This document shows positions 1 to 64,000 of a stretch of DNA of 64,000 nucleotides, piece by piece. Origin of the DNA: Candidatus Gastranaerophilales bacterium (GTDB taxonomy: Bacteria; Cyanobacteriota; Vampirovibrionia; Gastranaerophilales; Gastranaerophilaceae). Positions within the stretch are counted from its first letter, which is position 1. Every line of letters starts with the position of its first letter. A program made the translations under genes and the position numbers. The DNA is taken from NCBI GenBank assembly GCA_947626225.1, contig CANQRH010000003.1, positions 35,363 to 99,362 of the forward strand. Direction: 5' to 3'. The notes beneath the pieces were generated by a model. That model worked only from the letters and a program-made list of their open reading frames with translations. It did no database searches and was not told the origin of the DNA.

Positions 1-1
1 C

Positions 2-292
2 GACTTAAATAAAAATTTATATTTTAATGAAATTGTTAAAGGCGAACTTGATTTTGCAGATGATTATTTGAGATATTTTGACATAAATCTGCCCGATATA
101 TCTTTTGAAGAAGTTTTTAAATATATAGAACAATTTTGGCAAAATATGACAGATGAAGAAAGGAATACATTAAATAATGCTAAATCACCAATTAATATTA
201 ATCAAAATAATTATGTTTCATTAGTAAATGAACAAGATAGAAGAAAGAAAAAAGCAAAAGAAATTTTATCTTTTTTGTTATATAATAAATAA
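2..292 (+). CDS. hypothetical protein, 3' fragment (reading frame is open to the window start)
   Basis: The frame of the listed 68-292 ORF has no stop back to nt 2. It abuts the next gene (stop 290-292, next start 293/296), so it is probably operonic. Confidence 0.4.
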   Translation, partial: DLNKNLYFNEIVKGELDFADDYLRYFDINLPDISFEEVFKYIEQFWQNMTDEERNTLNNAKSPININQNNYVSLVNEQDRRKKKAKEILSFLLYNK

Positions 293-1231
293 GTGATGAA
301 AAAAGAGAATTTTAATCGAAAATATTTTCAGTATAATTCTGAAATGCTCTATGCAATAAAAGGATTAGAGTTTATGCTTTTCCATCGGGGGGGGGCTGTA
401 TTCCTTAGGAAGAAAGATGAATTTATTGAAAAATATTATAAGTATTTACAAGAAGAATTTGATGAAAATAAAAACATAGTTTTACCAAAGTTAGATTTTA
501 TCATTACTACAAGATGCACATTAAGATGTAAAAATTGCAGTTCTATGATACCGAAATACAAAGAGCATATCGATTTAACATTTGATGATTTTAAAAAAGA
601 TTTGGATGTAATACTGGATAATGTATTAAAATTAAATTTAATAAATATATCCGGCGGTGAACCGCTTTTACATAAGGAAATTGATAAAATAATTGATTAT
701 GCTTCACAAAAAGAAAAGACAGACATGATAAAAATAATTACAAACGGTACTATACTTCCGAATGAAAAATTATTAGAAACTGTTAAAAAATATAATGACA
801 AAGTTTTCTTTTTCATCAGTAATTATGGCGTAAATCCTGATGTAAAACCGAAGTTAAGAACTGAAGAATTTATAAAATTGTTACAGGAAAATAAAATAAA
901 ATATCAAATGATAAAAGACTTTACTTGGGTTGAAGAAAAAGAAATGCAAAAAAACAATTTACAACATTGTGATGCATTTTACAAATCAATGTATGAAAAT
1001 TGTATATTATCCGCGTGTTTAGGAGTTTTTAATCACAGACTTCATACTTGTCCTAAAGCTTCACATGGAGAACAACTCGGAATTTTTGTTGATAAAGATG
1101 CAATAGATTTAAGAAAAGACAAAAATATTAAAGAAAAATTAATAGAATTTTACAGTAAAGATTTTTATGAACCTTGCAGACATTGTATAAGATCAAGTAA
1201 AGAAGTTATACCGGCAGAACAATTAATTTAA
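293..1231 (+). CDS. radical SAM protein, paralogue 1 (carries a G9 tract, in frame)
   Basis: CX3CX2C motif in DFIITTRCTLRCKNCSS, then GGEPLLH and IKIITNGTILP, plus a C-terminal Cys cluster (CILSAC...HTCPK...YEPCRHC). Alignable end to end with 3254-4231 and 4393-5328. ATG at 296 is an alternative start. Confidence 0.8.
   Translation: MMKKENFNRKYFQYNSEMLYAIKGLEFMLFHRGGAVFLRKKDEFIEKYYKYLQEEFDENKNIVLPKLDFIITTRCTLRCKNCSSMIPKYKEHIDLTFDDFKKDLDVILDNVLKLNLINISGGEPLLHKEIDKIIDYASQKEKTDMIKIITNGTILPNEKLLETVKKYNDKVFFFISNYGVNPDVKPKLRTEEFIKLLQENKIKYQMIKDFTWVEEKEMQKNNLQHCDAFYKSMYENCILSACLGVFNHRLHTCPKASHGEQLGIFVDKDAIDLRKDKNIKEKLIEFYSKDFYEPCRHCIRSSKEVIPAEQLI
387..395 (+). repeat. homopolymer G9 inside radical SAM paralogue 1 (codons 32-35, cat cGG GGG GGG Gct)
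   Basis: Counted directly in the sequence. Such a run is unexpected in an AT-rich genome. Confidence 0.95.
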
Positions 1232-2064
1232 AGGTTATTTCTTAGTCTGTGAAATAATGATTGGTTAATTTTTGCTTTATCCATTTTAATATTTCCGGTA
1301 TATAAAACTTTTTCTTCACAAATTCTAATTGCTTTATTTAAAGATAGTTTATAAAAATAATATCCGCTTAAACGTTCAATAATAAAGCCGATATCTCTTT
1401 TTTCTCCGGATTTAAAAATGATAGGCGGTTCTTTTAAATATTCAAATAATAACGGAAAAATCCATTTACAAAAGTCGAAAAACAACTCTTTTTTCATTAC
1501 ATAAAGTTCATCAAAATATCCTTCGTTTAAATGCATATAATATTTTAAGGATTTTAATTCATAATGGTAGACTTTTTCAAATGTTTTATAAAAACATTGT
1601 ACAAGTTTTTCACCGTGATATTCTTTGAATTGTTCTTCAATAGTCATTAAAGACAAATTAATTTTGTGAGGCAAAATTACATCATAGTCATATAAGTTGT
1701 CTAAAAAATCCGAATTTAAGATTCTTCTGTATCCGAATGAACCAAAATAATCCGGATTCCCCAGTTTATCATAATTTTTCCAAGCCCACCATGTTCCTGT
1801 CAGCAGGCCGATTCTTCGATTATATGAGGATATGTTTCCCGCAAAATCATTATCTCCGATGCAATTGTTTAACAGCCACTTTAAATCTTCTTCTGAAATT
1901 ACTCCGTCTTTGGAAACTTCTTTTGCAATCTCACGGCCTAAATGAATTGGTACTAAAATTTCCGATTTTAACAGTTTGGAAGGTTTAATATAATTTACCA
2001 GAATTTTTAATTTATTTTTATTGTTATTAAAACGGATATATTTCTGTATAGCATCATCAATCAT
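1228..2064 (-). CDS. DUF4422-family putative glycosyltransferase
   Basis: Family signature IGDNDFAGNISSYNRRIGLLTGTWWAWKNY...YFGSFGYRRIL matches the DUF4422 pattern (GDN.GDNIS..N..y.ELT..YW.WKN...Y.G..HYRR). Confidence 0.7.
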   Translation of the reverse strand: MIDDAIQKYIRFNNNKNKLKILVNYIKPSKLLKSEILVPIHLGREIAKEVSKDGVISEEDLKWLLNNCIGDNDFAGNISSYNRRIGLLTGTWWAWKNYDKLGNPDYFGSFGYRRILNSDFLDNLYDYDVILPHKINLSLMTIEEQFKEYHGEKLVQCFYKTFEKVYHYELKSLKYYMHLNEGYFDELYVMKKELFFDFCKWIFPLLFEYLKEPPIIFKSGEKRDIGFIIERLSGYYFYKLSLNKAIRICEEKVLYTGNIKMDKAKINQSLFHRLRNNL

Positions 2065-2076
2065 AATGTAACATTT

Positions 2077-2246
2077 TGTATTTAATGTGATGTTGAAAAA
2101 TAAACCCTTTTACTGTAATAATTGCGGGTTGCAGATAAAAAAAATTCTAAAGAAAATAAGAAAATAAATTGAAAAAGAATATTTATAAAAATGTTTGTGT
2201 TATTATTATTTCGGCAGAAATGATTTAGTAAATCACATTAAATACA
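2077..2246. repeat. 15-bp perfect inverted repeats (tgtatttaatgtgat at 2077-2091, atcacattaaataca at 2232-2246) flanking a 140-bp segment
   Basis: Exact reverse complements read from the sequence. They lie in the divergent intergenic region between the DUF4422 gene (start 2064) and the GT2 gene (start 2284). Confidence 0.6.
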
Positions 2247-2283
2247 TACTGTTGCATTAAGAGAAAAGGATATTTCAATATCG

Positions 2284-3279
2284 ATGAAGAAATTAATTTC
2301 TGTAATTATACCTGTGTATAATGTGGAAAAATATCTTGAGCGTTGTTTGGATAGTGTAATTAACCAAACATATAATAATTTAGAGATTATTTGTGTAAAT
2401 GACTGTTCACCGGATAACAGTATTGAAATATTAAAAAAATATCAAAAACTCGATAGTCGAATAGGGCTTATATCCAACGCTTCGTGTATGGGCCAGGCCC
2501 ATACACGAAGCGTTGGATATCAAAAAGCACACGGGGAATTTATATACTTTCTTGATTCGGATGATTGGATTAAAGAAGATTTCATTGAAAAAATGTACAA
2601 AGCAATTGTTGAAAAGAATCTGCCCGCTGTCTGCTGTACAAACATAAAAAACGTTTATCCCGACGGTACAATGAGCGATTTATTAAAAAGAGATTTTGAA
2701 GAAGGTTTTATGCCTTATACAAAATCTTGTATGATGGCTTGGAGCTGGCTGTTAAAAAAAGATTTTCTTGATAAATTTGATTGCATTTTCCCTTCGGGCT
2801 TAAAATATGAAGATAATTATTTCTATAACGTTTTAATTCGAAGCCTTGAAAATGTCTATATAATTAATTCAACGCAATATTATCACTATGAAAACCCTCA
2901 ATCCACCATGGGAAAAGCAAAAGGCAGAACCATAGACAACTTTGATATAATTGAAGTGATTGATTTAGTCTATGAAAACTATAAAAAAACAAATAAATTA
3001 TCACATTGGTCAATACCGTTTTTTTATATGCCAAAATATATGCTTAACATTCACACAAACAAAGACGAATTTTTCTTAAAGTTAAAAGAATTCTATAAAA
3101 AAATTCAAACTGACGTTATTTCAAATAAACAACTCTATAATCAAATCGAACTCAAGTTTTTTAATGAGATAATAAATTCAAATAACTATAGTGAATATAA
3201 AAAATATCAAACCTCAATAATAGGAGCACTCAGACAAAACGTAAAGGAGCAAAATGGAAGAATTAATCAAAAAGTATAA
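2284..3279 (+). CDS. family 2 glycosyltransferase
   Basis: N-terminal ISVIIPVYNVEKYLERCLDSVINQTY, then CVNDCSPDNS and the DxD motif in YFLDSDD. Confidence 0.85.
   Translation: MKKLISVIIPVYNVEKYLERCLDSVINQTYNNLEIICVNDCSPDNSIEILKKYQKLDSRIGLISNASCMGQAHTRSVGYQKAHGEFIYFLDSDDWIKEDFIEKMYKAIVEKNLPAVCCTNIKNVYPDGTMSDLLKRDFEEGFMPYTKSCMMAWSWLLKKDFLDKFDCIFPSGLKYEDNYFYNVLIRSLENVYIINSTQYYHYENPQSTMGKAKGRTIDNFDIIEVIDLVYENYKKTNKLSHWSIPFFYMPKYMLNIHTNKDEFFLKLKEFYKKIQTDVISNKQLYNQIELKFFNEIINSNNYSEYKKYQTSIIGALRQNVKEQNGRINQKV
2471..2521. repeat. perfect 51-bp palindrome (25-bp arms, 1-nt centre) inside the GT2 coding sequence
   Basis: atatccaacgcttcgtgtatgggcc-a-ggcccatacacgaagcgttggatat. The arms were checked base by base. 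The palindrome encodes ISNASCMGQAHTRSVGY. Confidence 0.95.
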
Positions 3280-4231
3280 TATAGAACCCGTGTTTTACAG
3301 AAGATACTTTCGCTATGGAGCTGAGATGCTCTATGCGTTTTTGCTGCAAAATTTCTTTTTATTTAAAAAAGGAAAATTTCTGAATCCGATTAAGAAAAAG
3401 GAATATTTTGATAAATTATGCCGGGAAGAAATAGTTAATTTCTATGAAAACGGATTTTTGAGAATACCGAAGGTTGATTTTGATATTACAACAAGATGCA
3501 CTCTGAAATGTAAATATTGTTCCAACATGATGCCAAAATTCAGACAAAACGGAAGTCATGTCGAGATGAGTTTTGACGACTTTAAATACATAATCGATGT
3601 TTTGTTTGATTCCAAGGGGGGGGGGCTAAACAGAATCGATATAATTCAATTGATAGGCGGCGAGCCCTTGCTTCATAAGCAGTTACCGGAGATTATAGAA
3701 TACGCAGCCAAAAACGATAAAATAGGAGTTATTAAAATCATCACCAATGCAACGATTTTGCCATCCGAAAAATTAATTGAAACAATAAAAAAATATAACG
3801 ATAAAGTCTATTTTTATATCAGTAATTATTCAACAAACCCCGAGCTTAAAGGCTTATTAAAATTTGAAGAATTTCAAAAGATACTTGACGAAAATAAAAT
3901 CAAATATCAAACGATGCAGGATTTGTCTTGGGACAAGGAGGGCGAATTTAAGGACTATCATTATGACGAACAAACTCTCAAACAGATGTTTGCTTCCTGC
4001 GTTCGATCAAGCTGCCTTTCCATTATCAACAACAAGCTTCATATATGCGCTAAATCCGCTTCGGGAAATGAGCTTGGGTTAATTGATGTGAAAGATTGCG
4101 TAAATTTAAAAGATAATCCTAATTTAAGACAAGATATTATTGATTTTTATAAAAAAGATTATTATGAAGCTTGTAAATATTGTGCGATCAGCGAAGAAAA
4201 AGTTATTCCCGCACAGCAAGTACAGATGTAA
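3254..4231 (+). CDS. radical SAM protein, paralogue 2 (carries a G10 tract, in frame)
   Basis: DFDITTRCTLKCKYCSN, GGEPLLH, IKIITNATILP and a C-terminal Cys cluster (YYEACKYC). Overlaps the GT2 stop by 26 nt. Confidence 0.8.
   Translation: MEELIKKYNIEPVFYRRYFRYGAEMLYAFLLQNFFLFKKGKFLNPIKKKEYFDKLCREEIVNFYENGFLRIPKVDFDITTRCTLKCKYCSNMMPKFRQNGSHVEMSFDDFKYIIDVLFDSKGGGLNRIDIIQLIGGEPLLHKQLPEIIEYAAKNDKIGVIKIITNATILPSEKLIETIKKYNDKVYFYISNYSTNPELKGLLKFEEFQKILDENKIKYQTMQDLSWDKEGEFKDYHYDEQTLKQMFASCVRSSCLSIINNKLHICAKSASGNELGLIDVKDCVNLKDNPNLRQDIIDFYKKDYYEACKYCAISEEKVIPAQQVQM
3616..3625 (+). repeat. homopolymer G10 inside radical SAM paralogue 2 (codons 121-124, aaG GGG GGG GGG cta)
   Basis: Counted directly. 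Paralogue 1 has no tract at the aligned position (LDNVLKLNLINISGGEPLL versus FDSKGGGLNRIDIIQLIGGEPLL). Confidence 0.95.
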
Positions 4232-4392
4232 AATTTAGGAAGCTTTAATCAAAGAGAGGAAATTAAAAATTATTTTATTTGATTTCCTCTTTCAATTCTT
4301 TTTGCCATATCCGTATGGCACCAAGCACAAGCTTCCGCATATTTTTTGAAAAATATTTTAAAATTTCTTTTGATAATTTAACATAATCATCT

Positions 4393-5328
4393 TTATATTT
4401 GTTCCCCGCAAGGCAGATTGTAAATAATATTATCACTATGGCAATAGTGACAAAATTGAGAATAATCTCTTGCATAATATTTTATGAGTTTATCAGTTAA
4501 ATCTTTAGCATTTTTTGCAGTTCTAATATTAACCACTTCTTCTTTTATCCCGTCGGAAAGTTCAAGATTTCTGTTAATATAAACGGAAATAGTGCAAGGA
4601 GTTATTTCACCTTCACATAGCATATTACAAAATAATCCCCAACATTTGTCATGAATAGGTTTAATTTTAGCGGGATCCTGAATGTCTTTATATAGTTCCG
4701 GCATGCTTTGAAAAAGGCCGTCAAAACCGTGAGGATTTGAATATGATATATTGTTTCTGATTAACAAATCCTTAAATTCATTATGTTTTACGGTAATGCC
4801 ATTTTTAATATTTTTTACGTTATTATAATTACTTATTTGAATTTTAAACTTTTTATTCTTCATAACTTTTAAAAGCTCATTTGAAGGCAAAATTGTGCAG
4901 TTTGAAGCAATGAAAACATGTTTAATCTGTCTTTTATTAAGTGCATACTGAACTTTTTTTGCAAGATTGTTATCTATAAGCGGTTCTCCGCCTACGAAAC
5001 CAAAGTAATCAACATAATCTACCGACTTTAACAATTTATCCAAATCCTTTTTAAATTGTTCAAAGGAAGTGTGCTTTAAATGAGTCTTATCATTAAAATA
5101 CGGAATAAAAGTATTACACTGTTTACAATTCATGGTGCATTTGGTAGTTACAACATATTCTAAACAAGGTATAACAGCTTTTCCGGTGAGAAAAAATCTC
5201 GTTTTTATAACTTTATAATATAAACGTTCAGGGGAAAATTTCTTCAGAAAATTTACAAATTTTAATTTAAAAGGGAAAGCAACTGCACAACCTTGGCCTG
5301 CAGTAAAATTTTTATATATTAATTTCAA
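4393..5328 (-). CDS. radical SAM protein, paralogue 3 (the listed ORF starts at TTG; the likely true ATG at 5368 is out of frame across an A9 tract)
   Basis: VVTTKCTMNCKQCNT, GGEPLID and a C-terminal Cys cluster (YSQFCHYC). See the tract at 5333-5341 and the SD/ATG at 5366-5385. Confidence 0.75.
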   Translation of the reverse strand: MKLIYKNFTAGQGCAVAFPFKLKFVNFLKKFSPERLYYKVIKTRFFLTGKAVIPCLEYVVTTKCTMNCKQCNTFIPYFNDKTHLKHTSFEQFKKDLDKLLKSVDYVDYFGFVGGEPLIDNNLAKKVQYALNKRQIKHVFIASNCTILPSNELLKVMKNKKFKIQISNYNNVKNIKNGITVKHNEFKDLLIRNNISYSNPHGFDGLFQSMPELYKDIQDPAKIKPIHDKCWGLFCNMLCEGEITPCTISVYINRNLELSDGIKEEVVNIRTAKNAKDLTDKLIKYYARDYSQFCHYCHSDNIIYNLPCGEQI

Positions 5329-5332
5329 ATTA

Positions 5333-5341
5333 TTTTTTTTT
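5333..5341 (-). repeat. homopolymer A9 (T9 on the + strand) at the 5' end of radical SAM paralogue 3
   Basis: Minus strand reads ATG AAC AAA ACT GAG TAT AAA AAT TTC AAA AAA AAA TAA. A8 or A11 would fuse this start to the long ORF. Confidence 0.95.
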
Positions 5342-5471
5342 GAAATTTTTATACTCAGTTTTGTTCATTAAAATCCTTTCTCATAAATTTCATTGTCATA
5401 ATAAGTTTTAAAACAATAAAGAACTATTTGATTTCCTAATTTCTACATAATATATCTAACTATATAATTAG

Positions 5472-5500
5472 ATTATATTAATAAGCAGTTAGATTGTCAA
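5472..5500 (-). promoter_or_regulatory. sigma70-type promoter, TTGACA-N17-TATAAT, upstream of radical SAM paralogue 3
   Basis: Minus strand TTGACA (5500-5495), 17-nt spacer, TATAAT (5477-5472). Confidence 0.5.
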
Positions 5501-5525
5501 GGAATAATCATTTCATAATCATCAA

Positions 5526-5759
5526 ATGAAACAGGAGTATATTTTAGATAAGGATAATGTAAGAAAATTAATTAAATCACTTACACTGTTTGAAGGCAAA
5601 ACACTTACACGTTTGAAGGTAGATATAAACCATAAATATAACAAAACCGATTCTCTTGAAAACCTAACAAACAAACTTCGAAATGGAACGATTAGAGTTT
5701 CTGAATTAATAGAAATTTTTAGTGTACTGGGATATGAATTAATTGTCCGTAAAAAATAA
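5526..5759 (+). CDS. small helix-turn-helix-like protein (paralogue of 46481-46696)
   Basis: KTLTRLKVDINHKYNKTDSLENLTNKLRNGTIRVSELIEIFSVLGYELI aligns with ITVKKLVQLYNMNNEHKFTPDGLSKKLRFNTLRYDEAKKLADSIGYDLI. The pattern is XRE-like. No good SD is visible. Confidence 0.45.
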   Translation: MKQEYILDKDNVRKLIKSLTLFEGKTLTRLKVDINHKYNKTDSLENLTNKLRNGTIRVSELIEIFSVLGYELIVRKK

Positions 5760-5760
5760 A

Positions 5761-7176
5761 TTATTTAAATCTGCGCATCATCTTAACAGCTTTATTAACG
5801 GCATGTTTTCCGAGCTTGCCTTTAAATCCGCCGAGTCCGCCCATGTTTAAATCAGGCATTCCGCCTTTAAATTTTGAAAACATACCCTTCATATCGCTCA
5901 TTCCCTTCATCATGGTGCGCATTTGTTCAAATTGTTTCACAAATGTGTTAACTTCCGAAAGCTCCATTCCGCAGCCTTTTGCAATACGTTTTTTACGGCT
6001 TGAATTCATCAAATCGGGATTTGAACGTTCTTCGGGGGTCATACTCGATATAAATACTTCCATTTTTTTGAATTGTTTTTCTCCTTCGTGAGAAATCAAT
6101 TCTCTGTCGTTTTTGCTTATATTCATTCCGGGAAGCATTCCCAAAAGCTGATCCATTGAGCCAAACATTTTCATTTGTTTTTGCATTTTTATAAAATCAT
6201 TGTATGAAAAATTGTTTTTGCTCATTTTTTCTTCAAGTTCGCGTGCTTGCTTTTCGTCAAAAACTTCCTGCGCACGTTCAACAAGCGAAACAATATCTCC
6301 CATACCGAGAATTCTTGATACCATACGTTCAGGGTAGAAATCTTCAAGAGCGTTCAGTTTTTCACCCGTCCCCGTAAGCTTAATCGGTTTTCCGGTACAG
6401 TAAGCAACGGACAAAGCCGCACCGCCTCGGCTGTCACCGTCAAGTTTTGTAAGTACAAGACCTGTCAAATTTAATTGAGCATCAAAGTTTTCAGCGACAT
6501 TAACGGCTTCCTGACCGGTCATTGCATCAATTACAAGCAATTTTTCGGCAGGTTTAAAAATCCTGTCTATTAACAAAAGTTCAGACATCATTTCCGTATC
6601 AATCTGTAAACGTCCTGCGGTATCAAGGATTATCGTATTAAACCCTTTTTCTTTTGCATAATCAATCGCACCGCTGACAATTTTTGTGACATCTTTGCAA
6701 TCCGGAATTGTAAAAACTTCGGTTTCGGTTTCTTTGCCGAGAGTTTTAAGCTGCGTGATTGCCGCCGGACGATAAACATCACAAGCCGCAAGCAGGGGAT
6801 TTCTTCCTTCTTTTTTAAGCTTGACCGCAAGTTTTGCACTTGATGTGGTTTTCCCCGACCCCTGAAGCCCGAGCATCATAATTAAATTCGGATTACCGGA
6901 AAAATCGAGCGGTTTTTGTTCTTTTCCGAGAAGTGAAACGAGTTCATCGTGAACAATTTTAACAAGCTGTTGTGAAGAATTAACACCTTCAACGATTTTT
7001 TCGCCTTCTGCTTTGTCTTTAACATTAGAAATGAAAGACTTGACAACACGTAAATTGACATCTGCTTCTAAAAGAGCACGCCTGATTTCGCGCAGAGCAT
7101 CCTGCATATTGTCCTGTGTAAGTTCTCCCGAACCATGAATTATATTTTGAAGTCTTTCACTTAAACTGTCGAACAT
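5761..7176 (-). CDS. ffh: signal recognition particle protein Ffh
   Basis: GLQGSGKTTSSAKLA P-loop, DTAGRL, TKLDGDSRGGAALS, and a Met-rich M-domain at the C-terminus. Confidence 0.95.
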   Translation of the reverse strand: MFDSLSERLQNIIHGSGELTQDNMQDALREIRRALLEADVNLRVVKSFISNVKDKAEGEKIVEGVNSSQQLVKIVHDELVSLLGKEQKPLDFSGNPNLIMMLGLQGSGKTTSSAKLAVKLKKEGRNPLLAACDVYRPAAITQLKTLGKETETEVFTIPDCKDVTKIVSGAIDYAKEKGFNTIILDTAGRLQIDTEMMSELLLIDRIFKPAEKLLVIDAMTGQEAVNVAENFDAQLNLTGLVLTKLDGDSRGGAALSVAYCTGKPIKLTGTGEKLNALEDFYPERMVSRILGMGDIVSLVERAQEVFDEKQARELEEKMSKNNFSYNDFIKMQKQMKMFGSMDQLLGMLPGMNISKNDRELISHEGEKQFKKMEVFISSMTPEERSNPDLMNSSRKKRIAKGCGMELSEVNTFVKQFEQMRTMMKGMSDMKGMFSKFKGGMPDLNMGGLGGFKGKLGKHAVNKAVKMMRRFK

Positions 7177-7349
7177 AATAAAACATTAGCATAAAAAAAA
7201 GCTATGTACAAAGTGCATAGCTGTTGATTAGGGATATGTGTATCTTAGTTCTCTAAGGAGTATATGTAAATATTAGCAGAGGATTTAAAAATAAAAATCA
7301 TACATTTTGTTGATGTTTTAAATAAAATAATAAATTCATGCCGAAAATC

Positions 7350-7377
7350 TTGACAAAAATGATTTATGACATAGAAT
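7350..7377 (+). promoter_or_regulatory. putative promoter of tRNA-Ser (TTGACA-N16-TAGAAT)
   Basis: TTGACA at 7350-7355 and TAGAAT at 7372-7377, about 25 nt before the tRNA 5' end. Confidence 0.45.
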
Positions 7378-7401
7378 TGAAATACATCTGATCAAACCCA
7401 T

Positions 7402-7491
7402 GGAGGAGTGCCAGAGCGGTTGATTGGAGCAGTCTTGAAAACTGTCGAACGTTCACGCGTTCCGTGGGTTCGAATCCCACCTCCTCCTCCA
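7402..7491 (+). tRNA. tRNA-Ser (anticodon UGA), CCA encoded
   Basis: Folded by hand. Acceptor GGAGGAG/CTCCTCC, anticodon stem GCAGT/ACTGT, loop CTTGAAA, long variable arm (GAACG..CGTTC), T-arm GTGGG-TTCGAAT-CCCAC. Confidence 0.9.
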
Positions 7492-7496
7492 TTTAA

Positions 7497-7521
7497 AAAG
7501 AGCCTGAAAAGGCTCTTTTTT
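7497..7521 (+). terminator. rho-independent terminator after tRNA-Ser
   Basis: aaagagcc-tgaaaa-ggctcttt hairpin followed by a T-run. Confidence 0.7.
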
Positions 7522-7800
7522 AGTCTGTATGTATTGATTTGAGTAGGCATATCTTCAGGTTTTATATAATCCATCCATGGTTTGACAAAGTTGTTGGAAT
7601 ATAATACCATGTTCGAGAAATATTTCAAAAATATAGTTTTTGGGGACAATAGACATATATATTTATTTGAAATTTTTCTGGATAATTGGTAAGAGATAGA
7701 ATGAAATGTTTATTATTTTAGGTTTTAGGACATAAACTTATTGATTTTAATTAAGAATAAAAAAATGTTATATTCTATTTAAAATTGAGGTGATGAAGAA

Positions 7801-8424
7801 GTGATGATAAATTTTTTAGATTTTAAAATTAATTATTTTTTTGTTTCAAAAGAGGAATTTGAATGTTTGATTAATATGGTAGGTTTTATAACAGGAATAT
7901 TAACTGTTAGTGTTTTCCTACCATTTTTTATAAATTCCAGCAAGTCAGCCATTGCAAGGTGTAAATTTTTATATCCAAATGAAACACCAATATATTGTAT
8001 TAAAAATGGTATTATATCAAGTATAATTATAACCTACTTGGTTGGAGCTTTTTTAGGAACATTCATTTTACCTTTTTTTATGTTTAATAATCTAACTTCT
8101 ATAAGACAAGTTACATATACAACTTTATGGATTTATATAATTGCTTTTGTTATTGGATTGTACGGAGTATTTTTTAGATTCAATATAACATATATATTGA
8201 CTGATAAAGGTATCAGGTTAATTTGTCCATATAAAATATTGAGTTGTATGTTTAAAGAAACCTTTTTTATTGAATATGCAACTATAAAATCAATAAAATT
8301 GTGTAAGTCGTTGTTTATGCCAGAATTGTTAATAGCATTAAAAGACAATAAAACATTGCATAGGCTTATAGGGTTCAAAAACTTAGATAGAGCTAAAATT
8401 GAGGCAGAAAATTATATAAAATAA
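7801..8424 (+). CDS. hypothetical multi-pass membrane protein
   Basis: Several long hydrophobic segments and no recognisable motif. ATG at 7804 is an alternative start. Confidence 0.45.
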   Translation: MMINFLDFKINYFFVSKEEFECLINMVGFITGILTVSVFLPFFINSSKSAIARCKFLYPNETPIYCIKNGIISSIIITYLVGAFLGTFILPFFMFNNLTSIRQVTYTTLWIYIIAFVIGLYGVFFRFNITYILTDKGIRLICPYKILSCMFKETFFIEYATIKSIKLCKSLFMPELLIALKDNKTLHRLIGFKNLDRAKIEAENYIK

Positions 8425-8427
8425 GTC

Positions 8428-8454
8428 TGTAGGTCGGATTTACTAATCCGACAA
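8428..8454 (-). repeat. palindromic intergenic repeat, copy 1 (inverted orientation)
   Basis: tgtaggtcggatttactaatccgacaa, with core hairpin GTCGGATT/AATCCGAC. Confidence 0.8.
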
Positions 8455-8550
8455 ATTAAGAAGCAATGGGGTATCTTAAAATTTTTGTGCAAGTATGCCC
8501 AACCTACATGCTAATTCCTGTCCTGAGATATTAAAAAGTCTTTTGAGTAT

Positions 8551-8586
8551 TTTAATATTGTCGGTTTGGTAAAATCGACCTACAAT
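8551..8586 (+). repeat. palindromic intergenic repeat, copy 2
   Basis: tttaatattgtcggtttggtaaaatcgacctacaat. Confidence 0.8.
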
Positions 8587-8607
8587 ATTGAATAATTATA
8601 CCGTATA

Positions 8608-8646
8608 TTTTGATATTGTCGGATTAGTAAATCCGACCTACAATAC
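8608..8646 (+). repeat. palindromic intergenic repeat, copy 3
   Basis: attttgatattgtcggattagtaaatccgacctacaatac. Confidence 0.8.
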
Positions 8647-8740
8647 TTTAACTACAATACTTTTACTTTATAAAAAAATTATTTTTTTATTGATTGTTTA
8701 CTTTTTTGTATTTTATTTCCGAAAATGATATAATATCTAT

Positions 8741-10177
8741 ATGCTTACATTTTTAACAGGAATATTAATTTTATTTTTTGGATATATCTTTTATTCAAGA
8801 TATACGCAGATTCAATTTGGCATTTCTGATGAAAAGACACCTGCCGAAAGAATTAATGACGGAGTTGATTTTGTTCCGTTGAGTGAAAATAAAAACATGC
8901 TTATACATCTGCTCAATATAGCAGGGTTAGGGCCTATATTAGGTGCTGTACAAGGAATATTATTCGGCCCTGTCGCTTTTATATTAATACCTTTAGGCTG
9001 TATTTTTATGGGCGGTGTCCATGATTATTTCAGCGGTATGCTTTCCGTACGTAATAACGGTGCTCAAATTACGGAATTAATTAAAAAATATTTAGGAGTG
9101 GGATATTACAGATTTTTTATAATAGTTGTATCCGTAATGCTCCTTCTTTTGGCTTCCGTGTTTGTTTATACGGCAGGTGACTTGATGTCTGAAAGATTTT
9201 TTAATCAAACGGATTTCTCTTTGTCTAATCCTATTGTTACTTCTATATATATTATTATTGCTTTATATTATATTTTTGCAGCTTTGTTCCCTATAGATAA
9301 AATAATCGGCAGATTCTATCCGGTTTTGGGCTTCTTATTACTTATCGGAACCGGACTTGTTTTAACGGGATTTTTTATCCACGGTATACAACTTGAAAAT
9401 ATTGATTTTGCTAATTTGAATAAACATCCTTCTTTAATACATATAATTCCGATGTTTTTTATGACAGTAAGCTGCGGATTGTTATCGGGATTTCATTCGA
9501 CGCAGTCTACTATAATTTCACGTACAATTAAAGATGAAAAACAAGGCAGGCATGTATTTTACGGTATGATGTGTGTTGAATCTTTAATAGCTATGATTTG
9601 GGCGGCTGCTTCTATGCATGTTTATTCTATGAATATTGTTCCTTCTAACCTTGTAGGAAGTGTTAATGTTATAAATACAATTGCCGATGTATTTGTATTC
9701 CCTTGTCTTGCCTTCATTGTAACAATTGCGGTGGTTGTTCTTCCTATTACTTCGGGGGATACTGCTCTTAGGGGACTTAGAATGATATTGGGCGAGGCTT
9801 TTAAAATGCCGCAGGTGAAAATAAAAAACAGATTGCTTATTATGATTCCTATTTCCTTGATAATTATTTCCGTTATCGTTTGGGCGAAATCGAATGCCGG
9901 CAGTTTCTCGGTTGTTTGGCGTTATTTTAACTTTGTTAATCAGTTAATAGCTATACCAACCTTTTTATATGCTACGGTTTATCTTTATAAAAATAAGAAA
10001 AATTGGTTGATGACTTTTATCCCCGGGCTTTTTTATATTTTTATAACCGTATTTTTTATTTTAAATTCAAAAATCGGATTTAATATTGATTATACTGTTT
10101 CTAAAATATGCGCAATAATCGTAACTTTAATTTCAATATTTGTAATTTATTTCGCAAAACTAAAGAAGCCTGAATAA
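8741..10177 (+). CDS. cstA: carbon starvation protein CstA-family transporter
   Basis: TPAERINDGVDFVP...NIAGLGPILGAVQG...GGVHDYFSG matches the CstA N-terminal signature. The protein is polytopic. Confidence 0.7.
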   Translation: MLTFLTGILILFFGYIFYSRYTQIQFGISDEKTPAERINDGVDFVPLSENKNMLIHLLNIAGLGPILGAVQGILFGPVAFILIPLGCIFMGGVHDYFSGMLSVRNNGAQITELIKKYLGVGYYRFFIIVVSVMLLLLASVFVYTAGDLMSERFFNQTDFSLSNPIVTSIYIIIALYYIFAALFPIDKIIGRFYPVLGFLLLIGTGLVLTGFFIHGIQLENIDFANLNKHPSLIHIIPMFFMTVSCGLLSGFHSTQSTIISRTIKDEKQGRHVFYGMMCVESLIAMIWAAASMHVYSMNIVPSNLVGSVNVINTIADVFVFPCLAFIVTIAVVVLPITSGDTALRGLRMILGEAFKMPQVKIKNRLLIMIPISLIIISVIVWAKSNAGSFSVVWRYFNFVNQLIAIPTFLYATVYLYKNKKNWLMTFIPGLFYIFITVFFILNSKIGFNIDYTVSKICAIIVTLISIFVIYFAKLKKPE

Positions 10178-10206
10178 TATTAAATCATATCTTTTAAAGC
10201 GTAGTA

Positions 10207-10243
10207 TTTTAATATTGTCGGTTTAGTAAAACCGACCTACAAA
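10207..10243 (+). repeat. palindromic intergenic repeat, copy 4
   Basis: ttttaatattgtcggtttagtaaaaccgacctacaaac. Confidence 0.8.
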
Positions 10244-10257
10244 CTCAGTACGATTGC

Positions 10258-11073
10258 TTAATCACATTTATGCTTACCGTTCCAACTTAAATTATTGCAT
10301 TTTAAATAATCCATATTTTCATTATAAATCACCCATGCACTGCAAGCCAAACCATTCTTAGTACCATTATTATTTCCAAGACAACTTCCCTCAAATGAAA
10401 ATGTTGTTTCGTTTGTTGTTCCACAAGGAATGATACTATGTTCGGTTAAATAAAACAGAAAAATATCTTTTGAATAAGTATTTGGTGGTTTTGTACCATT
10501 AACATCATAAACTATATTAGCGTAAACCCGGGATAATTCTCCGTTTCCGCGACTGCTCGCAGCAGCATTTGATAAAACGGAAGAAACAATACCTATTGAA
10601 CTTCCGTCGGCAAGCAATGTTGATGCGTATTTATCAAAGTTTTTATCTTCATCACCATTAAGATAATATACCTTTTCAAAACCGCATGCTGTATGATTTT
10701 TAGAGTTATTGCAAATATTCAGTTTTTTTACATTTTTTAAAACCCTGTCACGAATTAGTATTGCGTTTACTGCATTATATGTTTCTTCATTATCCCAATT
10801 TTCATCCACTCTTCCTGCATCCCTCCCTGTAATCCCCCATTCGCCTGCCGTTCCGTAATCCAAAATCGCAAGCTGATACGCATTAGATAAAGTAGTGTAC
10901 ATTTTTTTGACTTTTGAAACTATAACTTTCTCTTTGTAATCTGAAATTAAAGTCGGAATAGTCAAAGCTGCAACCACACCGATTATACCGAGTGTGATTA
11001 AGACCTCTGCTAAAGTAAATGCTGTCCTTGGGGTTAAATTGCAGCCTAAATAATGCTTACGGGGGGGGGGCAA
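10258..11073 (-). CDS. prepilin-type N-terminal domain protein (pilin/pseudopilin-like) with a poly-C tract at its 5' end
   Basis: FTLAEVLITLGIIGVVAALTIPTLI class-III signal and hydrophobic helix. The listed ORF starts at TTG with no SD. The SD/ATG at 11094-11108 is out of frame (see tract). Confidence 0.75.
   Translation of the reverse strand: MPPPRKHYLGCNLTPRTAFTLAEVLITLGIIGVVAALTIPTLISDYKEKVIVSKVKKMYTTLSNAYQLAILDYGTAGEWGITGRDAGRVDENWDNEETYNAVNAILIRDRVLKNVKKLNICNNSKNHTACGFEKVYYLNGDEDKNFDKYASTLLADGSSIGIVSSVLSNAAASSRGNGELSRVYANIVYDVNGTKPPNTYSKDIFLFYLTEHSIIPCGTTNETTFSFEGSCLGNNNGTKNGLACSAWVIYNENMDYLKCNNLSWNGKHKCD
11061..11070 (-). repeat. homopolymer C10 (G10 on the + strand) in the 5' coding region of the pilin-like gene
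   Basis: Minus strand reads ATG TTT AAG AAA ATT ATT TTC CAT TGC CCC CCC CCC GTA AGC ATT ATT TAG. C11 or C8 would join ATG 11096 to the pilin frame. Confidence 0.95.
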
Positions 11074-11130
11074 TGGAAAATAATTTTCTTAAACATATGT
11101 TTACCTCCGATTAACTGACTTTGTAAGATT

Positions 11131-11159
11131 ATTATATATTACTCTATGTGTTTTGTCAA
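11131..11159 (-). promoter_or_regulatory. exact-consensus sigma70 promoter TTGACA-N17-TATAAT for the pilin-like gene
   Basis: Minus strand TTGACA at 11159-11154 and TATAAT at 11136-11131. GGAGG SD at 11108-11104, 7 nt before ATG 11096. Confidence 0.6.
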
Positions 11160-11229
11160 GTAAAGAATCGATTTTGCATTTTGAAAAAAAGAATGTGCTG
11201 ATAGAATAATATTCCCCTAAAAATAATAA

Positions 11230-12813
11230 TTAAGTATTATATACGGATTTTACAAGTTCTTTTTTCTGTTTTTCAAGTTTGTTTTCTCTTGCTTTACCTC
11301 CGAGAAGCTGGTAAGCGCAAGCAGTCAAAGTTTCACTGCACCCCTGAGTTGTAAATGCGGCTGATGCTATCAGAGCGGACGGATGCGTAAGAAGTCCGGT
11401 TGCCCCGAGTGTAAATCCTAAGACGGGATCGCTTGTGGGACCGGTTGCTATACCATGCCACTTCCCGCTGTATGCCTCATACTTCATCATATTTTCATTT
11501 GCATTTTTAAAGGTATTATCTTCTTTATCAATAATATTCTTTTTAACCAATTTGTTTCCGTTTTGCCCGAATAAAAATCTGGTACCTGCCATAGATGCCC
11601 AGCTTGAACCTGATGTACAAGATGCTACAACCATACCGAAAAGTCCGGCCATTGCAGCGAATTTCCCGCCCTTAACCAGTCTTTTCCCGAGTGAGGGTGC
11701 AAAAGCTTTTCTTAAACGATTTACACGCTCAAGAGTTCCGGCGTTTTTTGCCGCTTCCAAACGGTAATTTTTTACGAATCTTCTGGCTTTTAAAACATCT
11801 CTTGCATTTTCATATGTACCTGCAATCATAAAGCTTGTACCGATTCCGGCAATAGCACTTATTGCGGCGAGAATGCCGGCTTTTGCATTACCGAAACATT
11901 CCTTATCCTGAAAATAATCCTTTGCGGCGCCGGACATATCATCAACACTTCCGCTTAAAGTACTTAACAGTATTGGTGCAACGGAAAGCAGTAATGCCAT
12001 ACCTTTCTTGCCCTTAATCCTTGATTTAATATCGCTGAACGGATTTACCCAGCCTATTTTCATTTTGCTTAATTCTTTTTGCTCGGCTAATAACTGTGCC
12101 GGATTGTGAAGTGCTGCCTTTCTTTCTTTGTATGAAGATAATACTTCTTTTACACCGAGTATTCCCAAAACGGAAAGAAGAAGCGGAACTACTTTCTTAG
12201 AATCATTCCCCGCATCTGACAATTCCAAATGCTCCAGTTCACCCTGCGCAAATTTTAATGTATTATCTTTTAAATCTTTATTTTCCTGCTTTATAAACTC
12301 CGCCAAATCCGGTGAAATTTCATTCAATTCATCAAGAGTATTCTCATCAGGATTGAGAATATCATAAGTTTTATTCTGATAGCTTAAAGTTACATTATAA
12401 TAGTTATCAAACAACTCCTTTAATTTTAAGATTTTTTGTTTTTCTTCATCAGATATTTTCATTTTCCCGACTCTGTCGGCCACGGCTGCTTTGTCCTGAG
12501 AAAGCAGTTTGAACATATCTTTAACTCTTGCTCCGTAAATATTAACCCTGACAAATTTTAATAATTGTTTGAATTCCTCCGAATATTCTTTCGGGCTTGA
12601 TACATTGATAGAGGCACCTTCAGGAAGAACACTGCCGGCCTTTCCTTCCAGATATTCTTTCAAGAACATATTTGATTTGCCGTTAGTTTCGTATTCTCCG
12701 ATATCACTAAAGTCAAACAATAATTCGTTCCCGACTTGTGAATTATTTTTGCTGCCTGATATTTGGGTACGCTCAATATTACAAGACGGCGTACCGTCTA
12801 TCTTTATTGACAT
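11230..12813 (-). CDS. hypothetical membrane protein with Gly/Ala/Ser-rich hydrophobic segments, divergent from the giant gene
   Basis: Soluble N-terminal half, then segments such as VVPLLLSVLGILGV, GMALLLSVAPILLSTLSG, GILAAISAIAGIGTSFMIAG and FAAMAGLFGMVVASC. Confidence 0.6.
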   Translation of the reverse strand: MSIKIDGTPSCNIERTQISGSKNNSQVGNELLFDFSDIGEYETNGKSNMFLKEYLEGKAGSVLPEGASINVSSPKEYSEEFKQLLKFVRVNIYGARVKDMFKLLSQDKAAVADRVGKMKISDEEKQKILKLKELFDNYYNVTLSYQNKTYDILNPDENTLDELNEISPDLAEFIKQENKDLKDNTLKFAQGELEHLELSDAGNDSKKVVPLLLSVLGILGVKEVLSSYKERKAALHNPAQLLAEQKELSKMKIGWVNPFSDIKSRIKGKKGMALLLSVAPILLSTLSGSVDDMSGAAKDYFQDKECFGNAKAGILAAISAIAGIGTSFMIAGTYENARDVLKARRFVKNYRLEAAKNAGTLERVNRLRKAFAPSLGKRLVKGGKFAAMAGLFGMVVASCTSGSSWASMAGTRFLFGQNGNKLVKKNIIDKEDNTFKNANENMMKYEAYSGKWHGIATGPTSDPVLGFTLGATGLLTHPSALIASAAFTTQGCSETLTACAYQLLGGKARENKLEKQKKELVKSVYNT

Positions 12814-13014
12814 GACTATTTCCCCTTTTAAATTTTCCCCGTATATTTAATAAAAAAATTTTTTAATAAAAAAATTGCCTAAAAAATATTGTAATATTAA
12901 AAATTGTAAATATTTTTTTAAAATTTTTAAAGTTTTTTCAAAAAAGAGTCGATAAACAAATATATATCACCCACAAATTGATGTATGAATAGTAAAAAAT
13001 AGAAGGTAAAGAAA

Positions 13015-16000
13015 ATGGGATTCGACGACTTTTTTATAAGCAGTAACGGTAAAAAGGAACAGTTGAATAATGCAAAACATGGTGTACGAAGAGAACAGGT
13101 TGACAAAAAGTTCCACAATCTATTTGATGCATATGATATGAATGGTGACGGAACACTTGAAAGCGAAGAATTAGGCGGAGTATTTAAAGGTTTAACGAAA
13201 TATGCGGGATCAGATAAAACGCTTGATTGTACGGAAAATAAACAAGTTGCAAATCTTTTTGTAACTCAAGCAGGCATAGAAGATGCAGACTTTATGGGAT
13301 TTGTCCGTTCAGTTACGCAAGCGGCAGAAGATATTGTTGATTCAAAAGAGACCCCAACCGCTGACGGCGGGAAAGAAGTGACAACAAGATACAAAGACGG
13401 CACAGTCGAGACAATTTCTTATTATCCTGACGGGGGATACAAATTCAAAAAGTTGGAGCAAAAAGGTTCAACAACAACTAATTATTATACAATAGGTAAT
13501 AATTTAGATAAACATTATACTGTTGATGAGATAGAAAGCAGAGTAAAGGAAGCATACGACAGACGTGTTGCGGAAATAAAACAACAAGCTAAACAAAATT
13601 CGGGAATAGAAGGTCGTGGCATTATTCCAATTATACCGAACTATGAAGAATTTAAAAAAGGATATTTGCAGCACTTCAATATTAATTTGGGTAGTGACAC
13701 AAGGAACTTTGAAAGGCACGATTTTGAATTATCCGAACGAGGAAAGTCAGACATAGCGGTTCGTGATTTTGTATTAAATCACTATGTGGAAACGCACAAA
13801 GCTGCTCAAGCAGCACTTGAGTCAATGGGTATTTTAGACGATGTCGGTGCGGCAATAAATGCGGGAGCCGGTGAACTATGGAATACCATTAAAAATGTAT
13901 GGAAAGGAACAGACGAAGAATACCAAAACTTTTATGAATTATCTAAAAAATTTGAGCCGAACTACAACAAAGCATTAAGAGAAAGCGGCAGCTTGGATGT
14001 AATGAGAAGTAAACCCGAAATGTATTTCAGGGATTTTGAAACTGATTTCAAAAAAGATATGGGTCGGCAATACAATTTAGAAAATTCAGTTCAATTCCAA
14101 CAAAGTGCAGAACGATACCAAAATGCTCAAATATTGAAACAGAGAATTGATATTTTAAACAAAGCAATGCAAGAGATTAGGATGTATCAATCAGAGCAAG
14201 ATGCACTGACTTATGCACCGGCCCAAAATGAAGGCTTAAATCCTGCAAGTCATATTATAAGTGCGAACAAATTACTTTTACAATATTTTGATAACGATCA
14301 GGAAGCTGTAGATATGCTTCTTAACGGAGCGATAGGGAATACTCAATCCGTAATAACAGCGATAAAAGGTCTTGCATCAGATACACAGAAGATGTTTGAT
14401 TCGGTAACAGGCGGTAAAAGTTTTGATGAAATAAAGAATGATTACCAAACACAATACAGAGGGATATACGGAACGGATTTAGTACCGGACGAACTGACAG
14501 AAAAAGTAATGGATGCGAAAGCCACGGGTGGGATGTTAAAACTGGCGGCAATAACCGTAATATCCGTTTTAATTACAAAGAGTCCCGTAATGGCAGAGCT
14601 TTCAGCGGCTGCAGGGAGTGCGGAAGCAACGGGAGCGGCGGCAAATTTAGTGAGAACTCTGGTTACAAAATATGGTCAAACGGCAGTACAACAGGGTATA
14701 AAATTTGCAATGACCAGCGGAACTCTGGCCACGGATGTTGGATTGACTTTATTAAACCAGGCAACAAGTGAACGCGGCATAAATGGTGAAGAACTATGGG
14801 AAAGTACCAAAGGTTCAGCCAAATATATATTCTTTGGTGCATATGTAGGTGCGCCTTTGGCACAAGGAGTTTCAAAGGCTCTCGGAAAGGTAGGAGCAAC
14901 CGGAAGATTATTTGAAGGCGGGACAAAAACAGCCAACGGGGCAATTCAAACAACAAGCATCACGGGAGATAAATTAATACAAAACTTTATGAAAGGCGGC
15001 AATAAAGTTCTGACAACAGGCGGTGCGTTTTTGACGGATGTAGCGGCATTTACGGGTTTAGAAGTAGCAACAGAGGGAGCGAATTTAAAAGATGCCCTTT
15101 CAGAACAGGGACAAATGCTTTCTAAGTTAAAATTAATGAACCACGTATTAGAATATATGCTTGGTGCTAAAGCTCATACTGCAACATCGAGAGCAAATAT
15201 AGATGCGGCAATTGAGAAATCCGGAGTAAAGAATTGGAATATAAAAGAGATAAAGACACCGCAAAATACTCAATATGTAGTAGATATAGACGGATTACCG
15301 GTGGGTAAATTTGAAGATGCAAACCAACTAGCTGCGGCAATGCTTGAAAGAGTAACTGCAAACTTTAAAACACCACAGTCATATGAATTAAATGATAAAC
15401 CTGATGAACCGATAGCGGAAGTTAAGCCTGAAACAACACAAACAACGACTGAATCTCATATAGATGCAAATGGCAGATTAGAGAAAGGCTATATTATAGA
15501 TAAGAGAAGCAATCAACCGATAAAAGTTGATACGGAAAATCTTCAAATTGAAAAGAACTCAGCAGTACAAGGCAAAGTTGGTTTTATTAGTATAAGTGAT
15601 AAATTTGGTAATTCTCTGGGAAGTGTTTCATATAACTTAGTGGAAGTTGATGGGCAGAAATCTCTACATTTTGAAGGTTTAGTTTCTAATGTAGAGGGTG
15701 CCGGAATTGGAAGCAGATTAATCCAGGAGTTAACGTTAGTAAGCAGAGACCTGGGTGCAGAAGGCAGATTAACTGCAAGTGCAAGTCCATCGGCTAATAG
15801 GGGTGGTAAACTTACAAATATTGAATTCTATTATAAATTAGGATTTAAAGCTGTTGATCCTGCTAAGGATGCAGCTATCAGAGAATATATAGAAAGAGGT
15901 GAAGAGGTTCCTCTTCAACTTAATATATTTACCGATATTGAGCTAAATCCTAAATTCTCAAAAATTAACAAAATAAAAGGTATTGATGAATTTTCTTCAC

Positions 16001-19000
16001 TGGTTACGAACTGCAAAAATCTAAGTGACGAAGATTTAAGCAATTTGTATATTTATTACAAAAATTACGAACAAGAATGTATCAAGAATAATGAACAAAT
16101 TCCGGACATGAAACAATCCGGCTTTGACAAGTTGATGGAAGAGATTAATGCCAGAAAAATTGACATAAAAGATTTGACCAATCCTGCGGTTGAGCCGCCG
16201 AAAACAGGAGTAAAAACTGAAGTAAAAGAAGATAAGCCTGTTGCCCGAATAAATACGGGTGCATCTGAAATGCAAGAAGCTGAAATGATAAAAAGATATA
16301 ATGAGTTACAGGAAGAATCACAAAAAACAGGAGTGGTTAGCGAAGAATTACTTGCTCTTACATTGGAACTGAATGACAAAGGATATCATTTTAAAGATGG
16401 AAAATTAGATTTTAGTTATAATGAAAATCAAACAAATATGCCGAATTCTGATGTTTCAAAAGCAGAATTTATAAAAAAATTAAAAGAATACGGTATTGAT
16501 GAAATAGCTCTTGAATCCCTTGAATATAATGTAAATCGTATCAATATGAATCTTTTAAATGAGTTAAAAGATTCTCCTGAACTTTTAAATTCAACTTTTG
16601 GAGTTAATATACTTTGTGATGTAAAACCTGAAGATGAGCCGGCAAAAATTGAGGCATTTAAGCTGCTTAAAGATGTTGAGTTATTATCTCCCGACGCAAA
16701 AATTTTAATGATTAATAAAGCCCGAAAAGATAACTTGGATGCCGTTAAACAAAATATTGAAGATTTCAATTATATTAAAGCGTCAGGTATAGATCCGTCA
16801 TTAATTTCCGAATACGGACTTGCTATGACAGTAGATAATATGCATTTTAATCGGGAAATGTTTGATTTACTGAAAGACAATGCAGAATTTGCGGATAAAC
16901 CTTACCTGTCTTTTAACGTAAATCCGGAGGATATTCCCGCAAAGACTGAAATTTATAATTCATTAAAAGACAACAGTTCTTGTCCTATTGAACAGAAAGT
17001 TTCTATTCTTAAAAGATGCAATAAAGACAATTTATCCAAAATAAAAATGGTTGAATCGTACAGAGCCGATGGAATGAATGAACGCTCATTAAAAAATTTA
17101 TATAAGAAATTAGATGATATTGACGAGAATACATTAGCCGCTGTTAAGGATAATGCAAGTTTACTCGATTACTATGAAGTTTCAGATATTATGGACATTA
17201 AACCTGAAGATTTATCTGCAAAAGCGAAAATCGCATCAGAGATGTTCTTATTTTCATTAAAACAAGATAGTAAAATAGCTCAAGAATTAATCAAACAGAC
17301 AACTAAAGATAATATTGAAACAATCCGCAAAAAAATGGAGATGATACAAGCATTTTCTCCATTTACAATAACACAATACGGTTTTGTAAAAAATGATGTA
17401 ATTAGTGACATTCAAAACGGTTCTATTGATGTTGATGTTGTATCAGATTTATTTAAAACAATTAAAAATGATACTGAATTATTAAAATCCATTTCTTCAA
17501 ACAAAGATTTAAAAATTCTTAAAGGTGTAACCGCTGAAGATGTAAAAGCTAAAAAAGAAATGTACGACTTTATGTTATCACAAGCTGAAAAAAGAATGTC
17601 GAATAGTAAATCTAATCTTTCAAACTTAGACAAAGCAGATATACTAAGCAGAGTTACACGAGATAATATAGCTGAAATTAAAGAAGAAATTTCTCTGGAT
17701 TATAGAATTGCTGAGGCTAAAAGCTTGGAAGAACCGCAATTCACACAAAAAGAAGAGCTTTTGCGTAAAAATAAATTAAGAACAATAAATGAAAGTATTG
17801 ATTTGCAGCAACATTTATCATTTGATGAGAAAAATCAAATAAAAGCATTATTTGAAAATGCCAAAACAATGGAAGAATTGGATGCTAAAAGTAATGCATA
17901 TACAGCTATAGTAAATAAAGGAGATGGATATTTATGGTCATTAGGTGATCTTCCAAAAACATTGGATGCAATAAAAATTAAAGAACAAGCAGATGTTATT
18001 GATGCCATTGGAATAGATAACACAAGTTATTTTGACGGTATTTTATCCGAAAATTTTGCAAGAAATTATAAATACTTAAAACAAGTTGATTCTTCATTTA
18101 GACCTGTAGGAGCAGGTATATTCAATCGTTATGCACATTATTTAAAATTTGATGATATTAAATCACAAGAAGAATTTGAAATGTTTAAAGAACTTTGGAA
18201 TGATCCAAAAATTAATAATAGTTCAGTAATATCCCGAATTGTTTCTGATAAAAATAAATATAATGCATACAAAAAGCTTGCATCACATCCTGATTATTTA
18301 AGAATGAATAACGAAGATATCTCTCTTGTTATCAACGCCATCCTACACGGTAAAGTTTCGGATATAACTGATGTTAACAGTATGGCTAAAGATTTAAGAA
18401 TACAAAACATACAAAGCGAATTAAAAGAATACAGATATGATTTGACTCGTGAGAGATACAATTGGGAGAGCCCCGCAACTGAAGAAGACATACAAGGTTT
18501 AACCGGTACTTTCCCTAATTTGAATAGAGCAAAATTTGAAAATTATACAGGAAATACTGTTAAGACTATTCGGGAAGTAATTCAACGTAATACAAATCTT
18601 TCCTTCAACGAAATTGAATCTGTATTAAACAGTGATGTTGATTTTTCAAACTGTGATAAACGTGATTATGTATTGAGCAAATGCTCTCCTGAAATTGCAT
18701 TTAGATTAGCATTCTGTAAAGATGAAGATTTTAATAAAGTTGTAGATGTTCTTGAAAAACGTCCTGAAATGCTTTTAGAAAAATTTGACAGTTCAAGTTT
18801 TGATAAAATGCTCAAAATGTCAGACAAAGAATGGGAAAACTTTAAAGTTTCAATCAAAGACAGAGGTGAAACTGAATTTAACGAAGCTCAATATGCCGCA
18901 GATATTCAGGCTAAGTTAGATGCAGGCTTTGAGCTTGATATGAGTACATACAGAACAATTGAGAGACAAAGAAGATTAGAAGCAAACAGCAGATTAGGCG

Positions 19001-26938: not shown

Positions 26939-27855
26939 TATTTCCCTGCCTTTATAATCTGAATGTTACGCGTTTCGGTAATTTCCTGACGCGCATCTTT
27001 GATAATCTCTCTTTTTTCTTCATCAAGTCTGCATCCGCAAACAAGCCTGTCAATAAACCCCGTATTAACTTTTACGGCTTTATCAAACGCTCCGACTTCT
27101 TCCAAAACATCTTTAATTTGATGTAAATCATAACCGAAAGATTGTTTTGAATTATAAACAAGTGTTTCTCCCGATTGCGAAATGAGCGGTTTCCCGCCGC
27201 GTTCAAAATAGAGTTTGAATACGGATTTCAAATCCTGCATCTCGGATTGCAATGCGGTAACTGTCTGCTGTATTCTTAAAAATCTTTCAAAAAGGTAATC
27301 AACATTGTCAAGCTGTTTAACTTCCCAATCGTATTTTTGAAGATAAAGCTCTTTAAGCTTCGGATAGCAAAGTGCTAAGCCCGTTGTATCCGCCATCGCT
27401 CTGTGATGATTGTTAAGCTCTACATTAAATTTTTCCGTCAAAGCTTCAAGTCCGTGAGAGGGCAGGTCGGGGAAAACCTCTTTGAACATCTGTTGAGAAT
27501 CAATTCTGGGATTTTGAATTTCCTTACCGCAAGTTCTGAGGCTTGCTTCATTGAGAAACGAATAATCAAAAATGCAGTTATGCGCCACAATCGGATAATC
27601 ACCGATAAACTCAAGAATTTTGGGCATTGCTTCCGCTTCGGTCGGTGCATCTTCAACCATATCGGGTGTAATCCCGTGAATTGCAATACTTGATTTTCTG
27701 ATATGCTGCTGAGGATTTATAAGGGTTTGAAATTCATCTTTAATCTTGCCGTTTTCAAGTCTTACGGCAGCAAACTCCACCAATCTTTCCTTCGTAAAAT
27801 CAAGTCCCGTAGTTTCCGTATCAAGTACGATTTCAATTATCTTTTTCCGTGCCAT
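26938..27855 (-). CDS. DEDDh 3'-5' exonuclease (DnaQ/PolIII-epsilon-like) with a C-terminal extension
   Basis: VLDTETTGLD, HNCIFDYSFL and HRAMADT exo motifs. Start moved to ATG 27855 because the upstream 78 codons of the listed ORF overlap trxA antisense. Confidence 0.75.
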   Translation of the reverse strand: MARKKIIEIVLDTETTGLDFTKERLVEFAAVRLENGKIKDEFQTLINPQQHIRKSSIAIHGITPDMVEDAPTEAEAMPKILEFIGDYPIVAHNCIFDYSFLNEASLRTCGKEIQNPRIDSQQMFKEVFPDLPSHGLEALTEKFNVELNNHHRAMADTTGLALCYPKLKELYLQKYDWEVKQLDNVDYLFERFLRIQQTVTALQSEMQDLKSVFKLYFERGGKPLISQSGETLVYNSKQSFGYDLHQIKDVLEEVGAFDKAVKVNTGFIDRLVCGCRLDEEKREIIKDARQEITETRNIQIIKAGK

Positions 27856-27940
27856 TTTCTTATCCTGTTGAATTCTATTAAGAATAATAGCACAAAAAAA
27901 AATTCTGTGGTAAAATAAATCCAAAAGGAGAGATAAAAAA

Positions 27941-28258
27941 ATGGCAGCAGATATTAGTGATTCAAGTTTTGAACAAGAAGTTCTGAAAAGTGAAATTCCG
28001 GTAGTGGTAGATTTTTGGGCACCATGGTGCGGGCCTTGCAGAAAATTGGGGCCGGTGCTTGATGAAATTGCTTCGGAATTTGAAAACAAAGTTAAGTTTG
28101 TAAAAGTAAATACGGATGAAAACTTAAAAACGGCACAAGATTATTCAATCAGCGGTCTGCCGAGCCTTTTGGTATTCAAAAACGGAAAAGCTCTTGAAAG
28201 ACTTGTCGGTTTAATGCCCAAATCCACCATAATTTCAAATATCGAGAAACATCTGTAG
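27941..28258 (+). CDS. trxA: thioredoxin
   Basis: WAPWCGPC active site, 105 aa. Confidence 0.95.
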   Translation: MAADISDSSFEQEVLKSEIPVVVDFWAPWCGPCRKLGPVLDEIASEFENKVKFVKVNTDENLKTAQDYSISGLPSLLVFKNGKALERLVGLMPKSTIISNIEKHL

Positions 28259-28261
28259 AAA

Positions 28262-31200
28262 TTATGCGTAATATTTTCTGTACAAACGATTTCTTGCTTC
28301 GGTATCAAGTTCAATAATTCTTTTTGCTTTTGCGGAAAGGGAAGTTTCGGGACGTGTTTTTTTCTTAGATTGTTCTGTATTGGATTGATTCATTATACCC
28401 ATAACACCGCTTACAACGTTCATAGCTTCGCCCGTTGTTTCTAAAATTTTATTCAATTTTTGACGTCTTTCAGATTTAATCTGAGCCTTACTTTTCTCTG
28501 TTTTAGAAGAATCGGGTTTCGTATTTTTAAGTTCATCGTCCGTTTTATTATCTGTTGTATCAGTAGGCTGTTGATCAACTTTTTCGCTATCGCCTATCGG
28601 TGCTTTTTCATTTTTCTCTGTAATATTCTGTTGTTCGTTATTTTGATTGTTTTGCGGATTATCGCCCGTTGAAGCTTCCGGTGCTTTGATAATATCTTCT
28701 GATGTTGTCTCAGATACTGCAGGCTGGTTGTTATTTGTCTGATTGTTAGCTGCATTTTGAAGTTCCTGTTGAGCCTGTGCAACTTCTGCAGGTGACATGC
28801 CTGTTTTATCGGAAAGTTCAACAATTTTATTTTCACTTGTTTTTGCTATAGATGCTGCTTCTTTTACGGCCGGCGAATTAGCGTCCGTATTAACAACGTT
28901 ATCCGGAATATTTGAATTGTCGTTTTTCGTTTCATCTTTTTTAGCATTTTGAGTTTCTTTGTTTTTCTTCGCTTCAGCTTTTTCTGCCTCTTTATTTTTC
29001 TTCGCTTCGGCTTTTTCTGCTTTTTTAGCTTCTTTTGATGACTGCTTTTCGGTTTCAGTTTTGTCTTTACCTTCAGTTTTGTTGCCGTCATTATTTTCAT
29101 CACCGTTATTTTCACCGTCATTGCCTTCGGCATCAGAGCCTTTAGGTCCGCTCATTAACGAATATGCACTTGATGCAAGGCTCATTGCTCCGCCTACCGT
29201 GCCTAAAATGTTTGCAATTTTTTCATTTCCGCCGAATTCGCTCATCAATTGGCTGGTAGATGACATTGCTGTACCGACAACACCTGCGATTTGCATAACA
29301 CCGTTCATACCGCTTTGTATACCGCCTGCAAGACTGCCTGCTGCTCCTGTTATTGATTGTGCTACACCTGCAACAGTAGCAATTTTACTCATTATACCGT
29401 TAGCTTCTTTACCTTGAACTGCTCTGACATTGTTTACCATTTGGGCTGTATTAGATACAATGCTAAGTCCCTGAGTAATACCTGTCATTACAGGTCCCAT
29501 AGCTGCTCCGGCACCTGTTACTGAAGTTGCTACGGATAATGCGGTAGATGCCAATCCCATCAATGCGCCGGCTAAATTACCGTTAGCAAGGTTAATTATG
29601 GCTTTTGTAACTCCGCATGCCGCTACACCTATTGTACCGACATTTATTAATATCGCACCTGCTGATGAAATAGCGGCACCGGCTGCTGCCGTAAACGGGT
29701 TTGATAATAATGGCGGAGCAATAATCTCAACCATTATCGTACCGGTACTGAGGGTAATATTGAATATGTTTTCCTGAATACCGACAATGCCTAATTGTTT
29801 TGCAAGTTTTTTCTGTTTTTCCTGCTCTTTCTTTTCGGCTTCTTTGATTTTTTTATCTCTGATTTTATTTTTCTTTTCAAATTGTTTATATCTTTTGTTA
29901 TTAGTTTTTTGTAAATTTTTCAGTTTTGCTTGATTTTTGGTAACTTTGCTGTTTGAAATTGTAAATTGATTAGCAAGCATTTCAATTTCCATGCCGTTTG
30001 CCTGCAATTCCTGTTCATGATTTGAACCACCGCCTGCCTGCATGGAAAATCCCGATGCAGCAGCCTGCTGACCGTTCATGGAAGCACCGACAGCCTGAGC
30101 ACTTGCGCCTGCAGCTTCATCTTCAGCCATCATTTGTTCATTAGCGGTTGAAAGTTCTTCATAACGGGCAAGCATTTCAGCTTGTTTTTTAATTTCTTCT
30201 TCAGATTCTTTATTAAGTTTTTCAATTTCTTTCTGATCCTTCTTCATTTCTTTTTCTAACTGCTTAGATTCTTTAAGAAGGGTTTTTTCATCTTTTTCGG
30301 TGTCGGATAATACTTTTTCGGAATCATTGGCGCTTTCCTGACCGTCGGCTGCAACATCGTCTACTGTATCTTGAGCTTTGTCGGTATCCATATTTTCTTC
30401 TTTATCTTCTTTTTTGGTTTCACCGGTTGAATCATTTCCGCTCAGATCACCGACTTCCTGAGTTGCATCTTGTGAATCTTCAACGGCATCATCAGGATTT
30501 TTTTCAGCTTCGGTTGTCGATACTTCGGCTGTTTCATCACCTGCATCCTGTGCTTCTTCAATCTCTTGTTCAGCATCCTGCGGTTCGGCAGATTCTGTAC
30601 TTTCAACAACTTCAGCAGCTTCATCAGTGCCGACAGGAGTATCAGCCGCAACAGCAACGGCTGTTCCTTCTTCCGGAGCAGATGCTGTTGTCATTGTCGG
30701 TGCTGCGGTTGTACCGGTTGTTACGGCTGCAGAGTCTGTAGTTTCACCTTCTGCCCCCGCTGCCGCTTCAGTCGGTTCGCCTTGAGCTTCTCCCGTTTCT
30801 TCGCCTTGTGCATTTTCTTGCATTACGTCTTCTGATTCTTCGCCGGTAACTACGGACATTTTATCTTTTACCGCGCTTAACGAATCTATTGCCCCAGGAA
30901 TTGCTTCTCCGGCTTTTTTAACCGAAGCATCAGCTTCATCAACCATTGAATCATCATCTGATACCACCATTGCCGCAGTACCGATAGCTATACTGATGAA
31001 ACCTTTCATTATCGTTGCTATACCGAGATTTATCAGCGCGATGGCATGTCCGTAAGCAAACGGTACGGAAAGTAATGCCATACCCATTTGATTTAACATG
31101 TTACCGAATTCTACCGTTCCGCCGCCTATCATTATCAAGGTTCCGCCGCAGTTGTTAATAAACTGCATTCTTTCGTTGTAATCAGGAATTTCTTTTTGAG

Positions 31201-32944
31201 CCAGCTGTTGATTAGCTTCAAAGTTTCCGGCTTCTTCACCGATTTTGGTATCAATAGTATTGATTTCTTTTGATAAACCGGAAGTTGTATCAGCTTTATC
31301 CTGAACGGTTTCCTGCTGAATTTCGGCAATACGTGCATTGTTGGCTACGATAATTTCTTTTTGCTGTTTAATTTTTTCTTTTGTTTCATCGTCGTATTCG
31401 GGTTCTTCTTCATCTTTGTCTTTTTTACCCTGAATAATCTTTTTGTCAACTTCTTCAGCGGACATACCGGTTATATCTTCGAGTTCTTTTGTAGCTTTTT
31501 CATTTTCTTTTTCAAGATTTGCAATTTCTTCCTGACGGACAGCTTCTCTTTCTTCAAATTCACCGATAACCTTAGTAACAATTTTATCGACAGTTTGTGC
31601 AATTTTAGTATCCTTTTGTCCTGCAAGTATAAATTTCAACTGTTCTTTTATCATTGCTTTTGATTCTTCGTTTATCGCATTTGCTTCATCTATCAAACGA
31701 AGAACACTTTCATCAGTTACAACGAATGAAGTCTTTTCTTCTTTATTTTCTGTACTGTCTTCCGCATTTTCATCGCTTCCTTCTGCAGCGCCTTCCTGCA
31801 TTTCAACTTCTTCTCCTTCGCCTTCAATCGTTTCAGCGGAGCCGACCTTGATATCAAGAACTTCTCCGATATCCATTGCCGAAGCTTGTGATTCTTCCAT
31901 GTATTCTTTCGTATCATTACCTATTTTGACTGAATCATTAGCAAGAGATTTACCCTGAATCATTGCGACAATTGCTCTGAAAAATCCGATTTGACCTGCT
32001 ACTTCTTGGCGGGTGTGTTTACGATTTGTTTTAGAAATGTAATAAGTAAGTGTATCACCTATTTCAACAGTTTCATCGGCAAGTTTTTCACCAAGTGCCG
32101 CAATAATATTTATTTCGGTCAGTTTGTTTGAAAGTTCAGTATCGTTAAGTTTCATGCCTTTGTTGTCATCTTCTTTGGCATTCAACTGTTTTGAAAGTTC
32201 TTCATAACGTTTGCTTTCGCTGTCACTCAAGGCATTGCCGTTGTTGATTTTATCCTGAAGCGACTTCCATTCTCTTACCATACCTTCGTATTCTTCAAGT
32301 GAACTTCTGATATCTTTCTGATTTTCCTGAAAAGCTTTTTTCTTCTTTTCCTGTTCGGGTAGAATTTCTTGAATTAAGTCATCAACTTTTTCGTTTGTTT
32401 GTTCACATTCTTCAATATTTTTCTTTGCTTTAGGGATAAGAGCTAAAAAGGGTTCTTTTTCCGTAGGTTCTTCGGCATTTTCATCCGTTTCCTCAGCACT
32501 GTTAATATTTGCTCCGGAAGATTCATAAATCGTATGAGCGATGTCCAAGACATCCTGAGGAATGCACACACCTTCATTTTCCATTTGAATAATTTCTTCA
32601 GCGGAATATTGCGCCCATTGGGGATCCATAATTAAGCCGTTTTCTTTGGCATAAGCATCAAGCGTATATTTTATTTGATTTAAAACATTTTGTACATCAG
32701 AATAATTGATGATGTATTCACCGTCTTCATTTAAATAACCTTCCAATTCCAAGCCGTAGCCTGAAGGTACAACTATATTATAACCCGTTTCATCCTTGTA
32801 ATATTGCTCAAACTCACTCTTTTGCTTATCATCCATATTCTCGTAAAGAGTCAAAGCATCATCATACGAAATCTTTTTACCGTATATTTCAAGGTAAAAA
32901 TTTTGAAATATTTCAAATTTGTTTGGTATTCCGCTGATTGCCAT
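28262..32944 (-). CDS. large (1560 aa) hypothetical protein with coiled-coil/acidic low-complexity regions and two Gly/Ala-rich hydrophobic blocks
   Basis: Uninterrupted 4.7-kb ORF. Blocks CGGTLIMIGGGTVEFGNMLNQMGMALLSVPFAYGHAIALINLGIATIMKGFISIAIGTAAMVV and IIAPPLLSNPFTAAAGAAISSAGAILINVGTIGVAACGV...GGAMSLASSAYSLMSG. Long E/K/D/T-rich stretches. Confidence 0.8.
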   Translation of the reverse strand: MAISGIPNKFEIFQNFYLEIYGKKISYDDALTLYENMDDKQKSEFEQYYKDETGYNIVVPSGYGLELEGYLNEDGEYIINYSDVQNVLNQIKYTLDAYAKENGLIMDPQWAQYSAEEIIQMENEGVCIPQDVLDIAHTIYESSGANINSAEETDENAEEPTEKEPFLALIPKAKKNIEECEQTNEKVDDLIQEILPEQEKKKKAFQENQKDIRSSLEEYEGMVREWKSLQDKINNGNALSDSESKRYEELSKQLNAKEDDNKGMKLNDTELSNKLTEINIIAALGEKLADETVEIGDTLTYYISKTNRKHTRQEVAGQIGFFRAIVAMIQGKSLANDSVKIGNDTKEYMEESQASAMDIGEVLDIKVGSAETIEGEGEEVEMQEGAAEGSDENAEDSTENKEEKTSFVVTDESVLRLIDEANAINEESKAMIKEQLKFILAGQKDTKIAQTVDKIVTKVIGEFEEREAVRQEEIANLEKENEKATKELEDITGMSAEEVDKKIIQGKKDKDEEEPEYDDETKEKIKQQKEIIVANNARIAEIQQETVQDKADTTSGLSKEINTIDTKIGEEAGNFEANQQLAQKEIPDYNERMQFINNCGGTLIMIGGGTVEFGNMLNQMGMALLSVPFAYGHAIALINLGIATIMKGFISIAIGTAAMVVSDDDSMVDEADASVKKAGEAIPGAIDSLSAVKDKMSVVTGEESEDVMQENAQGEETGEAQGEPTEAAAGAEGETTDSAAVTTGTTAAPTMTTASAPEEGTAVAVAADTPVGTDEAAEVVESTESAEPQDAEQEIEEAQDAGDETAEVSTTEAEKNPDDAVEDSQDATQEVGDLSGNDSTGETKKEDKEENMDTDKAQDTVDDVAADGQESANDSEKVLSDTEKDEKTLLKESKQLEKEMKKDQKEIEKLNKESEEEIKKQAEMLARYEELSTANEQMMAEDEAAGASAQAVGASMNGQQAAASGFSMQAGGGSNHEQELQANGMEIEMLANQFTISNSKVTKNQAKLKNLQKTNNKRYKQFEKKNKIRDKKIKEAEKKEQEKQKKLAKQLGIVGIQENIFNITLSTGTIMVEIIAPPLLSNPFTAAAGAAISSAGAILINVGTIGVAACGVTKAIINLANGNLAGALMGLASTALSVATSVTGAGAAMGPVMTGITQGLSIVSNTAQMVNNVRAVQGKEANGIMSKIATVAGVAQSITGAAGSLAGGIQSGMNGVMQIAGVVGTAMSSTSQLMSEFGGNEKIANILGTVGGAMSLASSAYSLMSGPKGSDAEGNDGENNGDENNDGNKTEGKDKTETEKQSSKEAKKAEKAEAKKNKEAEKAEAKKNKETQNAKKDETKNDNSNIPDNVVNTDANSPAVKEAASIAKTSENKIVELSDKTGMSPAEVAQAQQELQNAANNQTNNNQPAVSETTSEDIIKAPEASTGDNPQNNQNNEQQNITEKNEKAPIGDSEKVDQQPTDTTDNKTDDELKNTKPDSSKTEKSKAQIKSERRQKLNKILETTGEAMNVVSGVMGIMNQSNTEQSKKKTRPETSLSAKAKRIIELDTEARNRLYRKYYA
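28957..29022 (-). repeat. 2 x 33-bp tandem repeat inside the 1560-aa gene (encodes KEAEKAEAKKN twice)
   Basis: + strand ctttgtttttcttcgcttcagctttttctgcct / ctttatttttcttcgcttcggctttttctgctt. Confidence 0.85.
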
Positions 32945-33127
32945 AGTTGTTCCCTTTTAATATTTTTATCGGCATTTTTTGTAATGAACTTTAACGATTA
33001 GAACGGGATTTTTAAGAAAATTTACAAATCGTAACACTATGAACAAAATTTTTTTATTTTTGATACTATGAGAAAAATCAGCAAAAAATTTTTTGTTCAG
33101 GTTTTAAAATAAAAAAAGGATTTTACA

Positions 33128-33991
33128 TTGCAAAGCACTATCTCAAAAAATTATACGGATTCCGCTAAAAGTTTTCTGCAATCGCAAACAAATCTCTGTC
33201 TTTACATTGAAAAAAGACTTAACCGAATTTTATATGAAGAAAGAAACGGTAAAAATTCGATTTTTGTAAAAGTAAAACCGTCCGCAGTTCATAAAATGGC
33301 GTTATTTTTGTCAGGAACAGTTACGAGAGCTTGCGCCATCGGTATTGCGGGTGAAACGGCAAGCGGAAAATCAACTATCGCATACGATATAATCAGCACG
33401 ATTGAAGATTTTGCGGAAGAATTCAATATTAAAAATGCAATTACACGCATTAACACCGACGATTACTACTACGACCGTTCGGAAATGGTTAAAAAAGCGG
33501 GAAGTTTCGCCGAATTTGCAAAACATTACGACCTTGATGTACCGGAAGCACTGGAACTTGAGCTTATGAAAAAACATATCAAGTCACTTTTGTTTGGTGA
33601 CACGGTATTCCTGCCGGAATACGATATGTCGGGAACGGCAATCAGACGCGATAATGTCAAACTTGCACAACCTTCAAAAATCATTATCTCGGAAGGTTTG
33701 TTCACCCTTACAAGTAAAATTGCCGATGCATTTGATTTTAAAATTTATGTTGATGTTACAAAAAATGTCCAAAAAGAAAGATTTTACAGACGTGCGCAGG
33801 AAAGAAACTTAGGCGATTCGGCGGATGAAGTTTACAAAAATGCTTCTCAAAAAGCACAAACATATATTCATCCGACAGCCGCAAATGCCGATATTATTTT
33901 GTCAGGCGAAGCCGACAGAGCAGCTTACAGACAATTTATCATTCAAATTCTTGCTTTGATAAAAGAAATTTATTTTAACACGGAATCTTAA
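33128..33991 (+). CDS. uridine kinase / phosphoribulokinase-family P-loop kinase
   Basis: IGIAGETASGKST P-loop, IIISEGLF, and PRK/UDK family length. TTG start. Confidence 0.55.
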   Translation: MQSTISKNYTDSAKSFLQSQTNLCLYIEKRLNRILYEERNGKNSIFVKVKPSAVHKMALFLSGTVTRACAIGIAGETASGKSTIAYDIISTIEDFAEEFNIKNAITRINTDDYYYDRSEMVKKAGSFAEFAKHYDLDVPEALELELMKKHIKSLLFGDTVFLPEYDMSGTAIRRDNVKLAQPSKIIISEGLFTLTSKIADAFDFKIYVDVTKNVQKERFYRRAQERNLGDSADEVYKNASQKAQTYIHPTAANADIILSGEADRAAYRQFIIQILALIKEIYFNTES

Positions 33992-34418
33992 CGACTACTT
34001 TTTTAACTTCACGCGGAGAACCGTTGCATATTTGCGGTTTGTGAGCTTCGTGCGGATAAATTAACACAAACTTACGGGGTTCAAGCTGAATGGTGTCTGC
34101 AGGCTTCAATCCATCCGCAAAAAACATTACGTCACGATTTTTATCATATTTCTGAGATATTTCCAAACCTTCTATTGATGTGCAGTCAAGTCTTTCATTC
34201 CCTCTCAAAATCATTTGAATATCAATATATTTTTTATGAGCCTCAAATCTGCATTCATCAAAGGGTTTTGTTGTATAAACATCAATGTTTGCATAAGACT
34301 TTCCGTCCGTTTCATAATGTCCCGTTTCGGAATTTTCATCCAAACTGAGTAAAAAATTTTTGATACTTTCCGAAATCTCCCTGTACTGAAAAATATTTTC
34401 CAAACTGTCTGTTATCAT
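33975..34418 (-). CDS. YhcH/YjgK/YiaL (DUF386) family protein
   Basis: EAHKKYIDIQMILRGNE...YPHEAH pattern, about 150 aa. Confidence 0.65.
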   Translation of the reverse strand: MITDSLENIFQYREISESIKNFLLSLDENSETGHYETDGKSYANIDVYTTKPFDECRFEAHKKYIDIQMILRGNERLDCTSIEGLEISQKYDKNRDVMFFADGLKPADTIQLEPRKFVLIYPHEAHKPQICNGSPREVKKVVVKIPC

Positions 34419-34429
34419 TTTTTCTCTCC

Positions 34430-35971
34430 TTAATCAACTATAGTTATTCTCTTGTCATCAATTATATCAATCGGTTCTTTGTGTTTTGCAAAAAAGTTTT
34501 CCACACATTTGCAAACATCAAAATCAAAATATTTTTCCGCTTTGTCATACTTATTAAGCATTGTAAAACCGTCATGTCCCTGTGCATAAAAATCGGTAAT
34601 AGCGGTTCTGTAAAATTTGTCAGTTCTCGGATTTTCTATATCTATAGGTGTTTCAACGCCTGATTTGTCAATATAAACAGCGGATTTTAACTTTCCGTCT
34701 TTTGATATAGCATATTTTAAGCCGGAAACATGAAAAATACCCGGTTTATTGTTAGTGCTGACCATAGAACTTGCCGAAACTTTAAGAGCATCAACAATAT
34801 CTTTTTCCGAATAATTTACAATTACCAAATTGTTTTTAAATGGTGAAACATCTTCAAGCCATCTGGTATCAAGTTTGCCTGCCTCAAAGTATCCTCTCAT
34901 GGTTGCAGAGCCGAATAATGCAATATCGGTATCAAGTTCCGATTTCATACAGTCGCATAAGAAATTTGCATGCCCGCTGGGTTCAATTGAGCCGTTTTGA
35001 GGTGGCGGAGGAACAGACTTTATTATACCCACAACTTTAGGTTTGCCCAAAATTCCTTCAAATAAGTATCTTGCAACAGGGTTGCGCTTAAATCCTCTCG
35101 TGCTTGTAACATTGTTCTGAATTTTTGTCATAATCCCGTTTTTATCCCACTCGACATTTAAAATGCCGAAATATCTGCCGTCTCTGCCTGCCTGAGTAAT
35201 AACAACAGGTTCGCCTGATTTGGAATTAAAGAGGTTATAACCGGCTTTTACATCCGTTATATAATCGTGGGAATGACCGCCCAAAATTATGTCTATACCG
35301 TCTGTTTCTTTTGCTATACGCTGATCATAGCCGAAGCCTACATGGGACAGAAGTATAATTTTGTTTACACCGTTTGCTTTTAACTTATTCACTTCCTGCT
35401 GAATATCATCAATTGTATCGTTAATGTTATCGATTTTTACCTCATCAAAAAGTTTGGAATATTTGAGTCTGGAAAGTAAATCAACCGGAGTAACACCTAT
35501 TATACCGTATTTTGTACCGTTAACTTGCTGAATATAAGATTTTTCAACCTTTTTTGACAGCGGATTGTTTGGTGCTATATCAATGTTGCACGCCAAAAGT
35601 TTATATCCCATGTGCGGTATTAATTCCTGAATATAATCGGGAGTATCATATTCATGATTACCCATAGCCGAAGCCATTATACCCATAATATTCTGTGCTT
35701 CAACCATTACATGATTGGTATTCAAAGGTTCACCCAATTGAATATCTCCCGATGAAAGTTTTAAAACATCAGTATTTTGACGGACAAATGAATCAAAAGC
35801 GTTAGATGCGGTGATTGTTCTTTCCACATTAATTGATTTCCCGTGAATATCGTTAATATAAAAAATACTCGTTTTGTCGTTATTTTGACCGCTAAAATTT
35901 GTAGAATCCCCATGCAATTTCCGAGAAATTGCTTTATTAAGCAAATTCGATTGTGTATTTATTACAATCAT
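34430..35971 (-). CDS. bifunctional metallophosphatase / 5'-nucleotidase
   Basis: INDIHG, GNHEYD and GGHSH metallophosphatase motifs with a C-terminal 5'-NT domain. Start chosen at ATG 35971 (AAGGGA SD). The listed ORF extends to 36085. Confidence 0.8.
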   Translation of the reverse strand: MIVINTQSNLLNKAISRKLHGDSTNFSGQNNDKTSIFYINDIHGKSINVERTITASNAFDSFVRQNTDVLKLSSGDIQLGEPLNTNHVMVEAQNIMGIMASAMGNHEYDTPDYIQELIPHMGYKLLACNIDIAPNNPLSKKVEKSYIQQVNGTKYGIIGVTPVDLLSRLKYSKLFDEVKIDNINDTIDDIQQEVNKLKANGVNKIILLSHVGFGYDQRIAKETDGIDIILGGHSHDYITDVKAGYNLFNSKSGEPVVITQAGRDGRYFGILNVEWDKNGIMTKIQNNVTSTRGFKRNPVARYLFEGILGKPKVVGIIKSVPPPPQNGSIEPSGHANFLCDCMKSELDTDIALFGSATMRGYFEAGKLDTRWLEDVSPFKNNLVIVNYSEKDIVDALKVSASSMVSTNNKPGIFHVSGLKYAISKDGKLKSAVYIDKSGVETPIDIENPRTDKFYRTAITDFYAQGHDGFTMLNKYDKAEKYFDFDVCKCVENFFAKHKEPIDIIDDKRITIVD

Positions 35972-36044
35972 GCGGTTCCCTTTAGCATGAAACCGCATAA
36001 AAATATTTTTTGCCAGATTAATAATAAAATATTTACAAAAATTA

Positions 36045-36281
36045 TTATTCAAACTCCATTGTTTGAATTTTCCAATGTTTAGCAAGCTCCTGTTTCAGAA
36101 GTTCCGCATCACCCCGCACTTCCAATAAGACAATCCCTCTGTTAAGGCAAATATCCTGTTCCGACGGATGAAGTCCGATTCTGGTTCTGATTTCACATCC
36201 GAATTCGGTTGCGATACGCTGAAATTCAAGCGCTGTTTCAATTCGGTTTTCAAGGCTTACACCGATTATAACAACTGTCAT
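36045..36281 (-). CDS. small ACT-like protein (resembles the TM1266 iron-only-hydrogenase-system regulator family)
   Basis: MTVVIIGVSLENRIETALEFQRIATEFGCEIRTRIGLH...IVLLEVRGD. Start at ATG 36281 preceded by GGAGA. Confidence 0.4.
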   Translation of the reverse strand: MTVVIIGVSLENRIETALEFQRIATEFGCEIRTRIGLHPSEQDICLNRGIVLLEVRGDAELLKQELAKHWKIQTMEFE

Positions 36282-36305
36282 AATTTCTCCTATAACCGAA
36301 TAATG

Positions 36306-36346
36306 CAAAAAAAACTCAAAAAATAACACCCTCTGTCGGGTGTTAT
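36306..36346 (-). terminator. rho-independent terminator after 36354-36662
   Basis: Minus strand ATAACACCC-GACAGA-GGGTGTTAT followed by TTTTTTGAGTTTTTTTT. Confidence 0.7.
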
Positions 36347-36353
36347 GTATTGG

Positions 36354-36662
36354 CTATTCAGCCTCATCCATAGCTTGAAGCTGTTTTTTCTTGTAATTGT
36401 GAATTACCGCATCTACAAGAAGCTCATAAGATTTCATTTTCTCAATATTAGGAAATTCTTCTTTGAGCTGTTGTCTGACCATTGCTTCCAGCTTACGTTC
36501 GTCAGAGCTTGATTTCAATTCGTCCACACCGCTAATCATACTGATATAATCCGCAGACGATTTGTTTTTATTAAAATTCATAAAATTCAGCCAGCGAAAT
36601 TTAGGGCTGATTTGTGATTGCAATTGTTTTACAATTTTTAAGTTTTTAAAACGATTTAACAT
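36354..36662 (-). CDS. hypothetical protein
   Basis: ORF only. It is followed by a terminator. No motif recognised. Confidence 0.4.
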   Translation of the reverse strand: MLNRFKNLKIVKQLQSQISPKFRWLNFMNFNKNKSSADYISMISGVDELKSSSDERKLEAMVRQQLKEEFPNIEKMKSYELLVDAVIHNYKKKQLQAMDEAE

Positions 36663-36740
36663 TTTCTACACCTGCTTGTACTATTTTAAAGTATCCTGAA
36701 AAAAATAATTTACTATTTTACAAATATTATTTACGAATCT

Positions 36741-38789
36741 TTACAATCTGCTGAAATCCGCAAGGTGAGTGTATTTCGATTTCAAAAGAGTAAGAAGTGC
36801 CAATCGATTTTCCTTAACATTTTCATCTTTATCCATAACAAGAACATCGTTAAAGAATTTCTCAACCGAAGGGTTAATTTCTTCAAGTTTGTTCAAATAG
36901 GTTTGGTAATCCGCATTTTCATCAACGGTTTCAATTTGTTTAAGAAGCATGCTCTCTGACGGTTCTTTGAACAAATCTTTGTTAACAGGTTTTTTGGAAT
37001 CTTCTTTAAGTATTCTCAAAACTCTGTTTGCACTTTCAAGCAATGCGGGACAATTCAGCTTGGAGATAACCTCGGCACGCTTTATATAATCCGTCAAATC
37101 CGACAGAGGATTTTTATTTGAAGCACAAGCTTCCAAAACATTTTTATTATATTTATCGGATAAGAAAATTATTAATCTTTGAATAAAGAATTCATAAATC
37201 TCCTCTGCAACCTTACCTGAAACTCTGTTTGCACAAGATCCCGTAACATTTTTCACTTTGTCAACAAAATTTTTGCCTTCCGCAGAAACGGGCAAAAGCA
37301 GAAGTGTAGCATTAATAAGTTCGGTCAAATCTATTTTCAGGTTGTTTGCGAGTATTGTTCTGATAATCCCGAGTGCCGCACGTCTGACACCTAAAGGATC
37401 GGATGAACCTGTAGGTTTTTTACCTTCCGCAAACACTGCACAAATATTATCCGTTTTATCAGCTATTCCGACAATTTGTCCTTCGTAAGTTTTTGCAATT
37501 TCACCTTCGGCATTTAACGGGAAATAGTGTTCTTTTATACCTTCCGCAACATTTTCAGGTTCATTGGAAACCCTTGCATAATCGGCACCGATAAACCCTT
37601 GAAGTTCGGTAAATTCAAAAACAAGTTTTGTTGCAAGATCAGCTTTTGCAAGTAATGCCGTTCTTTCAACCGACTCACTGCCTCCCGTCATAAGCTTTGA
37701 AAGCTTAACCAGTCTTTGGGCTTTGTCATACATAGAGCCCATGCCCTTTTGGAATGTAATACCCTTGATATCTTCAAGATAATCTGCAAGAGGTTTTTTG
37801 GTATCTTCATTAAAGAAAAATACCGCATCGTCAAGTCTTGCCTTTATAACACGAACATTTCCCGCTTTAATGTTTTCAAATTCATCGCCGAGATAATTTG
37901 TCATGGTTATAAACTTGTTAATAAGTTTTCCGTCCTTATAGAGAGCAAAATATCTCTGATGCACAGCCATAACCGTAACAACAAGCTCCTCAGGAAGTCT
38001 TAAATAATCGGGGTTAAACTCGCATACCGCAGGAACCGGGAATTCGGTTATAAATGTGACTTCTTCAAGCAAGTTATCGGTGTAATAAGGTTCCGCACCA
38101 AGTTTTGCGGCTTCTTCTTTTGCTTTATCAATAATCCTTTGTTTTCTTTCTTCCTGATCAACAATTACACAGCAGTTGCGCATAATCTCAACATAGTCAT
38201 CCGGATTGTTAATATAGACATTTTGCTGTGCAAACCTGTGTCCGCGCGAAACATTGGAACTTTCTTTGTCAATTATTTTTATCTTAACTTCTTCCCTGTC
38301 TAAGATAGAAACAATCCACCTTATCGGGCGGGAGAATTTTTCTTCATTGTCAGACCATCTCATAAAATGCGAGCCTTGAAGCTTCATAACGATTGACGGT
38401 ACATTTTCTTTCAAAAGCACATCAACCGATTTGCCTTTAATAACAATTTTTGCAAAAACATAATCATCTTCGACATACAAATCATCGGGATTAATTCCGT
38501 TTTTTCTGCAAAAACCTTCACCCGCACGGGTAAGATTTCCGTTTTCATCATAGGCAGCACGCTTTATCGGGCCTTTAACAATTTTTTCTTCATCTCTGCC
38601 CTCTTTTTCAAGACCGGAAACAATTACTGCAAGACGTCTGGGCGTTGCATAGACTTTTATATCCTCGTAACTTACTTTATTTGTATTTAAAAAGTTTTCA
38701 AATCCGTTTTTCAACTGCTGAATAGCAGAAGGGATAAATTTATACGGTAATTCTTCACAACCTACTTCTAATAAATATTTACTCATCAT
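36741..38789 (-). CDS. glyS: glycine--tRNA ligase beta subunit
   Basis: MSKYLLEVGCEELP N-terminus, ATPRRLAV, about 680 aa. Start moved to ATG 38789/38786 after the GAGGAAA SD. Confidence 0.9.
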   Translation of the reverse strand: MMSKYLLEVGCEELPYKFIPSAIQQLKNGFENFLNTNKVSYEDIKVYATPRRLAVIVSGLEKEGRDEEKIVKGPIKRAAYDENGNLTRAGEGFCRKNGINPDDLYVEDDYVFAKIVIKGKSVDVLLKENVPSIVMKLQGSHFMRWSDNEEKFSRPIRWIVSILDREEVKIKIIDKESSNVSRGHRFAQQNVYINNPDDYVEIMRNCCVIVDQEERKQRIIDKAKEEAAKLGAEPYYTDNLLEEVTFITEFPVPAVCEFNPDYLRLPEELVVTVMAVHQRYFALYKDGKLINKFITMTNYLGDEFENIKAGNVRVIKARLDDAVFFFNEDTKKPLADYLEDIKGITFQKGMGSMYDKAQRLVKLSKLMTGGSESVERTALLAKADLATKLVFEFTELQGFIGADYARVSNEPENVAEGIKEHYFPLNAEGEIAKTYEGQIVGIADKTDNICAVFAEGKKPTGSSDPLGVRRAALGIIRTILANNLKIDLTELINATLLLLPVSAEGKNFVDKVKNVTGSCANRVSGKVAEEIYEFFIQRLIIFLSDKYNKNVLEACASNKNPLSDLTDYIKRAEVISKLNCPALLESANRVLRILKEDSKKPVNKDLFKEPSESMLLKQIETVDENADYQTYLNKLEEINPSVEKFFNDVLVMDKDENVKENRLALLTLLKSKYTHLADFSRL

Positions 38790-38912
38790 ATTTCCTCGTT
38801 TTGCTATTGTTATAACAGAAGCAAGAATGAAATGCAATCTTATTTGTTGGTATAAACGCTTAAACATCTGCGCGCCGTTGCAGAAAATTTTGTTTTTTAA
38901 TATAATTAAACC

Positions 38913-39722
38913 ATGAACGGTTTAAGAAGATATTACAGGCAATCTGCCACTTACAAAATATTTTCGGGAGTATTAAGCGAACTAAACCGGTTTTTGGAAA
39001 CTCTGGGTAAGATATCGCTTGACGGTATTGAAACCGCAAAGTTTATTATAAAAGGTCAGATTGATAAAAAAGAGCTTATCGAACAATGTTACAGATTTGG
39101 TGTAACATCGCTTCCGATAACCTTGTCTATTGTAGGCATGACATCAATTATTGTAGCCTCTCAGGTGGCATTGGAAATGGTTAAGCAGGGCGGAGGCAAT
39201 TTTGTCGGACTTTTAATGACAATTTTAATTGTCAGGGAAGTCGGAGTAATAATGTCGGGTTTTGCAATAATATCAATGATAGGTTCTTCGTTAGCATCGG
39301 AAATAGCAACAATGCGCGTAACCGAGCAAATTGATGCAATTGAAGTTTTGAAAGTAAATCCAATCAGATATTTGTTTGTCCCCAGAGTATTATCGGGAAT
39401 AATAATGATGCCTCCTGTTGTGGCATTGGCATCGGCTGCAGGTGTAATTGCGGGTGCGGTAACGGCAAATTTAACATCGGAACTGGGTTACAGAGCATTT
39501 TTTGATTCGGCATGGCTTGGAATTTATATGAAAGATTTGGGCGTATGCATGCTTAAAGCCGTGGTTTTCGGAGCCGTAATCGCTTTAATCAGTTGTTCTT
39601 GCGGATATTCTGCTAAAGGTGGCGCAAAAGGTGTCGGCGAAGCAACAACAAAGGCTGTTGTATGGTCGTTTGTGGCTATAGTAATATGGGATATGTTCTT
39701 TGCAATAGCGTTTTTCTTTTAA
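38913..39722 (+). CDS. mlaE: MlaE-family lipid ABC transporter permease
   Basis: REVGVIMSGFAIISMIGSSLASEIATMRVTEQIDAIEVL is the MlaE signature. Confidence 0.85.
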   Translation: MNGLRRYYRQSATYKIFSGVLSELNRFLETLGKISLDGIETAKFIIKGQIDKKELIEQCYRFGVTSLPITLSIVGMTSIIVASQVALEMVKQGGGNFVGLLMTILIVREVGVIMSGFAIISMIGSSLASEIATMRVTEQIDAIEVLKVNPIRYLFVPRVLSGIIMMPPVVALASAAGVIAGAVTANLTSELGYRAFFDSAWLGIYMKDLGVCMLKAVVFGAVIALISCSCGYSAKGGAKGVGEATTKAVVWSFVAIVIWDMFFAIAFFF

Positions 39723-39732
39723 GAGGTAATTT

Positions 39733-40467
39733 ATGAGTATAGAAGTTAAAAACTTAGTAAAAACATTCGGAAGCAAACGGGTTATAGATGATGTATCATT
39801 CAAAGTTGAAGACGGTGAAACACTTGCTGTTGTCGGATTTTCCGGTTCGGGAAAAAGTACGATTTTAAAACTCATTTGCGGGCTTTTAACACCGGACAGC
39901 GGTGAAATTATCACTTCCGAAGGCGATATAGCAATGGTTTTCCAATATTCCGCACTGTTTGATTCGCTGAACGTGGCAGATAACATTGCTTTTGCGCTTC
40001 ATGAAAGAAAAGAGTTCAGAAACAAATACACGGAAAAAGAAATACGAAATATAGTTGCCGAAAAATTGGAGCTTGTAGGGCTAAAGGGGATTGAACGGAA
40101 GTTTCCGTCGGAGCTGTCGGGCGGTATGCAAAAGCGTGTAAGCTTTGCACGCGCAATAGTAACCGAACCTAATTCAATACTTTATGATGAACCGACTGCC
40201 GGATTAGATCCTATATCATCAACACTTATTGAAAATTATATCGTAAGATTAAAAGAGGAAACACATGCCGCATCTGTTGTTGTAACCCACCAGATGTCAA
40301 CAATAACAAGAACGGCAAATAAAGTTCTGATGCTTTATGACGGGAAAGCGGTTTTTGAAGGCACACCCGAAGAAATGCTCAGACAGGACAATGAATACAC
40401 AAAACAATTTGTAACCGCATCGCTTGAAGGGCCGATGCACATGTTAGCCGAAAGAGAGGAATTATGA
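39733..40467 (+). CDS. mlaF: MlaF-like ABC transporter ATP-binding protein
   Basis: GFSGSGKST Walker A, LSGGMQKRVSFARA signature, ILYDEPTAGLD Walker B. Confidence 0.85.
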   Translation: MSIEVKNLVKTFGSKRVIDDVSFKVEDGETLAVVGFSGSGKSTILKLICGLLTPDSGEIITSEGDIAMVFQYSALFDSLNVADNIAFALHERKEFRNKYTEKEIRNIVAEKLELVGLKGIERKFPSELSGGMQKRVSFARAIVTEPNSILYDEPTAGLDPISSTLIENYIVRLKEETHAASVVVTHQMSTITRTANKVLMLYDGKAVFEGTPEEMLRQDNEYTKQFVTASLEGPMHMLAEREEL

Positions 40468-41711
40468 ATTTAGAGAGACTTTTTAATAAGGAAGTAATGT
40501 CGCTTGACACATATATAATGTTCAGATTGAAAGAAGAAACGTCAATGCTGAAAGATGAACTGACGGCAAGAAACAGAGCGCCGATATCGTTATCTATGGG
40601 TGCTCCGACGGCTAATCCTCCAAAAGCCCTGATAAACAGATTAAAAGAAATTCTTGATGAAGACGGTATTCATACATATTCAACACCCAAAGGCGAAAAC
40701 TATTTTAGGGAAGCAATTTCCAAATATATGAAAAGGCGTTTCAATGTTGAAATGAATCCCGAAACCGAAATATTTTCTCTGGTGGGTTCAAAAGAGGGGA
40801 TAGCAAATCTTGTTAGATTTATCACAACGCCGAGAGAAAACGAGTTTGATAAAGACGTTATAATGGTTCCCGATCCGTGTTACGCATCGTATCTTCAATT
40901 TATACAATGCTCCGGTGCAAAGGCTTATTCAATGCCGTTAACCAAAGAAAACGATTATAAACCGGATGCGGAAAAAATTTATTCACAAATCATAAAAGAC
41001 GGCTACAAACCCGAAAATATCAAAGCCTTATTTATAAACTATCCAAATAATCCTATGGGCATTTCCTCAACAAGAGAATATGTCCGCACCGTAATTGATT
41101 TCTGCAAAAAACATGACATCCTTCTTGTATCGGATGCTGCATACAGCGAACTGTATTTTGCCGAAGATGAAAAACCTTTCAGCATATTTGAAATTGATGG
41201 TGCAAAAGATATAGGTATAGAATTTTTCAGTTTTTCAAAGCCTTACGCCGTAACGGGATGGCGTTTGGGCTGGGTTTGCGGTAACAAAGACGTAATTCAG
41301 CGCTTGGGCAAGGGCAAATCAACAATTGATAACGGAATTTACAAAGCTCTCCAAAAAGCTTGTGCTGAGATATTGAACTCCCCGGAAGGTGACAAATACA
41401 TTAAAGAGGGCAATATGGGTTATGCAAGAAAACAGGCTATAATGGTAAAGGGATTCAAAGAACTCGGCTGGGAAATAGATGAAAAAAACGTCCCGCATAC
41501 AACGTTTTATCTTTGGCTTCCGATACCGCGGAAATACACATCGGCATTTGATTTTTGCCGTGACGTACTCAGAAAATCGGGCGTTGTACTTGTACCGGGC
41601 AACGCTTTCGGAAATTGCGGGGAAGGATTTTTCAGGTTATCATTTGTATGTTCTGATGAAAAACTTCGGGAAGTAATAGACAGATTTAAGCAAGACGGAT
41701 TTTATTACTAA
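40464..41711 (+). CDS. class I/II PLP aminotransferase (possibly LL-diaminopimelate aminotransferase-like)
   Basis: FSFSKPYAVTGWRLGW PLP-lysine region and NYPNNPMG. The DapL guess rests only on size and nearby dapB/asd. Confidence 0.75.
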   Translation: MNLERLFNKEVMSLDTYIMFRLKEETSMLKDELTARNRAPISLSMGAPTANPPKALINRLKEILDEDGIHTYSTPKGENYFREAISKYMKRRFNVEMNPETEIFSLVGSKEGIANLVRFITTPRENEFDKDVIMVPDPCYASYLQFIQCSGAKAYSMPLTKENDYKPDAEKIYSQIIKDGYKPENIKALFINYPNNPMGISSTREYVRTVIDFCKKHDILLVSDAAYSELYFAEDEKPFSIFEIDGAKDIGIEFFSFSKPYAVTGWRLGWVCGNKDVIQRLGKGKSTIDNGIYKALQKACAEILNSPEGDKYIKEGNMGYARKQAIMVKGFKELGWEIDEKNVPHTTFYLWLPIPRKYTSAFDFCRDVLRKSGVVLVPGNAFGNCGEGFFRLSFVCSDEKLREVIDRFKQDGFYY

Positions 41712-41738
41712 AAAACAGGGCTTTTGCCCTGTTTTTTT
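41712..41738. terminator. bidirectional rho-independent terminator between convergent genes
   Basis: aaaaacagggc-tttt-gccctgttttttt. Confidence 0.75.
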
Positions 41739-41931
41739 AGTCTATAAGTGCATTGATTTCGGCGACCATCGCATCGGCATCAAATCCGTGGACTTTGGCA
41801 CCTGCTTCAAGATTTTCGAAATGTGCCGCAGCACATCCTATACATCCCATTCCGTATTTTTGAAAAATTTGAACACTTTCGGGACACTGCTGAACTATAT
41901 CCATAATGTTCATATCCTTAGTTATTGCCAT
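41737..41931 (-). CDS. DUF1858 / hybrid-cluster-protein-associated redox disulfide protein
   Basis: IMDIVQQCPESVQIFQKYGMGCIGCAAAHFENLEAGAKVHG. Confidence 0.65.
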   Translation of the reverse strand: MAITKDMNIMDIVQQCPESVQIFQKYGMGCIGCAAAHFENLEAGAKVHGFDADAMVAEINALID

Positions 41932-42150
41932 ATTAACCTCCTTTTTTTGACTTTTTTTAAAAATTCCTTAAATACATTATATAACAAAAAAGGATTAAAT
42001 ATGGATTTTATCAAAAAATTATTCAACGATGATGACAAAGTAGTAGGTCTTTGCAGTTTCAAAAAAAAGACACAAAAAATTTACAGTTTCACCCCCGAAT
42101 ACTCAACGGGCGAAATACTTTTTTACACGAATACCCGCAACAATTTTTTA

Positions 42151-42360
42151 TTAAGCTAAATAGTCAAGATTATCAGCTTTTGTATGATATCCTGCGGTAA
42201 AATATTCGTTGGAAAAGCCGCTTTTTGCAACCGGGCAGTTTGGATTACCGTTAACTGTTGGTGCAGAAGCACTGCGCTGTTCAACCGGCTGAGCGGTAAA
42301 ATTTACTCTCGGTGCAAATATTCCTCTGATACTGTTTACGTTTCCGACTTGTAAAGACAT
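42151..42360 (-). CDS. hypothetical small protein
   Basis: ORF only. Confidence 0.3.
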   Translation of the reverse strand: MSLQVGNVNSIRGIFAPRVNFTAQPVEQRSASAPTVNGNPNCPVAKSGFSNEYFTAGYHTKADNLDYLA

Positions 42361-42454
42361 AATTGCTCCATAAATTCCCTGTATATATATTAAGTATTTT
42401 ATTCCCGAAAAATTGCCTGATTTTTCTCAAAAATTAAGAAACATTAAGAAAATT

Positions 42455-42823
42455 TTATCTGCAGGAATTTAAGAGTTTTGGTCTGATCGGATTATTTTTA
42501 TCAACCCAGCTCTGGGTAAATCTGAAATCCGGATTCAAAACAATTGCTTTTAAAAGCACGGCATAGCTTATATCAATAAAATTAATTTTGTTAATTCGTT
42601 CAATAATAAAGTCGTTTGAACCGCAGTTACGGCAGAATTTTTTTTCGGGAATAATTTCTCCGTTTTTAACAATTCCTTTAAGTTTTATACCGCAGCATGA
42701 GCATCTGATAAGATACCACCGGTTTTCAATCAGTTCACCGCAATCGGGACAGTAAGCAAAATCAACATCAGGCGTAACATGAACGTGGCTGCAATGTTCT
42801 TTTTTAAATAAACTCCATATCAT
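42455..42823 (-). CDS. zinc-ribbon protein (multiple CxxC pairs)
   Basis: CPDCG..., CSCCG..., CRNCGS. Confidence 0.5.
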   Translation of the reverse strand: MIWSLFKKEHCSHVHVTPDVDFAYCPDCGELIENRWYLIRCSCCGIKLKGIVKNGEIIPEKKFCRNCGSNDFIIERINKINFIDISYAVLLKAIVLNPDFRFTQSWVDKNNPIRPKLLNSCR

Positions 42824-42884
42824 ACCGTGTATTTAATAATTTTCCTCAAAAAGTCAATACATGAATGCTGAAATTTGGGTTATT

Positions 42885-45122
42885 TTATAAAATATCAAGC
42901 GGATCAACATCAACAACCAATTTTATATCTTTCGGAAGTGTCATTTTGCCTAAAAAACTTGATACAAAATTGTGCCCTTTATCTTCTATTTTGTTTTTTA
43001 TAATTATTTGAAAACGGTACTGTCCGTTAATCTTTTCTATTACACATGGTGCAGGCCCGAGAACTTCAAGCTTTTCCGAAATCCCAAACTTTTCAACCAT
43101 AGTACAAAGACGCAATGCGATTTCCTGTGCCGACTTCTCCGCCCGAAAATTGTTTGCAGAGCTTAAAACCAAACGTATAATCTTGCTGAAGGGCGGATAA
43201 TCAAATTCTTCCCGTGCTTTAATTTCAGTGTCATAAAATTCCCGATAGTTCTGAGATTTGGCACTTGTAAGAGCATAATATTCGGGATTGTAAGTCTGAA
43301 ACAGCACTTTACCTTCAAATCCGCCCCTGCCGGCACGTCCCGCAACCTGTGTCAAAAGCTGAAACCCGCGCTCCGATGAGCGGAAATCGGGAAGATTAAA
43401 TCCGGCATCCGCTGAAATTACCCCGACAAGCGTAACATTCGGGTTATCCAGACCTTTTGCAATCATCTGAGTACCGACAAGAATATCAATTTCTTTCCGT
43501 TGAAAACGTTCTAAAAGTCTTATATGTTCGCCTTTTCTGACCAAAATATCACTGTCAATACGCTCTACACTTTTGTCAGGAAACAACTCTTTTACATACT
43601 GCTCAATCTTTTGTGTTCCCGTTCCGCCTGTTTTCAGTGCATCCGAACCGCATTCGGGGCAAAAATCGGGAAAATATTCACTATGATTGCAATAGTGGCA
43701 TTTAAGCATTCCCTCTTTTGCATGCCATATCATCGGAATTGCACAATCGGGACATTCTATCACATGCCCGCATGCCTGACACTGGGTATAAGTGGAAAAC
43801 CCGCGCCTGTTTATAAGCAAAATTACCTGCTGATTTTTCTCCAGTGTTTCCTTAATCCCAATCTGCAAAGGCACTGATATAATATTATGATAAGATGCTC
43901 TGCCGTATTCCTGCATATTTATAACCGTTACGGGCGGAACTTTGGCATTGTTATATCGGTGTTTAAGCTCAAACAAGCTCCCTTCGTTCACGGCTCTGTA
44001 ATAAGACGAAATATCAGGTGTCGCGGAACCTTTTATCAGCGGGCAGTTATGGAATTGTGCAAGCTTTTGCGCCACAACTCTCGCATCGTATCTTGGAGCC
44101 GGCGTAGTTTGCTTATAAGCGCCTTCGTGTTCTTCGTCTATTATTATCAGCCCTATATTTTGTAAAGGTGCAAATACAGCCGAACGCGCTCCCGCAAGAA
44201 TTTTTATCTCATTTTTATAAAGTTTTTTCCAGACATCGTACCTTTCACCGTCAGAAATACTGCTGTGCCATATTGCAACATCTTCCGTACCGAATTTCTT
44301 TGCAAGACGTTTGGTGAGCTGAGATGCCAGAGCAATTTCCGGTGCCAGAAAAAGTACATTTTTTCCCGATTTGATTGTATCGTCAATGAGTTTGAAATAA
44401 ACTTCCGTTTTCCCTGATGCCGTAACCCCGTGTAAAAGAATATTCTTTGAACAATCACTCGTTCTCTCATCTCTTGCAAGGGATGGGGTTTTAGTGATTA
44501 TGTTTTTTATTCCTTCGTAAACGGATTTTTGCTCATCATTCAACTCAAAAAGCGCTTCTCTATCCGTAATTTTCAATATATCAAGCGGATTGCGATAAAG
44601 CTCCTCTTGTGTTAATTTCAAACAACCGCACTGTTCAAGTTTTTTTACCGTTGCTCTTGTCGTCTTTGCAAGTTTTTCAAACATTATCAAAGGCATTTTG
44701 CCGTGTTTTTCAAGTACCTGCAAAACTTCACTCTGCCTTTTTGTTGCACCTTCATAACTTTTAAATTCAACCGAGAATTCGGTTTTAGAAGCCTTTTCAA
44801 TCAATTTTAAAGGAATAGCCGCATTCAAAACCGTTACTAAATCACAACAGTAATAATTGGCAATCCATTCCAAAAGCTTTAAATATTCCACGGAAAACAG
44901 AGGAGTTTCATCCAAAATTCTGCTGATTTTTTTTGCCTTTATCTCCTGAGGCAAATAGTCCGAAAAGCCTGCACAAAAGGCATTTATCAGCCCTTGTCTG
45001 CCGAACGGCACAAGAATTGCCTGTCCGATTTTGATTTTGTCTTTCATCTCATCGGGTATGAGATAACTGAATGTCTTTACTCCCAAGCCTTTTATATTTA
45101 CAAGGGCAAGAGCATACTTCAT
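42885..45122 (-). CDS. priA: primosomal replication-restart helicase PriA
   Basis: LLHGVTASGKTEVY Walker A, IIIDEEHE, Cys-rich zinc insert CQACGHVIECPDC...CHYC...CPECGS. Confidence 0.95.
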   Translation of the reverse strand: MKYALALVNIKGLGVKTFSYLIPDEMKDKIKIGQAILVPFGRQGLINAFCAGFSDYLPQEIKAKKISRILDETPLFSVEYLKLLEWIANYYCCDLVTVLNAAIPLKLIEKASKTEFSVEFKSYEGATKRQSEVLQVLEKHGKMPLIMFEKLAKTTRATVKKLEQCGCLKLTQEELYRNPLDILKITDREALFELNDEQKSVYEGIKNIITKTPSLARDERTSDCSKNILLHGVTASGKTEVYFKLIDDTIKSGKNVLFLAPEIALASQLTKRLAKKFGTEDVAIWHSSISDGERYDVWKKLYKNEIKILAGARSAVFAPLQNIGLIIIDEEHEGAYKQTTPAPRYDARVVAQKLAQFHNCPLIKGSATPDISSYYRAVNEGSLFELKHRYNNAKVPPVTVINMQEYGRASYHNIISVPLQIGIKETLEKNQQVILLINRRGFSTYTQCQACGHVIECPDCAIPMIWHAKEGMLKCHYCNHSEYFPDFCPECGSDALKTGGTGTQKIEQYVKELFPDKSVERIDSDILVRKGEHIRLLERFQRKEIDILVGTQMIAKGLDNPNVTLVGVISADAGFNLPDFRSSERGFQLLTQVAGRAGRGGFEGKVLFQTYNPEYYALTSAKSQNYREFYDTEIKAREEFDYPPFSKIIRLVLSSANNFRAEKSAQEIALRLCTMVEKFGISEKLEVLGPAPCVIEKINGQYRFQIIIKNKIEDKGHNFVSSFLGKMTLPKDIKLVVDVDPLDIL

Positions 45123-45355
45123 TATTCAGCTTCCATAAATTCTTTTTTTGCTTCCTGAATAGCTTCTTCCAGCAAATCTATCTGATCCGGTGAAAAAGTT
45201 ACGCCTTTTTTGGTCGGAAGCCAAGATGAGCCGCCGTCGGTTGTGTAAAATATTCTCATATTAAGATAACTTTTTCCCTTGTATTCACTAACGGAAATCT
45301 GTAATTGTTCCGTATCGGTTCTGTCAATTGTAGCTAAAATTTTCGCATCTGCCAT
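45122..45355 (-). CDS. PC4/YdbC-like single-stranded DNA-binding protein
   Basis: YKGKSYLNMRIFY...PTKKGVTFSPDQIDLLEEAI. Confidence 0.6.
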   Translation of the reverse strand: MADAKILATIDRTDTEQLQISVSEYKGKSYLNMRIFYTTDGGSSWLPTKKGVTFSPDQIDLLEEAIQEAKKEFMEAE

Positions 45356-45432
45356 GACTGTTTCTCCTTTTTCCCTAATTATAACACATATATATATTTA
45401 TGCTAAAATAAAAAAATAAGGAGAGAAAATTT

Positions 45433-46182
45433 ATGATAAAAATTGCAGTATGCGGCGCACTCGGGAAAATGGGTAAAGAAGTCTGCCAAGCCGTAACTCA
45501 ATGTCCCGAAACTGAATTAACCGCAATGATTGATACGGCATCAGACAGTATGTATCATTCGATTGAAGAAGCTCAAAGAGTTGAAGATATAGATGTTTTG
45601 GTTGATTTTACTCAGCCCTCGGCAATATTTGAAAACGCAAAATTCTGTCTTAACAACGGAATTAAAATTGTTATTGGCACAACGGGTCTGAATGATGAAC
45701 AAATTAAAGAACTTGAAAATTTGTCTAAAGAAAAAAATACCGGCTGTTTTATAGCACCGAATTTTTCAACGGGCGCGGTTTTGATGATGATGTTTGCAAA
45801 GCTTGCCGGAAAATATTTTGACAATGCGGAGATTATAGAATTTCACCATAATCAAAAGAAAGATGCCCCTTCAGGCACTGCAATTAAAACCGCAAACCTT
45901 ATGGCTGAAGCAAAACAAGACTTTACAAACGGAAATTGCAAAGAAGTTGAAACAATTCAAGGTTCGAGAGGCGGAACTTCCTATTCAAATATCCATATAC
46001 ATTCTGTCAGAATGCCCGGATATATTGCATCACAAGAGGTAATTTTAGGTTCATCGGGACAAATTCTTACAATCAGACACGATTCGATGGACAGAAAATG
46101 TTATATGCAAGGTGTTTTGCTCGCGGTAAAATATGTTTTCAAAAAGAACAGCTTTGTCTACGGACTGGAAAATATCCTGTAA
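45433..46182 (+). CDS. dapB: 4-hydroxy-tetrahydrodipicolinate reductase
   Basis: IKIAVCGALGKMGKEV NAD(P) fold, EFHHNQKKDAPSGTA. Confidence 0.9.
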   Translation: MIKIAVCGALGKMGKEVCQAVTQCPETELTAMIDTASDSMYHSIEEAQRVEDIDVLVDFTQPSAIFENAKFCLNNGIKIVIGTTGLNDEQIKELENLSKEKNTGCFIAPNFSTGAVLMMMFAKLAGKYFDNAEIIEFHHNQKKDAPSGTAIKTANLMAEAKQDFTNGNCKEVETIQGSRGGTSYSNIHIHSVRMPGYIASQEVILGSSGQILTIRHDSMDRKCYMQGVLLAVKYVFKKNSFVYGLENIL

Positions 46183-46186
46183 TATC

Positions 46187-46214
46187 TTGACAAATAGTTT
46201 AAAAGAGTTATAAT
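46187..46214 (+). promoter_or_regulatory. sigma70 promoter TTGACA-N16-TATAAT driving a short + strand transcript
   Basis: TTGACA at 46187-46192 and TATAAT at 46209-46214. No ORF follows. Confidence 0.55.
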
Positions 46215-46220
46215 ATATAA

Positions 46221-46313
46221 AGGGTGGCTGTTCTGCAGAACAGCCTATACAGACCCTAAATGATATAGACTAAAAAATCTATAAAAAGCCTTATTCCCAG
46301 TAAGGCTTTTTTT
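46221..46313 (+). ncRNA. putative small RNA of about 90 nt (antisense to the 24-codon ORF)
   Basis: Bounded by the promoter above and the terminator aaagcctta-ttcccag-taaggcttttttt (46285-46313). The 5' end holds the perfect palindrome GGCTGTTCTGCAGAACAGCC (46226-46245). Confidence 0.4.
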
Positions 46314-46330
46314 AATATCAGCCTATCCAT
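46256..46330 (-). CDS. putative 24-aa hydrophobic peptide MDRLILKKALLGIRLFIDFLVYII
   Basis: Strong SD AAGGAGGTG 6 nt before the ATG. It has its own consensus promoter and is too small for the ORF track. Confidence 0.3.
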   Translation of the reverse strand: MDRLILKKALLGIRLFIDFLVYII

Positions 46331-46406
46331 TTTATCACCTCCTTTCCACCTTTATACAGTAAAGTTTTGATGTGTAGTCAGAGGGATATGGTCTACCCTT
46401 ATAGTA

Positions 46407-46435
46407 ATTATATTATTGATATTATAATATGTCAA
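46407..46435 (-). promoter_or_regulatory. exact-consensus sigma70 promoter TTGACA-N17-TATAAT driving the minus-strand small transcript
   Basis: Minus strand TTGACA at 46435-46430 and TATAAT at 46412-46407. Confidence 0.55.
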
Positions 46436-46480
46436 ATTTTTAAGGAAATATTATTAATTTTTTATTTAGCATTATAATAA

Positions 46481-46696
46481 TCAAGACAGTTTTCGTTTTT
46501 TAAAAATTAAGTCATAACCGATTGAATCTGCCAGTTTTTTTGCTTCATCATAACGTAATGTATTAAACCTGAGTTTTTTCGATAACCCGTCAGGAGTAAA
46601 CTTATGCTCATTATTCATATTATATAACTGCACAAGTTTTTTTACCGTAATACATTCTTTTAATAAAAGTATTTTTATATCTTCGTATGCAGACAT
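46481..46696 (-). CDS. small helix-turn-helix-like protein (paralogue of 5526-5759)
   Basis: See the alignment under 5526-5759. Divergent from the pilin-like gene at 46811. Confidence 0.5.
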   Translation of the reverse strand: MSAYEDIKILLLKECITVKKLVQLYNMNNEHKFTPDGLSKKLRFNTLRYDEAKKLADSIGYDLIFKKRKLS

Positions 46697-46745
46697 AATT
46701 AAGATAATAGCAGATATTGACTTTTTAAATCAAAAATGTTATTTT

Positions 46746-46781
46746 ATAAGCATATTTATGCTTATAAAAGCATATTTATGC
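46746..46781. promoter_or_regulatory. two copies of the 12-bp palindrome GCATATTTATGC (46750-46761, 46770-46781), a candidate operator pair
   Basis: Direct reading. The copies are 20 bp centre to centre, between the divergent HTH gene and the pilin-like gene. Confidence 0.4.
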
Positions 46782-46810
46782 GTTTTAAATTAAGCGGAAA
46801 GCAGGTAAGT

Positions 46811-47515
46811 ATGGGAATTAAAAAGAAATTTGGGTTCACTCTGGCGGAAGTTTTGATAACCTTAGGGATAATCGGTGTAGTGGCAGCATTAACTATACCT
46901 GCTTTGATTAACAATTATCGTGCTGTTGAAATGAAAACAAGATTTGACAAAGCTTATTCCGTTATAAGCCAAGCTTTTGAACTTATGAAAATTGATAATG
47001 AAGGATATGTTGACGGAAGAAATTATTCCGGACAAACATTTGTTCCTGTTTTCCAACGGTATTTTAAAACCGTACAAGCCGGACAGGTAAACTATGCTAA
47101 AGGTTTACCAACCTACAGAAATTTTGCCGGAAATGCGAATTTCAATCAATATTTTCTTGATGACGGTACTTTGCGCCTGGCTGACGGAATATTAATTTTT
47201 ATTGAAAATCCTTTTATATATGCTGATACTCAGTATAACGCTCATGTTTATATTTTTGCGGACATTAACGGTCTTAAAAAACCGAATATGGCAGGGAAGG
47301 ATTTGTTTGGATTTCAGGTTACCGATAACAAACTTATTCCTATGGGAGCAAATGACAATGCCATTCAAAAAGACAGTTATTTTGGTAACGGCACTTCCGG
47401 AAATGATGAGGATGATTGGTGCAATGAAACAAGTAAATCCCCATATAACGGGTTAAGCTGTACTTATAAAGCACTTAATGATAAAAATTATTTTAAAAAA
47501 ATATTCAAGAAATGA
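46811..47515 (+). CDS. prepilin-type N-terminal domain protein (pilin/pseudopilin-like)
   Basis: MGIKKKFG|FTLAEVLITLGIIGVVAALTIPALI. Start moved to ATG 46811, giving a short basic leader and G at -1. The listed ORF starts at 46736. Confidence 0.8.
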   Translation: MGIKKKFGFTLAEVLITLGIIGVVAALTIPALINNYRAVEMKTRFDKAYSVISQAFELMKIDNEGYVDGRNYSGQTFVPVFQRYFKTVQAGQVNYAKGLPTYRNFAGNANFNQYFLDDGTLRLADGILIFIENPFIYADTQYNAHVYIFADINGLKKPNMAGKDLFGFQVTDNKLIPMGANDNAIQKDSYFGNGTSGNDEDDWCNETSKSPYNGLSCTYKALNDKNYFKKIFKK

Positions 47516-47590
47516 TATTAATGGTTCTTTGCACCGAATAAAAGTAATATTCAAATTTTTATGATATAATTTTTCCGAAAGGGAGAAGTC

Positions 47591-48607
47591 ATGAAAAAGC
47601 CAAATATAGCAATTCTCGGAGCAACAGGTGTTGTAGGAAGAGAAATCACAAAAATTACCGATGAGCTAAAAATAGATTTCGGTGAAATAAAATTTTTATC
47701 CAGCGCAAAATCAGCGGGAACAAAGTACGATTTTCAAGGCAGAACATACATTGTTGAAGAAGCAAAACCGGAGAGTTTTGACAATGTTAATATCGTGCTT
47801 GCCTCCGCAGGCGCATCAACTTCTCAAAAATTTGCACCCGAAATTGTTAAACGCGGCGGGGTTTTGATTGATAATTCATCTGCTTTCAGAATGGAAAAAG
47901 ATGTTCCGCTTGTTATAGCGGGAGTTAACGATAGTGATTTGAAATCTCATAAAGGAATTATCGCAAATCCGAACTGTTCAACATCACAATTAATGCTTGT
48001 TTTAAAACCGTTACACGACAAGGCGAAAATTAAAAGGCTTATCGTTTCAACCTATCAAGCGGTATCGGGTGCCGGACTTGCCGCAATAAATGAGCTTAGC
48101 GAAAATACAAAAGCATCACTTGCAAAACAAGAGTTTCAAAACAAATGTTTTAAAAAGCCCATTGCATTCAACGTAATTCCGCAAATAGACGTATTCTGCG
48201 AAAACGGATACGCAAAAGAGGAAATGAAGGTTGTTAACGAAACAAAAAAAATTCTTCATCTTCCCGAAGACTTACCGATTTCCTGTACCGCCGCAAGGGT
48301 TCCCGTCTTTAACGGACACTCGGAAGCCGTTGATATTGAATTTGAAAAAAGCATCTCACCAGATGAAGTCAGAGAAATTCTTAAAAATGCTTATGGTGTA
48401 AAAGTTATTGATAATCCCGAAAACTATGAATATCCCACAACATGTGATGCATCGGGAGTAAACCCTGTATTTGCGGGAAGAATAAGGAAAAACCTTGCAT
48501 TTGAAAACGGAATTTCTTTATGGTGTGTGGCTGATAACCTCAGAATAGGCGCTGCTTTAAACACGGTAAGAATTTGTCAAAAAGTTATTGAATGGCATCT
48601 GTACTAA
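47591..48607 (+). CDS. asd: aspartate-semialdehyde dehydrogenase
   Basis: IAILGATGVVG, active-site ANPNCST, SGAG. Confidence 0.95.
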   Translation: MKKPNIAILGATGVVGREITKITDELKIDFGEIKFLSSAKSAGTKYDFQGRTYIVEEAKPESFDNVNIVLASAGASTSQKFAPEIVKRGGVLIDNSSAFRMEKDVPLVIAGVNDSDLKSHKGIIANPNCSTSQLMLVLKPLHDKAKIKRLIVSTYQAVSGAGLAAINELSENTKASLAKQEFQNKCFKKPIAFNVIPQIDVFCENGYAKEEMKVVNETKKILHLPEDLPISCTAARVPVFNGHSEAVDIEFEKSISPDEVREILKNAYGVKVIDNPENYEYPTTCDASGVNPVFAGRIRKNLAFENGISLWCVADNLRIGAALNTVRICQKVIEWHLY

Positions 48608-49710
48608 ATAATAAATTTGCCGTTTTCATATATTAAAACATCATCAGCGAAAATCTTTCCGCCGTTTTTCATGTTTTTAATCATATCCCAATGCAGACCG
48701 GAAACATTTTTTCCTCCGGTTTCCGGATACGATGCACCGACTGCCATATGTATGGAACCGCCGATTTTTTCATCAAACAAAATATTTCCCGTAACTTCGC
48801 AAATTTCATCATTTGTACCTATTGCTATTTCGCCGATACCTTTTGAACCTTCGTCCATATTGAACATTGCTTCAAGATAATCTCTGCCCGTTTCGGCTTC
48901 AAATTTCACTATTCTGCCGTTTTCAATCCAAAGATGAACTCCGGTTGCACTGTTCCCGCGATAATTTTGAGGAAAATCAAAATAAATCTCTCCGTTAATA
49001 TCATCTTCAACGGGTGATGTAAAGACTTCACCGTCAGGATAGTTGTTTAAACCCGAACAGCTAATCCATTTTCTGCCTTCAACCCCGAAAGTTATATCTG
49101 TCTTTTCACCGGTTATTCTGACCTTTTTAACCCCGTTTAAATATTCCGCCCATCCGCTCTGCTTTTTATCAAGCTCTTTAAGCTTTTCAACCGGATTTTC
49201 ATTATCAAGATAACAGGATTTGAAAAGAAATTCGCTGTATTCATCAAAGGACATTTTGGCTTCCTGTGCCAGTGCATGAGTCGGGACATCCGCAACAACC
49301 CATTTGGCATCACCTTTTGCGGACCTTTCCATAAGCATTGTTGAAAGTTCTCTTGAGGCTTTTGAACGTCTGCCCGTCTTTGCCAAATCGGCCCGTGCCA
49401 TATTTTTAGTATTCATCGGTGCACCGATAGAGATGAATTTGTCAATAATTTCATATTCCTTTTTTACAATCGGATCTATAAAATCAAGCTGTTCATCCGA
49501 TGCAAGTTTTATAAAAATATCCGACATATCTTCATAAGATGTTCTCAAAATAGGATGAGCACCTTTTTCAAGCACTCGTTTATAAAGAGCTTTTACCAAA
49601 TCTTTGGCATAAATACTTGCGGCTCTAATCTGTACCAAATCACCCTTTTTAACATCAACGGAATAATCCGCAAGCACTTCGGCGTACTTGTCCCAAATTG
49701 TTTTTTGCAT
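48604..49710 (-). CDS. M29-family aminopeptidase (AmpS/PepS-like)
   Basis: Size and N-terminus (DKYAEVLADYSVDVKKGDLV) and C-terminus (GGSIHMAVG...HWDM) are typical of aminopeptidase T/S. Confidence 0.7.
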   Translation of the reverse strand: MQKTIWDKYAEVLADYSVDVKKGDLVQIRAASIYAKDLVKALYKRVLEKGAHPILRTSYEDMSDIFIKLASDEQLDFIDPIVKKEYEIIDKFISIGAPMNTKNMARADLAKTGRRSKASRELSTMLMERSAKGDAKWVVADVPTHALAQEAKMSFDEYSEFLFKSCYLDNENPVEKLKELDKKQSGWAEYLNGVKKVRITGEKTDITFGVEGRKWISCSGLNNYPDGEVFTSPVEDDINGEIYFDFPQNYRGNSATGVHLWIENGRIVKFEAETGRDYLEAMFNMDEGSKGIGEIAIGTNDEICEVTGNILFDEKIGGSIHMAVGASYPETGGKNVSGLHWDMIKNMKNGGKIFADDVLIYENGKFII

Positions 49711-50513
49711 TAGTCCTCCAAAGATTCATGACCGCTTTTGTGCGTTTTTAAAAGCACTCCGCGTTTTGAAGTTTGAATAAACTCTATCATTTTTTCGATA
49801 TATTCATTCATCGGAATTTCCGCTTTTATTTTCTCAATTGCCTGAGATGTGTTGTATTCTTCCGAAATCAAAAGTTTAAATGCGTCATTTGTTGCTGTTC
49901 TGACATCTTGAGGAACACCTCTGCGCTTCATGGCAATAACATTCAAACCTCTCGGAACAGGCGGTCTGCCTTCGCCTTTGGAATAAGGCAGGATATCCTG
50001 ACGGGAAGCCGAAAATCCGCTGATAATAGCCATATCACCAATTCTTATATTCTGATGGAATACGCTCATTCCGCCGACAAATGCCCCGAACCCGACATGT
50101 ACGTGGCCGCCGAGAGTAACGAGGTTTGCAAGAATAACTTCATCCGCCAAAACACAGTTATGAGCAACATGAGAACCTACCATAAGCAGACATTTTTTAC
50201 CTATTCTTGTAGTAAAATCTCCGCAGGCAGCGCCTCTGTGAACAGTAACATTTTCTTTAATTATAGTGCCGTCACCTATAACAACTTTTGTCGGTTCACC
50301 TTTATACCCCAAATCCTGAGGTTCGGAGCCTATTGTTGCAAACGGTGATATTGTACAATTGTCGCCGATTTCGGCAAATTCAATATGAGCATTTGAAATA
50401 ACTCTTGTACCGTGTCCGACAGTTACATTTTCGCCGATTACAACATACGGTCCTATAACCGCATCATCAGCTATTTTTGCGGACGGATGAATAATTGCTG
50501 TTTTGTCTATCAT
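49710..50513 (-). CDS. lpxA: acyl-ACP--UDP-N-acetylglucosamine O-acyltransferase
   Basis: MIDKTAIIHPSAKI plus hexapeptide repeats. Start at ATG 50513. Confidence 0.9.
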   Translation of the reverse strand: MIDKTAIIHPSAKIADDAVIGPYVVIGENVTVGHGTRVISNAHIEFAEIGDNCTISPFATIGSEPQDLGYKGEPTKVVIGDGTIIKENVTVHRGAACGDFTTRIGKKCLLMVGSHVAHNCVLADEVILANLVTLGGHVHVGFGAFVGGMSVFHQNIRIGDMAIISGFSASRQDILPYSKGEGRPPVPRGLNVIAMKRRGVPQDVRTATNDAFKLLISEEYNTSQAIEKIKAEIPMNEYIEKMIEFIQTSKRGVLLKTHKSGHESLED

Positions 50514-50599
50514 AAATCTTTCCCTCTCTTTGTATCCATTATAATATAAATTCCTGCAAAACAGCATATATTTATATTATTTTAATAACACATGCATTT

Positions 50600-51046
50600 T
50601 TATTTCAAAGCAAATGTCATATCGGCTTCAACGCAGATTTTACCATCAACTTTTCCTACCCCGTGTGCCTTGCATATAGGGCCTTTTACCTTAACAAGTT
50701 CGACTTCCATATCAAATCTGTCGCCCGGTCTTACGATATTTTTAAATCTTACGCCGTCAACTCCCGCATAAAGAGTTAATTTTCCTTTAAATTCAGGCAT
50801 AGTCATTAAAATCGGAGCAGAACACTGAGCCATTGCTTCTAACTGAAGTACACCGGGCATAATCGGGTTGTTAGGAAAATGTCCCTGAAAGAAGGCTTCA
50901 TTCATAGTCATATTTTTGTAGCCTTTTGCACTTTTACCGGGAATGCATTCGGTTATTCTGTCTACAAGCAAAAACGGATAACGATGAGGAATCATTTTCA
51001 TAATATCCGTTACATCAAAACTCATTACTTCTGTTGCTTCTGTCAT
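50600..51046 (-). CDS. fabZ: 3-hydroxyacyl-ACP dehydratase
   Basis: IPHRYPFLLVDRI...FFQGHFP. Confidence 0.95.
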   Translation of the reverse strand: MTEATEVMSFDVTDIMKMIPHRYPFLLVDRITECIPGKSAKGYKNMTMNEAFFQGHFPNNPIMPGVLQLEAMAQCSAPILMTMPEFKGKLTLYAGVDGVRFKNIVRPGDRFDMEVELVKVKGPICKAHGVGKVDGKICVEADMTFALK

Positions 51047-51061
51047 TTTTTCTCTCCTTTA

Positions 51062-51877
51062 TTATTTACATTCAATTAATTTATCTTTTAACATCTTTGC
51101 GGTTTTTATATGAACCGCATGCCCTGCCTCTTTTACAAGGATTTGGCATTTCAAGTTCAGCGGGTTTATACCTGTTAAATAAAAATCCCCGATTAAATCA
51201 AGAATTTTATGTTTAATCGGTTCGCAATCAGAGCGCAAATCCGATGTGTAACCGTCATCAGTCAAACCCAAAGTATTTTCTATAGTAACCCCGCGTGCAA
51301 AACCGAGCATCTGAAATTTTTTCAAATCTTTGTAAAATCCGAAAGTTCGAGCCTCTATAATTTCTTCTTTGTTTTTCGGATTGTAAGCAACCCAGCGCCT
51401 TGTCAAATCAGGATGATTATAATTTACGGAATAAGAAATATAAAGTTCATCGGAAGGCAAAACAACAAGGCTTGTTTTACCGTTCAGATAATATACGGGC
51501 TCACACACCGTGTAAGATTTTTGTCTTTGAAACAAATGTTTTTCCACACCTGCTTTTTTAAAAAGTTCAACCCATTGTTTTGAGCTTCCGTCAAGTGCCG
51601 GAACTTCTTCTTCATCCATATAAATATCGACACTGTCAATACCTGCAAATGCCAGAGCTGCGGTAAGATGTTCCGTAAGCATTGCACTGCCTTTTTTATT
51701 GCCCAAAACAACACAATGTTCTGTAGACAGGACATTTTCAACATCCGCATCAAAAGACACACCTTTGACAAAATATCTTATCCTGCCTTCATTTGACGGG
51801 CAAAATTTTACGGTACACGGCTTATTTTTCATTAATCCGTTTCCGGATATTGAAATTTCTTTAAGAATTGTGGTCAT
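51062..51877 (-). CDS. lpxC: UDP-3-O-acyl-N-acetylglucosamine deacetylase
   Basis: [35 protein letters not shown] 51877 is preferred over the listed TTG 51895. Confidence 0.9.
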
Positions 51878-52964
51878 TATTAATGCTGTCCTCAAATTCT
51901 TTCAGCATAGGTTCGTATTTTCTGAATTTAGCAAATATTTCCTGTGCATCTTTCATGGTTTTAAGCTGTTTTATAAAATCTTTTCTCGGCATTGCGGGAA
52001 TACCGACAACAATCGATTTTTCAGGGAAAGATTTTGTAACACCGGCTTTTGCGGTAATAATTGTATCCGAACCGATTTCGATATGATCCGCAAGACCGGC
52101 CTGACCTGCAATTACAACTCGGTCACCGATTACACAGCTTCCTGCAATGCCGACCTGTGAAACTATCAAACATCCTTGTCCGACTTTACAGTTATGACCA
52201 ATCATTACCAAATCATCAATTTTAGTATTATCACCGATTGTGGTATTTTCAATAGTTCCTCTGTCGATTGTCGAGTTAGCTCCGATTTCAACATTGTTAC
52301 CTATCACAACGGAACCGATTGAAGGGATTTTGAAGATAACATGTTTAGAATTAGTTTCTTTAATTTCGCCATCTTTTCTTGCCTGTTCAATGTTATCGGG
52401 ATTTTCGGTCACAAAGCTGAAACCGTCCGCACCCAGAGAAACTCCGTGGTGAAGAATTACATCATTTCCGACTTTAACCCTGTCGCCTATATTTACACCG
52501 GGGTGGAACAAGCAGTTTTTGCCGATAACCGCGCCGCTTCCGATATAAGAATTGGCAAGGATTTTGGTATTATCCCCGATAAATGCGTCACGTCCGATAA
52601 CTACATTAGGTCCGATTTGAACATTTTCACCGAGTTTTGCCGTTTCATGAACCGTTGCAGAAGGGTGAACTCCTTTATTAACCTCGGGTGCAGAGTAAAA
52701 CATATTTAAAAGTTTCATCATTGCAAGCCTTGGTCTTTCAACTTCAATCGTTGTCAAATTAGGAATTTGAACCCCCAAAGGTACAAGAGCGGCTTTAGCA
52801 TTTGATTTTGCGAGATTAGCAATCTCATCTTCACCGAGTGCAAGTGCAAGTGTATTGGCATCCGCAAGCAAAGGCGGTGCAATCTGTGAAATCTCGGCAT
52901 CTTGTACTTTGGTAAGCATACCGCCGGTAATATGTGTAATCTCTTCTAATGTAAATGTTGGCAT
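51861..52964 (-). CDS. lpxD: UDP-3-O-(3-hydroxyacyl)glucosamine N-acyltransferase
   Basis: N-terminal LpxD domain plus a long hexapeptide-repeat region. Position in the lpxD-lpxC-fabZ-lpxA cluster supports the call. Confidence 0.9.
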
Positions 52965-53031
52965 AATTTATCTCCTTAGTTTATAATTTATTTTATATTT
53001 ATAATTTATTGAGGCAGATACAAAAATATGA

Positions 53032-53502
53032 TTAACCGCCTTTCATTTTATTAATTATATTTGTTGTTGATTTTCCTTCCACAAAGTCTATAAACTCAAC
53101 TCTTGTCCCGTTTTTTTTCATTATATCCGCTTCGGGAAGCGTTTCCGTTGTATAATCCGCACCTTTAGTATACACATCGGGTTTAATTTCATCTAAAAGA
53201 TTCCTCGGACTATCCTCATCAAATAATACCACATAATCAACACAACTCAAAGCGCTTAATATTTCCGCGCGGTCATTTTCGTTATTAAGGGGACGGGAAG
53301 GTCCTTTTATCGAATGTACTGACTTATCCGAATTTAACAAAACTATCAGGACATCCGCAAAACTTTTGGATTTTTCAAGATATCTTACATGACCGACATG
53401 CAGAATATCAAAACAGCCGTTTGTAACCGCAACGGTCTTTCCGCTCTTTTGCAATTCGCGGACAAAACCGGTTATGTCCTTTCTTCTTACAACTTGTCCC
53501 AT
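53032..53502 (-). CDS. D-beta-D-heptose 1-phosphate adenylyltransferase-like cytidylyltransferase (RfaE/HldE domain II type)
   Basis: TNGCFDILHVGHVRYL nucleotidyltransferase motif, about 156 aa. Confidence 0.7.
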   Translation of the reverse strand: MGQVVRRKDITGFVRELQKSGKTVAVTNGCFDILHVGHVRYLEKSKSFADVLIVLLNSDKSVHSIKGPSRPLNNENDRAEILSALSCVDYVVLFDEDSPRNLLDEIKPDVYTKGADYTTETLPEADIMKKNGTRVEFIDFVEGKSTTNIINKMKGG

Positions 53503-53562
53503 ACTCCCGATTATACAATAAAAAATAATATTAAACCGAATGTTATTAACAAAAAGTAATAA

Positions 53563-54420
53563 TTATAATATCAATTTCATGCTCAAGGTTTCGACTATGG
53601 TTTGAATATTCATATTTAATGCATTTTCTCTTTTTGCCTGTTCAATTGCTTTTATATCGGATATCAACTTGTTTTTTAAAGCGGAATTTGAAGCCGATTT
53701 CAAAAGCATTTCAATATAATTTTGCATCTGTGAAAATACTTCATCGGCAACTTCATATTTCAAAAGCGAATTAATTTTATCGTTAAAATCCAAAACTTCG
53801 CTGCGATCCAATTCCAAATAGCCGTCCATAATTTCATTAACAAGCTCAAAATCTCTGTTTTCTTCATTTATTGAAGGCACATAAAAACTTTGAGAGCGTG
53901 AAACCACAGTATTAATCATATCCGACTTGTCTTTTGTCAAAAAGAAAAAAGTCGTATCGGAAGGCGGTTCTTCAAGAGTTTTCAATAATGCGTTTGCAGT
54001 TTCCGCCTGAAAGTTCTGCTCATTTAAACCGCTGATATTTTCGTACTTATCTCTGTCGCAAAATATTAAAACTCTGTGATAATCGGAAGTTACAAGCAGG
54101 TCATTTTTAATTCTTCTTGCCTGTTCAATAGAAATAACAGTTTTTGAAGTATCATCGGACGGTTTGTTATCAAGTCTTGAAATCGTTAAGACCGCCGGAT
54201 GTTTATTCTCTCTGATCCAATTGCAATTCAAACAACTGCAAGAGTCATCATGAGTGCCGGTGCAGTTTAGCATTCGTGCGATTTCCAGAGCTAAATCGTA
54301 TTGAGCCTGAATATCGGAGCCGTAAAATAATATACAATGCGATGTATTTTTATTTTTTACTGCATTTTCGAAATAATTAATTAAAAACGGTAATTTTTCT
54401 CTTATATCCTGCAATTTCAA
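53563..54420 (-). CDS. holB: DNA polymerase III delta-prime subunit
   Basis: Degenerate AAA+ fold, Zn module CTGTHDDSCSCLNCNW, LLKTLEEPP. Confidence 0.75.
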   Translation of the reverse strand: MKLQDIREKLPFLINYFENAVKNKNTSHCILFYGSDIQAQYDLALEIARMLNCTGTHDDSCSCLNCNWIRENKHPAVLTISRLDNKPSDDTSKTVISIEQARRIKNDLLVTSDYHRVLIFCDRDKYENISGLNEQNFQAETANALLKTLEEPPSDTTFFFLTKDKSDMINTVVSRSQSFYVPSINEENRDFELVNEIMDGYLELDRSEVLDFNDKINSLLKYEVADEVFSQMQNYIEMLLKSASNSALKNKLISDIKAIEQAKRENALNMNIQTIVETLSMKLIL

Positions 54421-55376
54421 CCTCTAAACAAAGCGTTTTCTATTTCTGTTTCAATATCTCCCGCCAAACCTGATTTAATTTTGTATTCGGTATCGGTAAG
54501 ATTTTGTTTAAGTTTAACCAAATCTTTGAGCGGTGTGTTTTTAAGATTTTTCAAAGTAAGTTTAACCACGTATTCATGCATACCCGTCATTTTTGACAGT
54601 TCAAAGGGCGAAAAATCAGCCGAACGGGCTTTTAACACAATCCATCTTCTAATCATGGATTGAAGCGTAGTAAGGATTTCGAGCGGATAACGGCTGTTCA
54701 AAAGTTTTCTGTACTCTTTTAATGCTTCGCCTTTACGGTTTTCCATAAGCAAGTCGGAAAATGCAAACAAATCTTCATTTGATACGCAGATTTCTTTAAT
54801 CATTTTGCCGTTAATATTTTTTTCGGGATACGCAAAAAGTTTAACTTTATCCAGTTCTTTGTCAATCTGTCTTAAATTGTTTCCCAGTTGTGTTATTATA
54901 GCCGTAAGTGCCGATTTGTCGAGTTTCAAATCTTTTTCTTTGGCAAATTTTAGAATTCTGTTTTCAAGCTCCGCGGTTTTGTAAGTCGGAATAAGAGAAA
55001 ACTCCCTTGAGTTAAAGCTTTTAAGAATTTTATAGAATCTTTTTCTTCCGTCAAGTTTTCTTCCGTCGTTTCTCACAAGTTTTGCGACAAAAACAATATC
55101 TACATTGTCGGTATTATCTTTTAAAGCTTTTTCTATTTCATCAAGCAAATCTTCGTTATGTAACTTTGAAAAATAATCAAGGCAATTTATCACGATAAGC
55201 ATTTTTCCGAACATCATCGGTTGAGAACGCAATATTGGGATTAAATCGGAAGCCTTGGGACAATCGTAAGTTTTAAAACTCATATCAATAAAATTTTTAT
55301 CGAGTCCTTTTTTAAGTTTTTCGATTTCCGAGTCGATATCGTAATCTTCTTCACCGTAAAAGAAATAAACTGCCAT
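54417..55376 (-). CDS. holA: DNA polymerase III delta subunit
   Basis: FYGEEDY N-terminus, size, and translational coupling to holB. Confidence 0.75.
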   Translation of the reverse strand: MAVYFFYGEEDYDIDSEIEKLKKGLDKNFIDMSFKTYDCPKASDLIPILRSQPMMFGKMLIVINCLDYFSKLHNEDLLDEIEKALKDNTDNVDIVFVAKLVRNDGRKLDGRKRFYKILKSFNSREFSLIPTYKTAELENRILKFAKEKDLKLDKSALTAIITQLGNNLRQIDKELDKVKLFAYPEKNINGKMIKEICVSNEDLFAFSDLLMENRKGEALKEYRKLLNSRYPLEILTTLQSMIRRWIVLKARSADFSPFELSKMTGMHEYVVKLTLKNLKNTPLKDLVKLKQNLTDTEYKIKSGLAGDIETEIENALFRG

Positions 55377-55415
55377 AATTATTTTTTATCATGAAATAAT
55401 AAAACTATCCAGTTA

Positions 55416-56363
55416 TTAACTTTCGATTAAAAGGCTTGCGCCGATAACTCCCGCGGTATTTCCAAGCTGAGCGGGAACGACTTGTACCGCTTCTCCGGCA
55501 ATTTTCATTGCGCGGCTTTTCAGAGTTTTTTTGAGCGGGTTAAGCAGTAAATCACCGGCATCAGCAACACCGCCGCCCACAATAATTCTTTCGGGATTTA
55601 AGAGGTTAACAACTCCGGCCATACCGATTCCGATATACTCGCCGATTGTGGCAAAAATTCTTTGTGCAACGGGATCTCCCGCCTTTGCGGCTTCGCAGAC
55701 GATATACGGAGTAATGGGATCTCTGTTAGCCATTTCACGGAACTTAGTGGATTTTCCGCCTCTGATATAATTTTCTGCCATGGCGACAATTGAAGGGCCT
55801 GAAGCAAAGGCTTCCATACAACCGGTGTCACCGCATCCGCAAATCGGGCCGTCATGCATTTGAAGTTTAATATGACCGATTTCTCCGGCAGCGTTGGAAG
55901 CGCCGCGTACAAGTTTTCCGTTAACAATCAATCCGGAACCGATGCCTGTGCCGACAGTAATGCAGATAAGATTTTCGCAGCCTTTCCCGGCGCCGTAATT
56001 CAGCTCACCGAGTGCCGCACATCTGACATCATTATCCACTCTTGTGGGGATATTAAACTCGTTTTCAATAAGCTCTGCTATAGGAACTTCAACCCATCCG
56101 GGGATATTCGGGGCATTTCTGACAATTCCGGCTTTGTAATCTACTTGCCCGGGGAACCCGAAGCCTATACCTTCGATATCTTTGGCATTAAGTTTTGTTT
56201 CTTTCAAAAGGTCACAGATAGCTTGTTTAATATTGCTGATAGTGTATTCATAACCCATTTCCGCGCGGGTAGGTACGGAATTTGAATATAAAATGCTTCC
56301 TTTTTCGTCAACAAGTGCAATCTTAACATTAGTCCCGCCTACATCAATTCCAATTCTGTTCAT
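55416..56363 (-). CDS. ROK-family glucokinase
   Basis: IGIDVGGTNVK, Zn motif GHIKL...CGCGDTGCMEAF. Confidence 0.85.
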   Translation of the reverse strand: MNRIGIDVGGTNVKIALVDEKGSILYSNSVPTRAEMGYEYTISNIKQAICDLLKETKLNAKDIEGIGFGFPGQVDYKAGIVRNAPNIPGWVEVPIAELIENEFNIPTRVDNDVRCAALGELNYGAGKGCENLICITVGTGIGSGLIVNGKLVRGASNAAGEIGHIKLQMHDGPICGCGDTGCMEAFASGPSIVAMAENYIRGGKSTKFREMANRDPITPYIVCEAAKAGDPVAQRIFATIGEYIGIGMAGVVNLLNPERIIVGGGVADAGDLLLNPLKKTLKSRAMKIAGEAVQVVPAQLGNTAGVIGASLLIES

Positions 56364-56435
56364 TTAATTTTTCTCCTTGATTTATATTTTATAACAAACA
56401 AAAAATTAATGTAAAAAGAGGAAAAAACTTTAAAC

Positions 56436-56768
56436 GCAAGCAGGTAAGCCGGAATTAGTACCTGCTCGCGTTAAACGGCAACGTCGTGCCTCTGCGATAG
56501 GGTAAAACGGATGTCTAAAGTATGAAAGATTGTTGACGCAGGGGGTAAAAAAAGAAAACTCCCGCCTGAAAGACGGGAGAGGAATGATATGTTAAGCTTT
56601 CCGCTTTACGCGGAGCTTAAGTTGAATGAGAACCTTTTTTAAATTTCGTTCGCGCAGCGAACCTATTTGAACCTAGCGCGAGTGAGCAGAGGGCGAAGGC
56701 TTGTCGACAAAATGACAAAGTCATTGCAGACGACAACCGTAGACCCGTTTAACGCGAACGAGCAAGAC
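56436..56768. other. GC-enriched, hairpin-dense non-coding spacer with internally repeated motifs, unassigned
   Basis: Inverted pair tttaaacgcaagcaggt / tacctgctcgcgttaaacg (56436-56477). Hairpin ctcccg..cgggag (56559-56579). Bulged hairpin 56592-56620. Related motifs at 56673-56691 and 56744-56766. Confidence 0.5.
56643..56663 (+). repeat. 21-nt hairpin motif atttcgttcgcgcagcgaacc, identical to 62442-62462
   Basis: Exact match read in both places. GTTCGC-GCA-GCGAAC forms a stem-loop. Confidence 0.9.
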
Positions 56769-56798
56769 ATAACTTAATAACTATTAACTTACTAACTT
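56769..56798 (+). repeat. array of TAAC(T/Y)T heptad/octad repeats
   Basis: ataactta-ataactat-taacttac-taactt. Confidence 0.7.
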
Positions 56799-56850
56799 TT
56801 ACACTAACAAGTTATTGTTCACTCCGCGACAGTCGGATTCTTTTAATTTT

Positions 56851-56907
56851 GTTCACGAAGTGAACCGTAACGAACTTAGTAACTACTAACTTAATAACTT
56901 AGTAACT
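56851..56907 (+). repeat. composite element of a hairpin (gttcac-gaa-gtgaac), cgtaacgaac and 5 x nnTAACTT, related to 62447-62513
   Basis: gttcacgaagtgaaccgtaacgaacttagtaactactaacttaataacttagtaactt. It abuts the stop codon of 56911-58689. Confidence 0.8.
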
Positions 56908-56910
56908 TCT

Positions 56911-58689
56911 TCAATGTACAGACTTATGTTCCAACGCATCCAAGCGCTGATTTATTCTTTTTTGTTCCGCTTGAACCTGTTTTAAGGTTTCTGTGAGTTC
57001 GGAAACTTTGCGGTCTAATTCTTTTACGGCATTGACTAAAGTATAGATAATGTCATCTATACGTATGGTTAAGAACCCGTCAGAGCCTTTTTTAACGGCA
57101 TCGGGAAGGATTTTTTGAAGTTCTTGTGCGATGACGCCGACTCTGGGTTCTTTGTCTTTATCTTTTTTGAAGGTGAAGTTGTAGACTTTCATCTTTTTAA
57201 TTGCGTCTAAACCGTTTTTATTTTCACCTTTAATATATTTCAGACGTTTGTCAGATTGGACTGCGGTGCCCTTTACGGTTAGAGTTTGTGATACGGCGAG
57301 TGTTCCTGGGATTTTTACATTATGCTTGCTAGAGCCTAAAACAAAATCATAGTCTTTCTCTGCCAGTGCTCTATAACCAATCGCAACAGAACGTAAACCG
57401 GAGGCTATTGCAGAATAGGGGTACCGCGTATTCCCATCATCATTATATGCAGCACCATCATTTGGACATATCACCAGAGAGGATTTACCTGTAGCATGAG
57501 CACTATTACCTATTGCTACAGAATAGTCACCCGAAGCTAAAGTAAGTCTTCCCATTCCAACAGAATAATTACCGCTTGCTTGAGCACCTGCTAATGCAAA
57601 AGCCCACTGACCGCTTGCTGTTGTTTGTGCCTTCTTATAAGAAGAAGCGCTACCTATTGCTATAGAATAGTATGCAGTTGCTTTTGAATAATTACCCATT
57701 GCTATACTATGATCACCGGTAGTTTCGTTACCCATACCTATTGCCATAGAGAACGAGGGTCCTGATACTGAATTTACTCCCCCAAATGCATAGCCGGTAC
57801 CTGTATCATACGGTGAAGCTAATGCTGTGGTATTACTATACCCAACAACTACAGAGTTATATCCGTTTAATTCATTAAAGCTCCCAAATGCATAGCCTCC
57901 TTCGGGTGATTTATTTTGCTGGCCAAACAAATAACTATTGGCACCTATTTCTGTATTCCTTTCACCTATTACACAACTACCACCACCACTGGATGAAGCG
58001 GGTGTAGTATTGTTTTCTCCTAATACATACAAATCATTACCTTTTACATTATTACTCTTTCCGATTACGGTTCCCCTAAGCCCATTCACGGTATTTTCGG
58101 TTCCAAATACCATAGCATTTCTTCCTTCCCCCTCTATTGTATTCTTATATCCGAGCATTACAGAAGAAGTTGGGAAAACGAAACGATCCTCCGCAATGGC
58201 ATTACCAAAACCAATAGATATGCCGCCGTCATATTTATATGAATTTGTAGTTGTATCTCCGAGTATAAGACCCTTATAATCGCTAGAAAGGTTCCACATA
58301 TCTAAACGCCCGACAATACCGTTAGAATTCTTAAACAAAATATCGTTTTTATCATCTTTTCCCTTATTAAAAATCAGCATTGCATCGCCGTCATCTTCTT
58401 CGGCCGCACTTTGACCAATCATGTTTCTTGAAGCCTGAGAATAAGCATCAGTCTCAGAATCCTCAACCCATTTCCACGGATTGTTATCTTCTTGGGGTGC
58501 GGCAGCTTCACCCGCTTTCAATGCCTGATCGGCTTTTATCCTCGTTGTAATGATTGGCGCCATGGCAGCCAAAACTATACTCATAATAAGCATGACTACC
58601 ATCATTTCGGCAAGCGAAAACGCCGATTTTTCCGTTAAAGTTCCGTATTTTCCATCATTACCGTTTACAAAAAGTTGACTCTTTTTCAT
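56911..58689 (-). CDS. prepilin-type N-terminus / YadA-like head-repeat / peptidase-S74 (intramolecular chaperone) fusion protein
   Basis: SAFSLAEMMVVMLIMSIVLAAMAPII. Many SxAxG-type repeats (SIAIGSASS, SVAIGNSAHATG, SVAIGYRALA). C-terminal SDKRLKYIKGE...VYNFTFK...RVGVIAQELQKILPDAV followed by a coiled coil. Confidence 0.8.
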   Translation of the reverse strand: MKKSQLFVNGNDGKYGTLTEKSAFSLAEMMVVMLIMSIVLAAMAPIITTRIKADQALKAGEAAAPQEDNNPWKWVEDSETDAYSQASRNMIGQSAAEEDDGDAMLIFNKGKDDKNDILFKNSNGIVGRLDMWNLSSDYKGLILGDTTTNSYKYDGGISIGFGNAIAEDRFVFPTSSVMLGYKNTIEGEGRNAMVFGTENTVNGLRGTVIGKSNNVKGNDLYVLGENNTTPASSSGGGSCVIGERNTEIGANSYLFGQQNKSPEGGYAFGSFNELNGYNSVVVGYSNTTALASPYDTGTGYAFGGVNSVSGPSFSMAIGMGNETTGDHSIAMGNYSKATAYYSIAIGSASSYKKAQTTASGQWAFALAGAQASGNYSVGMGRLTLASGDYSVAIGNSAHATGKSSLVICPNDGAAYNDDGNTRYPYSAIASGLRSVAIGYRALAEKDYDFVLGSSKHNVKIPGTLAVSQTLTVKGTAVQSDKRLKYIKGENKNGLDAIKKMKVYNFTFKKDKDKEPRVGVIAQELQKILPDAVKKGSDGFLTIRIDDIIYTLVNAVKELDRKVSELTETLKQVQAEQKRINQRLDALEHKSVH

Positions 58690-58796
58690 ATTTTCTCCAA
58701 AAAATTTGACTATCTGTCATAATTATATGATTATTAGTCTAAATTGTCAACAAAAAATATGCCTATTGAGCTATTTTTTATAAAATATATTCATTT

Positions 58797-59132
58797 ATGA
58801 TTTCTTATATGGAGAATTTGAAAACCAAACTTGGCAGAAGAATTAAAAACCTGCGTAAAGACAGGAACATAACTCAAGAACAGCTGGCTGAAATGATTAA
58901 CATGGATATTACAAGCCTCAGCAAAATTGAAACGGGCAGAAATTATCCGCAATCCGAAACACTCGAAAGGATTTCGGATGCGTTAAATGTTGACGTAGAC
59001 AAGCTTTTTCAGTTTAACAATCGCCTTTGTCCGAAAGATTATGTTGACGGAATCAACAAAAACATTCGCGATTTATACAATAATGAAGAAAAATTAAAAA
59101 TATTATATTGTGTGTCTTCCGCTCTTATATAA
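58797..59132 (+). CDS. XRE-family helix-turn-helix transcriptional regulator
   Basis: LGRRIKNLRKDRNITQEQLAEMINMDITSLSKIETGRNYPQSETLERISDALNV. Confidence 0.8.
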   Translation: MISYMENLKTKLGRRIKNLRKDRNITQEQLAEMINMDITSLSKIETGRNYPQSETLERISDALNVDVDKLFQFNNRLCPKDYVDGINKNIRDLYNNEEKLKILYCVSSALI

Positions 59133-59191
59133 ATTAATTAAATCTTAATATTTTCTTATAGTAAAAAAAATTATTTTGGATTATTATACTG

Positions 59192-60811
59192 TTGATGAAA
59201 TATTCTAAATACTCCGCAGTAATAATAGGAAGCGGTATTGCAGGATTGTATGCCGCATTAAAAACAGAACAGCAGGTAAATTTGCCTGACGGTTTGCTTT
59301 TGATTACCAAATCAAAACTGGGAGAAAGCAACTCCAGATATGCTCAAGGCGGTATTGTCGGAGTTATGAAAGAAAATAAATCCGATTCAACGGCTTCGCA
59401 TATCTCCGATACAATCAAAGCGGGAGCAGGTTTGAGCGAATTTAATACCGTAAAATATATCTCGGAACACTCGGATGAAGTCGTCAAAGACCTTTTGAAA
59501 TTCGGTGTTGAATTTGACCGCGATGAAGATAACAACCTGTGTTTTACCAAAGAAGCCGCCCACAGCGTAAGAAGAATACTTCATTCGGGCGGAGATGCCA
59601 CGGGCAAAATGATTGAACAGGCTCTGTGCAAAAAAGTAAAAGAAAACAGTGAAATTCAAATATATGAACAGACTGATGCAGTCGATTTACTCGTAAAAAA
59701 CAACGAATGCAAAGGTGTTATAATATTTAATAATATAACGGGGCAGTATGAAACGGTTTATTCATCCGCAGTTTTCCTTGCAACCGGCGGAATAGGCCAG
59801 TTATACAAATATACAACCAACCCCGCAGGAGCCACAGGCGACGGGATTGCACTTGCATACAGAGCCGGAGCGGTATTACAGGATATGGAGTTTATTCAAT
59901 TTCACCCCACCGCACTCGCAATCGATAACGATGAAAACAGATTTCTAATCAGCGAAGCCGTCAGAGGAGAAGGCGCAAAGTTATGCGATGCCGACGGTGT
60001 TGAATTTATGTATAAATACGATGAAAGAAAAGAACTTGCTCCGAGAGATATCGTTACCAGAGCAAACTTTAATGAAATGATTGAACATAATGTAAATAAC
60101 GTTTACCTCAACGCTTCCTGCATTGAAAACAAAAAATTGGCAAAAAGATTTCCGAATATTTCAAAAAAATGTCTGGAAAACGGAATTGATATTTCACATG
60201 ATTTTATACCGGTTGCGCCTGCGGCACATTATTTCATGGGCGGGGTAAAAACAAATATTAAAGGCGAAACCTCAATCAAAGGACTGTACGCTATCGGTGA
60301 AGTTGCATCAACCGGACTTCACGGCGGAAACAGACTCGCAAGCAATTCACTGCTTGAATGCGTTGTTTGCGCTTACACCGCCGCAGAATATTTAAAATCA
60401 ATTAACCTTAAAACACCCAAACAAATTGATGAAGAACTTAAATCCGTCATTGACGAATACAACAACGAAGATATTATACTTGATGAAATTGACGTTTCAT
60501 CGCTTAAAACCAAACTTCAAAATATCATGTGGAATTATGCGGGAATTTTGAGAAACGAACAAGATTTATGCCTTGCACTGGAAGAATTTGAAGAACTTCA
60601 ACGGGAATTTCCGCGTAAAAACAAATGCTTAAACAGAGAAGAATATGAATTCAGAAATATGCTCGTTGTTTCCCGCCTGATTGTTCAATGCGCACTTTTA
60701 AGAAAAGAATCCAGAGGAGCACATTTCAGAACGGATTACCCTCAAACTTATGATGAATGTATTCACAGCTTTGTAACTAAAAATGAAGGAGTACCCGATT
60801 TTGTTAAGTAA
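59192..60811 (+). CDS. nadB: L-aspartate oxidase
   Basis: VIIGSGIAGL FAD fold, HYFMGG, RLASNSLLE, ESRGAHFR. Confidence 0.95.
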   Translation: MMKYSKYSAVIIGSGIAGLYAALKTEQQVNLPDGLLLITKSKLGESNSRYAQGGIVGVMKENKSDSTASHISDTIKAGAGLSEFNTVKYISEHSDEVVKDLLKFGVEFDRDEDNNLCFTKEAAHSVRRILHSGGDATGKMIEQALCKKVKENSEIQIYEQTDAVDLLVKNNECKGVIIFNNITGQYETVYSSAVFLATGGIGQLYKYTTNPAGATGDGIALAYRAGAVLQDMEFIQFHPTALAIDNDENRFLISEAVRGEGAKLCDADGVEFMYKYDERKELAPRDIVTRANFNEMIEHNVNNVYLNASCIENKKLAKRFPNISKKCLENGIDISHDFIPVAPAAHYFMGGVKTNIKGETSIKGLYAIGEVASTGLHGGNRLASNSLLECVVCAYTAAEYLKSINLKTPKQIDEELKSVIDEYNNEDIILDEIDVSSLKTKLQNIMWNYAGILRNEQDLCLALEEFEELQREFPRKNKCLNREEYEFRNMLVVSRLIVQCALLRKESRGAHFRTDYPQTYDECIHSFVTKNEGVPDFVK

Positions 60812-61631
60812 ATTTTATGTACAAGAACATGTAAAACAAGCATTGGCAGAGGATATCGGCTTTGGCGACATCACAACCGAAAACCTTGCGGGTGAAAAAG
60901 ATTATCTGAAAGCTGAACTGAATACAAGAAGCGAAGGTGTTTTATGCGGATGCGATGTTTTTAAAACAGTTTTTGAAATACTTTCGGATAAAGTTGTTAT
61001 AAATTTTCATTTTAAAGACGGCGACAAAATCAAAAAAGGAGACAAAATTGCCGACATTGAAGGTCCCGCAAAAGATTTACTCATGGGAGAACGCGTATCG
61101 CTGAATTACCTTCAAAGAATGTCGGGAATTGCTACGGAAACCCGAAAATATCAGGATGCAATCGCGCCTTATTCCGCAAAAATTGTCGATACAAGAAAAA
61201 CAACACCGAATTTCAGAGCGTTTGAAAAGTATTCCGTAAAAATCGGCGGCGGAGCTTTACACAGATTTAACCTCGCAGATTGCGCAATGATTAAAGATAA
61301 CCACATCAGGCTCGCAGGCTCTATTGAAAATGCCGTAAAAAAATTGCGCGAAAATATCTCGCACGCACACAAAATTGAAGTTGAATGCGATACTTTTGAA
61401 CAGGTTAAAGAAGCCGTCAAATCAGGTGCGGACATTATTATGCTCGATAACATGCCCGTTGATTTGATGAAAATGGCAGTTGAATATATAAATCATCGGG
61501 CAATTGTTGAAGCAAGCGGAAATGTAAATCTTGATACGGTTAACAGTATTGCATCCGCAGGTGTTGACATTATCTCATCAAGCGCAATTGTCGCAAAAGC
61601 TCCGACTCTTGATATTGCACTAGATATGTAA
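60783..61631 (+). CDS. nadC: nicotinate-nucleotide pyrophosphorylase (carboxylating)
   Basis: ALAEDIGFGDITT, RKTTPNFR, IMLDNM. The exact start is uncertain because it overlaps nadB. Confidence 0.9.
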   Translation: MKEYPILLSKFYVQEHVKQALAEDIGFGDITTENLAGEKDYLKAELNTRSEGVLCGCDVFKTVFEILSDKVVINFHFKDGDKIKKGDKIADIEGPAKDLLMGERVSLNYLQRMSGIATETRKYQDAIAPYSAKIVDTRKTTPNFRAFEKYSVKIGGGALHRFNLADCAMIKDNHIRLAGSIENAVKKLRENISHAHKIEVECDTFEQVKEAVKSGADIIMLDNMPVDLMKMAVEYINHRAIVEASGNVNLDTVNSIASAGVDIISSSAIVAKAPTLDIALDM

Positions 61632-62306
61632 ATGCTTGATTACAGCTTTTGTAAACGCTTCGGCAGACTGATAGTTTTGTGCCGTTATTAAATTGCCGTC
61701 CTCTATGACATTGACTTCGCCTATCGTTCCCTGAGTGAACAGTGCTCCCGCATCTCTCAATGCATCTTCAAGGAAAAACGGAATTACGCTTTCTTTTTTG
61801 GCATAAATTTCTTCTTCGTTGGTAAAGCATGTCAATTTTTTGCCGTTAACAAAAGAAATTCCTTCCTCTTTTGCCGACAGAAGTCCTGCAGGGCCGTGAC
61901 ATATTGCCGCAACAAGCTTTCCGCGTTTGTCATAATCGTTAATAATCATACCGAGCGTTTCGTTATTATATAAATCAACCAAAGGACCGTGTCCGCCCGG
62001 AAGTATGAGAGCTTCGTACTGCGTAAAATCAACGGTATCAAGAGCTTCGGTATCGCCCAGAGCCTGTTTTGCTTTGTTCCATTTGATATCGTTTATAAAA
62101 CTCTTGCTCGCCTCATCAATCGGAGCTTCTCCGCCTTTAGGCGAAGCAACCGTAACCGCTACATCTTTGTTTACCAGCGCAAGATAAGGTACGGCAAATT
62201 CCTCAAACCAAACTCCCGTCGGATAATTGTCTTTTAATTCCGATGCACTTGTTACAACCATTAAAACTTTTCGCTGTCCGAAATTGCATTCACAAGATTC
62301 ACTCAT
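61620..62306 (-). CDS. DJ-1/PfpI-family (class I glutamine amidotransferase-like) protein
   Basis: ALILPGGHGP and the nucleophile elbow AAICHGPAGL. Confidence 0.8.
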   Translation of the reverse strand: MSESCECNFGQRKVLMVVTSASELKDNYPTGVWFEEFAVPYLALVNKDVAVTVASPKGGEAPIDEASKSFINDIKWNKAKQALGDTEALDTVDFTQYEALILPGGHGPLVDLYNNETLGMIINDYDKRGKLVAAICHGPAGLLSAKEEGISFVNGKKLTCFTNEEEIYAKKESVIPFFLEDALRDAGALFTQGTIGEVNVIEDGNLITAQNYQSAEAFTKAVIKHLHI

Positions 62307-62441
62307 AAATTTTCCCTCCGATAATATAAAAACTTTTATTCACGTTTTTTTCATTACCTGCAAGGATATAGGTATTTGTACAGATTATAAAAAACCGGAA
62401 TGCGAAGCTTCTTCGCATGGCGAACTGACACTTAAATAAAT

Positions 62442-62513
62442 ATTTCGTTCGCGCAGCGAACCGTAACGAACCTAATAACTTAATAACCCAGTAACTTAGT
62501 AACCTAATAACTT
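62442..62513 (+). repeat. composite element of a hairpin (gttcgc-gca-gcgaac), cgtaacgaac and 5 x nnTAACYT
   Basis: atttcgttcgcgcagcgaaccgtaacgaacctaataacttaataacccagtaacttagtaacctaataactt. Confidence 0.8.
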
Positions 62514-62623
62514 CTACCCCCACATATTTAACGGATAAATTAGCATTTCTCAGATGTAATATCTTGACTTACTTCCTTCACAGCGTACAATATCAGATGT
62601 ATATAACCGAAGGGAGTATAGAA

Positions 62624-63328
62624 ATGTTGGATCGTATACAAGTAACAAAAGAAGTAGAAGAAATGTGCTGTGTAAAACGCGGCGTAAAAGGCGAACCTGC
62701 TCCTATCCCTCAAGAAGGCGAATGGACAAAGGTAAAAGAAATTAAGGAAATTTCAGGTCTTACCCACGGCTGCGGGTGTTGTGCACCTCAACAGGGTACT
62801 TGCAAATTGACCTTGAACGTAAAAGACGGTATCATTCAGGAAGCTCTTATTGAAACTCTCGGATGTTCCGGTATGACACACTCTGCTGCTATGGCAGGCG
62901 AAATTCTTCCGGGTAAAACGATTTTGGAAGCTCTTAATACAGACCTTGTCTGTGACGCAATTAACGTTGCAATGAGAGAATTATTCCTGCAGATTGTTTA
63001 CGGCAGAACTCAAACGGCATTCTCGGAAAACGGTTTGCCTGTCGGTGCGGGACTTGAAGATTTAGGAAAAGGCTTGCGTTCACAAGTCGGAACAATTCAT
63101 TCCACAAAGCAAAAAGGTGTAAGATACCTTGAATTGGCAGAAGGATACGTTCTGGAATTGGGCTTGGACAAAAATAACGAAGTTATCGGATACAAATTCG
63201 TTCACCTCGGCAAATTTATGGAAGCCGTTAAAAAAGGTGTTGATCCGAAAGAAGCTCTGGAAAAATTCACAAGCACTTACGGAAGATTTAACGATGCCGT
63301 TAAAAAGATTGATCCCAGAGTTGAATAA
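62624..63328 (+). CDS. NifU/IscU-N-like Fe-S scaffold-domain protein
   Basis: GCGCCAP...LGCSGMTHSAAMAGEILPGKTILEALN resembles the IscU Cys/GKT region. Start moved to ATG 62624 (AGGGAG SD). Confidence 0.55.
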   Translation: MLDRIQVTKEVEEMCCVKRGVKGEPAPIPQEGEWTKVKEIKEISGLTHGCGCCAPQQGTCKLTLNVKDGIIQEALIETLGCSGMTHSAAMAGEILPGKTILEALNTDLVCDAINVAMRELFLQIVYGRTQTAFSENGLPVGAGLEDLGKGLRSQVGTIHSTKQKGVRYLELAEGYVLELGLDKNNEVIGYKFVHLGKFMEAVKKGVDPKEALEKFTSTYGRFNDAVKKIDPRVE

Positions 63329-63356
63329 GCGCTAACATAATTATGAGGTAATAGAA

Positions 63357-64000
63357 ATGGTAAAATTTGAAGGACAAGACAGACGTCAGGCAAAATTAAA
63401 TAAAATATTGCCCGAATACGGATTCAAATCATTGGAAGAAGCTCAAGAACTTTGCAAATCCAAAGGGATTGATGTAGATGCCATAGTAAAAGGAATTCAG
63501 CCTATAGCATTTGAAAATGCGGTATGGGCATATACACTCGGTGCTGCAATAGCACTTAAAAAAGAAGCAAAAGATGCGGCAGAAGCTGCAAGTTTAATCG
63601 GTGAAGGTTTACAGGCCTTTGCAGTTCCCGGTTCTGTCGGTGATACAAGAAAAGTCGGCTTGGGACACGGTAATCTCGCTGCTATGCTTTTGAGAGAAGA
63701 AACAAAATGCTTCTGTTTTCTGGCAGGCCATGAATCTTTCGCCGCTGCGGAAGGTGCAATCGGTATTGCAAGAAACGCTAACAAAGTAAGAAAAGAACCG
63801 CTCAGAGTAATTTTGAACGGTTTGGGAAAAGATGCGGCTTATGTAATTTCAAGAATTAACGGCTTTACATCAGTTGAAACAAAATACGATTACAAAACGG
63901 GTGAATTGAAAGTTGTTAAAGAAACTCCGTTCTCGGACGGTGAAAGAGCAAAAGTTAAATGCTACGGTGCGGATGATGTATCGGAAGGTGTTGCAATCAT
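63357..64000 (+). CDS. GGGtGRT-family-like protein, 5' fragment (runs off the window)
   Basis: GAGGT SD, and an open frame from ATG 63357 to the window end (MVKFEGQDRRQAKLNKILPEYGFKSLEEAQELCKSKGIDV...). The family call is from memory of N-terminal similarity and its usual pairing with a NifU-like gene. Confidence 0.45.
   Translation, partial: MVKFEGQDRRQAKLNKILPEYGFKSLEEAQELCKSKGIDVDAIVKGIQPIAFENAVWAYTLGAAIALKKEAKDAAEAASLIGEGLQAFAVPGSVGDTRKVGLGHGNLAAMLLREETKCFCFLAGHESFAAAEGAIGIARNANKVRKEPLRVILNGLGKDAAYVISRINGFTSVETKYDYKTGELKVVKETPFSDGERAKVKCYGADDVSEGVAI

Follow-up and report, generated by a model that had tools for sequence, protein, structure and literature searches.

The window, by which we mean the whole stretch of 64,000 nucleotides that was analysed, opens on a small, low-GC surface-glycan modification islet of variable gene content in a Candidatus Gastranaerophilales gut bacterium. 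The islet is bordered by uvrD and ffh and contains a family-2 glycosyltransferase (GT2), a DUF4422 protein, a large HAD-like protein and three SpeY/BtrN-like "twitch" radical-SAM paralogues (rSAM1, rSAM2 and rSAM3). The genes and their homopolymer tracts, together with a pilin-like gene further along the window, are as follows:

1..292, + strand: 3' end of the large HAD-like gene, whose start lies left of the window
293..1231, + strand: rSAM1, radical-SAM paralogue (Pfam PF04055) of 311/312 aa, in frame (ON)
387..395, + strand: G9 tract in rSAM1, codons 32-35 (R-G-G-A), in frame
1228..2064, - strand: DUF4422 gene, putative glycosyltransferase-type protein (Pfam PF14393, E 3.7e-30)
2284..3279, + strand: GT2 gene (Pfam PF00535, E 9e-36)
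3254..4231, + strand: rSAM2, radical-SAM paralogue (Pfam PF04055) of 325 aa, in frame (ON)
3616..3625, + strand: G10 tract in rSAM2, codons 121-124, in frame
4393..5368, - strand: rSAM3, divergent radical-SAM paralogue (Pfam PF04055), body out of frame with its start
5333..5341, - strand: A9 tract (T9 on the + strand), codons 10-12 of rSAM3 counted from ATG 5368
10258..11096, - strand: prepilin-type gene (N-terminal methylation motif), OFF in the window and outside the islet
11061-11070, - strand: C10 tract (G10 on the + strand) in the pilin-like gene, codons 9-12

An earlier note on this DNA had reported homopolymers at 387-395 (G9), 3616-3625 (G10) and 5333-5341 (A9), and we find all three there; Pfam also confirms the DUF4422 and GT2 neighbours that it described (PF14393, PF00535). 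Seven of the nine contigs with an identical GT2 show the same neighbouring proteins. The DUF4422 gene is missing from the orthologous islet in contig L013, and in L016 it is fused with a GT32-like domain and carries a G9 tract.

Radical-SAM paralogues with a SpeY-like fold

All three rSAM proteins match Pfam PF04055 above its gathering score (35.6-54.7 bits versus a cut-off of 29.5). By pairwise comparison, rSAM1 and rSAM2 are 46% identical over their full length (E 5e-102), while rSAM3 is 28-29% identical to them over about 270 aa (E 7e-28 and 4e-31). The motifs that the earlier note gave as common to the three paralogues hold for rSAM1 and rSAM2; rSAM3 retains them in a looser form (VFIASNCTILP, and a C-terminal end in PCGEQI). 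C75, C79 and C82 (CX3CX2C) are invariant in a 39-sequence alignment. Also invariant are G121, G122 and E123 within GGEPL (the SAM-binding GGE motif), and C237, C253, C295 and C298, which align with cysteines of SpeY in a profile alignment; rSAM1 carries CX3CX2C, GGEPL and the four invariant C-terminal cysteines. The AF2 model of rSAM1 (pLDDT 93) has SpeY (7wzx) as its best PDB match in Foldseek (E 3e-13, TM 0.62/0.64 over 274 columns) and also matches BtrN (4m7t, E 1.3e-5). In a profile search, the SpeY match covers positions 74-309, the four C-terminal cysteines included. SpeY (spectinomycin pathway; PDB 7wzx/7wzv) and BtrN (butirosin pathway; 4m7t) are twitch-domain radical-SAM carbohydrate dehydrogenases, a type marked by a short C-terminal domain whose cysteines ligate one auxiliary [4Fe-4S] cluster. 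rSAM1-3 belong to the radical SAM superfamily, and the structure prediction that had been suggested as a check places the family with the SpeY-like twitch enzymes.

A SPASM-domain maturase was considered and rejected: there are only 4-5 conserved C-terminal cysteines, and the SPASM NCBIfam matches are far below cut-off and confined to the core. More generally, no NCBIfam model scores above cut-off for the rSAM ORFs, the matches covering the core only, and the seven-cysteine SPASM motif (PF13186), which binds two auxiliary clusters, has no match in any of the three. That the paralogues are nonetheless peptide (RiPP-type) maturases or activases, sitting beside glycosyltransferases by chance, strikes us as quite unlikely. 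Their N-terminal core does give weak matches to many peptide-maturase models, and CteB, SuiB and SkfB are among the fold-search matches; however, the peptide-maturase matches cover just the CX3CX2C core, far below cut-off, and the only full-length match of the family is the carbohydrate enzyme SpeY. We find neither a SPASM motif nor a small precursor-peptide gene, and in many genomes the rSAM genes regularly adjoin or fuse with GT2, DUF4422, aldo/keto reductase (AKR), HAD and methyltransferase genes.

The fold match (TM 0.62) and the domain fusion, together with the GT2, DUF4422 and HAD neighbours, suggest that the rSAM enzymes may oxidise a secondary alcohol of a carbohydrate in a SAM-dependent reaction. 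Each enzyme would abstract a hydrogen from the carbinol carbon of a sugar or sugar-nucleotide, leading to oxidation to a ketone or to epimerisation, and either outcome would change one glycan residue. In relatives, for example in the AKR-rSAM fusion of L005, the fused AKR probably re-reduces the ketone.

Poly-G tracts of rSAM1 and rSAM2

We expect 0.007 G/C runs of at least 9 in the window and find three (G9, G10 and G10), which bears out the view that the G9 and G10 runs are unexpected. They are the only G or C runs longer than 5, and none of 6-8 occurs in the whole window, giving a bimodal distribution of lengths (up to 5 versus 9-10); two of the three long runs fall in rSAM genes. A/T runs decay smoothly in length, with 11 of length 8 and two of length 9, and the A9 of rSAM3 is therefore not an outlier. 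PhasomeIt sets its homopolymer thresholds at 7 or more for poly-G/C and 10 or more for poly-A/T; the rSAM1 G9 and rSAM2 G10 exceed theirs and the rSAM3 A9 falls below. The A9 that the earlier note set beside the two G tracts is statistically ordinary and short of the poly-A/T cut-off.

In silico, a one-base change in either rSAM poly-G tract yields products of 37-141 aa: rSAM1 would give 60 aa with G8 and 37 aa with G10, and rSAM2 would give 124 aa with G9 and 141 aa with G11. In the AF2 model, the rSAM1 tract maps to the loop that joins two helices near the N terminus. The rSAM2 tract sits inside a four-codon insertion (SKGG), past the helix that follows CX3CX2C and ahead of the strand to GGEPL, and this insertion is missing from about 35 homologues in our alignment. 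A tract-less rSAM1 allele (AAAGGGAAA, KGK) is present in L063-65, from strains 93-96% identical. The poly-G tracts are outliers in length and derived in origin, and their independent acquisition, proposed earlier, is upheld by the lineage-specific insertion in rSAM2 and by the tract-less rSAM1 allele in close strains. The L013 orthologue of rSAM1 (75% identical) has G9 at the same site. Given that 4-fold sites are only 41.5% identical between these two genes, and that GGG makes up 9.8% of Gly codons (CGG, 4%), the conserved G9 points to selection for the tract itself. Judged on sequence, the two rSAM poly-G tracts carry every hallmark of contingency switches.

Observed changes in tract length

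In the window strain we find no length variation in rSAM1 (G9 in 4 of 4 assemblies read directly) or rSAM2 (G10 in 5 of 5). The rSAM2 orthologue in MAG Lapin-015__bin36 occurs both as G9 (OFF, L013) and as G10 (ON, L005). The two contigs overlap by 116 nt and are the same there apart from tract length, and the OFF orthologue appears in the NCBI annotation as a truncated product of 129 aa. This pair could reflect a homopolymer sequencing error or two co-existing strains instead of switching. Contigs L061 and L062 end at the rSAM2 tract, as graph branching would have it, but this counts for little, given that other breaks in Logan contigs fall at 3473-3497, outside any tract.

The pilin-like gene lies outside the islet but changes poly-G length in the window strain. 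A second assembly of the same strain (L067) is 99.99% identical to the window over 20.8 kb and differs from it twice: by one base at 11110 near the RBS, and by G10 to G11 in the pilin-like tract. The latter is the only indel in the 20.8 kb and turns the gene ON, and the predicted C11-ON product is encoded letter for letter in that second assembly (P0126). Poly-G tracts of this lineage do vary in length. In the same-strain assemblies L001-L004, L060, L061 and L068-L070 tract lengths are identical, so no switching is shown there. Hence the tract-length polymorphism that had been proposed as a check is found in the pilin-like gene (G10/G11) and the rSAM2 orthologue (G9/G10) but not in the window strain's own rSAM tracts.

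The HAD-like gene, whose 3' end is window 68-292, carries a G10 run of its own, which lies 1.3 kb to the left of the window's first base (window coordinates -1350..-1341). Contig L001/L060, identical to the window, shows the gene split at this run into ORFs of 266 and 548 aa. With G9 the two parts would form one frame of about 809 aa, and the L013 orthologue is a single 824-aa frame with HAD/Hydrolase domains. We searched a 15-billion-protein collection by exact look-up for ten predicted variants (rSAM1 G8/G10; rSAM2 G9/G11/G13; rSAM3 A8/A11; HAD fusion G9; pilin C8/C11). The pilin C11 product is the only one present; predicted OFF products and in-frame length variants of the rSAM genes are absent from the collection under exact matching.

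Homopolymers are error-prone, and two contigs do end at the rSAM2 tract, yet we regard it as most improbable that the tracts are assembly or base-calling artefacts. The same tracts, with the same lengths and frames, recur in independent assemblies made by different assemblers (ENA NODE, several samples; Logan), and the same tracts are found in an NCBI MAG of a different study at 75-91% nucleotide identity. Because of this recurrence across assemblies and studies, the artefact reading is effectively refuted, and the earlier note's caution on this point is not borne out.

Recurrence in relatives

The family was followed through genomes with a profile from a 13-sequence alignment. A metagenome scan gave 80 family loci, none of them a close orthologue of the window genes. 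Among Gastranaerophilales loci, 8 of 23 tracts are in rSAM genes, which span 12% of bases (P=0.005); among Helicobacter/Campylobacteraceae loci the fraction is 5 of 9 (P=0.0007). rSAM homologues are frameshifted exactly at their tracts in L049, L008, L031 and L036 (OFF) and bear tracts in the ON state in L016, L022 and L028, and Helicobacter homologues of the family bear poly-G tracts in both states. In related MAGs, the remaining genes with tracts are glycan genes as well: AKR, HAD-like, DUF4422-GT32, PEP-mutase/cytidylyltransferase, RgpF, GT8 and methyltransferases. The pair L108 and L110 (G12 versus G11) was rejected as an instance of slippage, since a substitution lies at the tract edge and both genes are in frame.

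These homologues bear on whether the rSAM1 and rSAM2 tracts are simply fixed Gly-rich loops, arising by mutation bias or hitch-hiking in constitutive genes with no meaningful switching. We consider this unlikely, although both tracts lie in predicted loops and the exact look-up returned no OFF product of either gene. It would account for tract lengths that are the same in all window-strain assemblies and for a G9 kept in the L013 orthologue of rSAM1, but not for rare codons (GGG, CGG) kept uninterrupted though synonymous sites are saturated, nor for the absence of intermediate G/C runs (6-8) from the window. Further, the rSAM2 orthologous tract is found at two lengths, the sister tract in the pilin-like gene changed length in the same strain, and the four OFF homologues are broken precisely at their tracts.

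The A9 tract of rSAM3

The true start of rSAM3 is ATG 5368, whose RBS and MNK start are conserved in a 58%-identical orthologue (L018). The body of the gene, 311 codons in the frame of TTG 5328, is out of frame with this ATG: reading from ATG 5368 through A9 meets a stop after 12 codons. In silico, A8 or A11 would join the two frames into a 324/325-aa protein. The tract is A9 in all seven assemblies (the window, L001-L004, the 99.4%-identical L062, and L067).

That this A9 acts as a switch is doubtful; a frameshift that either pseudogenises the gene or is rescued by slippage accounts for it equally well. We lean towards there being no contingency switch here, in which case rSAM3 would be either a recent pseudogene, broken by a change from A8 to A9, or a gene with low expression through transcriptional slippage. 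A9 fits the smooth fall-off in A/T run length and lies under the PhasomeIt cut-off, it is invariant in seven assemblies that include a second strain, the A8-ON protein is absent from the 15-billion-protein collection, and the L018 orthologue has no tract. Pulling the other way, all 311 codons of the body remain open although the DNA is 64% AT, and A9 separates this body precisely from the conserved RBS/ATG. This is the classic 5' position for a switch, and changing the tract by one base there would bring back a 324-aa protein.

In insect endosymbionts, transcriptional slippage is known to rescue conserved poly(A) frameshifts. rSAM3 is similar in that its frame is broken at A9 in every assembly while the downstream ORF is intact. 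It differs in that it is known from DNA alone, A9 is short for efficient slippage, and its place in a contingency-type islet makes switching at the DNA level just as plausible.

A contingency-type glycan islet

The contingency-type glycan islet is real. We think it likely that the poly-G tracts of rSAM1, rSAM2 and the HAD-like gene are contingency switches driven by slipped-strand mispairing, and we infer the switching of the window strain's own rSAM tracts from sequence. One G gained or lost would truncate rSAM1, rSAM2 or the HAD-like protein, so that a population would be a mixture of cells that differ in which glycan modifications they combine. As assembled here, rSAM1 and rSAM2 are ON, the HAD-like gene is split (OFF) and rSAM3 is out of frame. 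The proposal of eight states from three switching rSAM enzymes rests on two solid switches, rSAM1 and rSAM2, because the rSAM3 A9 is ordinary and invariant in seven assemblies; the tract of the HAD-like gene would bring the count back to three.

A broader possibility, which we offer tentatively, is that the SpeY-like twitch rSAM family consists of dedicated cross-phylum phase-variable glycan editors that gained poly-G switches repeatedly and independently in Campylobacterota and in Gastranaerophilales, a sister lineage of the cyanobacteria. If so, a cross-phylum rSAM family, sometimes AKR-fused, oxidises or epimerises single sugar residues, and the glycan and pilin genes of Gastranaerophilales make up a phasome in the style of Campylobacter, in which several rSAM paralogues, each switching independently, give combinatorial surface states.

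A few host-adapted pathogens are the textbook cases of surface glycans that vary in phase through slippage. Our analysis places the same strategy in Gastranaerophilales, uncultured, non-photosynthetic cyanobacterial relatives from animal guts, with both states of a pilin-like switch recorded in a single strain. This shared strategy suggests that these commensals face the same fluctuating pressures, phage or host immunity. The tracts offer a sequence-only handle on Gastranaerophilales surface biology, and the SpeY-like family, often with multiple paralogues, sometimes AKR-fused and repeatedly bearing switches in two distant phyla, is a concrete enzymology target for radical-based glycan tailoring.

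Comparison with known systems

The rSAM family resembles SpeY and BtrN in size (about 300 aa), in its CX3CX2C core, in a short C-terminal domain with four cysteines (C...C...CxxC) and in its carbohydrate-pathway context, and SpeY is its best match, and the only full-length one, by both structure and profile. In contrast to these enzymes, to which it is only 18-19% identical (TM 0.62), the family has an additional N-terminal helix pair of about 60 aa, its genes lie in a cell-surface glycan islet and not in an aminoglycoside cluster, and some relatives are fused to AKR.

As in the contingency loci of Campylobacter and Helicobacter, we find intragenic G9-G10 tracts in low-GC DNA, located in glycan-modification genes and a pilin-type gene; one-base changes set ON or OFF, tract-bearing and tract-less alleles coexist, and several putative switches share one islet. 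The earlier note knew of no radical-SAM enzymes as a class of contingency gene. [quoted passage not shown] Unlike the hosts of those loci, the host here is an uncultured, non-pathogenic member of the Gastranaerophilales (Melainabacteria/Vampirovibrionia), and a literature search found no report of phase variation in Gastranaerophilales. The mechanism is familiar; the bacterial lineage is new for it, as is the rSAM family, though its Helicobacter members also bear tracts.

Layout of the islet and its homopolymer tracts

The radical-SAM paralogues and their G9, G10 and A9 tracts were found, on re-reading the sequence, at the positions given by the earlier note, and its radical-SAM call holds for all three ORFs, which pass the Pfam Radical_SAM gathering score. 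The features discussed here are as follows.

L060 367-376 (window coordinates -1350 to -1341, left of the window): G10 tract in the HAD-like gene
293-1231, + strand: rSAM1 ORF
387-395, + strand: G9 tract in rSAM1, codons 32-35
1228-2064, - strand: DUF4422 gene, between rSAM ORFs
2284-3279, + strand: GT2 gene, between rSAM ORFs
3254-4231, + strand: rSAM2 ORF
3616-3625, + strand: G10 tract in rSAM2, codons 121-124
Start ATG 5368, - strand: rSAM3, 311-codon body
5333-5341 (T9 on the + strand), - strand: A9 tract in rSAM3, codons 10-12 from ATG 5368
10258-11096, - strand: prepilin-type gene, OFF, with a G10 tract at 11061-11070 (codons 9-12)

Full-length paralogy of all three had been claimed; rSAM1 and rSAM2 do align end to end (46% identity; E 5e-102; pairwise alignment), but rSAM3 is more distant (28-29% identity to either; E about 1e-28 to 1e-31). 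The islet spans the HAD-like gene to rSAM3, is flanked by uvrD and ffh, and has a GC content of 24-31% versus 36-40% for ffh. The nearest genome matches are all MAGs from human or animal guts, assigned to Candidatus Gastranaerophilales, Vampirovibrio or Melainabacteria. Elsewhere in the window, two giant ORFs, 13015-22689 (+; 3224 aa) and 28262-32944 (-; 1560 aa), match no Pfam family above threshold.

The islet reaches beyond the window. A contig identical to it (L001/L060) extends 4.2 kb further left, and there the HAD-like gene is split by its G10 into ORFs of 266 and 548 aa that G9 would fuse in silico. The orthologue in L013, a contig of a related MAG, is a single 824-aa frame, also with G10, and in two further loci (L108 and L110) HAD-like genes with G10 tracts adjoin rSAM homologues.

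G tracts exceed chance and the A9 tract does not

The window has a GC content of 36%. Its G and C runs become geometrically rarer up to length 5 and, after a gap, are followed by three runs of 9, 10 and 10, where extrapolation expects 0.007 runs of at least 9. A/T runs thin out smoothly with length (11 runs of 8 and two of 9), and extrapolation expects more long ones than the window holds. The G runs thus clearly exceed chance; the A9 of rSAM3 does not. The one other A/T run of 9 is an A9 at 27894-27902, within an RNase_T-type exonuclease ORF (26938-28089, -).

With A9, the rSAM3 frame from ATG 5368 hits a stop after 12 codons and the body lies in a different frame; in silico, only A8 or A11 joins the two. 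ATG 5368 is the true start, because its RBS and MNK start are conserved with a 58%-identical orthologue (locus L018), which has no tract. Its A9 run may be a fourth, slower switch; equally, rSAM3 may have become a pseudogene recently, or slippage may rescue the frameshift. Against a switch, the run is statistically ordinary, falls short of the poly-A/T cut-off of at least 10 used in Campylobacter phasome work, and is A9 in 7/7 assemblies examined, making doubtful the third switch proposed in the earlier note.

Tract-length variation in the window strain and a relative

In every window-strain assembly that spans them, rSAM1 is G9 (read directly in 4) and rSAM2 is G10 (read directly in 5); 7/9 contigs with an identical GT2 encode the same neighbours. 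In a collection of 15 billion proteins, no predicted OFF product or in-frame length variant of rSAM1, rSAM2 or rSAM3 was present. The predicted C11-ON form of the pilin-like protein, in turn, has a verbatim match there (P0126). The contig that encodes it (L067, from sample ERZ27249462) matches window positions 258-21096 at 99.99% identity and differs at just two places: G11 replaces G10 in the pilin-like tract, and T replaces A at 11110, immediately next to that gene's Shine-Dalgarno sequence. The one-G change that turns the pilin-like gene ON is thus the sole indel over 20.8 kb in the window strain. Since both differences fall within one translation-initiation region, they suggest selection on expression of the pilin-like protein.

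The rSAM2 tract, constant in the window strain, was assembled at two lengths in a relative. This is the MAG Lapin-015__bin36 (~91% nucleotide identity), in which two contigs carry the rSAM2 orthologue. One, contig 67 (L013), ends 67 nt beyond a G9 tract, and its frame stops, giving a 129-aa product annotated by NCBI (P0123); contig 23 (L005) begins 40 nt ahead of a G10 tract, and its frame is open. Their 116-nt overlap is identical apart from tract length, the pattern that a mixture of G9 and G10 reads would yield. The pair could also stem from homopolymer error or from two strains present together.

Origin and upkeep of the tracts

The independent acquisition proposed earlier is borne out by alignment: the rSAM2 tract lies inside a 4-codon insertion missing from about 35 homologues, and 93-96% identical strains carry a tract-less rSAM1 allele that reads AAAGGGAAATTT (KGKF), the family consensus. 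One of these strains has an identical DUF4422 protein; therefore the alleles are mosaic. In addition, window rSAM1 lacks a Shine-Dalgarno sequence and starts (GTG ATG, region 293-300) 1 nt past the HAD-like gene stop, and the alleles of L013 (5100-5140) and the 93-96% strains (L063-65; L063 440-470) carry AAGGAGATAATTATG. The mosaic 5' ends and tract regions suggest probable intragenic recombination.

The L013 rSAM1 orthologue keeps G9 at the same site, with 4-fold degenerate sites only 41.5% identical. Only 9.8% of Gly codons are GGG, and only 4-8% of Arg codons are CGG or AGG. On codon usage, this uninterrupted rare-codon run points to likely selection for the tract itself. Both rSAM tracts lie in loops of the AF2 model. 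In another homologous locus (L019 5833-5840), a G8 run codes for the conserved GGE SAM-binding motif (CAG GGG GGG GAA), showing a route for seeding tracts from Gly-Gly codons.

Tracts across the radical-SAM family

Among 27 Gastranaerophilales-type loci, 8/43 rSAM-family genes have a G/C tract of at least 8, and these genes hold 8/23 tracts in 12% of bases (P=0.005); for Helicobacter/Campylobacteraceae, 5/6 rSAM-family genes in four loci have one (P=0.0007). Homologues are ON in three loci (L016, L022 and L028) and frameshifted precisely at the tract in four (L049, L008, L031 and L036), the L049 tract occupying the same alignment site as that of window rSAM2. Other tract-bearing genes in related MAGs encode AKR, HAD-like, DUF4422-GT32, PEP-mutase/cytidylyltransferase, RgpF, GT8 and methyltransferase proteins, a typical glycan phasome. 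Many Gastranaerophilales MAGs have zero tracts, which makes tract carriage lineage-specific, and 80 loci scanned in metagenomes, most of them marine, contributed little more. In the MAG locus L016, a cytidylyltransferase/PEP-mutase fusion for phosphonate biosynthesis (11131-12486, -) carries a C10 tract, a hint of possible phase-variable phosphonate decoration of a glycan.

A SpeY-like enzyme family

No NCBIfam model passes its cut-off against the rSAM proteins, weak matches being confined to the CX3CX2C core. Structure prediction, as proposed earlier, gave a confident AF2 model of rSAM1 (pLDDT 93, pTM 0.92), whose top PDB matches by far are the four chains of SpeY, a 'Twitch Radical SAM Dehydrogenase' (E 3e-13, TM 0.62, 274 columns), with BtrN also among the matches. 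The fold resembles the twitch type; the SPASM motif, also considered, is absent. A family profile searched against PDB matched SpeY over 74-309, including four invariant C-terminal Cys, as its sole full-length hit. An epimerase origin has been proposed for SpeY.

In three loci of related Gastranaerophilales MAGs, the rSAM either is joined to an aldo/keto reductase (AKR) or comes immediately after one: L005 (868-3114; rSAM fused behind AKR, C9 in the linker), L008 (3197-5460; the same arrangement, frameshifted at G9) and L016 (3161-4300). All have a repetitive linker with YWLFNIIPILKSRK-like motifs and C9 or G9 in the linker or AKR domain. We tentatively regard the family, from the structural model, as possible sugar dehydrogenases or epimerases. 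Such an enzyme would abstract hydrogen at a sugar carbinol carbon to give a keto-sugar or epimer, and the aldo/keto reductase, where present, would complete the step.

A proposed switching mechanism and known systems

We propose that the poly-G tracts are probably contingency switches. GT2, DUF4422 and the HAD-like protein would build or decorate a surface glycan, of which each rSAM paralogue would edit one residue. rSAM1, rSAM2 and the HAD-like gene would each flip independently through slipped-strand mispairing in their G tracts, for up to eight states; the window would represent rSAM1 ON, rSAM2 ON and HAD-like OFF. The three-switch rSAM system first put forward is thereby recast as two strong rSAM switches and a neighbouring HAD-like one, with A9 doubtful. 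More speculatively, rSAM1 translation may be coupled to the HAD-like gene, as its missing RBS and adjacent start could imply.

The proposed mechanism is of the same type as that of Campylobacter and Helicobacter contingency loci, and Helicobacter homologues of the family also bear tracts. The earlier note knew of no radical-SAM contingency class, but two C. fetus genes are already tabulated as putative phase-variable, CFT03427_1545 with G(9-10) and CFT03427_1558 with G(9) (PMC6321876). Our literature search found no paper linking Gastranaerophilales or Melainabacteria to phase variation. The mechanism is familiar and the lineage new for it; the enzyme family, though uncharacterised, bears switches repeatedly.

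Follow-up and report, generated by a model that had tools for sequence, protein, structure and literature searches.

Phase variation through changes in the length of homopolymeric tracts is a hallmark of host-adapted pathogens, among them Neisseria, Campylobacter, Haemophilus and Helicobacter. The pilC1 and pilC2 genes of Neisseria, which code for a pilus-associated product, carry a poly-G tract in the region encoding the signal peptide, and the gain or loss of a single nucleotide switches their translation. In Campylobacter jejuni, poly-G tracts are found in the capsule, LOS and flagellar glycosylation loci. Type IVb pilins such as TcpA and BfpA have a leader of about 13–25 residues, a Glu at position +5 and a hydrophobic α1 helix.

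Here, we describe a type IV pilin-like locus found on the minus strand of a 64-kb stretch of DNA (36% GC; referred to throughout as the window) from a Candidatus Gastranaerophilales bacterium, which carries a run of ten C residues (C10). As in pilC1 and pilC2, the tract is a G/C homopolymer in the leader region, after the start codon and before the sequence of the mature protein. PilC, however, is exported by the Sec pathway and acts as a tip adhesin and assembly factor, whereas the gene in the window encodes a prepilin and the tract is located in an extension of its class III leader; moreover, there are two pilC genes in Neisseria but dozens of paralogues of the pilin gene in a Gastranaerophilales bacterium. 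The closest parallel for this multiplicity is with the opa genes of Neisseria, also a multi-copy surface family in which every member has a separate repeat in the leader region and can switch independently, and just as most opa copies are OFF at any time, 29 of the 31 pilin loci surveyed here are OFF. Yet, the opa repeat is a pentamer, CTCTT, in some 4–11 paralogues coding for outer-membrane β-barrels, and not a homopolymer in genes for pilin-like proteins. With the contingency genes of C. jejuni, the locus shares G/C tracts of about 8–11 nucleotides in a low-GC genome otherwise devoid of G/C runs, and the surface-glycan tracts of that organism are paralleled by two other runs in the window, G9 and G10, in radical-SAM genes located beside GT2/DUF4422 genes. 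C. jejuni, however, has no type IV pilins, and both the site in a pilin leader and the scale, within one family, are specific to Gastranaerophilales. Finally, the protein resembles type IVb pilins in its long leader (26 residues in the ON form), which is long here only because it houses the tract, and in the Glu at +5, but its head domain, DUF6613, is unrelated in sequence, the residue at +1 is Phe, as in type IVa pilins, and that at −1 is Ala. By analogy, then, the locus would work like pilC, with a paralogue logic like that of opa and tracts like those of C. jejuni, while belonging to none of those gene families.

Results

Anatomy of the locus

The features of the locus are the following (↓, predicted cleavage site):

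11154–11159, minus strand: −35 hexamer TTGACA, a consensus match
11131–11136, minus strand: −10 hexamer TATAAT, separated from the −35 by a 17-nt spacer
11104–11108, minus strand: Shine–Dalgarno (SD) sequence GGAGG, with a 7-nt spacer to the ATG
11071–11096, minus strand: ATG (11096–11094) and the N-terminal peptide MFKKIIFH(C), running into the tract
11071–11073, minus strand: TTG, the sole in-frame start of the pilin ORF at C10, abutting the tract
11061–11070, minus strand: poly-C tract, C10 (G10 on the plus strand), the OFF length; C11, the ON length, is found in L005/L091
11046–11048, minus strand: TAG ending the ATG frame at C10, after 16 codons
11023–11060, minus strand: linker, ..RKHYLGCNLTPRT, stop-free in the pilin frame and part of the 26-residue ON leader
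10960–11022, minus strand: prepilin (class III signal) motif A↓FTLAEVLITLGIIGVVAALT, with Glu at +5
10258–11073, minus strand: pilin-like ORF of the DUF6613 family, 271 residues from the TTG and 279 residues if fused to the ATG

A first-pass annotation of the window had described a promoter, an SD, an ATG and a C10 tract ahead of a prepilin ORF that is out of the ATG frame and reachable only from a TTG devoid of an SD; all the coordinates proved correct, on the minus strand, and a frame check bore out the relation between the two frames. The promoter, TTGACA-N17-TATAAT, matches the consensus at 12 of 12 positions and is the top scorer across the 1.8 kb scanned (9800–11600). From the ATG, the reading is ATG TTT AAG AAA ATT ATT TTC CAT TGC (C)9 GTA AGC ATT ATT TAG, and at C10 the ATG at 11096 and the pilin ORF (10258–11073) are in different frames. 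The TTG at 11073–11071 has no SD at a proper distance, the GGAGG being located about 31 nt upstream. By frame arithmetic, a tract of C11 or C8 joins the ATG to the pilin ORF; the leader of the resulting ON form would be the 26-residue MFKKIIFHCPPPRKHYLGCNLTPRTA, ending at the predicted Ala↓Phe cleavage site, with PPPRKHYLGCNLTPR as the leader-linker peptide and FTLAEV... as the predicted mature N-terminus.

Homopolymeric tracts across the window

The C10 tract is not an accident of composition, because the window contains three G/C runs of at least nine nucleotides (387–395, 3616–3625 and 11061–11070) against 0.046 expected, and 200 Markov simulations averaged 0.04 such runs and never exceeded 1. 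Other than these runs, of 9, 10 and 10 nucleotides, G/C runs in the window reach a length of 5, with none of 6–8.

The two other long runs, G9 (387–395) and G10 (3616–3625), lie on the plus strand inside paralogous radical-SAM genes (293–1231 and 3254–4231) that belong to a GT2/DUF4422 glycan (glycosyltransferase) cluster. They occupy non-homologous positions and both are in frame as GGG codons (..HRGGGAV.. and ..SKGGGLN..); neither changes in length between the window and a second assembly, L005 (see below). It is plausible that G9 and G10 are contingency tracts currently ON. A/T runs of eight or nine nucleotides also occur (A8 seven times, T8 four times, A9 and T9 once each). The A9 run (5341–5333, minus strand) comes right before the end of a mini-ORF with an SD and an ATG at about 5368 (MNKTEYKNFKKK, then a stop), which A8 in place of A9 would fuse to a third radical-SAM ORF (4393–5328, otherwise TTG-started). 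The site may be subject to slippage or phase variation, or may represent a simple frameshift. We have not retained A9 as a fourth contingency tract, as its length is unexceptional in this AT-rich composition, although its position is suggestive. The first proposal of four SSR contingency loci in the window is thus only partly right: beside the C10 tract, G9 and G10 are plausible candidates, in frame and hence ON in genes of the glycan cluster, and unchanged in L005, while the A9 run is not statistically exceptional.

The gene encodes a type IV pilin-like protein

The pilin ORF scores 18.7 bits against TIGR02532 (cut-off 16.3) and 19.5 bits against PF07963, just below the cut-off of 21.2. A homology search returned 7,933 relatives, nearly all with PF20318 (DUF6613) and the N-methyl motif, the best of which is 65% identical over the full length (E = 5e-98). 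Four cysteines (C129, C138, C267 and C278) are invariant and two others (C239 and C252) nearly so. Homology places the window protein in the DUF6613 (PF20318) pilin-like family of Gastranaerophilales, its own PF20318 evidence consisting of a precomputed match rated only as "weak" and not listed by hmmscan at E ≤ 0.01. The nearest loci are almost all from Candidatus Gastranaerophilales or Melainabacteria MAGs recovered from the guts of animals and humans, some of which go under the erroneous names Brachyspira sp. CAG:484 or Clostridium sp. CAG:967.

In the AlphaFold (AF2) model (pLDDT 84.9), a disordered leader is followed by a 53-residue helix (residues 29–81) and a β-sheet head. The modelled shape, a long N-terminal helix followed by a β-sheet head, would be the general shape of a pilin. 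A fold search of the PDB returned no significant match for the head domain, the top match, to the gonococcal pilin 1AY2, being non-significant (E = 0.32; TM 0.23/0.37). Both the Ala at −1 and a leader of about 26 residues had been regarded as odd in the first-pass annotation. Among 120 homologues, however, the residue at −1 is Ala in 100 and Gly in 18, so that Ala is the rule and not an oddity of this protein, and a leader of this length is typical of the tract-bearing paralogues, in which the linkers span 14–179 nt; the tract-free paralogues have short leaders, MKK(A/G)↓FTLAEV. The window pilin lacks both a Gly at −1 and a short basic leader (it has Ala, and 26 residues in the ON form), departures that are family-typical, and on the basis of the motif and of the predicted architecture it qualifies as type IV pilin-like.

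No genes for a prepilin peptidase or for pilus assembly were found in the 64-kb window; pilA, B, C, D and T are reported from a Gastranaerophilales genome (PMC5877343). A second prepilin-like gene, at 46811–47515 on the plus strand, codes for a DUF6613-type paralogue with a short leader (MGIKKKFG↓FTLAEV); it has no G/C tract and is presumably not phase-variable. In addition, a 592-residue protein (56911–58689, minus strand) combines a prepilin motif, SAFSLAEMMVV, with YadA-head repeats and a Peptidase_S74 domain (an intramolecular chaperone), an architecture that, judged from its domains, appears to be that of a pilin-anchored adhesin. Three large ORFs (13015–22689, plus strand, 3,224 residues; 28262–32944, minus strand, 1,560 residues; and 11230–12813, minus strand, 527 residues, which adjoins the pilin gene) have no significant Pfam match, the sole trace being a sub-threshold EF-hand in the 3,224-residue protein.

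C10 and C11 alleles

The 90%-identity cluster of the window pilin has two members, the 271-residue form called from the TTG, and a 279-residue protein, P0121 (MFKKIIFHCPPPRKHYLGCNLTPRTAFTLAEV...), which is the predicted C11 fusion and whose DNA, L005, is from ENA assembly ERZ27249462. Over 20,840 bp, L005 differs from the window by one SNP, at position 11110, and by one indel, an extra C that turns the tract into C11. The first-pass annotation had predicted that C11 or C8 would yield a fusion and had proposed a comparison with orthologues; a near-identical assembly indeed carries C11 and an intact fused gene, and this allele encodes precisely the predicted protein (P0121, MFKKIIFHCPPPRKHY...TA↓FTLAEV).

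The contrast between C10 and C11 is one between two short-read ENA assemblies from one study, at about 6× coverage, and because of this coverage and of the SNP only some 40 nt away, the difference is possibly a local consensus error. The SNP itself, which precedes the SD by 2 nt, may be a coincidence, may mark a local error zone, or may reflect elevated mutation near the G run. On the other hand, the G9 and G10 runs of the radical-SAM genes are in frame and show no difference between the two assemblies, which argues that G10 runs are not systematically miscalled. C10 recurs in at least five other samples or runs (ERZ27249467, ERR10663698, -699, -700 and -701), all from one study. A scan of JGI metagenomes with the tract flanks, TTTTCCATTG N6-18 GTAAGCATTATT, gave eight matches, all due to chance and none with poly-C.

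In a sequence from another study (L094; Logan DRR848748), the 527-residue neighbour of the pilin gene (11230–12813) is encoded identically. This sequence diverges wholly from the window about 45 nt past the stop codon of the neighbour, just upstream of the pilin promoter (about 11190–11230 in the window); it seems that the pilin cassette is absent from, or replaced in, this strain, or else that the contig is chimeric.

The layout recurs across the pilin family

We surveyed, at the DNA level, 80 related loci from species-representative genomes, totalling 273 kb and containing 82 pilin motifs. A G/C tract of 8–12 nucleotides (mostly 9–12) is present upstream of the motif in 31 of the 82 pilin genes (about 40%), at a distance of 14–179 nt (median 73 nt). 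In all 31, an SD and an ATG are found 20–84 nt upstream of the tract, in a frame that is open into the tract, and the linker that follows is free of stop codons in the pilin frame (31/31) but only in 5 of 62 cases in the other two frames. This position accounts for 31 of the 40 G/C runs of at least eight nucleotides in the 273 kb, with four more located 260–340 nt upstream of the motif. The peptides that precede poly-C tracts are also alike in paralogues (M..EALRIA/C-PPP-EK), and the window peptide, MFKKIIFHC-PPP-RK, fits this pattern. The recurrence of the layout, together with the open linkers, points to a conserved, translated design and not to a local accident.

Two of the 31 loci are ON, 21 need an additional nucleotide, as does the window with C10, and eight need one nucleotide less. 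The proportion of ON loci is far below the one third expected by chance (P = 4.6e-4), a deficit that could be due to selection for the OFF state, as with gonococcal opa, to a mutational bias toward lengths of 9–10, or to another route of expression.

Tract length varies at related loci

Five independent assemblies from the human gut carry, at one related locus, tracts of G11, G12, G12, G13 and G15, in flanks that are 100% identical over 250 nt upstream and 900 nt downstream (19–24× coverage where stated); a long, ATG-initiated protein results from G12 and G15 but not from G11 or G13. A second related locus differs between strains, with ATT-C9 (ON, 26×) in one case and ATTG-C10 (OFF) in the other. 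N-terminal variants are also seen inside single 90% clusters (GGGG/GGGGG, GGG/GGGG and APPPEK/APEK). At the level of sequence, such variation in length is what slipped-strand mispairing at hypermutable tracts would leave behind. We also considered P0098 (323 residues) and P0131 (259 residues) as an ON/OFF pair, but both have C10; the gap in length between the two is due to an upstream indel and to a start placed by the gene caller inside the promoter/SD region, and hence the pair is not evidence for tract variation.

Discussion

The locus in the window joins a consensus promoter and an SD-preceded ATG to a pilin-like ORF across a poly-C tract; the length of this tract is polymorphic between near-identical DNAs, and the layout is conserved across the family. 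Three features (a repeat longer than expected, a position at which a change in length toggles the frame, and polymorphism in length) would qualify it as an SSR phase-variable locus. We consider it very probable that the poly-C tract is a slipped-strand, homopolymer-length, phase-variation switch acting on the translation of the pilin-like gene, as the first-pass annotation had suggested; the C11 allele, the recurrence of the layout in the family and the variable tracts in otherwise identical loci all support this reading. The promoter would drive transcription, and translation would begin at the SD-preceded ATG and pass, after a few codons, into the tract. At lengths of C11 or C8, the ATG would be in frame with the pilin ORF, giving a 279-residue preprotein whose 26-residue leader would be removed by prepilin peptidase at Ala↓Phe. 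With C10, as in the window, the ATG frame would end after 16 codons and no pilin would be made, or only traces, from the SD-less TTG. Slippage during replication, by one C in either direction, would flip the state of the gene, heritably and reversibly. We infer the slippage mechanism, its rate and its reversibility, and likewise the effect on the protein and the cleavage of the leader. Since a separate G/C tract is found at this position in about 40% of the DUF6613 paralogues, each of these could switch independently.

Could the out-of-frame arrangement be, instead, the normal state of these genes, with the pilin produced by programmed −1 ribosomal frameshifting, or by slippage of RNA polymerase, on C10/G10? 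The prevalence of out-of-frame loci (29 of 31) would be in line with recoding, as would the fact that 21 of them, the window included, need one additional nucleotide, amounting to a −1 shift of the ribosome; homopolymeric C or G also conforms, formally, to the slippery sequence X XXY YYZ. Yet, the frame relation is not fixed (+1 in 21 loci, −1 in eight, in frame in two), the length of the tract varies in the DNA between identical loci, and in-frame alleles exist. Moreover, the RNA 3' of the tract is unstructured, no stimulatory structure being found downstream of it (z = +1.21), and the linkers are unrelated between paralogues. Slippage in transcription is documented mainly for A/T runs, which we also count against recoding. 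As the main mechanism, recoding is very unlikely, although slippage on the tract possibly allows a leaky, low level of expression. Errors in the sequence or decay of the gene could also be invoked: the C10 could be a homopolymer sequencing or assembly error, as the two ENA contigs have a coverage of only about 6× and homopolymers of ten are error-prone, or the gene could be a pseudogene with a fixed frameshift. However, C10 is found in at least five independently assembled samples and the G9/G10 tracts of the same assemblies are in frame; downstream of the tract, the ORF has no interruption and is conserved (65% identity to orthologues, over the full length); and the layout recurs across many species, in 31 loci, with tract lengths that vary in assemblies of 19–26× coverage. 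Either an artefact or decay therefore seems highly improbable.

Another alternative is constitutive translation of the pilin, starting at TTG 11073; the ATG mini-ORF would then be unrelated, or would code for a regulatory leader peptide, and the tract would merely encode Pro-Pro-Pro. The TTG is in the pilin frame at C10 and is the start used by gene callers, and a TTG or a GTG abuts the tract, in frame, at five other C10 loci (P0135, P0084, L062, L080 and L073). At four others (L008, L015, L079 and L103), however, the TTG is out of frame, and the paralogues with a G tract have no such start. The G that precedes the tract is accounted for by the Ala (GCC) or Cys (TGC) codon of the ATG-frame peptide. 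In addition, the TTG has no SD in a usable range, whereas the ATG lies 7 nt from a GGAGG and downstream of a perfect promoter, and the C11 allele fuses the ATG and the pilin exactly. Constitutive translation from the TTG is, in our assessment, possible but very unlikely.

The reading of the tract as a phase-variation switch can be extended to the lineage. On a tentative view, which we regard as possible but somewhat doubtful, Gastranaerophilales would have a pilin "phasome", with dozens of DUF6613 paralogues in each genome of about 2 Mb, each with a G/C tract in its leader, mostly OFF and biased to be one nucleotide short of ON, and with one or a few displayed at a time, possibly with some leakage through slippage on the tract. 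If so, an uncultured commensal would possess a combinatorial surface-variation system of the opa or var type that is based on type IV pilins. Full-text literature searches found no paper linking Melainabacteria or Gastranaerophilales to phase variation or to homopolymeric tracts, and no paper that mentions DUF6613; phase variation in Gastranaerophilales, and tracts in the prepilin leaders of about 40% of a large pilin family, thus appear to be undescribed, although the mechanism is of a well-known kind and therefore not categorically new. What the window would add is the same device, at the scale of a family, in an uncultured, non-photosynthetic, cyanobacterial relative from the gut. This suggests that these commensals are under strong and fluctuating selection at their surface, for example, from host immunity, through phage receptors or in adhesion niches. 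There are also practical implications, in that gene callers mis-annotate these pilins, placing the start at a TTG or at an internal Met, or giving them a spurious long N-terminus, and in that the length of tracts in metagenomic reads could report on the dynamics of populations within a host.

The tract may not control all paralogues alike, because some of them, but not that in the window, also have a canonical MKK start beside the motif. In several proteins (P0004, P0010, P0029, P0032, P0054, P0060, P0062 and others), a second, degenerate N-terminal motif is found in the leader or linker, with the pattern (A/G)FTLAEGATHVA...RK.AFTLAEV, also seen at locus L045 (1453–1533); this duplicated motif may be the footprint of recombination between paralogues at a conserved 5' end. 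Finally, the long linkers, such as those of loci L008, L016, L085 and L103–L107 and of proteins P0089, P0098 and P0107, often contain a conserved segment that encodes ..CYTSD(V)MHH..IKKK.., and the DNA of this segment (TGTTATACTAGTGAT) resembles an extended −10 promoter element, which hints, from sequence resemblance, at a second, tract-independent promoter in some paralogues.

Follow-up and report, generated by a model that had tools for sequence, protein, structure and literature searches.

How a gut bacterium of the Gastranaerophilales uses a single protein of 3224 residues is the question raised by a 64,000-nucleotide stretch (here called the window) of a Candidatus Gastranaerophilales contig. 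Members of this lineage are common inhabitants of human and animal guts; they are uncultured and, unlike the cyanobacteria to which they are related, do not photosynthesise. Knowledge of their interactions with hosts, neighbours and phages is scant. A first-pass annotation of the window had drawn attention to the giant reading frame, which proves to be intact: its 3224 codons contain no internal stop, and the identical protein is present on 5 assembled contigs, with the same neighbours each time. No tandem DNA repeats were detected in the gene (TRF). It is under purifying selection, with dN/dS against the closest ortholog (L001) between 0.03 and 0.30 across all domains. Every sequence feature listed in the first-pass annotation was found in the protein (Table 1), no family in Pfam, NCBIfam or PADLOC covers its architecture, and scans of the whole protein against Pfam, NCBIfam, PHROGs and PADLOC yielded only sub-threshold EF-hand and GNAT matches and one PHROG, a short match in the GHKL region (E 2e-5) to a PHROG of unknown function.

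The 3' end of the gene is followed by 280 nt of non-coding DNA and a tRNA-Gln gene on the minus strand, with neither a plus-strand partner gene nor an immunity-like gene directly downstream; lack of the latter would fit a non-kin or eukaryotic target. The flanking genes are chromosomal housekeeping genes with no recognisable defence island, and genes for a pilin-like protein and other hydrophobic proteins are also nearby. Around 7 members of the protein's family and 5 stand-alone genes for its C-terminal module (both described below), we found no conserved neighbourhood and no conserved partner, immunity, secretion-system or chaperone genes. Two neighbours in the window, of 527 and 1560 aa, are not kept beside the other family members examined, and PHROG searches with them were uninformative.

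Table 1. Features of the 3224-aa protein and its gene, in window coordinates.
Feature	Position	Strand	Details
Complete gene for the 3224-aa protein	13015..22689	+	stop codon included; apparently monocistronic
Conserved N-terminal chassis, aa 1-800	13015..15414	+	common to at least 91 giant proteins
EF-hand pair region, aa ~26-104	13090..13326	+	canonical Ca2+ loop at 13135-13170
Beta-hairpin repeats, Y-x-D/N-G motif, aa 107-160	13333..13494	+	family alignment; AF2 strands 107-160, pLDDT >80
Gly/Ala/Thr-rich, marginally hydrophobic helical block, aa 498-720	14506..15174	+	hydropathy, dN/dS, family alignment
Gene-specific insert with probable GNAT, aa 802-1056	15418..16182	+	core ~15562-15909; motif VEGAGIGSRLIQEL at 15691-15732
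Middle region, aa 1057-2009	16183..19041	+	four ~100-aa repeats at 16540-17754
Module 1: predicted divergent GHKL-fold domain, middle domains, zincin-like domain	19042..20739	+	AF2, Foldseek, invariant residues
Module 1 motifs		+	N-box ARDLIQNFYDGNG 19276-19314; G2 box AGQHGEGSK 19453-19479; HETSH 20572-20586
Inter-module linker	20740..21081	+	basic amphipathic stretch ILKRFFKKIFGRKK at 20941-20982
Module 2: paralogous predicted GHKL-fold module	21082..22686	+	N-box 21304-21342; G2 box 21481-21507; HExxH lost

The domain chain had been called unprecedented-looking, which holds insofar as no Pfam, NCBIfam or PADLOC family spans it, but the protein belongs to a family of giant Gastranaerophilales proteins, more than 100 in number, whose cargo can be swapped. 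In at least 111 such proteins, 1800-5500 aa long, the first ~800 residues, termed here the chassis, are shared and nothing beyond. The 91 full-chassis relatives display 36 cargo architectures, and the last 350 residues of family members are of a few recurrent types. Cargo in relatives includes C3-like ADP-ribosyltransferase (ART; E 4e-12), GNAT, HD, adenosine deaminase, Zeta/P-loop kinase and radical SAM domains, and between close orthologs (86-92% identity) whole domains have been exchanged at residue ~800. We are confident that the 3224-aa protein is one member of a giant polymorphic multi-enzyme family with a conserved chassis and exchangeable cargo, the cargo being everything after residue ~800: here a GNAT insert, a repeat region of ~950 aa and two GHKL-zincin modules. 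Each gene of this lineage-specific family spends 6-16 kb on one chassis with dozens of alternative enzyme sets, a combination that is the signature of an arms race. All relatives at loci with an organism name belong to Candidatus Gastranaerophilales MAGs, to which the family so far appears restricted. Profile searches of a set of 5.8 billion proteins with the chassis and the module returned close relatives or fragments only, because just the 8000 candidates sharing most words were scored. Literature searches on giant proteins or polymorphic toxins of Gastranaerophilales found nothing relevant, and a preprint on 'giant genes' makes no mention of Melainabacteria, Gastranaerophilales or GHKL.

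The chassis proceeds from an EF-hand pair through beta-hairpins, a long helical region and a Gly/Ala/Thr-rich, weakly hydrophobic block to a small alpha/beta domain. Its EF-hand loop, DMNGDGTLESEE (aa 41-52), was identified correctly in the first-pass annotation: it has the canonical 12-residue pattern, is flanked by AF2 helices at residues 31-40 and 50-55, as in an EF-hand, and keeps its pattern (D1, N/D3, D/N/S5, G6, L8, E9, E12) in 108 of 111 relatives. The single protein scores 19.2 bits against the Pfam EF-hand, under the gathering cut-off of 25, and the family profile finds PDB entries of EF-hand proteins with an E-value of 2e-5, the match covering a full lobe. The family alignment shows no variation at D117, G118, Y137, P138 and G140 in the beta-hairpin region. 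Apart from the EF-hand, the chassis has no relatives in the PDB by sequence or fold, and its AF2 model reaches a pLDDT of 66; Foldseek matches to the coiled coils of SMC, JetC and dynein had TM-scores of ~0.07 and were dismissed as long-helix noise. Sequence and hydropathy agree with the earlier statement that signal peptide and lipobox are lacking: the N-terminus is hydrophilic, the first hydrophobic window begins at residue 498, and no Cys occurs before residue 72. The initial MG... might suggest N-terminal myristoylation, but the Phe at residue 6 speaks against such a motif, and the idea was dropped.

The hydrophobic region that had been placed near 14500-15150 could be mapped to residues 498-720 and comprises four hydrophobic segments, only one of which exceeds a Kyte-Doolittle value of 1.6: residues 503-521 peak at 1.74, the others at 1.04-1.11. 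The best 19-aa window of this block has a crude Hessa-scale sum of +2.8, compared with 0 or less for an MFS transporter control in the same 64-kb window, and in 3 of 11 chassis sequences every 19-aa window lies above a lenient cut-off of +5, so that the block might stay out of membranes altogether. Given this marginal hydrophobicity, membrane insertion is something that we infer. It is also the most constrained part of the gene (dN/dS 0.025; 98% amino-acid identity to the ortholog), and Asp574, inside the second segment, is near-invariant in the family alignment; AF2 models the block at a pLDDT below 50. Marginal hydrophobicity together with an internal acidic residue is known from toxin domains that are first soluble and then insert. 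The resemblance to blocks in the 527-aa and 1560-aa neighbours that had been reported at first is compositional only, since the best BLAST match has an E-value of 0.017 and a block profile scores negatively on both.

Orthologs P0003-P0007 lack the insert at residues 802-1056, and P0002 has another one in its place. The insert of the 3224-aa protein probably carries a GNAT acetyltransferase domain, as had been suggested: the match to Pfam Acetyltransf_7 is sub-threshold (E 0.017, 15.9 bits versus a cut-off of 27), but a segment of P0084 with 53% identity to this region scores above the cut-off for Acetyltransf_1 (26.7 versus 20.7 bits), and NVEGAGIGSRL (aa ~891-901) matches, as read from the sequence, the acetyl-CoA pyrophosphate-binding motif A (Q/R-x-x-G-x-G/A). 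No family or structure match was found for the middle region that follows. The four degenerate tandem repeats noted earlier are real: they measure ~100 aa each, are 28-32% identical in pairs with 9 invariant columns, and carry the motif (P/A)EDxxAK at residues 1205, 1304, 1397 and 1507. The middle region and the two modules recur as a cassette behind other N-termini or none (P0119, P0125, P0129), P0119 having the cassette without the chassis.

The first-pass annotation also recognised two large duplicated C-terminal modules, and the duplication was confirmed (residues 1997-2569 versus 2684-3223, ~550 aa each; ~35% identity, E 6e-59), but these modules are units of a widespread, uncharacterised family with a GHKL fold and a zincin-like domain. 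The AF2 model of the module (pLDDT 90.5) matched TRAP1/Hsp90 best among PDB structures (Foldseek E 4e-8), and also topo II (T6), topo VI-B, MORC2 and selecase, with probabilities of 1.00 for TRAP1, topo II and topo VI-B and 0.92-0.97 for MORC2; a different arrangement of the domains keeps the TM-scores of the GHKL matches low (about 0.27). Matches among predicted phage structures were RIIA-like, 'histidine kinase-like ATPase' and uncharacterised proteins (E 6e-16 to 1e-6). On these models, each module is predicted to fold as a divergent GHKL (Bergerat) domain followed by a small zincin-like domain. The likeness to T4 RIIA is at fold level only, sequence homology being not significant (hhalign E 0.035, probability 1.5%). 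Neither the 3224-aa protein nor 10 stand-alone homologs gave a HATPase_c, HSP90 or other Pfam or NCBIfam match to the module, cluster look-ups returned no informative names, and sequence searches of the PDB, whether with single segments or with profiles, brought up only the EF-hand and a sub-threshold Wss1. Matches of the module-family profile to de novo TIM barrels in the PDB were spurious.

The N-box reads R-D-x-x-Q-N-F-x-D, with the Asn and final Asp invariant and Asp at the Glu position in at least 90% of 65 sequences, and the G2 box, in which G139, G142, E143 and G144 are invariant, aligns with GGFGLGSK of T4 RIIA; the G1 box reads I-S-G-x-G, with no conserved adenine-binding Asp evident. 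Because of the exchange of the catalytic Glu for Asp and the G1 box, ATPase activity of the GHKL domains is only putative. The HETSH of module 1 (aa 2520-2524) lies on a model helix (502-516 in module numbering) that follows strands 462-493, and H515 of that numbering is nearly invariant across the module family. The zincin-like domain matched selecase (Foldseek E 0.036, probability 0.97) and Wss1p (E 0.19), both below significance, and one stand-alone homolog matched WLM at E 0.0014 but with 19.2 bits, under the cut-off of 26. Module 2 reads ILSRVNYA (22540-22563) where module 1 has HExxH. The same asymmetry, retained in copy 1 and lost in copy 2, is present in P0006, P0008 and P0010 and, on reading their sequences, in P0047 and P0119, and it holds across module sets only 29-39% identical; module dN/dS is 0.10-0.11 for both copies.

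As stand-alone 'hypothetical' proteins the modules form 636 clusters at 50% identity, without Pfam match, and are ordinary single chromosomal genes in CPR bacteria, DPANN archaea and other genomes, which suggests a cell-resident function for the module cargo. In Berkelbacteria, one homolog is flanked by genes for an HSP20-domain protein and a peptidyl-prolyl isomerase; others adjoin HicAB and an HSP20 gene or CRISPR-Cas9, and P0142 has an N-terminal hydrophobic stretch. The analysis also exposes an unannotated GHKL-plus-zincin module family with fold-level relatives in phages, RIIA among them.

What such a protein does is a more tentative matter. We favour, at somewhat below an even chance, a polymorphic multi-enzyme effector particular to this lineage, built on a conserved chassis that interacts with membranes, and with the same reserve we propose that the chassis delivers its cargo to another cell. 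The weakly hydrophobic helices with their conserved acidic residues would act in the manner of those parts of large toxins that insert into membranes conditionally, and would carry the protein onto or through a membrane, with Ca2+ binding to the EF-hand as a possible switch. The cargo would then work in a cytoplasm, since its usual cofactors (acetyl-CoA, ATP) are cytosolic; the two GHKL modules might pair intramolecularly into a pseudo-dimeric, nucleotide-driven clamp, of which copy 1 alone keeps a predicted metalloprotease site that could cut clients or process the polyprotein. The 36 cargo sets on one chassis, the domain swaps, the constrained block, the canonical EF-hand and the lack of both a signal peptide and an immunity-like gene count for an effector. 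Against it stand the lack of conserved export, chaperone or immunity genes, the lack in Pfam and NCBIfam scans of a known trafficking domain, an RTX repeat or an autoprocessing cysteine protease domain (CPD), a chassis without structural relative, the low pLDDT of the block, and the occurrence of the cassette without the chassis. The 'membrane-inserting or contact-delivered multifunctional effector' of the first-pass annotation is a reasonable reading, but with a best Hessa sum of +2.8 its insertion is conjectural. A bolder version would make the chassis a previously unknown Ca2+-switched, self-inserting translocation device that moves megadalton-scale enzyme arrays into bacterial or host cells without known secretion signatures, and the GHKL-zincin pair an ATP-driven unfolding and processing engine; this we consider a long shot. 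Working out either the giant family or the module family would add a new principle of effector delivery or immunity; it would also explain what many giant genes now labelled 'hypothetical' do in gut metagenomes.

The same chassis could serve a protein that stays at home. As a membrane-tethered stress or immunity hub, which we think somewhat unlikely, it would lie with its helical hairpins at the cytoplasmic face of the inner membrane, both termini facing the cytoplasm, and its EF-hand would sense Ca2+ influx or membrane damage (for example, phage injection) and activate the attached enzymes, which would act on nucleotides or proteins and include the RIIA/Hsp90-like GHKL-zincin clamps. The even number of hydrophobic segments, the lack of a signal peptide and of export genes nearby, cargo folds that normally use cytosolic cofactors, and the cassette without chassis are all consistent with residence, as are the chromosomal stand-alone modules, with the hydrophobic N-terminus of P0142 and the HicAB/HSP20 or CRISPR-Cas9 neighbours of others. 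Adenosine deaminase, HD, radical SAM, P-loop kinase, ART and GHKL domains also occur in anti-phage systems. The fold-level resemblance to RIIA-type proteins points the same way: T4 rIIA bears the annotation 'membrane integrity protector', and RIIA orthologs are described as a poorly understood phage counter-defence system (PMC7824862). However, PADLOC gave no match and the neighbours are housekeeping genes rather than a recognisable defence island, defence proteins do not usually take the form of enzyme arrays up to about 5500 aa long, and the segments are too weak for ordinary constitutive anchors while the constraint on the block exceeds what a simple anchor needs. Were the block instead a buried, small-residue-rich helical core, the protein would be a soluble cytoplasmic giant enzyme or chaperone-protease, its scaffold joining GNAT and GHKL-zincin parts by a logic like that of sacsin. 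The low hydrophobicity (several members have no TM-grade window), the missing signal peptide, the TRAP1/Hsp90 folds as closest solved relatives over several domains, the chaperone-type neighbours in Berkelbacteria and the chassis-free P0119 would suit it; yet residues 503-521 reach 1.74, AF2 packs the block into no confident globular core, and 36 unrelated cargo sets on one chassis, C3-like ART included, would go unexplained, so we judge it distinctly unlikely.

Two further readings fare worse. A phage, prophage or conjugative element could encode it as a polyvalent protein that enters with the invading DNA and is self-processed by zincin peptidases. Such an origin would account for the zincin-like domain here and the ART domains in relatives, both hallmarks of that class (PMC5512222), and might be glimpsed in the tRNA gene directly downstream, the phage fold matches, the PHROG match and one IMG/VR contig with a relative. 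That contig is, however, 1 of 2.9 million in IMG/VR; phage and conjugation genes are absent within at least 10 kb in the window and at other loci, tblastn found neither chassis nor module in 50,697 GenBank phage records and no chassis in 72,556 plasmids, and GHKL and transmembrane elements go unmentioned for the class (PMC5512222). With housekeeping neighbours and no matches in these collections, we rejected a phage or plasmid origin and regard this reading as very improbable. The other is a surface organiser, also raised by the first-pass annotation, or an adhesin displayed outside the cell, to which the large size, the internal repeats and the nearby genes for pilin-like and other hydrophobic proteins would lend themselves. 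It fits poorly and is hardly tenable: signal peptide, lipobox, adhesin-type repeats and wall-anchoring domains are lacking, the folds that could be recognised belong to enzymes that as a rule depend on cytosolic cofactors (acetyl-CoA for GNAT, ATP for GHKL, NAD or SAM for the ART and radical-SAM domains of relatives), and the neighbours are non-homologous and not conserved beside other family members.

Among known systems, the 3224-aa protein resembles MARTX and polymorphic toxins in logic, a conserved delivery part with variable effectors, but it lacks features by which these classes are recognised. With MARTX and large clostridial toxins it shares giant size, lack of a Sec signal, Gly-rich or weakly hydrophobic helices in the conserved region that are proposed to take cargo across a membrane, an exchangeable enzyme array and lack of an immunity gene. 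In contrast to them, it has no RTX or A/B/C repeats, CPD, glucosyltransferase, CROPs or adjacent T1SS, holin or acyltransferase genes that Pfam or NCBIfam could find, its conserved part is N-terminal with an EF-hand, and no homology was detected. Polymorphic toxins, as reportedly defined by Zhang, Aravind and colleagues in 2012, consist of a conserved N-terminal trafficking region and a variable C-terminal toxin. The conserved N-terminus with 36 alternative C-terminal sets, the ART among the cargo and the recent domain swapping all recall them, but no immunity gene lies downstream, PAAR, LXG, RHS, TPS and MIX were not detected, and several enzymes in series take the place of one terminal toxin. 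Polyvalent proteins likewise have many enzymatic domains per polypeptide, ART and a possibly self-processing zincin-like metallopeptidase, whereas the present gene lies among chromosomal housekeeping genes, is absent from the phage and plasmid collections and encodes a conserved EF-hand and hydrophobic chassis; GHKL domains are not reported for that class (PMC5512222).

The closest parallels to the modules lie elsewhere. RIIA-type proteins have an N-terminal GHKL ATPase and a variable C-terminal domain (PMC7824862), and RIIA-like phage proteins resemble the modules in predicted structure, while the N-box and G2 box can be aligned with those of T4 RIIA; unlike RIIA, the modules end in a zincin-like domain and stand in tandem inside a giant cellular protein. 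The three strands and the HExxH helix that end module 1 recall Wss1/WLM and selecase minigluzincins, although these matches fall below significance, no third zinc ligand is evident, and copy 2 has lost the motif. Hsp90/TRAP1 and other GHKL clamps (topo II/VI-B, MutL, MORC) share the succession of a Bergerat-fold domain and middle domains; the modules differ from them in lacking a Pfam match, in the Asp for the N-box Glu and in the G1 box, where the Asp is not evident. The 3224-aa protein has neither the DnaJ nor the HEPN parts of sacsin, in which an Hsp90-like module is repeated within one giant polypeptide, as the module is duplicated here.

The giant gene belongs to a lineage-specific family that, as comparison of its members shows, combines a conserved N-terminal chassis (aa 1-800) with swappable cargo. 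A search of 5.8 billion proteins returned at least 111 clusters of giant proteins (1800-5500 aa) whose match is confined essentially to the chassis. The full chassis is present in 91 relatives, whose remaining sequences form 36 architecture groups and whose last 350 residues are of a few recurrent types (51, 15, 12 and 11 members), the 11-member type being the GHKL-zincin pair of the giant protein; a second subtype has aa 1-200 in common with the others and is just 23-26% identical in the hydrophobic region. The same N-terminal region is encoded at loci of Candidatus Gastranaerophilales metagenome-assembled genomes (MAGs) and of gut or rumen MAGs, and further profile searches, with the 8000 best candidates scored, found no members outside the Gastranaerophilales, a lineage of non-photosynthetic cyanobacterial relatives.

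The gene itself reads through 3224 codons without interruption. Five assembled contigs carry the identical protein, its neighbours unchanged in the place shown, and Tandem Repeats Finder detected no tandem DNA repeats in the gene able to collapse an assembly, so the open reading frame is no assembly accident. Six orthologs are 76-87% identical to the protein across ~2160 residues, and a codon-level comparison with the closest one (locus L001) indicated purifying selection in every segment. All sequence features that had been listed from first inspection were found, including the lack of a signal peptide and lipobox; the N-terminus is hydrophilic.

Features in the window and at related loci, with dN/dS of the giant gene against its closest ortholog (L001)
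Feature	Sequence	Nucleotides (strand)	Residues	dN/dS
Radical-SAM gene cluster	window	293-5328
Ffh (SRP GTPase)	window	5761-7176 (-)
271-aa pilin-like protein	window	10258-11073 (-)
527-aa protein	window	11230-12813 (-)
Giant gene	window	13015-22689 (+)	1-3224
Chassis before hydrophobic block	window		1-497	0.15
EF-hand loop	window	13135-13170	41-52
Gly/Ala/Thr-rich hydrophobic block	window		498-720	0.025
GNAT-bearing insert	window		802-1056
Repeats, (P/A)EDxxAK positions	window		1205, 1304, 1397, 1507
Middle region	window			0.30
Module 1	window	19042-20739		0.11
HETSH of module 1	window		2520-2524
Inter-module linker	window	20740-21081		~0.8
Basic stretch of linker	window	20941-20982
Module 2	window	21082-22686		0.10
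1560-aa protein	window	28262-32944 (-)
Region of stand-alone GHKL-zincin homolog	L007	3593-6003
188-aa EF-hand protein	L016	23023-23589
272-aa AvrB_AvrC-domain gene	L016	24379-25197

The Ca2+ loop of the EF-hand is canonical in 108 of 111 family members, and the family profile matches a complete lobe in EF-hand proteins such as secretagogin and calmodulin (E 2e-5). AF2 modelled the chassis with a pLDDT of 66 over its whole length and of 70-90 within aa 1-500. In the model an N-terminal hairpin comes first, then the helices of the EF-hand, a beta-sheet made up of aa 107-160 and 223-239, long helices (aa 241-500), the hydrophobic helices (pLDDT <50) and finally, at aa 740-782, a small alpha/beta domain; a Foldseek search with it brought up no meaningful relative. 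Conservation within the giant gene peaks in the hydrophobic block, which is nevertheless just marginally hydrophobic: one 19-residue window reaches a Kyte-Doolittle value of 1.74 and three Asp-containing windows reach 1.04-1.11, a crude Hessa-scale sum is +2.8 at best (versus <=0 for the MFS transporter in the window), and 3 of 11 tested chassis sequences have no window at or below a lenient cut-off of +5. Such values would suit a segment that enters the membrane conditionally, or lies at its periphery, more readily than one that anchors the protein constitutively.

Behind the chassis, recognised cargo of the relatives includes a C3-like ADP-ribosyltransferase (ART; E 4e-12), GNAT, HD, adenosine deaminase, Zeta/P-loop kinase and radical SAM domains, and most of the cargo has no Pfam match. 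The 'Zeta toxin' matches may be to generic P-loop kinases or NTPases only, since Ffh in the window itself matches the Pfam Zeta_toxin model (E 7e-7). The GNAT-like core noted in the giant protein is present but falls below the Pfam threshold; the region shares 53% identity with part of the relative P0084, and that part passes the cut-off. The insert bearing it is missing in orthologs P0003-P0007, and P0002 carries an unrelated insert with an HEFVH motif at that position; judged by these alignments, domain swapping in the family is recent. The ~950-aa middle region, with its four ~100-aa repeats, forms together with both modules a cassette that moves as a unit and is found also behind other N-termini, or behind none (P0119). 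In five further giants of up to 6024 aa (P0112, P0113, P0116, P0122 and P0127), this tandem GHKL-zincin pair follows N-termini that bear no relation to the EF-hand chassis, from which we conclude that at least one additional giant-protein chassis type exists.

The two C-terminal modules are indeed duplicates (aa 1997-2569 versus 2684-3223, ~35% identity, E 6e-59). Their profile matches 636 clusters among 1.84 billion representatives, many of them stand-alone proteins of 515-880 aa; the few homologs with a source name are labelled 'hypothetical protein', the named sources being Berkelbacteria (CPR) and Nanoarchaeia (DPANN), and none of 10 stand-alone homologs scanned had a Pfam family above the cut-off. 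A confident AF2 model (pLDDT 90.5, 65 sequences) gives the N-terminal half a Bergerat (GHKL) fold, with TRAP1/Hsp90 (E 4e-8), T6 topoisomerase II, topo VI-B and MORC2 as top PDB matches; in a viral library it matched RIIA-type 'histidine kinase-like ATPases' (E ~5e-7) and, more strongly, uncharacterised phage proteins (E 6e-16). In sequence, T4 RIIA is not significantly similar (E 0.035), although its N-box and G2-box align. By predicted fold, the modules belong to the GHKL superfamily and, by sequence, to none of its curated families. Invariant residues (module numbering) are R80, Q84, N85, D88, G139, G142, E143, G144, W168, G250 and R303. The modules have kept the Mg-binding Asn and the G2 loop; because the catalytic Glu is replaced by Asp and the G1-box adenine-binding Asp is not evident, we regard ATP hydrolysis as plausible only.

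In the same model, three strands and then a helix bearing HExxH make up the last ~100 residues, which match selecase (probability 0.97, E 0.036), with Wss1 and WLM below threshold; the tentative zincin assignment rests on the motif together with borderline fold and sequence matches. HExxH is retained in copy 1 and lost in copy 2, an asymmetry that recurs in module sets just 29-39% identical and was read directly in P0047 and P0119. Since GHKL proteins operate as nucleotide-driven dimers, the tandem modules may pair within the molecule as a pseudo-dimer in which one protease site is active. The linker between them has a dS of 0.08 against the ortholog, compared with 0.29-0.40 elsewhere, and contains a basic amphipathic stretch, ILKRFFKKIFGRKK, with a basic stretch at the equivalent position in relatives; the stretch in the linker looks like a calmodulin-target or lipid-binding peptide, and its partner might be the EF-hand pair at the N-terminus or a membrane. 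In Berkelbacteria (L007), a stand-alone homolog has an HTH-HSP20 fusion gene immediately upstream, is preceded by a HicAB pair and is followed by a peptidyl-prolyl isomerase gene; these neighbours hint that the GHKL-zincin family works in protein quality control or stress. Other stand-alone homologs have no consistent context, one adjoining CRISPR-Cas9 (L013).

The recognised cargo folds, GNAT and GHKL as well as ART and radical SAM in relatives, belong to families that normally use acetyl-CoA, ATP, NAD or SAM; we therefore infer that the cargo's site of action must be cytoplasmic, whether in the producer or in another cell. The reading we tentatively favour, as possible though short of probable, is toxin-like: the conserved, weakly hydrophobic, Asp-bearing helices would insert conditionally into a membrane and translocate variable effectors, with Ca2+ perhaps as the switch, in parallel to MARTX and large clostridial toxins. 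It draws on the concentration of conservation in the hydrophobic block, on a block too weakly hydrophobic for an ordinary anchor, and on highly polymorphic cargo that includes the C3-like ART. Its main rival, a resident, membrane-tethered stress or immunity hub, draws support from the even number of hydrophobic segments, the stand-alone and chassis-less versions of the cargo, the RIIA-like fold of the modules and the nucleotide-centred cargo types; however, there was neither a PADLOC match nor a defence-island context, and we hold it to be rather unlikely. A purely soluble scaffold, which would give the conserved block no membrane role, ranks lower still and is improbable.

In design the giant protein is like MARTX toxins, polymorphic toxins and polyvalent proteins, but it lacks RTX repeats, an autoprocessing cysteine protease domain and T1SS genes, as well as an immunity gene and any known trafficking domain, and its gene is not carried by a phage or conjugative element. 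GHKL and transmembrane elements go unmentioned in the paper on polyvalent proteins (PMC5512222). Chassis and module had no tblastn match in GenBank phage records, the chassis had none among PLSDB plasmids, and a relative occurred on 1 of 2.9 million IMG/VR contigs; a polyvalent protein of a mobile element is accordingly very improbable. For the family we found no conserved neighbouring gene or mobile-element link. A surface organiser is the least probable reading of all. The first-pass interpretation, a membrane-inserting or contact-delivered multifunctional effector or surface organiser, is partly supported, and the resemblance it had drawn between the hydrophobic block and two neighbouring proteins (527 and 1560 aa) proved compositional only, the 1560-aa protein not being homologous to the block. 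We rate the giant protein as a candidate polymorphic multi-domain effector on an undescribed chassis with an undescribed GHKL-zincin module family, a finding that is new and ecologically relevant.

The window, with CstA, a prepilin-like gene, tRNA-Gln, NIF3, CoaBC, Gmk, an MFS transporter, an RNase T-like exonuclease, Ffh and GlyS, is ordinary chromosome, and the giant gene looks monocistronic, having its own 200-nt upstream intergenic region and no following gene on the same strand. Genes flanking family members vary from genome to genome, even for a 92%-identical ortholog, and no conserved partner, immunity, chaperone or secretion gene was found near the members examined. The 527-aa protein, divergently transcribed from the giant gene, has three hydrophobic segments and no family match, and is not conserved beside other members; in the 1560-aa protein, which has no Pfam and no meaningful PHROG match, long acidic stretches resemble coiled coils, and two blocks (aa ~610-660 and ~1090-1260) are rich in Gly/Ala/Ser/Thr and marginally hydrophobic. 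A homolog of the 271-aa pilin-like protein, which carries a prepilin N-terminal methylation motif (type IV pilin-like), lies upstream of the ortholog in L001, the only flanking similarity between the two loci. On the contig of family member P0052 (L016), the 188-aa EF-hand protein and the AvrB_AvrC-domain gene, of a plant-pathogen type III effector family, both lie within 7 kb of P0052. Also in the window, three radical-SAM genes form a cluster with genes for a family-2 glycosyltransferase and a DUF4422 protein, which may serve to modify surface polysaccharide or peptides.
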